Origin: Erysipelotrichaceae bacterium OH741_COT-311
GTDB taxonomy: Bacteria; Bacillota_I; Bacilli_A; Erysipelotrichales; Erysipelotrichaceae
Assembly (NCBI GenBank): GCA_003858585.1
Contig: RQZE01000007.1
Location: forward strand, 120,001 to 152,000
DNA length: 32,000 nucleotides
Direction of reading: 5' to 3'
Part shown: positions 1-32,000 of the stretch, piece after piece
Layout of the letters: each line of letters starts with the position of its first letter
How positions within the stretch are numbered: position 1 is the stretch's first letter
Notes under the pieces: model-generated
Seen by the model: the letters and a program-made list of their open reading frames with translations, nothing else
Database searches by the model: none
Told to the model about the DNA's origin: nothing
Made by a program: the position numbers and the translations under genes

Positions 1-1180
1 CCATTAGTTCAAACACTTCTTTCGCTTGTTTTCCGGATATCGTCTTATCTTCAATCATATTAACCAACTTAGCTAATGAAACACTTGGTATGCAAGTTGT
101 CTGAATGGTTAAATTATTCTTTGACAATATGGCTTGTAAATCACCAATTACCCAGTTTGCCGCAAGCTTAGGATTCTTACAAGTCTTCATAACTTCTTGA
201 TAATATTCACCCAATTCTTTATTATCAATCAATAGCATCGCATCATATTCACTTAAGCCATAATCCTTCATAAAACGTTCTTTACGAGCATTCGGTAATT
301 CACCTAAATGATTTGTAATTTCTTCAATCCATTTAGGATCTAACTGTATTGGTAAAATATTTGGTTCAGGAAAGAACTTATAATCCACAGAACCCTCTTT
401 TTTACGCATTAATACAGTTGTTTTAGTTGTCTCATCATAACGTCTTGTAGCCTGTTCAATTACTCCACCTGCATCTAAAATATCCTTTTGACGCTTAATT
501 TCATAATCAATCGCTTTTTCAACATTACTAATAGAATTCAAGTTCTTAATTTCATTTTTAACTCCAAAAACACTAGATCCTTTTGGCTTTAATGAAACGT
601 TTACATCACAACGAAGCGATCCTTCTTCCATCTTTACATCACTAACACCAAGATAATATAATGTTTGTCTTAATGCCTCTACATAAGCAGCAGCTTCTTT
701 CCCACTTGTCATATCCGGCTCTGATACAATTTCTATTAATGGAGTTCCTGCACGATTATAATCAATTAAAGTAACTTCATCTAAATGATATTGTTTTGCT
801 GTATCTTCTTCCATATGAATACGATTAATTCCGATGCGCTTACTTTGTCCATCTACATGAATAGTTATATATCCATGTCTTCCTAATGGATGAAACTGTT
901 GTGTAATTTGAAAACCCTTTGGCAGATCTGAATAATAATAATTTTTACGATCAAACTTCACTAAAGAATCAATTTCTAAATGCAATGCAATACAAGCTTG
1001 AAGCGCCTTTTTAACAGCCTCTTTATTCACTGTCGGAAGTGTTCCTGGATGTCCTAAATCAATTTCATTGACACAAGTATTTGCTTGTTTTCCAAAAGAA
1101 GTTAAACCAGCTGAAAACATCTTAGATTTTGTTTTTAATTCACAGTGAATCTCAATCCCAATCACTACATCGTATTCCAT
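1..1180 (-). CDS. gatB: Asp/Glu-tRNA(Asn/Gln) amidotransferase subunit B, N-terminal part (3' end lies beyond the window)
   Basis: My translation from ATG 1180..1178 gives [56 protein letters not shown]..., a typical GatB N-terminus. The start overlaps the gatA stop (TAATG). It sits in gatC-gatA-gatB order. Confidence 0.93.
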   Translation of the reverse strand, partial: MEYDVVIGIEIHCELKTKSKMFSAGLTSFGKQANTCVNEIDLGHPGTLPTVNKEAVKKALQACIALHLEIDSLVKFDRKNYYYSDLPKGFQITQQFHPLGRHGYITIHVDGQSKRIGINRIHMEEDTAKQYHLDEVTLIDYNRAGTPLIEIVSEPDMTSGKEAAAYVEALRQTLYYLGVSDVKMEEGSLRCDVNVSLKPKGSSVFGVKNEIKNLNSISNVEKAIDYEIKRQKDILDAGGVIEQATRRYDETTKTTVLMRKKEGSVDYKFFPEPNILPIQLDPKWIEEITNHLGELPNARKERFMKDYGLSEYDAMLLIDNKELGEYYQEVMKTCKNPKLAANWVIGDLQAILSKNNLTIQTTCIPSVSLAKLVNMIEDKTISGKQAKEVFELM

Positions 1181-2589
1181 TATTTAACCTCCTTATAAGC
1201 ATCTTTTAAACCAGTAATTTCTTCAATCACACTTCCTATTGAAAACATATCCACTTCTTTAAACGCATTTGCTGTAATATTAACACCTACCGGTAAATGT
1301 TGATGAATATATCCCATTGGTAATGTCATAGAAGGATAACCAGAAAAGTTTGCAAAAACCATGTGATTTTCTGCAACTAAATCTTCTTCTACATGTTTGG
1401 CTAGTACATCTGCAATTTTAGGGGCAGCAGCATTACTCGCTGGAGCAATCAAAACATCCGCATCCTTTAAGTAGCTTGAAATTTCTTCAACAATCATACG
1501 ACGTACACGTTGTGCCTGTTTTAAATATTTCTCTTGATTCTCTTCAAACAATGCATAAGAACCAATTACAAAACGTTTACGTATACTGCTACTTAATCCT
1601 TGACTACGTGTATTACACATAATCTCAAATGTATCACTACCTTCTTGTTTATTACCAAAACGAATTCCATCTAGATTAGAATGATTCGCTGTAGCTTCAC
1701 AATTGGCAATCACATGATACGTAGGTAAAATAGCCTTCATTAATTCTTCATTAAAGGTCACTTCTTTAACAATAGCACCTTTCGTCTTTAATCCATCAAT
1801 AACACGTTGAAATAATGCAAGTGTTTCTTCATTATTCATGTGATTCAAAACATTTTTAAAGACAATCACTTTTTTACCTGTAATGTCGCTATTTATTAAT
1901 TTAGAATACTCAGGTACTTCTCTTTGACTACTGGTAGCATCCATTGGATCATAACCGGCTAACACCTCAAGAGCAAGAGCAGCATCCTTAACATTTCTTG
2001 TAAAATAACCAACATGATCTAAACTTGATGCATAAGGAATAATACCATAACGAGAAATACGCCCATAAGTAGGCTTAACTCCCACGACACCACAAAACGA
2101 AGCCGGCTTACGAATAGAATCACCAGTATCACTACCAATCGCCAAAGGCACTACACCACTTGCCACAACAGCTGCAGAACCACCACTTGATCCCCCTGAA
2201 ATTCTTGTTACATCATAAGGATTATACACAGGCCCTGTTGCTGCTGATAAGTTGGTTCCACCCATTGCAAGTTCATCCATGCTGGTTTTGGCAATTATCA
2301 CAGCTCCAGCATCTTTTAATTTTTTTACAATTGTTGCATCATACACAGGAATGTAATTTTCTAAAATTTTACTTGATGCGGTTGTCTTAATCCCTTTCGT
2401 ATTAACATTATCCTTTAAAGCGACAGGAATTCCTTTTAACTTACCTTCTTTTACTTCTTCCAGTTGTTTACAAGGATCAATAAATGTTACCACTGCATTT
2501 ATGCTAGGCTGTACCTTTAATGCCAATTCATACGCATCTACAACGTGTTTTTGATCATTTCCATCTTTTAACATTTCTATGATATTCAT
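1180..2589 (-). CDS. gatA: Glu-tRNA(Gln) amidotransferase subunit A (amidase-signature enzyme)
   Basis: 469 aa. Amidase signature [12 protein letters not shown]...[12 protein letters not shown] and the catalytic Lys context IPVALKDN are present. Translationally coupled to gatC and gatB. Confidence 0.95.
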
Positions 2590-2882
2590 TATTTCACCAC
2601 CTTAGGAACTACAAAATGTCCCTGTTGACTATTTGAAACATTACTTAAAGCCTCTTGCTGAGTAATCACATGAATTAATTCATCCTCTCTTAAATACGTA
2701 ACAGGCTCTTCAAAAGGATAAATCATTTCTTTAACACCAGTAGTATCAATCGAAGCTAAATGTGTTAACAAGTGATTAAATTCTTCAAATTCTTGAACCA
2801 TTTCATTTGCCTCTTGATCATTTAATTCAAACATTAATTGCTTCGCTAACTTTTTAAAATACAATGCATCTTTATTATCCAT
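2589..2882 (-). CDS. gatC: Glu-tRNA(Gln) amidotransferase subunit C
   Basis: 97 aa small acidic protein directly upstream of gatA, with a TAATG overlap. RBS GGAGAGTAAGG. Confidence 0.85.
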   Translation of the reverse strand: MDNKDALYFKKLAKQLMFELNDQEANEMVQEFEEFNHLLTHLASIDTTGVKEMIYPFEEPVTYLREDELIHVITQQEALSNVSNSQQGHFVVPKVVK

Positions 2883-2892
2883 CCTTACTCTC

Positions 2893-5964
<3,072 letters not shown>

Positions 5965-6004
5965 TATTTTAAGATTTATCTTATAATAGAACTAAGGAGG
6001 ATTT

Positions 6005-6682
6005 ATGAAAACAATTGTAATTACAGGTAGCAGTGATGGCATTGGAAAAGCCTTAGTACATCAACTATATAAAGAATATAAAATTATTGCCTTAGGTCGT
6101 AATGTAGAAAAGATGAAGAAGTTAAAAGAAGAATGTCCGTTGATTATTGATTACACATTTGATCTAACCAATCAACAAGAATTATATCAATGTATTCAAA
6201 CGATTAAAGAACAACATAAAGTAGATATTTTAATCAACAATGCCGGAGCGAATGTTAAAAAAGAAATGGTTATACACCAAAATATTGATGAATTCAACTA
6301 TATGATGCAGCTAAACTGCATTAGTCCACTCATTTTAATGCAAGAATTTGCCAAAGAAATGATACAAAATAAAAAAGGACATATCATTAATGTCCTTAGC
6401 ACATGCTGTTTATTTGATAATGTAACAATGTCCGGATATACCGCAAGTAAAAAAGCCTTTGAAGCATTCTCAAAAGCCTTAACAAAAGAAATCAAAGAAT
6501 ATAACGTTTTTGTTACAAACATCTATCCAGGAGGTACCAACACTAACTTTAGAGCCATAGAACGATTGGATTATCTTAATCCCACAACAGTCGCAAAGGC
6601 AATTCAAAATGTTCTTGCAATGCCAAATGATGGCTGTATTCAAGATTTAGTTCTAAGACCTCTTGTAGAAAACAACTATTAA
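6005..6682 (+). CDS. Short-chain dehydrogenase/reductase (SDR) family oxidoreductase
   Basis: 225 aa. N-terminal Rossmann motif TGSSDGIGKA, NNAG motif, and catalytic YxxxK (YTASKKA). RBS AAGGAGG. Confidence 0.85.
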   Translation: MKTIVITGSSDGIGKALVHQLYKEYKIIALGRNVEKMKKLKEECPLIIDYTFDLTNQQELYQCIQTIKEQHKVDILINNAGANVKKEMVIHQNIDEFNYMMQLNCISPLILMQEFAKEMIQNKKGHIINVLSTCCLFDNVTMSGYTASKKAFEAFSKALTKEIKEYNVFVTNIYPGGTNTNFRAIERLDYLNPTTVAKAIQNVLAMPNDGCIQDLVLRPLVENNY

Positions 6683-7954
6683 TTATTTTTCTTTTTCAAT
6701 AATGGTTCCATCAATACTTTGATAGGCAACCGTACGTCGAAAGTGTCCAGGTGACACTTTTCTTATGCGTGTAAATGCCCTTTGAAACGTTCTTGTTGTA
6801 TTATAACCAACCTCAATAGCGATATCAGTAATTGCTAAATCCGTTGTAATTAAAAGTTCACAAGCTTTTGAAATGCGTAACCATTCCACATAATCATCAA
6901 AGGTTTTTTCCATTTGAAACATAATAATATAATTTAAATCTGTAACATTAATATTAAAATGCTTCGCTGTAGAAATCGCATTAAACTTATCATTTAAAAA
7001 GTGTGTTCCGATATATTCCAGTACTTTAAAGGCTATACTCTCTTCCTTTTTCCGGATGATCTCATCGGTATTTTGATAAGCCTTACGATATTCTTTAGGA
7101 GTAACATTATGTTTACTTACAAAACTTCGAATAAAATGGGATGCATCGGCATAACCAACCGTTTCTGAAATTTCTTGTAAACTCATATCAGAATACATCA
7201 ATAAATCCAATGATTTCGTGATACGCATTTCATTTAACAATTCATTAAACGTAAACCCTAAATTTAACTGTAAATGATTATAAATAGTCGATTCACTCAT
7301 AAAGAAAATCTTAGATAGTTTTTCTAACGTAATTTTTTCTTGAAGATGCGAGTAAATATACCTAAAAATATCATTGATATCATTTAATTCTTTATTTGCT
7401 GCAATAGAAATATAATTTTGCTTGCTCATCCTTAAAAAGATAACCATCATCCGAATTAAAAGAGAAATAATATATGTATTGGATAAAGCATTGGATTCAA
7501 ATGCTGATTCAATTCCTTCACTACCACATTCATCTTTTAAATCCATAATGCACTCTAAAATTTTATCCGCCTCTTTTTCCATAAATAAAGTAACAGGATG
7601 ATTGCTAATATCTTTAAAGATACTAATTTTACTGCTTGTTGGATTATAAATAGTTCTTAAGTAACCATTGATAAAATTGGAATTATAAATAATTTTATAA
7701 AATTCTAAAGGTTCTTCCACTTCAGTAATCTTCGTTACATCCCAAGGAATAATGGCAATCATACAATTTTCTACAATTTTATATTCAATACCATTCACAG
7801 AAATGGTGCCTTTCCCTTTTTTCAAGTATAAAAAACGTGCTGAACTATGGATTAACGTAATGGTTGGAGCATCGATAAATTCTATTTCAAAACTACAAAT
7901 CTTAGTTGGATTTATGACAGATGAATAACTTGTTTGTATCTTGCTAACTATCAT
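6683..7954 (-). CDS. AraC-family transcriptional regulator with an N-terminal cupin-like domain and two tandem AraC-type HTH domains
   Basis: 423 aa. The cupin-like N-terminus contains YLKKGKGTISVNGIEYKI. The first AraC DNA-binding domain is ...LSKIFFMSESTIYNHLQ...ISETVGYADASHFIRSFVSKHNVTPKEYRK. The second is ...TAKHFNINVTDLNYI...IAIEVGYNTTRTFQRAFTRIRKVSPGHFRR. Confidence 0.85.
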   Translation of the reverse strand: MIVSKIQTSYSSVINPTKICSFEIEFIDAPTITLIHSSARFLYLKKGKGTISVNGIEYKIVENCMIAIIPWDVTKITEVEEPLEFYKIIYNSNFINGYLRTIYNPTSSKISIFKDISNHPVTLFMEKEADKILECIMDLKDECGSEGIESAFESNALSNTYIISLLIRMMVIFLRMSKQNYISIAANKELNDINDIFRYIYSHLQEKITLEKLSKIFFMSESTIYNHLQLNLGFTFNELLNEMRITKSLDLLMYSDMSLQEISETVGYADASHFIRSFVSKHNVTPKEYRKAYQNTDEIIRKKEESIAFKVLEYIGTHFLNDKFNAISTAKHFNINVTDLNYIIMFQMEKTFDDYVEWLRISKACELLITTDLAITDIAIEVGYNTTRTFQRAFTRIRKVSPGHFRRTVAYQSIDGTIIEKEK

Positions 7955-7998
7955 TATTGTTCACCTTTATAAACATTGAAGTTTATTTTCTAATGTAA

Positions 7999-8026
7999 AT
8001 TTTAGCATAAATCCTTTATATTTCAA
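7999..8026 (-). promoter_or_regulatory. Candidate sigma-A promoter of the AraC regulator (TTGAAA-16-TAAAAT, TGC extended)
   Basis: The minus strand reads TTGAAATATAAAGGATTTATGCTAAAAT, about 45 nt upstream of the ATG. Confidence 0.45.
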
Positions 8027-8052
8027 GAAAATACATTTTAATTTCTTATTGA

Positions 8053-8084
8053 AACAAAAAAAGTTAACTCATTCGAGTTAACTT
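8053..8084 (-). terminator. Rho-independent terminator ending the arc operon
   Basis: The minus strand reads AAGTTAACTC-GAAT-GAGTTAACTT followed by TTTTTGTTT, about 20 nt after the antiporter stop. Confidence 0.8.
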
Positions 8085-8106
8085 TTATAATCAATACTTA
8101 ATAAAC

Positions 8107-9567
8107 TTATGCAACCATCATTGCAATTGATAAGATAATGATATTTGCAATAGCGATAACAAATAATAACTTCATTACCCATTTTAAGTATGTTGAGTAT
8201 TCAATCTTAGCTGCTCCGATACCACCCATTACAACACCTGAAGTTGGTGTAAACAAGTTGATTAAACCTGAACCAGCACTGAAAATCATAATCATAACAC
8301 TAGCATTGAAGCCTAATGTGTTTGCTAATCCACCCATAACCGGCATTGATAATCCAGCTAATCCTGAAGTAGATGGCACTAAGAAGCTTAATACTAAGTA
8401 TACAATATATGACATTGGTGCAAAGATAAAGCCCGGAACACCTTGTAATAATTTAGAACTTACATCCAAGATATATAAATCCATGTGTGTAGCGTTCATT
8501 ACAATTGTAATACCTCTAGCTGTTGCAATAATTAACGCTACTGATAATAAATCAGCGGCACCAGCCATGAAGTTATCAATAAATTCTTTTTCACTCATTC
8601 TTGCAACCAACGCAACTAAAATAGAAGCGATGATGAACAATGCTGCAAGATCCATGAAGTACCACCAGCCAAGTGGCGTACCAGTTAAACCGGCAGACCA
8701 ACCAAATGCTGCTAAATATGCGTCTTCATTACCACCAAAGATAATGTCTTGGTAGTAAATTAATGAAACAATCATTAATACGAATGTTAATGCAAAGATT
8801 GTTAATACCAATCTATGTTTTGAAGTAAATTCTAAATCTCTGTTTTCATTTTTTGAGAAATGTTCATGCATTACTTCTTGTTCTTGTAATGACAAGATTG
8901 TAGAACCTTTATCACGTTTTACTTTCTTCGCATAACTTAATACAAATAAGATTGCGATAAATGTACTAGTAACCCATAAAATTGCTCCTAAAATCATAAT
9001 TAATGTTGGATTCGGTTCAACCCCTGAGCTTGATAAGGCAGCCATTGCTGCACCTGTTGCAAATGGGTTAATTGTAGAACCTAACACCCCAGTACCAGCT
9101 CCTAATAGTACCGTACCAACTGCAACGATTGAATCAAATCCTGCCGCAACCATTGCTGTTGTAATTAACGCATAGAAACCGATTGTTTCTTCTGCCATAC
9201 CATAAGTTGTACCACCAGCTGAGAATAGAATCATTAATACAACGATTAATACTTCTTCTTTTCCTTTTAATTTCTTAACTAAATGATATACCCCTGCTTC
9301 TAATGCTCCAGTTTTCATAACAATACCAATGAATCCACCGATTGCTAAGATGAAGATAATCAAATCTGAAGCATCTTTAAATCCATTTGGAATTGCCATA
9401 ATAAAATCTGAAAGTTTTGCACCAGTTACTGCTGCAACTTCACCTCCAATTGCCGGATCAATTGCTTGACCATTTAGTAATAGTGAAATTAAGCAAATAA
9501 CACCCATTACTAAAATCAAGATTGAAAAGGCAGATAGAGACGATTTCTTTTTCTTTTGAGTAGCCAT
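8107..9567 (-). CDS. arcD: YfcC/DcuC-type polytopic membrane transporter, probable arginine/ornithine antiporter of the ADI operon
   Basis: 486 aa, highly hydrophobic with many predicted TM helices and a basic N-terminus. It is the last gene of arcA-arcB-arcC-X. The substrate is assigned from context only. Confidence 0.7.
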   Translation of the reverse strand: MATQKKKKSSLSAFSILILVMGVICLISLLLNGQAIDPAIGGEVAAVTGAKLSDFIMAIPNGFKDASDLIIFILAIGGFIGIVMKTGALEAGVYHLVKKLKGKEEVLIVVLMILFSAGGTTYGMAEETIGFYALITTAMVAAGFDSIVAVGTVLLGAGTGVLGSTINPFATGAAMAALSSSGVEPNPTLIMILGAILWVTSTFIAILFVLSYAKKVKRDKGSTILSLQEQEVMHEHFSKNENRDLEFTSKHRLVLTIFALTFVLMIVSLIYYQDIIFGGNEDAYLAAFGWSAGLTGTPLGWWYFMDLAALFIIASILVALVARMSEKEFIDNFMAGAADLLSVALIIATARGITIVMNATHMDLYILDVSSKLLQGVPGFIFAPMSYIVYLVLSFLVPSTSGLAGLSMPVMGGLANTLGFNASVMIMIFSAGSGLINLFTPTSGVVMGGIGAAKIEYSTYLKWVMKLLFVIAIANIIILSIAMMVA

Positions 9568-9584
9568 ACCCTTCCTCCTTTAGC

Positions 9585-10520
9585 TTACTTCTTTATAATA
9601 GTTCCTGTTTCACCACTTAAAGCTGCTTTTGCTCTTTGCAATGAAGTAATTAACGCAACCCCATTGCTAGTAGCTTCTACAAACTCAAGACAAGCTTCCA
9701 CTTTAGGTAACATAGACCCTGGAGCAAAGTGTCCTTCACCAATATATTGTTTAGCTTGCTCAACGTTCATTTCAGCTAGTGATTCCTGATTAGGTTTATT
9801 GTAGTTGATACATACTCGATCTACTGCAGTTAGAATCACTAACATATCTGCTTTAACATCTAAAGCAAGTTTTGCACTAGAACGATCTTTATCAATAACA
9901 GCTGCAACACCTTTTAAGCCATCTTCGGTTTCTACAACCGGAATACCGCCACCACCAACTGTGATTACGATATCACCCAAACTTACAAGTTGTTCAACTA
10001 CTTTTAATTCAACAATTTTTGTAGGTTTTGGGCTTGGTACTACACGACGATATCCACGTCCTGCATCTTCAACAAAGATAAATCCTTTTTCAGCAGCTGT
10101 TTTTTCAGCTTCTTCTTTTGTTAAAAACGATCCAATTGGTTTTGTAGGTTTTGCAAACGCCGGATCTTGAGGATCTACAACTACTTGTGTCACTACACAA
10201 GCAACTTCTTTTGCAACCTTACGTTTCGCAAGTTCTCTTTGAATAGATTGTGTTAAATGATAACCAATGTATCCTTGAGACATTGCACCACATTCCGGAA
10301 ATGGCATGTATGGAGTTTTACCACCATTCAGTGATGAAAACTCCATTGCATTATTGATCATACCTACTTGTGGACCATTTCCATGACCAATAATTACATC
10401 ATATTCTTCTGCCAAATCTACAATTGTTTTTGCAGTTTCTTTTACTAATTCTAATTGTTCTTCCGGAGAATTACCTAACGCATTTCCTCCTAAGGCGATT
10501 ACTAATCTCTTTCTTTCCAT
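9585..10520 (-). CDS. arcC: Carbamate kinase
   Basis: 311 aa. N-terminal VIALGGNAL and HGNGPQVG motifs. Located in the ADI operon. Confidence 0.93.
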   Translation of the reverse strand: MERKRLVIALGGNALGNSPEEQLELVKETAKTIVDLAEEYDVIIGHGNGPQVGMINNAMEFSSLNGGKTPYMPFPECGAMSQGYIGYHLTQSIQRELAKRKVAKEVACVVTQVVVDPQDPAFAKPTKPIGSFLTKEEAEKTAAEKGFIFVEDAGRGYRRVVPSPKPTKIVELKVVEQLVSLGDIVITVGGGGIPVVETEDGLKGVAAVIDKDRSSAKLALDVKADMLVILTAVDRVCINYNKPNQESLAEMNVEQAKQYIGEGHFAPGSMLPKVEACLEFVEATSNGVALITSLQRAKAALSGETGTIIKK

Positions 10521-10532
10521 AGCGACTCTTTT

Positions 10533-11537
10533 CTACTTTAATGTAGCATACATACAAGCTTTAATTGTATGCATACGATTTTCTGCTTCATCAAACACAC
10601 GACTGTGTTTACCTAAGAATACATCATCACTTACTTCCATGCCATTTAAGTCATACTTATCACCAAATTTAGCATGAATTTCTTTCCCGATTGTTGTATT
10701 TAAATCATGGAATGATGGTAAACAGTGTAAGAAGATAACATCTTTATCTGCTTGATCAATTACGTTTTGAGTCACTTTATAAGGACTTAATAATTTAATT
10801 CTTTCTTCCCAAACTGAATCAGGTTCACCCATTGATACCCAAATATCTGTATAGATTGCATGAGCACCCTTTACTGCTTCAGAAACATTTTCAGTAAATT
10901 CAACTTTTGTTCCATGTAGTTTTGCAAATTCTTTTGCTCTTTCTACTAATTTTGGATCAGCCCATAATTCTTTTGGACCACAACCAACATAATCCAACCC
11001 TAATTTTGCGCAAACAACCATTAATGAGTTAGAAACATTATTACGACAATCACCCATAAACACAAACTTTAAGCCTTTTAAACGACCAAAGTTTTCTTTG
11101 ATTGTTAACATATCAGCAATCATTTGTGTTGGGTGGAAATCATCTGTTAAACCATTCCAAACAGGAACTCCAGAATATTTTGCTAGAGCTTCCACTTGTT
11201 TTTGATCAAACCCACGATATTCAATACCATCATAGAAACGACCTAATACTTTAGCAGTATCTTCAATAGACTCTTTTTTACCCATTTGGCTAGAACCTGG
11301 ATCTAAGTATGTAACACCCATACCTAAGTCCATACCAGCTACTTCAAATGAGCAACGAGTACGAGTTGATGTTTTTTCAAACAACAACACAATGTTTTTA
11401 CCCTCTAAATAACGGTGAGGAGTACGAGCAAGTTTAAGTTTTTTAAACTGTTCACTTAAATCAATTAAATAATTAATTTCTTCAGGCGTATAATCTGCTA
11501 AAGCTAATAAACTGCGTCCTTGTAAATTTACTGGCAT
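10533..11537 (-). CDS. arcB: Ornithine carbamoyltransferase (catabolic by context)
   Basis: 334 aa. Carbamoyl-phosphate motif STRTRCSFE, plus HPTQ and HCLP motifs. Confidence 0.94.
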   Translation of the reverse strand: MPVNLQGRSLLALADYTPEEINYLIDLSEQFKKLKLARTPHRYLEGKNIVLLFEKTSTRTRCSFEVAGMDLGMGVTYLDPGSSQMGKKESIEDTAKVLGRFYDGIEYRGFDQKQVEALAKYSGVPVWNGLTDDFHPTQMIADMLTIKENFGRLKGLKFVFMGDCRNNVSNSLMVVCAKLGLDYVGCGPKELWADPKLVERAKEFAKLHGTKVEFTENVSEAVKGAHAIYTDIWVSMGEPDSVWEERIKLLSPYKVTQNVIDQADKDVIFLHCLPSFHDLNTTIGKEIHAKFGDKYDLNGMEVSDDVFLGKHSRVFDEAENRMHTIKACMYATLK

Positions 11538-11568
11538 AATTTTTATCCTCTTCTTTCTGTTAATTTAC

Positions 11569-12798
11569 TTAGTCTTCACGTACAAGTGGCATACTCATAC
11601 AACGAGGTCCACCACGACCAACACATAAGTTATCTGCATCTAATTCTAATACTTCAAAGCCATTTTCTTTTAAATATTTATTTGTAACATAGTTGCGTTT
11701 GTAAACAACAATCTTACCCGGAGCAATTGTTAATGTATTTGAACCATCGTTCCATTGTTCTCTTTCAGCAGCAATTGGATCTCCAGCTCCACATGCAAAT
11801 AATCTAACTTTATCTAAGCCCATGAATTTAGCTAAGATTTCACTTAACTCACCATCATGTTCTTCAATTTTAACATCATGATTTTCACGATCTGCAGTAA
11901 TTGCAAATACTTGTAATGTACCCATGATTCCCGGATGATATGTAAATGCATCATGGTCAATTTGAGTAAACACTGTATCTAAGTGCATCATCGCTCTATT
12001 ATTAGGAATGTTAAATGCTAAGATAGTTTCAATCTTATTTTCCGGATTTTCATAGAACATTTTCATTGCTAATGCTTGAATCGCATCTGCTTGTGTTCTT
12101 TGAGAAATACCAATGAACAATAATTTTTCATTAACGTTTAATACGTCTCCACCTTCGATATGGAATTTATTGTTTCGGCCATATAAATCAGGTACTTTTC
12201 CTGCATATTCAGGATGGAATCTGAAAATGTAATCTGCATAAATTGTTTCACGATTTCTTGTTACAGAATACATTCTGTTAATTACCGCACCATTACCTAC
12301 ACTTGAAAATGGGTCACGAGTAAAGTATAAGTTAGGCATTGGATTTAATAATAAGTAAGATTCTTTATCAATTTTATCTACTAAGAAATTAGTTTTAATA
12401 TCACCTAATTCAGCAAATGTAACACCTGCCATAGTTTTTAAAACTAAATCTTTATTGTTAGTAAATTTATTAAAATATTCTTTTAGAATTTTATGATATG
12501 TTTCAGTATGAATATCACCTTCAGTAATAAACTGATCTAAAAATTGTTCTTTAATTTCAGGATGAGCATCTAATGTCTCAGCCATTAAATCTTCTAAATA
12601 TACAACTTCTACACCGTTATCTCTTAAAATTTGAGCAAAACGATCATGTTCTTCTTGAGCTTTTACCAAGTCAGGAATATCATCAAATAATAATTCTGAT
12701 AAAGTTGTTGGAGTTAAGTTTAATAATTCTTCTCCAGGTCTATGTAGTAATACTTTTTTAAGTGGTTTAATTTCACTTGTTACATGAATTTTTGTCAT
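11569..12798 (-). CDS. arcA: Arginine deiminase
   Basis: The ORF track starts at 12870. I place the start at ATG 12798 (MTKIHVTSEIKPLKKVLLHRPG...) because AAAAGGAGAAC lies 5 nt upstream. The C-terminal catalytic Cys context GGPRCMSMPL is present. Confidence 0.93.
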   Translation of the reverse strand: MTKIHVTSEIKPLKKVLLHRPGEELLNLTPTTLSELLFDDIPDLVKAQEEHDRFAQILRDNGVEVVYLEDLMAETLDAHPEIKEQFLDQFITEGDIHTETYHKILKEYFNKFTNNKDLVLKTMAGVTFAELGDIKTNFLVDKIDKESYLLLNPMPNLYFTRDPFSSVGNGAVINRMYSVTRNRETIYADYIFRFHPEYAGKVPDLYGRNNKFHIEGGDVLNVNEKLLFIGISQRTQADAIQALAMKMFYENPENKIETILAFNIPNNRAMMHLDTVFTQIDHDAFTYHPGIMGTLQVFAITADRENHDVKIEEHDGELSEILAKFMGLDKVRLFACGAGDPIAAEREQWNDGSNTLTIAPGKIVVYKRNYVTNKYLKENGFEVLELDADNLCVGRGGPRCMSMPLVRED

Positions 12799-12930
12799 TT
12801 CGTTCTCCTTTTCTTTTTTATGACATGATGTAAGTAACGGCCGAATTCTCACACCACATAGTTCATACATCTATTTTAAACTTCAATTCATGTAGTTGTA
12901 GGTCAAAAACATAAAATTTTATTGTAAATT

Positions 12931-12960
12931 TAGATAAAAAACGACCAAAACGGTCGTTTA
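12931..12960 (-). terminator. Rho-independent terminator of argS
   Basis: The minus strand reads AAACGACC-GTTTT-GGTCGTTT followed by TTTATC. The stem overlaps the argS stop codon. Confidence 0.75.
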
Positions 12961-14598
12961 CATCTTTTCAGGCGCACTAATCCCTACTAAATCTAAGGCA
13001 TTTGCTAATGTAATCTTTGTCGCAACTAACAAACCTAAACGTTGATTCGTTAGTTCCGGATTACTTGCATCCATGATTTTATGAGCTCCATAAAAACTAT
13101 GGAAATAACTTGCTAATTTTTGAATATAGTTACAAATCTTATTTGGAGAACGTGTGGCAGCAGCATCACCAACCACACCAACAAATTCATTGATATACTT
13201 TAATAAATCAACTTCTTTTTCACTAGTTAATAAATCATATTTTTCAAGTGATTTAAATTCACCAGCTTGTCTTAAAATGGAACAGATACGCGCATGCGCA
13301 TATTGAGCATAGTACACCGGATTTTCATTTGTCTTTTTACGTGCTAAGCCTAAGTCAAAATCTAAATGAGTGTCCACAGCACGACTTACAAAGAAATAAC
13401 GAGCTGCATCAATACCGATATCATCGCATAATTCACGAATAGTAATGGCATTCCCTGTACGCTTACTCATCTTCACTTCCGCACCGTTTTCAACAAGACG
13501 AACCATTTGAATAATATCTACTTCTAAATCTTTTGGACCATAGCCACAAGCTTGGATGGCTGCCACCATACGAGGAATATACCCATGGTGATCTGCACCC
13601 CAAAGATTTACTAATTTTGTATAACCACGTTCAAATTTATACATGTGATTTGCAATATCCGGTGTTAAGTATGTTAATGTGCCATCTGCTTTACGCAATA
13701 CACGATCTTTATCATCGCCCCATTTTGTTGACTTAAACCATAAAGCACCATCTTCTTCATATGTTAAACCCATTTTATTCATGCGTTCAATGATTTCATC
13801 CACACGACCATCATCGTAAAGACCTTGCTCACTTACCCAAGAATCAAAATCACAACGATAGTAATCTAAATCTTCTTTGATTTTTTCCAATTCTTTATTA
13901 CGTCCGGCTTCCTTAAAGAATTCAATACGTCCTTCTTCTTTATGTAGCCAAATATCTCCAAGCTCTTTAGCAAGTTCAATACCGATTTCTTTGACATCTT
14001 GTCCCATGTAACCATCTTCCGGAATATCTACATGAACCCCAAAATATTCAGCATAACGAGCATAAACCGATTTACCTAAGTTAATCATTTGAGCTCCGGC
14101 ATCATTAATGTAATACTCTCTTAAGCAATCATACCCACTCTTCATTAATAAGCGACAAATACAATCACCCCAAGCAGCACCACGAGCATGACCCAAATGC
14201 AAGTTTCCCGTTGGATTCGCACTAACATATTCCACCAAAATGCGTAAGCCATCACCGGTGTTATTTTTACCATAATCACTACCTTCATTAATAACAGTAT
14301 TAATAACAGCAGCTAATGATTCTTTTTTCATCCAGAAGTTAATAAAACCAGGACCTGCAATTTCAATCTTATCTAAATCTTCTACTGTTTGTTCTAGCTC
14401 AGCCTTAATTTCATTTGCAATCATTGCCGGTGCCTTCTTACATACTTTTGCCAAACGCATCGCAATGTTTGTAGAATAATCACCATTGGTATTATCTTTA
14501 GGGATTTCTACCATAATTAAAGAATCATCTTCTACTTGATATAGTTTTAAAACGGCATCTTTAATATTTGTTTTTAATTTTTGATCAATCTTACTCAT
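12958..14598 (-). CDS. argS: Arginine--tRNA ligase
   Basis: The class I HIGH motif reads NPTGNLHLGH and the KMSKS motif reads MSKRTG. I place the start at ATG 14598 (MSKIDQ...) because GGAGGG lies just upstream; the track's earlier ATG sits inside that RBS. Confidence 0.95.
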   Translation of the reverse strand: MSKIDQKLKTNIKDAVLKLYQVEDDSLIMVEIPKDNTNGDYSTNIAMRLAKVCKKAPAMIANEIKAELEQTVEDLDKIEIAGPGFINFWMKKESLAAVINTVINEGSDYGKNNTGDGLRILVEYVSANPTGNLHLGHARGAAWGDCICRLLMKSGYDCLREYYINDAGAQMINLGKSVYARYAEYFGVHVDIPEDGYMGQDVKEIGIELAKELGDIWLHKEEGRIEFFKEAGRNKELEKIKEDLDYYRCDFDSWVSEQGLYDDGRVDEIIERMNKMGLTYEEDGALWFKSTKWGDDKDRVLRKADGTLTYLTPDIANHMYKFERGYTKLVNLWGADHHGYIPRMVAAIQACGYGPKDLEVDIIQMVRLVENGAEVKMSKRTGNAITIRELCDDIGIDAARYFFVSRAVDTHLDFDLGLARKKTNENPVYYAQYAHARICSILRQAGEFKSLEKYDLLTSEKEVDLLKYINEFVGVVGDAAATRSPNKICNYIQKLASYFHSFYGAHKIMDASNPELTNQRLGLLVATKITLANALDLVGISAPEKM

Positions 14599-14610
14599 CT
14601 TACCCTCCAT

Positions 14611-14645
14611 ATAAAATAAAAACTGTTAATATGATTAACAGTTTA
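14611..14645 (-). terminator. Terminator-like hairpin between tRNA-Arg and the argS RBS
   Basis: The minus strand reads AACTGTTAAT-CAT-ATTAACAGTT (a perfect 10-bp stem with only 2 GC pairs) followed by TTTATTTTAT. The GGAGGG RBS of argS comes immediately after. Confidence 0.6.
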
Positions 14646-14654
14646 ATTTACTAT

Positions 14655-14731
14655 TGGCGCGCCCAGTAGGACTTGAACCCGCAACCTTTTGATCCGTAGT
14701 CAAACGCTCTATCCAGTTGAGCTATGGGCGC
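14655..14731 (-). tRNA. tRNA-Arg (anticodon ACG), copy 1, CCA encoded
   Basis: Reverse complement: GCGCCCATAGCTCAACTGGATAGAGCGTTTGACTACGGATCAAAAGGTTGCGGGTTCAAGTCCTACTGGGCGCGCCA. It folds as a cloverleaf with anticodon loop CUACGGA and discriminator G73. There is one C-A mismatch in the T stem. Identical to copy 2. Confidence 0.93.
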
Positions 14732-14743
14732 ATCTTCCTTATA

Positions 14744-14772
14744 ATAATAACAAATTAAATTCAGTTAATCAA
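14744..14772 (-). promoter_or_regulatory. Candidate promoter for tRNA-Arg copy 1 (TTGATT-17-TATTAT with upstream TG)
   Basis: The minus strand reads TTGATTAACTGAATTTAATTTGTTATTAT, directly after the T-box terminator U-tract. The -10 ends 12 nt before the tRNA 5' end. AT-rich DNA makes chance matches likely. Confidence 0.35.
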
Positions 14773-14773
14773 T

Positions 14774-14990
14774 AAAAAAAATCTCTTTTTACAAAAGAGA
14801 CGAAAAAACCGCGGTACCACTCTAATTGCCAGTATAAAAACTGACCACCTCTTTTTTAACGCAAAGTTACGCCTACCTTACTTTCATACAGCAGGATCTC
14901 CAAAGCTCGTTTCATCTAATCACCATATCTTCTTCCACCATACAAGACTCGCTTTTATGTCACTTAGATTACTACTCTTTTTCATCGATA
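14774..14990 (-). promoter_or_regulatory. T-box leader RNA (tRNA-sensing transcription attenuator) with intrinsic terminator
   Basis: Minus-strand elements, in order: K-turn AUCGAUGA; S-turn strand AGUAGUA; AG bulge AGCGAGUC; distal loop UGGUGGAAG; specifier strand GAAACGAG (14913..14906); stem III. The T-box motif AGAGUGGUACCGCGG (14823..14809) forms the antiterminator AGAG[UGGUACC]GCG..CGUCUCU. The terminator is UCUCUUUU-GUA-AAAAGAGA plus U8 (14802..14774). Confidence 0.9.
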
Positions 14991-14995
14991 CATCA

Positions 14996-15024
14996 ACATT
15001 ACATGAAACCTATCACAATGTCAA
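14996..15024 (-). promoter_or_regulatory. Sigma-A promoter of the T-box leader (TTGACA-17-TAATGT)
   Basis: The minus strand reads TTGACATTGTGATAGGTTTCATGTAATGT, immediately downstream of the tRNA-operon terminator. Confidence 0.65.
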
Positions 15025-15043
15025 GGATAACCTAGCATTTCAC

Positions 15044-15072
15044 AAATAAAAAACACTAGAATTTATCTAGTG
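15044..15072 (-). terminator. Rho-independent terminator of the 7-tRNA operon
   Basis: The minus strand reads CACTAGA-TAAAT-TCTAGTG followed by TTTTTTATTT, 14 nt after tRNA-Phe. Confidence 0.8.
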
Positions 15073-15085
15073 CATTTTCTACCAA

Positions 15086-15161
15086 TGGTGGTCCCGGCCG
15101 GAATCGAACCAGCGACACAAGGATTTTCAGTCCTTTGCTCTACCGACTGAGCTACAGGACC
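15086..15161 (-). tRNA. tRNA-Phe (GAA)
   Basis: Reverse complement: GGTCCTGTAGCTCAGTCGGTAGAGCAAAGGACTGAAAATCCTTGTGTCGCTGGTTCGATTCCGGCCGGGACCACCA. Anticodon loop CUGAAAA. Confidence 0.95.
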
Positions 15162-15163
15162 AT

Positions 15164-15240
<77 letters not shown>

Positions 15241-15271
15241 ATATTGTGTAACAGACGTTACATAAATTGAA

Positions 15272-15362
15272 TGGCGGAGGAACTGGGATTCGAACCCAGG
15301 CGCCAGTTTCCCGACCTACCGGTTTTCAAGACCGGACCCTTCAACCACTTGGGTATTCCTCC
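15272..15362 (-). tRNA. tRNA-Ser (UGA), long variable arm
   Basis: Reverse complement: GGAGGAATACCCAAGTGGTTGAAGGGTCCGGTCTTGAAAACCGGTAGGTCGGGAAACTGGCGCCTGGGTTCGAATCCCAGTTCCTCCGCCA. Confidence 0.94.
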
Positions 15363-15379
15363 ATAATTTGTCAATTGAT

Positions 15380-15456
15380 TGGTGGACCCTGTAGGACTCG
15401 AACCTACGACCAACCGGTTATGAGCCGGTAGCTCTGACCAACTGAGCTAAGGGTCC
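15380..15456 (-). tRNA. tRNA with CAU anticodon, probably tRNA-Ile2 (lysidine type); elongator Met not excluded
   Basis: Reverse complement: GGACCCTTAGCTCAGTTGGTCAGAGCTACCGGCTCATAACCGGTTGGTCGTAGGTTCGAGTCCTACAGGGTCCACCA. The body resembles ileX-type tRNAs as I recall them. The anticodon alone cannot decide. Confidence 0.8.
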
Positions 15457-15465
15457 TCACTAAAA

Positions 15466-15542
15466 TGGTAGCGAGGGTGGGACTCGAACCCACGACCTTC
15501 CGGGTATGAACCGAACGCTCTAGCCAACTAAGCTACCTCGCC
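15466..15542 (-). tRNA. Elongator tRNA-Met (CAU)
   Basis: Reverse complement: GGCGAGGTAGCTTAGTTGGCTAGAGCGTTCGGTTCATACCCGGAAGGTCGTGGGTTCGAGTCCCACCCTCGCTACCA. It has a G1-U72 pair and a UUCAUAC loop, like Bacillus elongator Met. Confidence 0.88.
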
Positions 15543-15555
15543 AGCTTAATTTAAC

Positions 15556-15632
15556 TGGTCGGGATGACAGGATTTGAACCTGCGACCCCTTGATCCCAAA
15601 TCAAGTGCACTACCAAGCTGTGCTACATCCCG
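15556..15632 (-). tRNA. tRNA-Pro (UGG)
   Basis: Reverse complement: CGGGATGTAGCACAGCTTGGTAGTGCACTTGATTTGGGATCAAGGGGTCGCAGGTTCAAATCCTGTCATCCCGACCA. Confidence 0.94.
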
Positions 15633-15642
15633 TTAAATTAAA

Positions 15643-15719
15643 TGGCGCGCCCAGTAGGACTTGAACCCGCAACCTTTTGATCCGTAGTCAAACGCTCTAT
15701 CCAGTTGAGCTATGGGCGC
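15643..15719 (-). tRNA. tRNA-Arg (ACG), copy 2, first gene of the 7-tRNA operon
   Basis: The 77-nt sequence is identical to 14655..14731. Confidence 0.93.
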
Positions 15720-15746
15720 ACATACACTAGTTAACAGTGCTTAATT

Positions 15747-15775
15747 ATGATAACAAATTTTAATCGTTATTGCAA
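15747..15775 (-). promoter_or_regulatory. Candidate promoter of the Arg-Pro-Met-Ile2-Ser-fMet-Phe tRNA operon (TTGCAA-17-TATCAT, TG extended)
   Basis: The minus strand reads TTGCAATAACGATTAAAATTTGTTATCAT, about 28 nt upstream of tRNA-Arg copy 2. Confidence 0.5.
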
Positions 15776-15825
15776 GTTATTTTTGCAAATTAATTAAAAT
15801 AATTTTTATCACCAAACTTAGAAAA

Positions 15826-15853
15826 ATTAAAAAAAATCTTTCTTCAAAGATTC
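15826..15853 (-). terminator. Rho-independent terminator of the Cys-Leu tRNA unit
   Basis: The minus strand reads AATCTTT-GAAG-AAAGATT followed by TTTTTTTAATTTTT, 12 nt after tRNA-Leu. Confidence 0.75.
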
Positions 15854-15864
15854 TTTTAACGAAA

Positions 15865-15951
15865 TGGTGGGGATGAAGGGACTTGAACCCTTACGATGTT
15901 TCCATCACCGGATTTTAAGTCCGATGCGTCTACCTATTCCGCCACATCCCC
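15865..15951 (-). tRNA. tRNA-Leu (UAA), long variable arm
   Basis: Reverse complement: GGGGATGTGGCGGAATAGGTAGACGCATCGGACTTAAAATCCGGTGATGGAAACATCGTAAGGGTTCAAGTCCCTTCATCCCCACCA. Confidence 0.94.
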
Positions 15952-15955
15952 ATTC

Positions 15956-16029
15956 TGGAGGTTCCTATCAGATTTGAACTGATGATCACAGAGTTGCAGT
16001 CTATTGCCTTACCACTTGGCTAAGGAACC
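15956..16029 (-). tRNA. tRNA-Cys (GCA)
   Basis: Reverse complement: GGTTCCTTAGCCAAGTGGTAAGGCAATAGACTGCAACTCTGTGATCATCAGTTCAAATCTGATAGGAACCTCCA. Confidence 0.93.
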
Positions 16030-16051
16030 ACTTTCCTTGCTGTGCTTTATA

Positions 16052-16080
16052 ATATTATCAAAACAAGAAACAAAATGCAA
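16052..16080 (-). promoter_or_regulatory. Candidate promoter of the Cys-Leu tRNA unit (TTGCAT-17-TAATAT)
   Basis: The minus strand reads TTGCATTTTGTTTCTTGTTTTGATAATAT, about 22 nt upstream of tRNA-Cys. Confidence 0.45.
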
Positions 16081-16151
16081 GTATTATTTTCAAAAAATTT
16101 AATGTTTTTATTTCTGTTTTCTTCATTTCTTATTTACTTATAAATTAATAT

Positions 16152-16186
16152 TAAAAAGAAAAATGGATGTCCTTTCAGACATCCAT
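16152..16186 (-). terminator. Rho-independent terminator of the pot operon
   Basis: The minus strand reads ATGGATGTC-TGAAAG-GACATCCAT followed by TTTTCTTTTT, immediately after the potD stop. Confidence 0.85.
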
Positions 16187-16190
16187 ACAA

Positions 16191-17279
16191 CTATTTGTTT
16201 TTTACCTTAATCCATAGTGCAGCTAATTTTTCTTTTAATAGCTCTTTATATTGGAATACTTCATCTAATTCATAGTTACTTCTTGGTAAATATGCTTCAT
16301 TACCAAAATATTGACCACCTTCACCACTTAATTCTTCAACAACTTGTTTGTTACTTGAAGTATAACCAACTGTTAATGAGTTATCTTTTGCCGCTTCATA
16401 AGATAACATATAATTTAAAAATTCATGAGCTAAATCCGGACATTGTGCATTCTTTGGAATTACCATACCATCAATCCACATGTTTGTTCCACCCTTTGGC
16501 ATACTATACGCCATATCTTCGTTTTCCGATAAGATGTAAGCGGCATCTCCGCTATAAACAACCGCAATGTCTTTTTCACCATTTGCCATTGCATCAATCA
16601 CTTCATCGGTTACATAAGCCGGATTAATTGTATCATTTACTTTTAATAACCATTGATATGCAGCTTCAATTTCTTCTTCATTTTCTGTATTCATAGAATA
16701 TCCCAATGCTTTAAATGCCATCATAAATGAATCACGTTCTGAATCATATAAGAACGCACGATCTTTTAATGATTCATCTAAAAAAATGTTATAACCTAAT
16801 TCTTCTACTTTTGCAGGATCAATCTTTTCTTTGTTATAAACAATTCCTACTGAACCCCACATATATGGAATTGCATAGTCATTATTTGGATCGTATGGTA
16901 AATTCTTTACTTCATCAGCAATTAATGACATGTTAGGAATTTTTGTTAAATCTAATTTTAATAATAAATCTTCTTTAATCATACGCTCAATTGTATAATC
17001 TGAAGGAATAATAATATCATAGCTATTACCACCTAATAGTTTTGTATACATAGCTTCATTTGAATCAAACAATGAATAATTCACTTTAGCGTTGTATGCT
17101 TTTTCAAAGTTTGAGATTACATGTTCACCAATGTATTCTCCCCAGTTATAGAAATTTAATACATTACAACCAAATTTCTCTTTTGCATCAAATACAACAG
17201 TTGTTGAATCTTTCTTACTACAAGCAACCATTGCAAATGCAAGAATACTTAAAATTACTACCTTAAACACTTTCTTCAT
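16191..17279 (-). CDS. potD: Spermidine/putrescine ABC transporter substrate-binding lipoprotein
   Basis: 362 aa. Lipoprotein signal ILSILAFAMVAC. PotD/PotF-type periplasmic-binding fold. Last gene of potABCD. Confidence 0.88.
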   Translation of the reverse strand: MKKVFKVVILSILAFAMVACSKKDSTTVVFDAKEKFGCNVLNFYNWGEYIGEHVISNFEKAYNAKVNYSLFDSNEAMYTKLLGGNSYDIIIPSDYTIERMIKEDLLLKLDLTKIPNMSLIADEVKNLPYDPNNDYAIPYMWGSVGIVYNKEKIDPAKVEELGYNIFLDESLKDRAFLYDSERDSFMMAFKALGYSMNTENEEEIEAAYQWLLKVNDTINPAYVTDEVIDAMANGEKDIAVVYSGDAAYILSENEDMAYSMPKGGTNMWIDGMVIPKNAQCPDLAHEFLNYMLSYEAAKDNSLTVGYTSSNKQVVEELSGEGGQYFGNEAYLPRSNYELDEVFQYKELLKEKLAALWIKVKNK

Positions 17280-18066
17280 ATTTCTTTCTCCCTCTTTCTT
17301 TAATCAACGGTACTACATTTACAATAATTAGCACAATTGTAATTACGAAAATGATAATACTTGATAATGCATTAATACTTGGGTTAATACGTTTATACAT
17401 CGTATAAACATATATAGATATATTATTTACTCCAGGACCTGTTGTAAAGTATGAAATTACAAAGTCATCAAATGACATCGTAAAAGCAATCAGTGCCCCT
17501 GAAATAATACCCGGCATAATTTGTGGAATGATAACTTTTGTTAAAGCTTGCATCGGGGTACAACCTAAATCTAATGCCGCTTCAGCTAAGTTTTCATCAA
17601 GCTGTCTTAACTTTGGAATAATGGATAACATTACATATGGAATACAAAACACAATATGAGCAATCAATAATGTCATAAATCCTGTTTCAATCATAAAAGA
17701 TGAAAAGAACAACATAAATCCAATTGCTGTGACAATTTCCGGATTCATCATCGGTAAGTTATTTACCTGTGTTACAAACTCTTTTACAATGCGTCTTGAT
17801 TTACTTAAACCAATCGCAGTAATGGTTCCTACGATCGTTGAAACCACCGTTGCAATCAAAGCAATCACAATTGTAAAATATAAAGCTTCCATCATCGTAC
17901 GATTTTCAAACATCTTTTCATACCACTGTAAGGAAAAGCCGGTAAAGTTTGTTAATGACTTTGACTCATTAAAACTAAACACCACAACATAAAGAATTGG
18001 TGCATAGAAAAAGATTAACGCAAGCACTAAATACGCTTTGGCAAAAATACTATTTCCTCTTTTCAT
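17263..18066 (-). CDS. potC: Spermidine/putrescine ABC transporter permease
   Basis: 267 aa with about 6 TM helices. The EAA-loop region reads EAALDLGCTPMQALTKVIIP. Confidence 0.88.
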   Translation of the reverse strand: MKRGNSIFAKAYLVLALIFFYAPILYVVVFSFNESKSLTNFTGFSLQWYEKMFENRTMMEALYFTIVIALIATVVSTIVGTITAIGLSKSRRIVKEFVTQVNNLPMMNPEIVTAIGFMLFFSSFMIETGFMTLLIAHIVFCIPYVMLSIIPKLRQLDENLAEAALDLGCTPMQALTKVIIPQIMPGIISGALIAFTMSFDDFVISYFTTGPGVNNISIYVYTMYKRINPSINALSSIIIFVITIVLIIVNVVPLIKERGRKKYEESV

Positions 18067-18848
18067 TATTTCGCCTCCTTAACATCTTTATCTAATTTTT
18101 TCGTTAAGTACATTGAAGCTAAAATAACAAACGCCATAATCAAGGAAATCGCACTGCCAAAGTTCCAATCTCCTGTTGATACAAAATAATGTTCAATCAA
18201 ATTACCAATCAAGACATAATCTCCTCCACCCAATAGCTTTGGAATAAAGAAACTTGAGACTGCCGGTAAAAAGACTAAAGTAATCCCTGTAATCACCCCT
18301 GGAAGTGATAACGGTAAGGTTACTTTTAAAAACGTTTGAAAGCGATTGGCACCTAAATCAGCACTTGCCGAAAGTAAGCTTTGATCCATTTTCGCTAAGG
18401 ATGTATATACCTGCAAAATCATAAATGGAATAAAGTTATATATCATACCAATATATACTTTTAATTCGTTACTAATTGGCATATTTAATAACAAACCACG
18501 CCATGCATATGTACGCACCAACATATTTGTCCACATTGGAAATGTAATTAATAAAATCATCATGTTACGCTTACTTACATTGAGCTTTGAAATAAAATAA
18601 GCACAAGGATAACCCAATATAATACAAGCAACTGTTGTAAAAAACGCTAGACGTAAAGAGCGTACTAATACGTTTGGAAAAATCGAGTCTTCAAAGAAAC
18701 GTGTAAAATTGGAAAATGTAAATTGTAGTGTTAATACCGAATTCCCCTTTGTAGTAAATGCATATAAGATAATCATAAGCATTGGTACTACAATGAATAT
18801 ACTTATCCATCCGACGTATGGATATACCAGCCTTCTAAATCCCTTCAT
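18066..18848 (-). CDS. potB: Spermidine/putrescine ABC transporter permease
   Basis: 260 aa. The EAA-loop region reads SASADLGANRFQTFLKVTLP. Translationally coupled to potC. Confidence 0.88.
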   Translation of the reverse strand: MKGFRRLVYPYVGWISIFIVVPMLMIILYAFTTKGNSVLTLQFTFSNFTRFFEDSIFPNVLVRSLRLAFFTTVACIILGYPCAYFISKLNVSKRNMMILLITFPMWTNMLVRTYAWRGLLLNMPISNELKVYIGMIYNFIPFMILQVYTSLAKMDQSLLSASADLGANRFQTFLKVTLPLSLPGVITGITLVFLPAVSSFFIPKLLGGGDYVLIGNLIEHYFVSTGDWNFGSAISLIMAFVILASMYLTKKLDKDVKEAK

Positions 18849-18849
18849 C

Positions 18850-20418
18850 TTAAAAACCCATCTTACTCATAACATGAATGTCTTCTTTCGAGAATTTTAA
18901 ACCAACCTTCGCATTCACTTCGACATAATCTGTCGTATGTATTTTGAATTCACGTCCTTTTGTTGCAAAGGTAATCTTATAATCCCCTTCCACAATATTT
19001 TCTTCATCAAAATCATACTTTACATCCCAAATTTCAACACGTGAATCATCTTCTAATGACCACGCCGTTGCATTTGCCCAACGCTTTAAATCCGTATCTA
19101 ACGCAATACTTTCTTTAATTTCATCTACAGTCTTATAAAAATCAAATGCTTGTACTGCTTCTTCATTATTTACATCTTCTGTATATACAGGTTCTACAAC
19201 TGTGATGGTAACTGTAATACTTGTACCATTTGCTGTTGTAAAGGTACATGGATATTGTCCTTTTGCATTTAAAACGTTGTAACTCACTTTACTAATAGAA
19301 ATATCTTCATTATCAAAATCCCAAGCCTGTGCATTAGCACGAGCAATGACTTCACTATTGTTTAAAGAATCTACATCCTCTAAATCCAAGTAGAAATCAC
19401 TGGCACTAATCTTTTCTTTGGCTGCATCATTTACAATATCTTTATTACCTAAGACATGCATCGTTACAGTCTTGGATGTCCCCGAAACTGTCTCCACTAT
19501 AATTTCATAATGAACACCTTTAAATAAGACAGACTTAACTTCACCATTTAATAACCCATGATTACGAGCCACAATATCAATATCTTCCGGACGAATTACA
19601 ATATCGACTTCTTCGTTTTCTTTAAAACCAAAATCTACACAATCGTATTTTTTCTCATCAAATTCAACAACATAATCCTGAATCATTTTTCCATCAATGA
19701 TATTACTCTCTCCAATAAAACGGGCAACATACTCATTTTCCGGTTCATTGTAAATTTCTTCTGGAGATCCAATTTGTTGAATTTCACCATTTTTCATCAC
19801 GACAATCTTATCTGACATTGTTAAAGCTTCTTCTTGATCATGTGTAACAAAGATAAAAGTAATTCCTACTTCTTTTTGAATCTTTTTAAGCTCTAACTGC
19901 ATTTCTTTACGTAATTTTAAATCCAAAGCCCCTAAAGGTTCATCCAGCAGTAAGACACCAGGTTCATTCACCAACGCTCGAGCAATTGCTACACGCTGTT
20001 GTTGACCACCTGATAACTGTGTTACATCACGTTTGCCATAGCCTTCTAAACCTACAAGTGATAACATACGATTTACTTTTTGCTCAATAATATCTTTTGA
20101 AATCTTTTTAAGTTTTAATCCAAAGGCAATGTTGTCATATACATTTAAATGAGGAAACAATGCATACTTTTGAAACACCGTATTAATATCACGCTTATAT
20201 GCAGGAGTATTGGTAATATCTTCGCCATCAAAAATCACTTGTCCTTGATCTTGTTCTAAAAATCCACCTAAAATACGCAATAATGTTGTTTTCCCACAAC
20301 CGGAAGGTCCGAGTAATGTTACAAATTCATTTTCATAAATATCTAAATTAATGCCCTTTAAAACCACTTGTCCATCAAATTGTTTTACTATATTTTTAAA
20401 TTGTATTAACTTTTTCAT
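18850..20418 (-). CDS. potA: Spermidine/putrescine ABC transporter ATPase with a ~170-aa insertion in the C-terminal TOBE-like domain
   Basis: Walker [10 protein letters not shown], signature LSGGQQQR, Walker B LLLDEP. I place the start at ATG 20418 (MKKLIQF), 5 nt after AAGGAG; the track's GTG at 20424 overlaps the RBS. At 522 aa it is markedly longer than E. coli PotA. Confidence 0.9.
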
Positions 20419-20427
20419 ACGCACTCC

Positions 20428-20967
20428 TTAAAATATTGGTGGTGTGCAAATCCACAATACCTTTGCACTTTGACTAGCAGGATTTACCAATTGATGTTGG
20501 AAATCCCCTTTCATATAGAAAGTCTCACCTTTTTTTACCACACTAGTCTGTTTCTTTTCTAAATTCTCAATAACAATTTTCCCTTCTAACACATACCCAA
20601 ATTCTTCCCCTTCATGTGGATTCACTACAAAGGAATTTCCATGAGACTTCAATTCAATTAAAATGGGTTCCATCTCATTTTTTTGAGCATTGGGAACAAT
20701 CCAGTTAATAATACATTCTTCTCTTTGATCAATAAAATAATCTTCTTTCTTAAAAACTATCTTTTCTTGACGTTCTTCTTTAAAAAACTGTTCTAAATTT
20801 AATCCTAACGCTTCTACAATATCCTGTAAGGTTGTAATGGAAGGAGATGTTAAATCACGTTCGACCTGTGATAAAAATCCCTTTGTAAGTTCGGTCCGAC
20901 TAGCTAATTCTTCCAGTGTTAGATTATTCTGGATACGTAATTGTTTAATTTTATTTCCGATTTCCAT
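20428..20967 (-). CDS. XRE-family HTH plus C-terminal cupin transcriptional regulator (PuuR-like architecture), first gene of the pot operon
   Basis: 179 aa. HTH region: IKQLRIQNNLTLEELASRTELTKGFLSQVERD. Cupin region: GEEFGYVLEGKI...GETFYM. Its stop lies 9 nt before the potA ATG. Confidence 0.85.
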   Translation of the reverse strand: MEIGNKIKQLRIQNNLTLEELASRTELTKGFLSQVERDLTSPSITTLQDIVEALGLNLEQFFKEERQEKIVFKKEDYFIDQREECIINWIVPNAQKNEMEPILIELKSHGNSFVVNPHEGEEFGYVLEGKIVIENLEKKQTSVVKKGETFYMKGDFQHQLVNPASQSAKVLWICTPPIF

Positions 20968-21025
20968 AACACCCTCCTTGTTTAGTATTTGTAAACTTTA
21001 TGTTACTTTTTGTTAAACCTATTTC

Positions 21026-21053
21026 ATTATATAAAAAATTTTTCAAAATGCAA
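21026..21053 (-). promoter_or_regulatory. Candidate promoter of the regulator-potABCD operon (TTGCAT-16-TATAAT)
   Basis: The minus strand reads TTGCATTTTGAAAAATTTTTTATATAAT, about 58 nt upstream of the regulator ATG. Confidence 0.55.
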
Positions 21054-21083
21054 GTAGTATTAAACAAAAAGTTTAGCAAAACC

Positions 21084-21115
21084 AAACAAAAAGGCAACCC
21101 CTTAAGGATTGCCTT
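21084..21115 (-). terminator. Rho-independent terminator of trxA
   Basis: The minus strand reads AAGGCAATCC-TTAAG-GGGTTGCCTT followed by TTTTGTTTGG. Confidence 0.8.
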
Positions 21116-21124
21116 TGTTATCGA

Positions 21125-21430
21125 TTAAAGTGCTGAACGAACAAATTTTTCAATTTCTGCTTTTGCTTGGAAGCCAGCAACACGATTAACAACTTGTCCA
21201 TCTTTAAATAATAATAAAGTAGGAATTGACATGATACCATATTTAGCTGCTAATTCATTTTCTTGATCGACATCCACTTTATAGAATTTAGCTTCTGTCA
21301 TTTCCTTTGACAAACCTTCCAATACAGGTCCTAACATTTTACAAGGACCGCACCAAGTTGCAAAGAAATCTACTAATACTACGCCTTCTTTTGTTACTTC
21401 TTCAAATTGTGTTTTGTTAATAATTTCCAT
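21125..21430 (-). CDS. trxA: Thioredoxin
   Basis: 101 aa with the active site WCGPC. Confidence 0.95.
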   Translation of the reverse strand: MEIINKTQFEEVTKEGVVLVDFFATWCGPCKMLGPVLEGLSKEMTEAKFYKVDVDQENELAAKYGIMSIPTLLLFKDGQVVNRVAGFQAKAEIEKFVRSAL

Positions 21431-21457
21431 TTTTATTCTCCTTTAATAACTGTTTTT

Positions 21458-21486
21458 ATTATAAATGAATTTCTTTTCTTGTGCAA
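21458..21486 (-). promoter_or_regulatory. Candidate trxA promoter (TTGCAC-17-TATAAT)
   Basis: The minus strand reads TTGCACAAGAAAAGAAATTCATTTATAAT, followed by the RBS AAAGGAGAA. Confidence 0.55.
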
Positions 21487-21496
21487 AATAAATGCC

Positions 21497-22222
21497 CTAA
21501 AGTAAGCTAGCTGCTTCCTTATCAACAATCACAATGACATCCGGATGGTTTTGCAATACCGATGCTGGATGTTCCGGTGTTACCGGTCCCTTTAACATGT
21601 TGTAAATAGCCTGAGCTTTGTTTTTACCGGAAGCAATCAATAAGATCTTCTTTGCCTTTAATACACTTTGTATTCCCATTGTAATCGCATGCGTTGGTAC
21701 TTCTTCTTTTAAAGGTTCAAAGAAACGTGCATTGTCTTTACGTGTCGACTCCTTTAATGTCACAACATGTGTCAAAGAATCAAACGGTGTGCCGGGCTCA
21801 TTAAAACCAATGTGTCCATTTGAACCAATCCCTAATAATTGTAAATCAATTTGATAGTTTGCCATTAACGCTTCATATGCTTTGCTATTTTCTTCTAAAT
21901 CACCTAACCCACTTGGTAAATGTACATGTTCCTCTTTTATATTTAAATGATCAAACAAATTATGATGCATAAACGTATAATATGATTCTTGATGCTCTCT
22001 TGGTAAACCAACATATTCATCTAAATTAAATGTAATTACCTTTGAATAATCTGTTTGATTCTTTTTATGGTCATCAATCATCGCTTGATACAAACCAAGC
22101 GGACTTGAACCTGTAGCTAACCCTAAAACCGGAGATTCTTTTTCCTTTAAAACTCCTTTTACTACTTCAAATGCTTTTTGACTTAATTCTTGATAATCTT
22201 TTACAACGATAACATTAAACAT
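21497..22222 (-). CDS. nagB: Glucosamine-6-phosphate deaminase
   Basis: 241 aa. Matches the NagB family through LGLATGSSP, FNLDEYVGL and GIGSNGHIGFNEPG. Confidence 0.92.
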   Translation of the reverse strand: MFNVIVVKDYQELSQKAFEVVKGVLKEKESPVLGLATGSSPLGLYQAMIDDHKKNQTDYSKVITFNLDEYVGLPREHQESYYTFMHHNLFDHLNIKEEHVHLPSGLGDLEENSKAYEALMANYQIDLQLLGIGSNGHIGFNEPGTPFDSLTHVVTLKESTRKDNARFFEPLKEEVPTHAITMGIQSVLKAKKILLIASGKNKAQAIYNMLKGPVTPEHPASVLQNHPDVIVIVDKEAASLL

Positions 22223-22234
22223 CTTTTTCTCCTT

Positions 22235-23026
22235 CTATATCATTTCTATACTATAAGAAGTTAAATAACTTCTAGAAGCCCCTAAAGTTATCATACCCGG
22301 AAACTCTTGAAACTCTAAGTGATCTTCTCCTTTAAAACCATGCCATGGCTCTATGCAAATAAATGATGCATCTTCTTTACTCCAAAGAATCACATTTCGA
22401 TAACCGTTAGAAGATACCTTAATACCATGTTTGCCATTTGTTAATTTATAATACGGACTATCTTGATGGAAGAAAATTACCGATTGATTATTGGTATAGT
22501 CTTTATAAGTTAAAGGTCTCCTTTCAACATTATGTAAACCATGATATTCAATCCAATATTCTTCAAACCTCTCATTTGAATGAATCGGACACATAAATGC
22601 CGGATGTAAACCGAATGTAAAATACATATCTACATCATTGGTATTTTCAACACGATAGGTAATCTCTAATTTTGTATCTATCAAACGATAGCTGACATAT
22701 AAACGAAAGTGAAATGGATATTGTTTCAGTGTTTCTTCGCTATCCTTTAACATTAAAGTGATTTCATCTTCCTTATGTTCTACTAACTCAAAGATACTAT
22801 GACGAGCAAATCCATGATTTCCAATTGTATATTGCTTACCATCTAAACGATAGCTTCTGCTTGCGGTAGAACCAATCGTTGGAAATAAGATCGGATTACG
22901 ACCTGACCAATACATCGCATCTCCTTGCCACATACGTTCTAAGTCATCTTTTTTTAAGCGAAAGCTTAAAATATTTGCCCCCATTAAACCTACTTCTACT
23001 TTTGCGAATGGATTTTCTATGATCAT
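22235..23026 (-). CDS. Aldose 1-epimerase (galactose mutarotase-like) family protein
   Basis: 263 aa. Family-typical HGFAR and GLHPAF motifs. Co-oriented with nagB, 12 nt upstream of it. Confidence 0.75.
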   Translation of the reverse strand: MIIENPFAKVEVGLMGANILSFRLKKDDLERMWQGDAMYWSGRNPILFPTIGSTASRSYRLDGKQYTIGNHGFARHSIFELVEHKEDEITLMLKDSEETLKQYPFHFRLYVSYRLIDTKLEITYRVENTNDVDMYFTFGLHPAFMCPIHSNERFEEYWIEYHGLHNVERRPLTYKDYTNNQSVIFFHQDSPYYKLTNGKHGIKVSSNGYRNVILWSKEDASFICIEPWHGFKGEDHLEFQEFPGMITLGASRSYLTSYSIEMI

Positions 23027-23117
23027 ATATAGACCCCTTCCTTATTATAAAAAATTTTACAAAAAAGTTAAACTAAATTATGGAATGTTATATAATTACT
23101 TTTAGAAAAGGGGTATT

Positions 23118-24113
23118 ATGAAAAACAAAACATTAAAAACAATTTTAATCAGCTTATGTACATTAGTCGTACTTGTTACTGCTATCTTTAGTTTTTTAAT
23201 CTATCAAAGAAAACAAAAAGAAAAAGAACTTCATAGTCCGGAATATGCGATTAAAGAATACATAAACGAAATACAAAACAATGTATTTGAACAAATCTAT
23301 CAAAATTCAATTTATTTATATAACAATCATTCAAGTCAACAAGAACTAAGTAACACTTTAGCCAATATTTATCAAAACACAAACATAAAAACCATGAAAA
23401 TTAAAGATCAACAACCTTATGAAAATGGATATCGTTACACCTTATATCAAAACAACGAAACAGTCAGCCAAGTGATGGTAAAACCTTACGATGACCGTTA
23501 TCTTGTAGCTACCCTTTTAAAAAACGAAGTAACTACCTACATTGAATCATTACCAAACTTAACCTTCACTGTTAACGACTACGGCATTGAGGATATAAAT
23601 CCGAAAGAAATGATTTCATCTAACTTCAAAGAACTTAATGTTGATAATGCACCAGTGATATTACAATACACCATCGAAACATTATCACAAACACCTACCC
23701 TTGCTTTGCCAAGCAGCTATACATTTCTAAAAGATCTTCATGAACAAAAAATTTATATCGGAAAGCTAGAACCCAATACCGGTCTACACGATTTATTTAT
23801 CAATGCCATTGAAGTCTTTCACAGTGTAACCATTAACAAAAATTGGGAGAAACCACTTTATAGCATCAGCATTCCAGACTCCATTTTTTTAAAACAAGTC
23901 AAAGAAGGCTACCCACACCTGCAAGGTTTAGAAAAAGGGCATCTTGAAAATATCCGTTTCAGTGATATTTTAAAACAAAGTGAGGATAGTATGATGGCAC
24001 ACGTCACTTTTGATTATGTAAGTAAAAATGATACTAAAACTTTTACTTATCAAATCGTTTTCTTAAAACATCAAGGAATTTATAAAATTGCTCAACTAAA
24101 AATAGAACCATAG
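23118..24113 (+). CDS. Membrane-anchored hypothetical protein (N-terminal TM helix, extracytoplasmic body)
   Basis: 331 aa. TM segment: ILISLCTLVVLVTAIFSFLIY. The region after the anchor (AIKEYINEIQNNVFEQIYQNS...) loosely recalls the NTF2-like N-terminal domain of some PBPs. No catalytic motif recognised. Confidence 0.6.
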   Translation: MKNKTLKTILISLCTLVVLVTAIFSFLIYQRKQKEKELHSPEYAIKEYINEIQNNVFEQIYQNSIYLYNNHSSQQELSNTLANIYQNTNIKTMKIKDQQPYENGYRYTLYQNNETVSQVMVKPYDDRYLVATLLKNEVTTYIESLPNLTFTVNDYGIEDINPKEMISSNFKELNVDNAPVILQYTIETLSQTPTLALPSSYTFLKDLHEQKIYIGKLEPNTGLHDLFINAIEVFHSVTINKNWEKPLYSISIPDSIFLKQVKEGYPHLQGLEKGHLENIRFSDILKQSEDSMMAHVTFDYVSKNDTKTFTYQIVFLKHQGIYKIAQLKIEP

Positions 24114-24127
24114 GTTCTATTTTTTTA
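24101..24127. terminator. Bidirectional hairpin terminator shared by convergent genes
   Basis: AATAGAACC-ATA-GGTTCTATT followed by TTTTTT on the plus strand, with AAAA before the stem on the plus strand (UUUU after it on the minus). Each stem arm contains the last codons and the stop of one of the two genes. Confidence 0.7.
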
Positions 24128-25205
24128 GTTCAATGATACGTTCCCAAGGCAATTCTTTTTTACCAAAGTGTCCATAGTTTGTTGTAGAAGCATAAATCGG
24201 TTTTAATAAATCAAGCTCTTGGATAATATTTGATACACTGAAATCAAAATTTTCATTGATAATACGAACAATTTCTTCATTTGAAATTTTACCTGTATTA
24301 AATGTTTCTACATTTATAGATAATGGATTCGCCATACCAATCGCATAAGATACTTGAATTGCCACTTTACCAGCAAGATTAGCAGCAACAATATTCTTTG
24401 CCACATAACGACAATAATATGCAGCACTACGATCTACTTTCGATGGATCTTTACTACTAAAACATCCCCCACCAATCGGACAATAACCACCATAACTATC
24501 CACTACAATTTTTCGTCCTGTTGTTCCACTGTCTCCAAAAGAACCACCTAAAATAAATGATCCAGATGGATTGATGTAAAACTTGCTTTGTGCATCTAAA
24601 TACACATCAGGAATTACTTCATTAATCACTTCTTTAATAATGATTTCTTTTAATTCCGTTTGTGAAATCTTAGCGTCATGTTGACATGAAACAACCACGG
24701 TATCTACACGTTGTGCAACACCATCTTCATATTCAACTGTCACCTGTGTTTTTCCATCCGGTTTTAACATAGGATTTAAACGACGTACTTCTTCTAAACG
24801 TTTTGCTAGTTTGTGAGCTAAATCAATGGCAAGTGGCATAAAGTCTTCTGTTTCATTACTTGCATAACCAAACATAATCCCTTGATCCCCGGCACTCATA
24901 CCTTCGTGATTTACTGCATTGTAAATTTCATTGGATTGTTTATTTACTTTCACTAACACTTCATACTCTTCTTCATAACCAATCTTTTTTAATACATCTT
25001 TTGCAATTTGTGCATAATCAATGTTTGCTTTTGTATTGGCTTCTCCATAGATTAAGATAAAGTCATCTTTAATTGTACACTCTACTGCCATTTTGCTGTT
25101 TGGATCTTGCCTTAAAGCTTCATCCAAAATATGATCGCTTACCCAGTCACATATCTTATCCGGATGTCCACTGGTTACTGATTCGCTTGTAAAAAAATAT
25201 TTCAT
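24117..25205 (-). CDS. metK: S-adenosylmethionine synthetase
   Basis: 362 aa. Motifs: FTSESVTSGHPDK, GAGDQG-like SAGDQGIMFGYA, DPSKVDRSAAY. It sits downstream of an S-box leader. Confidence 0.93.
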   Translation of the reverse strand: MKYFFTSESVTSGHPDKICDWVSDHILDEALRQDPNSKMAVECTIKDDFILIYGEANTKANIDYAQIAKDVLKKIGYEEEYEVLVKVNKQSNEIYNAVNHEGMSAGDQGIMFGYASNETEDFMPLAIDLAHKLAKRLEEVRRLNPMLKPDGKTQVTVEYEDGVAQRVDTVVVSCQHDAKISQTELKEIIIKEVINEVIPDVYLDAQSKFYINPSGSFILGGSFGDSGTTGRKIVVDSYGGYCPIGGGCFSSKDPSKVDRSAAYYCRYVAKNIVAANLAGKVAIQVSYAIGMANPLSINVETFNTGKISNEEIVRIINENFDFSVSNIIQELDLLKPIYASTTNYGHFGKKELPWERIIELKK

Positions 25206-25225
25206 ACACTCCTCTTTTCTAGTCA

Positions 25226-25357
25226 GATATCAAAAAGACACTCTAAGAAAGAGTGTCTTTATTTTTCATTCTTCCTTATCCATGTTAGTTGTACCACCTT
25301 ACGATTGCAGGTTGGTGTGATCTACGAGCTAACCCTCTAAACCACTCTTGATAAATG
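25226..25357 (-). promoter_or_regulatory. SAM-I (S-box)-type riboswitch with intrinsic terminator, controlling metK
   Basis: The minus strand reads UUUAUCAAGAGUGGUUUAGAGGGUUAGCUCGUAGAUCACACCAACCUGCAAUCGUAAGGUGGUACAACUAACAUGGAUAAGG. P1 is UAUC/GAUA. The GAGGG and CAACC..GGUGG core is present. The terminator AAAGACACUCU-UUCUU-AGAGUGUCUUU plus UUG follows. Confidence 0.8.
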
Positions 25358-25366
25358 ACATTCATA

Positions 25367-25395
25367 TTTATAGCACAACTTGAAAAATAATTCAA
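25367..25395 (-). promoter_or_regulatory. Candidate promoter of the S-box/metK unit (TTGAAT-17-TATAAA)
   Basis: The minus strand reads TTGAATTATTTTTCAAGTTGTGCTATAAA, about 10 nt upstream of the riboswitch P1. Confidence 0.5.
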
Positions 25396-25400
25396 GTATT

Positions 25401-25425
25401 ATAATAAAATGGGGGTTCCCCATTT
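25401..25425 (-). terminator. Rho-independent terminator of mscL
   Basis: The minus strand reads AAAATGGGG-AA-CCCCCATTTT followed by ATTAT, 2 nt after the mscL stop. Confidence 0.8.
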
Positions 25426-25427
25426 TA

Positions 25428-25859
25428 TTATTTATCTTTTAATGTAGCTAAGATTTCCGTTAACAATTCTTCTGTTGTCGGTCCTTTTTCTTCAACAACT
25501 TCTTCCACTACTTCTTCTTTACGTTTCATCGCATTCATACCTTTAATTAACATAAATACAATAAATGCAATAATGATGAAGTTAATAATTGTAACAAGTA
25601 ACGTACCGACACCAATCACTACTGCAGCCGATGTAACTTCTCCTGCTGCATCAACTACTGCCGGTTTTAATACGATATTGAATTGTGATAAATCAATACC
25701 GCCAATTAAATACCCAATGATTGGCATAAATATATCATTAACTAAACTTGTTGTAATCTTCCCAAATGCAGTAGCAATAACTACCCCAATTGCCATGTCG
25801 ATTACATTACCTCTCATGGCAAATTCTTTAAATTCTTTTAAAAATCCGTTTTTCTTCAT
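25428..25859 (-). CDS. mscL: Large-conductance mechanosensitive channel
   Basis: Start placed at ATG 25859 (MKKNGFLKEFKEFAMRGNVIDMAIGVVI...) behind GGAGG. The N-terminus is classic MscL, with two TM helices and a charged C-terminal helix. Confidence 0.93.
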   Translation of the reverse strand: MKKNGFLKEFKEFAMRGNVIDMAIGVVIATAFGKITTSLVNDIFMPIIGYLIGGIDLSQFNIVLKPAVVDAAGEVTSAAVVIGVGTLLVTIINFIIIAFIVFMLIKGMNAMKRKEEVVEEVVEEKGPTTEELLTEILATLKDK

Positions 25860-25990
25860 AGTGACCTCCACATTTTTATTATAACAACGAATAAAAAAGA
25901 TTGCACTTGATATTATTTATGGAAAATAATGACTTCTTAGATTGTTTCACAAAGAAGATTATGACATAATGAATAAAAGGAGTATATATT

Positions 25991-26488
25991 ATGAATAATA
26001 AAACCATAAAGAGAATTGAAAAACTACCTACTACTGTAGAAGAATTTCAATCTTTACCACAGTTTGATCGCAAAAGTCCATATGATACTGCCATTTTAGT
26101 CATTGTAGCGTTATTAAATTACAAAGATAATCCGGAATTAGCCTTTGATATGATTAATGTCTTAAAAGGACCTAATCCACTAAGTCCTTATGAAAAACAA
26201 TTCTTACACGATCGTTTAAGAGACAAAACACATGTTGTCAGCTCTTTTATCAAAGAAACTTCTCCAAATAATGATTATCAATATCCATTACCATTTCACA
26301 TTGAAGCCTTCGATAACCCTTATTCATTTGTCAATGAAGGATATGCTAAAATCTTCTTAACATCTTCTGGTGCCGATAGTCCAAGACCGATTGTTTTACG
26401 ATTAGGGAAAGATCAAAATTGGTATTTATATGAAATTTTGTGTCTATCTAATGTTCGTCCACCGGAATCAACAAACTTTTGGGCATAA
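25991..26488 (+). CDS. Hypothetical protein, no recognisable motif
   Basis: 165 aa, soluble-looking, behind the RBS AAAGGAG. Followed by a strong terminator. Confidence 0.6.
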   Translation: MNNKTIKRIEKLPTTVEEFQSLPQFDRKSPYDTAILVIVALLNYKDNPELAFDMINVLKGPNPLSPYEKQFLHDRLRDKTHVVSSFIKETSPNNDYQYPLPFHIEAFDNPYSFVNEGYAKIFLTSSGADSPRPIVLRLGKDQNWYLYEILCLSNVRPPESTNFWA

Positions 26489-26490
26489 AC

Positions 26491-26527
26491 AAAATACTTC
26501 TTACCTTGTAAGAAGTATTTTTTATTT
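26491..26527. terminator. Bidirectional terminator between convergent genes
   Basis: AAATACTTCTTAC-CTT-GTAAGAAGTATTT, a 13-bp stem, with TTTTATTT after it on the plus strand and A-rich sequence before it. Confidence 0.85.
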
Positions 26528-27736
26528 CATCAATGCTTTTGCAAAGCTGGTGCCATTTTGTACTTCTTCAACCCCAAAGAATTCAGCAACCGTTGCACCT
26601 ACATCACTTAAAGAAGTACGAGTCGATAAGCAAGTTCCTTCCACTCCATGTTTGTACACTAAAATAGGTACAACTTCTCTTGTATGACGATTATGACCAA
26701 TGTTTGGATCATTGCCATGATCTGCCATAATCAACAAGACATCCTCTTTACCTAATGCTTCCATAATCTTGCCAATATGTTTATCTGATAATTCTAATAA
26801 TTCTTTATAACGCTCAGAATTTTGACTATGCCCTGCTAAATCGGTTTCTTGAACATTGGTGCAAATAAACCCATGTTTTAATTCTTTGACATATTGTAGC
26901 GTGATGGTTAATACCTCTTCAGTTGGAACACAAGAAATCGATGTACCTTTTTCATTGATGACAATATCCGCTACTTTTCCAATTAAGACTACCGGAATAG
27001 TATGCTTACCTAAAATAGTCACTACTTGCGTATTTGGATCTACACCATACCCTAAATGACGACATTGATATCCTTGTTCATAAGACTTTGAATTCGCTGC
27101 ATGAATACCAATAAAATTTTCACCTTTCACTTGTTGTGCATTTAAAATATCTTGTAAATGATTACCGGTACCGCCAAAGACAATCACACGATTCACCTTA
27201 GCTATTTCACGTACTAAACGTCCAATCTTTAGTTCATGTTCAAAAGACATGTAGTCGAGTGGCGCTGTTAGATTATATGCCATCCCAACATCTGCATCAA
27301 TGTTATCCGCCACAGTACAATACCCGTCAACTAAAAGATATCTTAATCCTTCATAATGTCTGACTTCTACTTTATGACCATGATGTTCTAAATGTTCTTT
27401 TACATCATCTACAACTTCTTGAAACGGTACTACTTTCGGTTTTTTAGGTAAGGTTCCCATGATTTCTTGATGACCCATGAAGGTATCTGCACCAAAATGC
27501 ATTAACTCACTAATACCATAATTGGCAGTTGCACTAAATTTCATATTAGCACTTTCTTTTCCAAACGCATTCATTAATCCTAACTTCTCTAAATTAGGTA
27601 ATTTCAAATCCGGAAAATCATGTAAAATGCTACCTAATGTAGAACTGCTTTGATCTTCCGGACGTACGATTGCGGTATCTTCCATCGCACGCATACCAAA
27701 GCCATCCAACACTATAACAACAAATTTTTTATTCAT
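26522..27736 (-). CDS. YhfW-like phosphopentomutase-family metalloenzyme (alkaline-phosphatase superfamily)
   Basis: 404 aa. N-terminal metal-ligand context VVIVLDGFGMRAMEDT. C-terminal MADHGNDP...GHNRHTREVVP, as in DeoB-type mutases. An 8-nt ATGAATAA overlap with the upstream gene. Confidence 0.8.
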   Translation of the reverse strand: MNKKFVVIVLDGFGMRAMEDTAIVRPEDQSSSTLGSILHDFPDLKLPNLEKLGLMNAFGKESANMKFSATANYGISELMHFGADTFMGHQEIMGTLPKKPKVVPFQEVVDDVKEHLEHHGHKVEVRHYEGLRYLLVDGYCTVADNIDADVGMAYNLTAPLDYMSFEHELKIGRLVREIAKVNRVIVFGGTGNHLQDILNAQQVKGENFIGIHAANSKSYEQGYQCRHLGYGVDPNTQVVTILGKHTIPVVLIGKVADIVINEKGTSISCVPTEEVLTITLQYVKELKHGFICTNVQETDLAGHSQNSERYKELLELSDKHIGKIMEALGKEDVLLIMADHGNDPNIGHNRHTREVVPILVYKHGVEGTCLSTRTSLSDVGATVAEFFGVEEVQNGTSFAKALMK

Positions 27737-28889
27737 ATAGTTTTTCTCCTAAACTATTATATATACCAATGATTTCAGGCTTATTCTCTTTTAAGCCCTT
27801 CAGTAAACACACTTGACTCCTTGTTACAAATATTTGAAAGCGAAATGCCATAATTACCGTATCAGAAACATGACTTACACCGGCTAATCCAAAATGATAA
27901 TCTATACTTTCAGGATCCATATTTAAAACTTCATGTATGTTACAATCCTCAAAACGATTACCCACCAAAGCTTCCTTTACATGGGAACGACGATAATATC
28001 CTCCACCATAACAGTAACTATTCCCTTTATAGTGATGTGAAATTTCACTGACATAAATGACACAAGGTTTCTCCATTTCATCTTGATACGCATGAATTGG
28101 TGTAGAACCACTTAATCCATGCCCCGGTTCAGCACTGGAAATTGAATACTGTACCATTTGGTTTAATAACGAAGTACAAGTACTCGATGGTGCATTTACA
28201 TGGATATCCTTCAGTCCATTGTCTTGTAATAACTTTTTAGCTTGAAGTAATGTATCTAGATTTGATGTTGACTTTATCTCTTTTTGATCTTTATCATAAA
28301 GAAAACATGGAAATGAAGTTATTCCTTTAATCTTGACATGTGATAATTCTTTTACATAATCGATTACCTCTTGCAGTTGATTTAAGAAAAATCCCCCTGT
28401 TTGCCCACTATAAATAACATCTTGATCATTGACTACCCTCAATAAAAGAGAAAGGGTTTTTTCACTTTTTTTAGCACATTCATTTAGCTCTTTGATTTTT
28501 TCTTTGCTATAAACTGTAAAATATTTGCAGTTATAATTCACGAACGTTTGTAATAACGCTTTTGGTATTTGCACTAAATGACCAACATTGGCGATTGGAA
28601 TATGGTGCTTCATCATAATCATAGCTTCTTTAAAATCAACCACCACCGCTCCCGAATAACCAAGCTTAATCAACTCTTTGGCAAGATACGGATTTCTTCC
28701 AACCTGTTTTAACATAAAATACAATTCTATATTATGATGTTGAGCTTCTTTTAACATCTTTAAAGCATTATCAAGAAATGTATCAACATCAATAAGATAG
28801 GTATCCGGCAAAATTTTTTCTTGTTGATGAAGTTGAAAACCAAGTTCTACTAACGCTTTATTTTTTTCGATGGTTTTATTTAGAAACAT
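27729..28889 (-). CDS. YhfX-like PLP-dependent enzyme (alanine-racemase N-terminal TIM-barrel fold)
   Basis: 386 aa. The size matches E. coli YhfX and the gene neighbours the YhfW-like and YhfS-like genes. Candidate PLP-Lys context: YFMLKQVGRNPYLA. Assignment is by recalled family resemblance and context. Confidence 0.65.
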   Translation of the reverse strand: MFLNKTIEKNKALVELGFQLHQQEKILPDTYLIDVDTFLDNALKMLKEAQHHNIELYFMLKQVGRNPYLAKELIKLGYSGAVVVDFKEAMIMMKHHIPIANVGHLVQIPKALLQTFVNYNCKYFTVYSKEKIKELNECAKKSEKTLSLLLRVVNDQDVIYSGQTGGFFLNQLQEVIDYVKELSHVKIKGITSFPCFLYDKDQKEIKSTSNLDTLLQAKKLLQDNGLKDIHVNAPSSTCTSLLNQMVQYSISSAEPGHGLSGSTPIHAYQDEMEKPCVIYVSEISHHYKGNSYCYGGGYYRRSHVKEALVGNRFEDCNIHEVLNMDPESIDYHFGLAGVSHVSDTVIMAFRFQIFVTRSQVCLLKGLKENKPEIIGIYNSLGEKLYE

Positions 28890-29985
28890 ACTTGATACCT
28901 TCTAAACTTTCTTTTAACACACGAATAATTGTATCCGCACCTGCTCGATTTGGATTGATACGAATTGCACGCTTAGCTAATAATGGATTTCCGGATGCAA
29001 ACGTTGCAGATATTTTATAAAACAACGGACACATTTCATACTTCGATTCGGCACCCACCGGATAAGGAAGTGCTCCTAAGGTTTGGGCATAGTTTAAAAT
29101 ATCTTGTGCAATATCTTCGTAAAACTCGACCAATAAAATTTTTGATTGTCCATTTACGATATAAGCACCTTTGACTTCCGGAAGCTCTTTTTGAATCTGT
29201 AAACGTCGATGACATTCTTCAATCGTCTGTCCTTGAATGGCTAATGAGACCGGTGCATACACCAAACCACGCAATACTTCTAATGCTTCCCAACCCTGAC
29301 ACTGCAAGCCACCTGAATACATCTGTTTAGCTAATGCATCAATATATGCAGCTTTGCCAACAATACAACCGATGCCCTCAGGTCCTAATAATTTAAACGT
29401 TGAAAAACAAGATAAATCAGCTTTAAGTTCAACTCCAATGCCCTTTACCTTCATCACCGCATAATTATCATCCGTAATAATCGCTACGTTTGATTGCCTT
29501 CTTATCACATCAATTACTTCTTGCATAGAATAAGAATCTTCGACGTTTTGTCTTGTGTATTGTATTAATACCCCCTTAATTTCCGGATGTTTTTCTAAGG
29601 TTTGTTTCACTTCTTCAAGATTATTATAATCGGCTTTTACCACACGCAATCCAAGCATAGAAATAGATGTTTGGGTCGTTGGATAAATCGGTGCCTTATG
29701 TACTAAAAGGGTATCATTGCAAGATAAACATGCATGCAAAGCATAACGAATGGCATTGGTTCCACTTCCTCGAACAAGCAACGCTTTTTCAGCATTGAAA
29801 AACTCTGCAATTACCTTTTCAACCTTTTGAGTTGTTTCAGGCTTATTTAATCCCTTTACAACTCCTAAATCTCCACATGCTAGGATTTGACTTCCAGTAA
29901 AGTGATGCATAATACAGTCAATGAAACGAAATTGATAGCTCATCGCTGTTTCTAATGAAATACTTTCTAATGGAACTGTTTTCAT
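28876..29985 (-). CDS. YhfS-like fold-type-I PLP-dependent enzyme (aminotransferase/lyase-like)
   Basis: Start placed at ATG 29985 (MKTVPLESISLE...) behind AAAGGATGA; the track's longer ORF would overlap the upstream gene. Candidate PLP-Lys in CFSTFKLLGPEG. Confidence 0.65.
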   Translation of the reverse strand: MKTVPLESISLETAMSYQFRFIDCIMHHFTGSQILACGDLGVVKGLNKPETTQKVEKVIAEFFNAEKALLVRGSGTNAIRYALHACLSCNDTLLVHKAPIYPTTQTSISMLGLRVVKADYNNLEEVKQTLEKHPEIKGVLIQYTRQNVEDSYSMQEVIDVIRRQSNVAIITDDNYAVMKVKGIGVELKADLSCFSTFKLLGPEGIGCIVGKAAYIDALAKQMYSGGLQCQGWEALEVLRGLVYAPVSLAIQGQTIEECHRRLQIQKELPEVKGAYIVNGQSKILLVEFYEDIAQDILNYAQTLGALPYPVGAESKYEMCPLFYKISATFASGNPLLAKRAIRINPNRAGADTIIRVLKESLEGIKYVSK

Positions 29986-29992
29986 CTTACAT

Positions 29993-30979
29993 TCATCCTT
30001 TCTTAAACCCACCTTCAAAATAGGCAGAGAGATTATCAAAATAACAAGAAACCAATGGATCGGCTTCTTCCACTAAGGAAGGGACATACCTAAGCATGGT
30101 TGCAATCTTACTCATTTTACTTTCACATATCAACAACCATCCAGTAGCCAAGTCCTTCCTAGGTATCACGATGGCAGTTGCATTTGCCATATTTACCACT
30201 CTAAGATAACCTTTATTGGCTCTTTTTTGTATCGCTTTGGTAGTTTCATTAAAATGACCAAAAATACTATCACCAAAGCCATATACATCAATAGGACCTT
30301 CTTTTACAATAAGAAATGTACAATTCACTAATAGATCTTTAAGAAAAGGCAATAAAGTCTCTCTAGGTGATAGGGAATCTAATAAAGAGATAGACGTTGT
30401 TGGAAAGGGAAAGGAATATGCTTCATTTGTATCCTTAAAAATAACAACATCATGTTCAAGCTCTTTATTCATAAGAAAAATCTCAATGGTTTTCATTAAC
30501 AACGAATAATCCTTACACATAAAACCAAGGGATGGATAAAAAAGAATGCCATCTGTAGATTGCTTTTGAAATCTTTGAACATGATTTGTCATAAGTAAAG
30601 GTGATATAAATCCAAATAAATGAAGGCTTATGGCTGGAGCTAATACACTTCCACCTCCATCGGTTGCAATGGCAATATCATTGATGTTTAAAAAAACATT
30701 AATGGCACTTCCACTGCTACTGCCACTCATATAACGACCTGTAATTGGATTGATTAGCTGCAAATCAATAGCGCGACCATGAAAACTACATGTATCAATG
30801 GTATGCAAGGTATAATTTCTCGCTTCTAAAATCGTTATCATTTCAAAGGGAATCACTTCTGTATTTTTAACTCCAACCAAAATACTTCCCTCTTCAACAG
30901 TATCTTTACATAGTTTATAAACAGAGTGATATGGATTTAATATTGCAAGTTTATGTTTTAAAGCATTGGTATTACGCAT
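29993..30979 (-). CDS. Short amidase-signature-like protein
   Basis: GSSSGSAINV...IATDGGGSVLAPA parallels the GGSSGGSAA...GSDTGGSIRxPA motif seen in gatA in this window. A possible catalytic Lys lies in VGVKN. I prefer ATG 30979 (an ATGCGTAA overlap with the php stop) over the track's TTG at 31006, but the start is uncertain. Confidence 0.6.
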   Translation of the reverse strand: MRNTNALKHKLAILNPYHSVYKLCKDTVEEGSILVGVKNTEVIPFEMITILEARNYTLHTIDTCSFHGRAIDLQLINPITGRYMSGSSSGSAINVFLNINDIAIATDGGGSVLAPAISLHLFGFISPLLMTNHVQRFQKQSTDGILFYPSLGFMCKDYSLLMKTIEIFLMNKELEHDVVIFKDTNEAYSFPFPTTSISLLDSLSPRETLLPFLKDLLVNCTFLIVKEGPIDVYGFGDSIFGHFNETTKAIQKRANKGYLRVVNMANATAIVIPRKDLATGWLLICESKMSKIATMLRYVPSLVEEADPLVSCYFDNLSAYFEGGFKKG

Positions 30980-31847
30980 TGAATAAACGCTTTGGATTTT
31001 CTTCAAGAATTTTTTTCAGTGATTCTTCTTTAAATCCTGCCTTCTTTAACATCGGAATAAAGACTTCAAAAAGATAAGCATACCCAATCCCACCTGCATC
31101 TTTTAAATTTGATTTACGAGTAATATCCAAAGAAACTACAACATGATCTACCATGTTACAACGCTCTAGTTCCATTAACATTGCAACACGTTGTTCATCC
31201 GGTAAGTAATTATTTTTTCCAATGGTATCAAATCCTACACATACACCTGTCTTAATAATTTCTTTAATGGTATCAATATCACCACTTAAATCCATGTGAC
31301 CGATGACAATTTTATGTTTATCTACACCTTGTTGGATTAAATATTGTGCTTGTTTTAAACCTAAAGTACCTAATGTAGTATGTGTAGTAATGAGTTTCCC
31401 TGTCTTTTTATGTGCCATAATAGCCGCATCAAATAATTTACGCTCCTGATGACTCCATTCATTTAAACTCGTACCAATTTCACCAATGACTTGTGCTTTT
31501 ACATCAGTATGTTCAATGCCTTCTTCTATTTCTTGAATCATTATCTTCGCCAATTCTTCTGTAGATGTCTTTAAAATAACATCCGGAATGAATGGTTCTT
31601 TATAGCAACCTGTAGAAATTAAAATATTCATATCGGTTTCTTTCGCTACTTGCTGGATAACCTCTAAGTTTCTACCCATACCTATATTTGTTACTTCTAT
31701 TATATTTCTTACACCGTAACGATACAATTCTTTTAACTCATTTATTACTTGTTGAACATTATTGTAATTACAATCATCATTCTTCTTTACTGTCGATAAA
31801 TCCAAATAAAGATGCTCATGCATTAGCGTATATCCATCTTTTAACAT
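30972..31847 (-). CDS. php: Phosphotriesterase-homology protein (amidohydrolase superfamily, PTE family)
   Basis: 291 aa. N-terminal GYTLMHEHLYLDL (HxH metal ligands). Later TTHT, VIGHMD and VSLD motifs are consistent with a binuclear-metal TIM barrel. RBS AGGAGAAG. Confidence 0.85.
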   Translation of the reverse strand: MLKDGYTLMHEHLYLDLSTVKKNDDCNYNNVQQVINELKELYRYGVRNIIEVTNIGMGRNLEVIQQVAKETDMNILISTGCYKEPFIPDVILKTSTEELAKIMIQEIEEGIEHTDVKAQVIGEIGTSLNEWSHQERKLFDAAIMAHKKTGKLITTHTTLGTLGLKQAQYLIQQGVDKHKIVIGHMDLSGDIDTIKEIIKTGVCVGFDTIGKNNYLPDEQRVAMLMELERCNMVDHVVVSLDITRKSNLKDAGGIGYAYLFEVFIPMLKKAGFKEESLKKILEENPKRLFNA

Positions 31848-31858
31848 ATTCTTCTCCT

Positions 31859-31891
31859 AAAAAAGAGCTAGCGAGTAATTCGCTTCGCTCT
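31859..31891 (-). terminator. Terminator-like hairpin inside the yhf-like operon (between the transporter gene and php)
   Basis: The minus strand reads AGAGC-GAA-GCGA-AUUAC-UCGC-UA-GCUCU followed by UUUUU, then the php RBS. Confidence 0.5.
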
Positions 31892-32000
31892 TTATCCTTT
31901 CGCAACAATTGAAACTAAATTTAACACAATCAATAAATTAATGAGCAATCCATAGACAATACATGCCACCGGACCTACTGCTAACTCTACTAACGGTTTC
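31892..32000 (-). CDS. C-terminal fragment of an integral membrane protein, possibly a YhfT-like transporter (5' part outside the window)
   Basis: My translation of the minus strand gives ...KPLVELAVGPVACIVYGLLINLLIVLNLVSIVAKG*. It is hydrophobic. The YhfT-like label rests on position only. Confidence 0.45.
   Translation of the reverse strand, partial: KPLVELAVGPVACIVYGLLINLLIVLNLVSIVAKG

Follow-up and report, generated by a model that had tools for sequence, protein, structure and literature searches.

A T-box riboswitch specific for arginine probably controls, in the window (the whole 32,000-nucleotide stretch of DNA analysed here), a bicistronic operon in which the first gene is the sensed tRNA, tRNA-Arg(ACG), and the second is argS, the gene for the enzyme that charges it. 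The order on the minus strand is T-box leader, tRNA-Arg(ACG), an 11-bp AU-rich hairpin and then argS (Table 1). A tRNA gene and no protein-coding frame thus comes next after the leader, with argS second, which is a departure from the T-box units described to date. T-box riboswitches have been described as regulators of protein genes, and the prevailing view of bacterial tRNA genes is that growth rate and the stringent response control them globally rather than individually. The sequence-only reading of this DNA knew of no described case in which a tRNA directly follows a T-box, and our literature searches, which found no description of a T-box controlling a tRNA gene, agree.

Organization of the argS locus

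All of the elements named in the sequence-only reading were recovered on the minus strand at the positions it gave, among them the 42-nt gap between the U-run of the T-box terminator and the tRNA gene, and the ribosome-binding site and start codon of argS. The argS product is a class I arginyl-tRNA synthetase with the domains Arg_tRNA_synt_N, tRNA-synt_1d and DALR_1, all above Pfam cut-offs. Upstream, the intrinsic terminator at 15053..15073 insulates the T-box unit from an operon of seven tRNA genes. Directly downstream of argS lies an arginine deiminase operon, which had been overlooked; this neighbour suggests a setting in which arginine is burnt for energy and the charging of the major arginine tRNA needs protection.

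Table 1. Features of the T-box, tRNA-Arg and argS unit, in window coordinates
Feature	Position	Strand	Basis
Intrinsic terminator closing the upstream 7-tRNA operon	15053..15073	-	8 pairs and T-run; -11.9 kcal/mol, z -4.5
Promoter P1: -35 TTGACA (15024..15019), 17 nt, TAATGT; alternative 15-nt spacer and TGTAAT	14996..15024	-	Sequence reading; conservation
T-box leader (RF00230); specifier CGA 14909..14907; T-box sequence AGUGGUACCGCG 14821..14810	14793..14994	-	Rfam, TBDB rule, compensatory changes
T-box terminator: stem 14802..14782 and U8 14781..14774	14774..14802	-	Folding; equivalents in relatives
Probable internal promoter P2: TTGATT-17-TATTAT, upstream TG	14744..14772	-	Promoter scan; positional counterparts in L002-L006
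tRNA-Arg(ACG) gene, CCA encoded, cognate to the leader specifier	14655..14731	-	ARAGORN, Rfam
Post-tRNA hairpin: 11-bp AU-rich stem 14644..14620, U-rich tail UUAUUUUAU	14611..14644	-	Folding; relatives
argS: RBS GGAGGG 14608..14603, ATG 14598, stop 12960..12958, 546 aa	12958..14608	-	ORF, Pfam
argS terminator, end of the transcription unit	12939..12959	-	Terminator scan; -13.9 kcal/mol, z -5.2

The T-box leader

The leader had been called a T-box from its hallmarks, and a covariance-model scan bears this out: 14994..14793 matches the full RF00230 model (positions 1-219) with 113.7 bits (E 1e-24), above the Rfam gathering score of 93 bits. The specifier region reads GAA-A-CGA-G, with the arginine codon CGA followed by a purine, both in the Rfam alignment and by the TBDB rule, which takes the specifier codon as nucleotides 2-4 of the bulge, counting back from its 3' end. 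A threonine frame (GAA-ACG-A) was rejected because the alignment and the rule give CGA and then G, and because both downstream genes are arginine genes. The specifier matches the host tRNA-Arg(ACG), which is present in two copies and in which I34 is expected. This tRNA reads 71% of the Arg codons, which makes the isoacceptor being sensed the major one.

The UGGU bulge of the T-box sequence faces G73-CCA, with a U-G wobble at the N position of UGGN, where TBDB accepts a wobble. Both recognition contacts include a non-Watson-Crick pair, specifier A opposite I34 in one and the U of UGGU opposite the discriminator base, G73, in the other. In T-boxes, uncharged cognate tRNA makes the specifier and NCCA contacts and thereby stabilises the antiterminator; in the window, CGUCUCU is common to the antiterminator and terminator helices, the terminator sharing the 5' arm, so that the two are mutually exclusive. 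The terminator itself is present with its U8 run, as had been read, and its fold is weak (9 bp with two G-C pairs, -7.3 kcal/mol, z -1.8), the weakest of the clade; the corresponding helices of relatives are stronger, at -9.7 to -12.9 kcal/mol (z -4 to -6), carry changes in both arms of the upper stem and keep tails of U6-U8. In a comparison of eight leaders, changes on both sides keep 15 of the 46 predicted leader pairs, most of them in Stems I and II, and as judged from sequence comparison the window's leader remains under structural selection. A long-range pairing given by RNAalifold (columns 98-103 with 206-211) was set aside as an artefact, being invariant and off the T-box model.

The embedded tRNA-Arg gene

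The tRNA gene is intact, as first read, its cloverleaf called by ARAGORN and its CCA end encoded, with a score of 60.7 bits against RF00005. The elements by which ArgRS identifies E. coli tRNA-Arg are A20, C35 and G/U36; the embedded gene has A20 in its D-loop (AACUGGAUA), and C35 and G36 in its ACG anticodon. A second tRNA-Arg(ACG) gene, 100% identical to the first and missed by the sequence-only reading, lies at 15719..15643 in the tRNA operon about 1 kb upstream.

Conservation among relatives

Nine Anaerorhabdus-clade genomes (L001-L009), with ArgRS proteins that are 72-99% identical, share the arrangement of T-box, tRNA-Arg(ACG) and argS. The nine leaders score 111-139 bits against RF00230, all above threshold, the specifier region and the T-box sequence are invariant across the clade, and acceptor-stem and T-stem changes of the embedded tRNA in L007-L009 are compensated. 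The most compact architectures are those of L008 and L009, where the tRNA begins 7-10 nt past the terminator U-run, and where the spacers between tRNA and argS start codon, of 21 and 34 nt, contain no fold and no promoter-like or terminator-like site. In these two loci the sole plus-strand promoter-like site is the P1 equivalent (11/12) and the sole terminator-like site is the T-box terminator. From one promoter and one terminator we infer that tRNA and argS are co-transcribed under the T-box.

A hidden promoter serving argS alone was considered and rejected: the scan finds none between tRNA and ATG in the window, consistent with the earlier remark that no other argS promoter was evident, and the 21-nt spacer of L008 leaves no room for one, the only -10-like strings of that region being ones that would start transcription within the tRNA or the ribosome-binding site.

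Eighty argS loci, L010-L080 included, were also compared by Rfam scan, a check proposed with the original reading. No T-box directly before argS without a tRNA was found among them, and the leader is thus found only together with the tRNA; the other T-boxes in these loci either follow argS or are encoded on the other strand. In many Erysipelotrichaceae a tRNA-Arg gene adjoins argS without a T-box, in either orientation, as in 13 further loci of the 80. L015, which groups with L008 and L009 in a neighbour-joining tree, is without the T-box-tRNA-argS arrangement, and in the outgroup L017 argS has a promoter region of its own, which comes after a tRNA-Arg gene with a terminator.

Promoters and the post-tRNA hairpin

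The leader promoter, P1, had been described as good. This holds for its -35 element, a perfect TTGACA, but not for its -10, TAATGT, with 3/6 consensus matches, and the promoter scan did not list the site; an alternative -10, TGTAAT, at the 15-nt spacer has 5/6 matches. P1 is taken as real because 9/9 related genomes keep TTGACA at an equal distance. The second promoter suspected in front of the tRNA, P2, was recovered by the scan together with an upstream TG. It is similar to the promoter of the tRNA operon (15775..15747), and counterparts (TTGAAA/TTGCAA-17-TAAGAT/TAATAT with TG) occupy the equivalent position in L002-L006; L007-L009 have none. Promoter-like matches are not enriched in the AT-rich window (9 found against 13.1 expected from shuffles), so that P2 rests on its conservation among fairly close relatives and no promoter is claimed on consensus alone. 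Apart from P2, the scan of the window found no promoter-like site on the minus strand between 14744 and 14598.

The perfect AU-rich hairpin noted after the tRNA is present with its U-rich tail, although its stem has 11 bp rather than 10 (14644..14634 with 14630..14620, loop CAT; -10.3 kcal/mol, z -3.3). It folds no less stably than the window's T-box terminator, contains only two G-C pairs, has an interrupted tail (UUUUUAUUUU) and was not called by the terminator scan of the window. A hairpin with a differing upper stem occupies the same position in L002-L007, the L004 equivalent being called terminator-like, and it is absent in L008 and L009. The element is likely to be a leaky terminator, a 5' stabiliser of processed argS mRNA, or both. 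A derivation of its 5' arm from the tRNA D-arm, with which it has AACUG in common, was rejected, the similarity being too short.

P2 and the hairpin raise the question of whether the T-box matters to argS in the window's lineage at all. In one alternative, already put forward in the sequence-only reading as an inserted cassette, P2, the tRNA and the hairpin form an autonomous unit, argS is transcribed essentially by read-through from P2, and the T-box plays little or no part. The likeness of P2 and its L002-L006 counterparts to a genuine tRNA-operon promoter is consistent with this, as are a hairpin and U-rich tail as stable as T-box terminators and, in L004, terminator-like by scan, the order of elements in the L017 outgroup, and the weak T-box terminator of the window. 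However, with no promoter-like site between hairpin and argS, the synthetase gene still needs transcripts that pass the tRNA, and the same lineages keep an above-threshold leader, compensatory changes and an intact terminator, which are unexpected for a leader that is bypassed. Moreover, P2 is missing in L007-L009 and the hairpin also in L008 and L009, and these cassette-free forms show the tRNA to be integral to the operon. The P2-like site and the hairpin stand as conserved features of the window and L002-L006, but the proposed uncoupling of argS does not, since argS is without a promoter of its own and the leader is under selection; we regard this explanation as unlikely.

Recurrence in metagenomes

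The arrangement is not confined to arginine, and recurs independently with other cognate pairs. A metagenome scan revealed loci in which a T-box(AAC) precedes 1-4 tRNA-Asn(GUU) genes and then, as in L135, gatC-gatA-gatB-aspS; all 13 of the Asn-type leaders tested exceed the Rfam threshold (118-146 bits). Up to four tandem tRNA copies, all Asn, lie behind the leader, and in L101 a T-box precedes tRNA-Asn genes only, after which comes a second T-box. Some of the Asn leaders are without any U-tract, and in these it may be maturation of the tRNA, and not termination, that the switch gates. For phenylalanine, a T-box(UUC) is followed by tRNA-Phe(GAA) and pheS, with a leader of 74 bits (E 1e-14), below the Rfam threshold, as is a second Phe leader at 63.9 bits. 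An ArgG case has a leader fragment (L094) that is clipped by the contig end and scores 35 bits, also below threshold. The Phe and ArgG cases are regarded as no more than probable. Some 50 further metagenome matches were not flagged as T-boxes by nhmmer, and the four inspected (L082, L088, L105 and L110) are ordinary tRNA arrays with no T-box.

These loci bear on a second alternative, namely that argS is under ordinary T-box regulation and the embedded tRNA is a passenger, co-transcribed but with no selective value in its regulation. The 13 loci with adjacent tRNA-Arg and argS but no T-box suggest that the linkage predates the leader and could be historical, and an identical, constitutive copy of the tRNA lies 1 kb away. 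Yet embedded tRNA and specifier are cognate in each of three separate systems (Arg, Asn and Phe), for which the chance expectation is about (1/20)^3; the Asn system maintains its multiple copies of a single tRNA; the first T-box of L101 has tRNA-Asn genes and nothing else before the second; and the Arg arrangement persists where ArgRS identity has fallen to 72%, with compensatory changes in the tRNA stems. A mere passenger is accordingly very unlikely. The last alternative considered, also raised in the sequence-only reading, that the leader is a decaying orphan remnant that no longer switches, finds its sole support in the weak window terminator and is rejected as hardly credible by the comparative data, that is, by leaders well above threshold in all nine genomes, the invariant specifier region and T-box sequence, the 15 compensated pairs, and the conservation of the U6-U8 terminators and P1.

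Taken more broadly, a T-box followed by cognate tRNA genes and a tRNA-handling enzyme (Arg/ArgRS, Asn/GatCAB-AspRS, Phe/PheRS) may represent a general operon class of uncultured Bacilli, in which transcription of a tRNA gene would be set by the tRNA's own aminoacylation through a positive loop and an enzyme-closed negative loop. We found no published account of such a class, and consider the case for one so general to be evenly balanced.

A model for the operon

In the bicistronic operon that we favor, P1 would drive the complete, CGA-specific leader. When uncharged tRNA-Arg accumulates, it would pair with the specifier and the UGGU bulge and stabilise the antiterminator, allowing RNA polymerase to read through into the tRNA and argS. 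RNase P would then free the leader at the tRNA 5' end, while an endonuclease would cut the AU-rich spacer that follows CCA, with exonucleases then trimming the tRNA 3' end, leaving an argS mRNA that starts near the hairpin. RNase Z is an unlikely agent of the 3' cut because CCA is encoded, a feature that in B. subtilis makes cleavage by this enzyme unlikely. Of the earlier suggestion that one attenuator co-regulates tRNA and synthetase, the co-regulation is supported by an order kept in nine genomes and by the single promoter and terminator of L008 and L009, whereas excision by RNase Z is doubtful. Co-transcription and tRNA-dependent read-through are predictions from sequence.

The window lineage appears to be a composite, in which P2 would probably provide T-box-independent tRNA expression, and the hairpin with its U-rich tail would probably stop part of the transcripts and yield an excess of tRNA over argS mRNA; the hairpin may also shield the 5' end of the processed message. 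Since the hairpin matches or exceeds the T-box terminator in stability, only a small share of argS transcription may be regulated. Newly made tRNA-Arg, being uncharged, would feed back positively on the switch, and ArgRS made with it would charge the tRNA, closing a negative loop and holding the proportion of tRNA to enzyme, with the constitutive second copy in the neighbouring tRNA operon as a baseline supply. In the compact forms, a tRNA left unprocessed 10-20 nt from the Shine-Dalgarno sequence could additionally serve as a putative cis operator for its synthetase. Some points run counter to the operon reading. Boosting a tRNA that is already uncharged is not obviously useful, and in the window a P2-like site lies between leader and tRNA and the T-box terminator is the clade's weakest. 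The non-Watson-Crick pairs in both recognition contacts and the absence of the arrangement from L015 also count against it.

If the operon reading is true, a riboswitch regulates the synthesis of its own ligand. We know of no earlier amino-acid-specific transcriptional control of a tRNA gene, and a T-box with its own effector tRNA first would be the first such case known to us, as well as a natural circuit that couples positive and negative feedback. Annotation of T-box regulons should then change, since pipelines that assign the next ORF would skip the tRNA. The arrangement may also explain the linkage of tRNA-Arg and argS in many Erysipelotrichaceae, and its recurrence with Asn and probably Phe suggests a design principle, the stoichiometric, on-demand co-production of a tRNA and its enzyme. 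Anaerorhabdus furcosa ATCC 25662 (L004) is a cultured member of the clade, which makes the idea directly testable.

Comparison with known systems

Canonical T-boxes control tyrS, thrS and glyQS of B. subtilis, and Arg-specific T-boxes precede argS in some Firmicutes. T-box-regulated aminoacyl-tRNA synthetase genes are the canonical class of such units (PMC2494555, PMC7778990). The unit described here shares with them the RF00230 leader, the Stem I specifier, the UGGN bulge, the competing antiterminator and terminator, and a downstream synthetase for the same amino acid, but their leader abuts the ORF, whereas here the effector tRNA would be the first gene transcribed. Reportedly, a tRNA-Asn-dependent T-box controls the aspS-gatCAB transamidation operon of C. 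acetobutylicum, in which no tRNA gene is said to lie. For amidotransferase genes, no upstream T-boxes were reported (Wels et al. 2008). The C. acetobutylicum unit resembles L135 in having an Asn T-box before genes of the indirect Asn-tRNA pathway, and differs in that the metagenomic loci hold 1-4 tRNA-Asn genes between leader and gatC.

Mixed tRNA-mRNA operons are known from E. coli, where thrU-tyrU-glyT-thrT-tufB is transcribed from a growth-rate-controlled promoter. There, too, one transcript joins tRNAs to a downstream protein gene of the translation machinery, and RNase P and endonuclease cleavage set the tRNAs free, but no riboswitch is known to take part, and the tRNAs are not known to serve the encoded protein as cognate substrate or a cis-regulator as effector. 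The E. coli thrS operator is a tRNA-Thr mimic in the mRNA leader that is bound by ThrRS. Like the embedded tRNA, of which the CCA end in L008 is 21 nt from the ATG, it is a tRNA-shaped element just before the ribosome-binding site of the cognate synthetase; unlike it, the operator is an unexcised, protein-binding mimic, whereas here the element is an entire tRNA gene, the same in sequence as a functional copy. Finally, B. subtilis thrZ has three leaders in tandem, and such tandem T-box and riboswitch systems find parallels in the two serial T-boxes of L101 and in the window, where, past a conditional terminator, a second, terminator-like hairpin precedes the ORF. The difference is that here tRNA genes lie between the points of termination, so that the two gates would partition tRNA output from mRNA output.

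T-box leader, tRNA gene and argS in a proposed single unit

The covariance-model check bears out the T-box leader proposed by the sequence-only reading, as a full-length Rfam match above the gathering score, and the leader's own terminator and U8 run are in place. On its 3' side the specifier bulge has the sequence GAA-A-CGA-G, in which the TBDB rule, taking the specifier codon as nucleotides 2-4 from the bulge 3' end (PMC7778990), selects an arginine codon. The sequence CGUCUCU is common to terminator and antiterminator, and the window's terminator is weak. The intact, CCA-encoding tRNA-Arg(ACG) gene claimed 42 nt past the terminator U-run was called by both ARAGORN and Rfam; the AU-rich hairpin behind it is also present, with a stem one pair longer than the 10 bp first counted. 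All of these parts (T-box leader, tRNA, ArgRS gene) belong to known families.

P1, the promoter preceding the leader, had been rated good. Its -35 element stands, being kept in all nine relatives that carry the arrangement, but the -10 is weak, whether taken as TAATGT (17-nt spacer) or as TGTAAT (15-nt spacer). A minus-strand scan recovered the suspected promoter before the tRNA, P2, as the sole promoter-like site between T-box terminator and argS; between tRNA-Arg(ACG) and argS it showed none, in keeping with the earlier claim that argS has no other evident promoter, and promoter-like matches in this window scan were not above shuffled expectation.

Features of the argS region and its neighbours in the window
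Feature	Coordinates	Strand	Basis or remark
Terminator of ABC transporter operon	16186..16163	minus	
Nine tRNA genes: Cys, Leu, Arg(ACG), Pro, Met, Met, Ser, Met, Phe	16029..15086	minus	
Second tRNA-Arg(ACG)	15719..15643	minus	100% identical over 77 nt to T-box-linked copy; flanks differ
Terminator closing upstream tRNA genes	15073..15053	minus	
P1, -35 TTGACA	15024..15019	minus	sequence reading
T-box leader, full-length Rfam match	14994..14793	minus	113.7 bits vs gathering score 93
Specifier CGA (Arg)	14909..14907	minus	Rfam alignment and TBDB rule
T-box sequence AGUGGUACCGCG	14821..14810	minus	
T-box terminator, then U8	14802..14782	minus	
P2, TTGATT-17-TATTAT, TG upstream	14772..14744	minus	promoter scan
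tRNA-Arg(ACG), CCA encoded	14731..14655	minus	ARAGORN and Rfam
Post-tRNA hairpin, 11 bp, AU-rich, then U-rich tail	14644..14620	minus	-10.3 kcal/mol, z -3.3
argS RBS GGAGGG	14608..14603	minus	
argS, ATG at 14598	14598..12958	minus	ArgRS domains by Pfam
Strong terminator after argS	12959..12939	minus	
arcA, arginine deiminase	12870..11569	minus	
arcB, ornithine carbamoyltransferase	11537..10533	minus	
arcC, carbamate kinase	10520..9585	minus	
DcuC-family carrier	9567..8107	minus	

Conservation, compact and composite forms

Relatives were collected by ArgRS protein search (80 loci, L001-L080, one genome per species) and screened by ARAGORN and a T-box motif search, then by Rfam. The window belongs to an Erysipelotrichaceae MAG (L001, ArgRS 99% identical) near Anaerorhabdus. 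The comparison that the sequence-only reading had suggested shows the order T-box, tRNA-Arg(ACG), argS kept throughout L001-L009, across ArgRS identities from 99% to 72% and with leaders of 111-139 bits (Rfam). One of the nine, L004, is the cultured Anaerorhabdus furcosa ATCC 25662 (NZ_FUWY01000005.1, contig positions 7420-15057). Common to all nine are the TTGACA -35, the T-box sequence, a U6-U8 terminator, a GCCA-ending tRNA and argS. The specifier region GAAACGAGCUUUGGAGAU is invariant, and 15 leader pairs are preserved with changes on both sides (RNAalifold, eight distinct leaders); the relatives' T-box terminators (-9.7 to -12.9 kcal/mol, z -4 to -6) differ in the sequence of their upper stems. 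Compensated changes also occur in the acceptor and T stems of the L007-L009 tRNA, in which T-stem pair 50-64 is standard (CCUGC or UCUGC); a C50-A64 mismatch (GCGGG/CCUAC) is found in both window copies, L002-L006, L022 and L027. Judged from these alignments, purifying selection acts on both leader and tRNA, which rules out the proposal that the leader is an orphan remnant.

The spacers around the tRNA take different forms. They are shortest in L008 and L009, with 7 and 10 nt from U-run to tRNA, and 21 and 34 unstructured nt from CCA to ATG. Whole-region scans of these two loci give a single plus-strand promoter-like site, P1 (TTGACA-17-TATTAT or TATGAT, 11/12 matches), and a single terminator-like site, that of the T-box. 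As read from these scans, tRNA and argS would be transcribed there only from P1 through the T-box, which supports the co-transcription part of the proposal that one attenuator governs tRNA and synthetase.

L007 is likewise compact before the tRNA, lacks P2 and carries a post-tRNA hairpin within 55 nt from CCA to ATG. The window and L002-L006 have P2 5' and the hairpin 3' of the tRNA, with 56-61 nt from CCA to ATG and a U-run-to-tRNA gap longer in L002-L006 than the window's 42 nt. P2 keeps its 17-nt spacer and TG in all of these, reading TTGAAA/TTGCAA-17-TAAGAT/TAATAT in L002-L006, and resembles the neighbouring tRNA-operon promoter (15775..15747). The hairpin retains its ACUG/CAGU base, and its upper stem differs among relatives in a compensated manner. 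The unit of the window lineage is therefore, on sequence grounds, composite: the tRNA would be fed by both T-box-gated P1 and P2, and argS by read-through of the hairpin. P2 and hairpin could lower the regulated share of argS transcription.

Origin of the linkage

T-box leaders directly before argS on the same strand were absent from L010-L080, and the T-box-argS order without tRNA that had been envisaged for relatives was thus not encountered there. In 13 further Erysipelotrichaceae loci a tRNA-Arg (ACG or UCU) lies at most 200 nt upstream of argS without a T-box, co-directional in five (L017, L022, L024, L027, L063) and divergent in eight (L016, L021, L023, L037, L040, L043, L047, L049). L063 has a CCA-less tRNA-Arg, a GC-rich hairpin with U6 and, after 21 nt, into which a promoter would not fit, the argS RBS; tRNA-Arg is likewise followed by a hairpin and U-run in L022 and L027, and the L017 spacer (116 nt) has its own promoter-like region. 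In a neighbour-joining tree of ArgRS the T-box carriers cluster, with L015, which has no T-box, nested inside. The simplest history would be an old tRNA-Arg/argS linkage in the Erysipelotrichaceae, to which the T-box was later added upstream in the Anaerorhabdus clade; the post-tRNA hairpin is probably the original terminator of the tRNA.

Genomic setting and proposed mechanism

The genes directly past the argS terminator make up an arginine deiminase pathway cluster (8107..12870, minus). Arginine is thus probably an energy source for the cell, giving it reason to defend tRNA-Arg charging. Linkage of argS and arc genes is also known in Lactococcus lactis. CGU, CGC and CGA, all decoded by tRNA-Arg(ACG), make up 71% of the window's Arg codons, CGA itself being rare (6%). 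The second tRNA-Arg(ACG) heads a seven-tRNA unit (Arg, Pro, Met, Met, Ser, Met, Phe), set apart from tRNA-Cys and tRNA-Leu by a terminator-like hairpin with T-run (~15853..15829) and a promoter-like TTGCAA-17-TATCAT. Because this twin lies in a separate unit, the genome would have a constitutive copy besides the T-box-linked one. The tRNA genes are in turn preceded by an ABC transporter operon (16191..20424, minus) encoding a TOBE-domain ATPase, two permeases and a solute-binding protein.

The order of parts, the want of alternative promoters, conservation and covariation are observed; switching and processing can be proposed from them. By the established T-box mechanism, uncharged tRNA-Arg would stabilise the antiterminator, with I34-C35-G36 on CGA and G73-CCA on UGGU with wobble, and polymerase would read the tRNA and then argS. 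From general RNA processing, RNase P would release the tRNA 5' end, whereas the 3' side would require endonucleolytic cleavage within the AU-rich spacer and subsequent exonucleolytic trimming; RNase Z, named in the original proposal, is disfavoured because CCA is encoded. The hairpin may terminate partially, yielding tRNA in excess of mRNA, and may also shield the 5' end of processed argS mRNA. Newly made tRNA, being uncharged, would provide positive feedback and its charging by ArgRS negative feedback, with the constitutive twin supplying a baseline.

Recurrence with other tRNAs

Metagenome contigs were searched for a T-box sequence followed 45-75 nt on by a GCUC-type tRNA D-arm; at least 120 stretches matched and 80 loci were examined, triaged with an nhmmer profile from 18 Rfam-confirmed leaders and with ARAGORN. 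With a single D-arm type and a single spacing, the counts are biased lower bounds. A full leader lies directly before tRNA-Asn(GUU) in at least about 20 contigs (among the matches listed, L083, L085, L091, L097, L100, L101, L109, L111, L112, L119, L120, L128, L131, L135, L145-L147, L151, L152, L160), and Rfam confirms 13/13 leaders tested (118-146 bits). Among the matches listed, all Asn leaders have GAA-N-AAC at the specifier position and one to four tandem tRNA-Asn(GUU) genes behind them, with no other tRNA type. A hairpin and U-run usually follow, then an RBS and gatC; in L135, whose GatB relatives carry 'Bacilli bacterium' MAG labels, the operon runs gatC-gatA-gatB-aspS, so that by gene content the whole indirect Asn-tRNA pathway is placed behind its own substrate tRNA. 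L101 (889..1570) has two tRNA-Asn genes and a second T-box in place of the hairpin before gatC. In L112 (6628..7051) and L147 (5993..6406), ordered Ile-Glu-[T-box]-Asn x3, the leader begins 22-25 nt past tRNA-Glu and thus appears to be a conditional terminator placed within a tRNA operon. The terminator-type helix (UUCGUCC...GGACGAA) lacks a U-run before tRNA-Asn in L111, L145, L152, L120, L097, L109, L135 and L160, where the switch may act through factor-dependent termination or by controlling how the tRNA matures.

T-box-like leaders that lack Stem II and fall under the Rfam threshold (74 and 63.9 bits) directly precede tRNA-Phe(GAA). That of L084 (1050..2424; 74 bits, E 1e-14, specifier UUC) is followed by the tRNA directly and then by pheS; L092 (3690..5231) and L108 (380..1769) are alike in leader and tRNA, and their next ORF encodes 373 aa with a class II PheRS core and FDX-ACB domain, a layout that recalls the monomeric PheRS of mitochondria. 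In L094 (9494..10960, minus) a T-box 3' part (35 bits, clipped by the contig end) precedes a tRNA-like element without CCA, Arg(GCG) by ARAGORN and 42.6 bits as Rfam tRNA, and then argG (argininosuccinate synthase). In three unrelated systems (Arg, Asn and, probably, Phe) leader and embedded tRNA form a cognate pair, so the tRNA is hardly a random passenger.

The sequence-only reading knew of no described case of a tRNA gene directly behind a T-box leader, and no description of a T-box, tRNA, enzyme assembly was found in the searchable literature, which cannot prove absence; Wels et al. (2008) found no T-boxes before amidotransferase genes. The parts are familiar, their assembly recurs independently, and a cultured representative exists in which it can be tested.

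Follow-up and report, generated by a model that had tools for sequence, protein, structure and literature searches.

The eight-gene cluster yhfZ-yhfY-yhfX-yhfW-php-yhfU-yhfT-yhfS of E. coli K-12 (b3376-b3383), which adjoins the fructoselysine frl operon, is the described system that most closely resembles the locus studied here. The sequence-only reading of our DNA regarded this cluster as uncharacterised, and our literature search found neither a functional characterisation nor a paper assigning a function to php/yhf. A similar logic is seen in the PTS operons ula (for L-ascorbate) and dga (for D-glucosaminate), which combine a dedicated permease with sugar-phosphate isomerases or epimerases. 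The ula hydrolase UlaG attacks a ring compound that carries a phosphate, and the dga operon encodes a SelA-like PLP ammonia-lyase whose substrate is an amino-aldonate phosphate. The resemblance of the yhf cluster to these operons is functional only, and the yhf cluster differs from them in having no EIIA, aldolase or decarboxylase gene.

We analysed a window of 32,000 nt of DNA, the last part of which (positions 26491-32000, minus strand) bears the version of the E. coli php/yhf cluster found in a gut Firmicute of the Erysipelotrichaceae, with one added gene for a miniature amidase. All eight E. coli families are also present here, and the comparison of the encoded proteins indicates that the window contains part of an orthologue of the yhfZY-XW-php-UTS cluster, rearranged and supplied with a ninth gene. 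The order is Z|Y-U-T-P-A-S-X-W here vs. Z-Y-X-W-P-U-T-S in E. coli, and at least five gene orders occur across loci. In contrast to E. coli, no frl operon adjoins the cluster here, and oxidative pentose-phosphate genes lie upstream.

Five intact genes (internal stops in 0/5) are tightly packed on the minus strand behind the C-terminal end of a YhfT-family membrane protein (31892-32000), whose gene runs past the window edge, so that only its last 35 codons, translated as KPLVELAVGPVACIVYGLLINLLIVLNLVSIVAKG, and the stop are seen. They encode, in this order, a Php-subfamily phosphotriesterase-family hydrolase of 291 aa (30972-31847), a short hydrolase of predicted amidase-signature fold (29993-30979, 328 aa from ATG), a YhfS-family fold-type-I PLP enzyme (28876-29985, 369 aa from ATG), a YhfX-family fold-type-III PLP enzyme with an alanine-racemase N-domain (27729-28889, 386 aa) and a YhfW-family phosphopentomutase-like metalloenzyme of 404 aa (26522-27736). 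For the amidase and YhfS genes we took the ATG as the start, since alignments with homologues back it over the TTG codons further upstream that a mechanical ORF list proposes. From the membrane-protein end to yhfW, the junctions measure 44, -8, +7, -14 and -8 nt: a 44-nt gap precedes the php-like gene, which overlaps the amidase-like gene by 8 nt; 7 nt separate the latter from the YhfS-like gene, which shares 14 nt with the YhfX-like gene, and this in turn overlaps the YhfW-like gene by 8 nt. These elements, their coordinates and their spacing are just as they had been described from the sequence alone, and the protein families assigned at that stage were borne out by Pfam, NCBIfam and BLASTP against the K-12 proteins.

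The yhfT|php junction contains a stem-loop followed by a T-run (31859-31891, minus strand), with the arms AGAGC-GA-AGCGA and TCGCT-A-GCTCT, directly before the php RBS AGGAG. The terminator scan also picks it up; its fold energy of -15.4 kcal/mol is not exceptional when compared to shuffled sequences (z = -1.55). Most other loci that share the gene order have a hairpin at this junction too; its arm motif GAG[CT]GAAG[CT]G returns there, varied by double changes from C-G to T-A and by a G.T wobble. Unlike in E. coli, a hairpin here stands between the genes for transport and those for the enzymes. At the 3' end of the operon, the terminator scan revealed a hairpin with a 14-bp stem, AAAATACTTCTTAC-CTT-GTAAGAAGTATTTT (26491-26521, assigned to neither strand), which sits between the yhfW stop (26522) and the end of the convergent DUF6935 ORF (26488) and is common to both genes.

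The window covers the enzyme half of the cluster; the remaining genes yhfZ, yhfY, yhfU and yhfT are found immediately upstream on the identical contig L002 (0 mismatches to the window over 6389 nt). The gene order on L002 is yhfZ, a consensus promoter, then yhfY-yhfU-yhfT-hairpin-php-amidase-yhfS-yhfX-yhfW. According to the Pfam domains, YhfZ (L002 6914-7837) bears HTH_41 and YhfZ_C, and YhfY (L002 7911-8258) is a PRD protein. The promoter before yhfY, TTGACA-16-TATAAT, matches the consensus at 12/12 positions, and a terminator-like hairpin follows zwf, the gene preceding the cluster. The full yhfT gene encodes 436 aa (Pfam YhfT, 526 bits); PF10941 and then PF10797 are met directly upstream of php, such that YhfT adjoins YhfU (DUF2620), and across loci YhfU is always adjacent to YhfT. 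The sequence-only reading had advised looking upstream of position 32000 for YhfU and a regulator, and both are indeed there, along with YhfY and YhfT. Its "six-gene operon" was right as to the tight coupling but is an undercount, since the full unit comprises yhfZ and the eight genes yhfY through yhfW. The overlaps and short gaps, the consensus promoter before yhfY, the hairpin behind zwf and the 14-bp terminator after yhfW set the operon boundaries and speak for a single unit.

The resemblance to E. coli php/yhf, proposed from the sequence, was upheld by the protein comparisons: the four window enzymes with E. coli counterparts are 43-50% identical to them over the full length (E from 1e-93 to 5e-139), with similar lengths and with diagnostic domains and PDB matches given below. 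The php-like protein (Pfam PTE, 273 bits) is 45% identical to E. coli Php over 285 aa, and among solved structures it comes closest to PDB 1BF6 and 4LEF (E = 1.5e-80); PRK09875, its best NCBIfam model, scores 326 bits, which is below the equivalog cut-off of 486. The metal-ligand residues of Php are kept in the alignment: HxH, Glu (GEIGTS), His (THT), His (GH) and Asp (SLDITR). The protein shares its TIM-barrel, binuclear-metal family with PTE hydrolases of known substrates, namely PTER and the phospho-sugar lactonases MS53_0025 and, reportedly, Lmo2620. Relatives in the PTE family hydrolyse phospho-sugar lactones (Korczynska et al. 2014), and the mammalian relative PTER hydrolyses N-acetyl amino compounds (PMC11374699). 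Unlike the lactonases, several of which act on phosphorylated sugar lactones, and PTER, an N-acetyltaurine hydrolase, the php-like protein falls within the Php subfamily; it reaches only 97 bits with the model for phospho-furanose lactonases (cut-off 630), and the structures 3PNZ, 3K2G and 3MSR are distant (E = 1e-30 to 1e-26). That the locus serves the detoxification of organophosphates or xenobiotics, with a phosphotriesterase at its core, might be thought from the PTE family match and from the aryldialkylphosphatase structures found at about E = 1e-38, but this is very improbable, since Php is far closer than the phosphotriesterases, the organophosphate hydrolase model gives 77 bits vs. a cut-off of 500, and the partner enzymes do not fit such a role.

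The YhfS-like protein is 50% identical to E. coli YhfS, the similarity starting from Met19 of the mechanical ORF, and matches PDB 4J8L (E = 1.8e-110). It bears the diagnostic YhfS-like_C domain (PF22475, 125 bits) and is also matched by Aminotran_5 and Aminotran_1_2; lyases, desulfurases and aminotransferases are about equally and weakly similar to it (E = 1e-8 to 1e-3), and there is a weak match to the DgaE family (E = 0.0014). A standard aminotransferase was rejected on account of the diagnostic domain. The YhfX-like protein (43% identity to E. coli YhfX) has a single PDB match, 4KBX (E = 3e-101), and ornithine racemase and diaminopimelate decarboxylase are the only named enzymes that it resembles, both weakly. 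Ala_racemase_N gives 54.7 bits, the C-terminal part is YhfX-like_C (PF21279, 126 bits), Ala_racemase_C is absent, and none of the NCBIfam alr models matched, so the protein was rejected as an Alr. The YhfW-like protein, 49% identical to E. coli YhfW, scores 559 bits with PRK12383 (cut-off 254) and keeps the motifs DGFG, DTFMGHQEI, QETDLAGH and ADHGNDP. It was rejected as a DeoB: TIGR01696 gives 140 bits vs. a cut-off of 341 and PRK05362 gives 174 vs. 256, and the phosphopentomutases of the PDB align with residues 240-403 only. YhfW is still listed as uncharacterised in a paper of January 2026. Judging by alignment, the catalytic residues are intact in Php, the amidase and YhfW.

These data bear directly on a reading in which DeoB, alanine racemase, an aminotransferase and a generic amidase, all housekeeping enzymes, came to be neighbours by chance. 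The sequence-only reading had itself named true DeoB, Alr or a known aminotransferase as what would speak against its proposal; the low deoB score and the missing Alr C-terminal domain show that this objection does not hold. The generic Pfam domains Metalloenzyme, Ala_racemase_N and Aminotran_5 do match, but the deoB and PRK12383 scores, the YhfX-like_C and YhfS-like_C domains, the overlapping genes, the same gene set in 80/80 loci and a separate, canonical GatA of 469 aa encoded elsewhere in the window leave this reading next to no probability. It is refuted by the family-level scores together with the conserved neighbourhood.

The earlier statement that the locus has the same protein families as E. 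coli holds for Php, YhfS, YhfX and YhfW but not for the ninth gene, a short amidase-signature-fold hydrolase without a counterpart in the E. coli cluster. Pfam Amidase matches only its residues 90-133 (44 residues, 29.9 bits vs. a cut-off of 27), and every NCBIfam amidase model is far below its cut-off. Nevertheless, the AF2 model (pLDDT 91.2) predicts the amidase-signature fold, with Foldseek E values of 1e-9 to 1e-8 and TMq of 0.56-0.63 against malonamidase E2, GatA and ClbL. The signature motif aligns with that of GatA, and the triad Lys38, Ser87 and Ser111 is kept without exception in the 35 close and 8 most distant family members compared. With amidase-signature enzymes (GatA, malonamidase E2, FAAH, ClbL) the protein has in common the Lys-cisSer-Ser triad, the canonical 24-residue Ser-Ser spacing, the core motif GSSSG...DGGGS and a predicted fold at a TM of about 0.6. 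It differs from them in being about 130 residues shorter (328 aa vs. about 410-490), in an identity of only about 13%, in the motif GGGSVLAPA vs. GGS[IV]RxPA, and in forming a small family of its own tied to sugar-type gene clusters. This family is discrete: a search of 1.84 billion representatives gave 345 matches, and its full-length members measure 300-390 aa. The amidase adjoins yhf genes in 80/80 species-level genome loci in four gene orders, and a fifth order, Z-Y-U-T-P-S-X-W-A, also includes it, showing an obligate association and supporting the amidase as a true component of the cluster. The amidase version was found in 261 of about 185,000 species, a patchy distribution; the cluster is widespread in gut anaerobes. 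The amidase also occurs in a Coriobacteriia MAG. Its most distant relatives cluster with FGGY kinase, ribulose-phosphate 3-epimerase, LacAB_rpiB, class II aldolase and HPr. The E. coli cluster does without an amidase, which counts against the catabolic reading favoured below.

YhfU offers a further hint as to the chemistry. The top fold matches of its model are RpiB structures (TM 0.66-0.71; E = 1.7e-4 at TM 0.71), and its invariant Cys53, located in the Gly-rich loop GACNTGGGG, aligns with Cys66 of E. coli RpiB, the hhalign probability being only 0.5-7%. Pfam LacAB_rpiB does not match YhfU, and the similarity to RpiB, as modelled, lies at the level of fold only. PTS EIIB structures are weak matches (lactose EIIB ranked 32nd, TM 0.46), no sequence similarity of YhfU to UlaB or GatB was detected, and none was detected between YhfT and the EIIC protein UlaA. 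In one related yhf cluster, HPr and Enzyme I directly follow. Along with the PRD protein and the constant adjacency of YhfU and YhfT, this is the context that would point to the latter two as a putative PTS permease.

Taken together, the neighbours of the distant amidases, the adjacency of HPr and Enzyme I, the PRD protein and the RpiB-like fold of YhfU suggest a link to sugars and the PTS. The phospho-sugar lactonases and PTER, as PTE-family relatives, provide precedents for the chemistry. The sequence-only reading had inferred a route for an amino-acid or amino-sugar-phosphate derivative, and the evidence from context favours its sugar-derivative version. By analogy, we consider it fairly likely that the cluster breaks down a sugar derivative containing nitrogen by way of phosphorylated intermediates, in a PTS-linked route that its substrate induces. 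The derivative is probably N-acylated; candidates include N-acylated amino sugars, amino-aldonates and their lactones, and conjugates of a sugar with an amino acid.

The same enzymes might instead degrade a non-sugar nitrogen compound, e.g., a basic amino acid in N-acylated or lactam form, where the amidase and Php would open an amide or lactam, YhfX would racemise and YhfS would transaminate. YhfW would then be a phosphatase or phosphotransferase whose substrate is a phospho-amino acid and not a sugar phosphate. The weak likeness of YhfX to ornithine racemase and diaminopimelate decarboxylase, the activity of PTER on N-acetyl amino compounds, the presence of two PLP enzymes with two candidate amide hydrolases, and the frl operon next to the E. 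coli cluster are in line with this. However, the PRD regulator and the HPr and Enzyme I genes adjoining one relative, the RpiB-like fold of YhfU, the phosphopentomutase-like family of YhfW, and the sugar kinase, epimerase, isomerase and aldolase neighbours of the distant amidases make it rather unlikely. A biosynthetic or salvage role, in which the cell makes or recycles an uncommon amino sugar, or the precursor of a cofactor, for its own use instead of degrading a nutrient, would fit a mutase, a racemase and a PLP aminotransferase-type enzyme, which are also typical of amino-sugar biosynthesis, and the wide spread among gut anaerobes. Such a role is improbable in view of the dedicated transporter, the regulator with a ligand-binding domain, the PRD protein and the patchy distribution, and neither a nucleotidyltransferase nor a glycosyltransferase or ligase is conserved across the 80 loci examined.

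In the favoured catabolic route for a sugar derivative, YhfZ, with its GntR-like HTH and solute-binding-protein-like domain, would sense the compound at the consensus promoter before yhfY, and the stand-alone PRD protein YhfY may couple expression to the phosphorylation state of the PTS. YhfT would import the compound, and YhfU, with its RpiB/EIIB-like fold and invariant Cys, might relay phosphate to the substrate or isomerise the resulting sugar phosphate. No conserved kinase was found in the cluster flanks, so that phosphorylation during uptake would be the parsimonious source of the phospho-substrate of YhfW. The short amidase would strip an N-acyl or amide group, thereby freeing the amine needed by the PLP enzymes, and Php would open a lactone, ester or amide bond. 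YhfW may then shift the phosphate and YhfX epimerise the amino centre, while YhfS would deaminate or eliminate; the keto-acid phosphate so formed would feed into central metabolism. Each chemical step is drawn by analogy. The extra miniature amidase gives new clues to the compound degraded by the php/yhf pathway.

Five open reading frames devoid of internal stops occupy the minus strand of the window within 26522-32000. Downstream of the last 35 codons of the gene for a hydrophobic protein (31892-32000, minus strand), the membrane protein YhfT, they encode a php-like protein (30972-31847, 291 aa), an amidase-like protein or short amidase (29993-30979, 328 aa), and YhfS-like (28876-29985, 369 aa), YhfX-like (27729-28889, 386 aa) and YhfW-like (26522-27736, 404 aa) proteins. 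Measured from the membrane-protein end, the junction spacings were +44, -8, +7, -14 and -8 nt, exactly the overlaps and gaps given by the sequence-only reading. The mechanical list of open reading frames had longer TTG starts for two of the genes, and the ATG starts adopted here were taken from the homologue alignment. A stem-loop with a T-run (31859-31891, minus strand) lies at the yhfT|php junction, and a hairpin with a 14-bp stem (26491-26521) forms the 3' end of the unit. This terminator is common to a DUF6935 gene (25991-26488, plus strand) that converges on the operon and is followed by genes for MscL (25428-25871) and S-adenosylmethionine synthetase (24117-25205).

The five products matched the Pfam families PTE, Amidase (a short match), YhfS-like_C, YhfX-like_C and Metalloenzyme. 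Among the NCBIfam models, PRK09875, the model of E. coli Php, was the top one for the php-like protein, and PRK12383 matched the YhfW-like protein with 559 bits, while the true deoB model gave it 140 bits against a cut-off of 341. When compared by BLASTP with the E. coli K-12 cluster, the proteins were 45% (Php), 50% (YhfS), 43% (YhfX) and 49% (YhfW) identical over the full length (E-values of 1e-93 to 5e-139); only the amidase-like protein had no match in this K-12 region. The closest solved structures were 1BF6/4LEF (Php), 4J8L (YhfS) and 4KBX (YhfX), whereas only the last 160 residues of the YhfW-like protein align with phosphopentomutase structures. In pairwise alignments, YhfW keeps its motifs for the metal and the nucleophile, and the positions matching the reported metal ligands of E. 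coli Php (1BF6) are kept too. Taken together, the family models, the K-12 comparison and the structure matches show that the enzymes are not a true DeoB, an Alr or a known aminotransferase, and that the resemblance to the E. coli php/yhf cluster is real. The family scores also exclude a set of housekeeping enzymes and, likewise, a role in organophosphate detoxification.

The public contig L002, which is identical to the window (0 mismatches across 6389 nt) and extends beyond its edge, carries upstream the genes for YhfZ (HTH_41 and YhfZ_C domains), a stand-alone PRD protein (YhfY), the DUF2620 protein YhfU and a full YhfT of 436 aa. Therefore, all eight genes of the E. coli K-12 cluster are present here, but in a changed order and with one extra gene, that of the amidase. 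A terminator-like hairpin after zwf and a weaker promoter-like site before yhfZ (L002 6834-6890), together with a perfect TTGACA-16-TATAAT site in the yhfZ-yhfY spacer (L002 7848-7875), suggest, as consensus matches rather than proof of promoters, that yhfZ is transcribed alone and that yhfY to yhfW form an eight-gene operon. Both L002 and a further locus, L003, have genes of the oxidative pentose-phosphate pathway (6PGL, 6PGD, G6PD) immediately upstream.

Elsewhere on the minus strand of the window, a T-box leader (14793-14994, 114 bits) precedes tRNA-Arg(ACG) (14655-14731), and the gene for arginyl-tRNA synthetase (12958-14610) comes next, so that the tRNA gene appears to lie within a T-box-controlled transcript. 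Directly downstream of argS there is a complete arginine deiminase pathway (8107-12870, minus strand) comprising arginine deiminase, ornithine carbamoyltransferase, carbamate kinase and a DcuC-family carrier. Nine tRNA genes (15086-16029, minus strand: Phe, three Met, Ser, Pro, Arg, Leu, Cys) account for a local rise in GC content to 45%.

The hairpin at the yhfT|php junction is kept in most loci of the same gene order (the window, L004, L007, L008, L056, L067 and L074), its arms sharing the motif GAG[CT]GAAG[CT]G / C[AG]CTTC[AG]CTC; two positions change as pairs from C-G to T-A, and L007 has a G.T wobble. Barring two imperfect chance pairs, paired arms were confined to this junction in 1.4 Mb of loci, and the window has no second paired copy, so that a generic dispersed repeat was rejected. 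An operator for YhfZ is disfavoured, since a promoter would not fit into the 44 nt between the element and php, a T-run comes right after it, and the wobble pair in L007 is tolerated. Candidate roles are those of a leaky terminator, a 3' end that stabilises the transcript, or a binding site for a protein. New here is that a conserved hairpin parts the transporter half of the operon from the enzyme half.

In the product of the extra gene, the Pfam Amidase match is limited to residues 90-133 (29.9 bits), and Lys38, Ser87 and Ser111 are invariant in an alignment of 35 homologues, where many further columns are invariant too. Ser87 and Ser111 lie 24 residues apart, as is canonical for the amidase-signature triad, and the triad is kept in the most distant family members as well. 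The AlphaFold model (pLDDT 91) matched malonamidase E2, GatA and ClbL with a TM of ~0.6 at ~13% identity. A profile search of 1.84 billion representative proteins gave only 345 matches, with full-length members of 300-390 aa. The short amidases are a small, discrete family well apart from ordinary amidases. An internal contrast is provided by a canonical amidase-signature protein encoded elsewhere in the window (1180-2882, minus strand; 469 aa, Pfam Amidase 395 bits), which is probably GatA; a 97-aa open reading frame upstream of it may be GatC.

A genome scan with the amidase found a relative in 261 species, the closest genome being an Erysipelotrichaceae MAG (95% identity). In 80 of the 80 loci listed, the gene adjoins homologues of yhfZ, yhfY, yhfU, yhfT, php, yhfS, yhfX and yhfW (Z, Y, U, T, P, S, X, W; the amidase gene is A), in four arrangements. 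Further look-ups added a fifth arrangement, Z-Y-U-T-P-S-X-W-A, a short contig with the order U-T-A-S-X-W, and a Coriobacteriia MAG where a 300-aa member with no Pfam match fills the same slot. Therefore, the amidase truly belongs to the cluster in its versions outside E. coli and, among these loci found with the amidase as a query, is an obligate partner of the yhf genes, which is new here. The two most distant full-length members (L091 9001-10152 and L092 5138-6268) are situated outside yhf clusters at operon ends, one preceded by an ABC sugar transporter, an FGGY kinase and ribulose-phosphate 3-epimerase, the other by an SDR, an FGGY kinase, LacAB_rpiB, a dehydrogenase, HPr and a class II aldolase. 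The link of the amidase family to sugar catabolism is again a new observation.

YhfU adjoins YhfT in every arrangement from the genome scan. A YhfU model (pLDDT 93), for which a protein sharing 98% identity with YhfU of L002 was used, had RpiB structures as its top fold matches (TM 0.66-0.71), and in the alignment an invariant Cys of YhfU, in GACNTGGGG, falls opposite the catalytic Cys of E. coli RpiB; taken alone, the profile comparison was not significant, the hhalign result for YhfU vs. RpiB being suggestive only. The hhalign comparisons of YhfT with UlaA and of YhfU with UlaB and GatB were insignificant, and PDB searches with the YhfU and YhfT sequences returned noise only. The model thus assigns to DUF2620 a predicted RpiB-like fold, which is new here. 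Also new is the location of HPr and Enzyme I genes directly after the Z-Y-U-T-P-S-X-W-A cluster in one lineage (L095 10117-12030, L096 4379-6292). Clustering of 656 flanking open reading frames revealed no conserved kinase, aldolase or EIIA; the recurring partners were limited to a small membrane protein with a zinc-ribbon and a diverged PRD protein. In loci of the order Z..T-U-P-X-A-S-W (L013 5345-5722 and 23 others), a conserved protein of ~127 aa, which has transmembrane segments and, at its N-terminus, a CxxC...CxxC zinc-ribbon, is encoded between yhfZ and the diverged PRD gene. Downstream of yhfW, several loci of this order bear another php/yhfS-like pair.

The analysis shows which families the proteins belong to, that catalytic residues are conserved, how the operon is built and which genes co-occur; every chemical step is an inference. 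A small hydrolase that is obligatory and has kept its amidase triad would point to a masked substrate, N-acylated or amide-linked. The amidase, its distant relatives in pentose-type sugar clusters, the RpiB-like YhfU and the PTS genes in one lineage narrow the candidates to nitrogen-bearing sugar derivatives, and we favour an inducible, PTS-linked route for such a compound. The short amidase would unmask an amine, Php would open a ring or ester, YhfW would shift a phosphate, and the two PLP enzymes would epimerise and deaminate. According to a paper citing Korczynska et al. (2014), some characterised PTE-family relatives hydrolyse phospho-sugar lactones. Another relative, PTER, hydrolyses N-acetyl amino compounds (PMC11374699), a precedent which, like the weak similarity of YhfX to ornithine racemase, would suit a route for a non-sugar amino-acid derivative; such a route fits poorly, however, with the PRD, HPr/Enzyme I, RpiB-like and sugar-cluster evidence. 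A biosynthetic role is unlikely, as the cluster has a transporter and a regulator with a ligand domain but neither a transferase nor a ligase. The favoured sugar-derivative route may be extended to an undescribed catabolic pathway served by a new PTS-coupled permease, with YhfT as the channel and RpiB-fold YhfU as the phospho-cysteine carrier, in which the short amidases are a sugar-dedicated, unrecognised branch of the amidase-signature enzymes unmasking N-acylated amino-sugar derivatives for the two PLP enzymes; in this full form we hold the proposal to be speculative and rather improbable.

Structural genomics provided the structures of three php/yhf proteins over ten years ago, and no substrate has followed since. 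The cluster is among the larger gene blocks of E. coli K-12 still without a function. A full-text literature search, with most subscription journals outside its coverage, found no paper giving any yhf gene a substrate; mentions of yhfW were incidental and uninformative, and a paper of January 2026 still places YhfW among uncharacterised proteins. The operon is real and had been correctly interpreted; it represents a known, functionally unsolved cluster in a rearranged and extended form. Common gut genera carry the cluster (Holdemania, Dielma, Enterocloster, Hungatella, Lacrimispora and Faecalibaculum among them), so that the gut probably contains its compound in abundance. The presence of the cluster in Firmicutes will not surprise a specialist, but the Firmicute versions provide constraints beyond those of the E. 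coli locus alone, which make an old question more testable.
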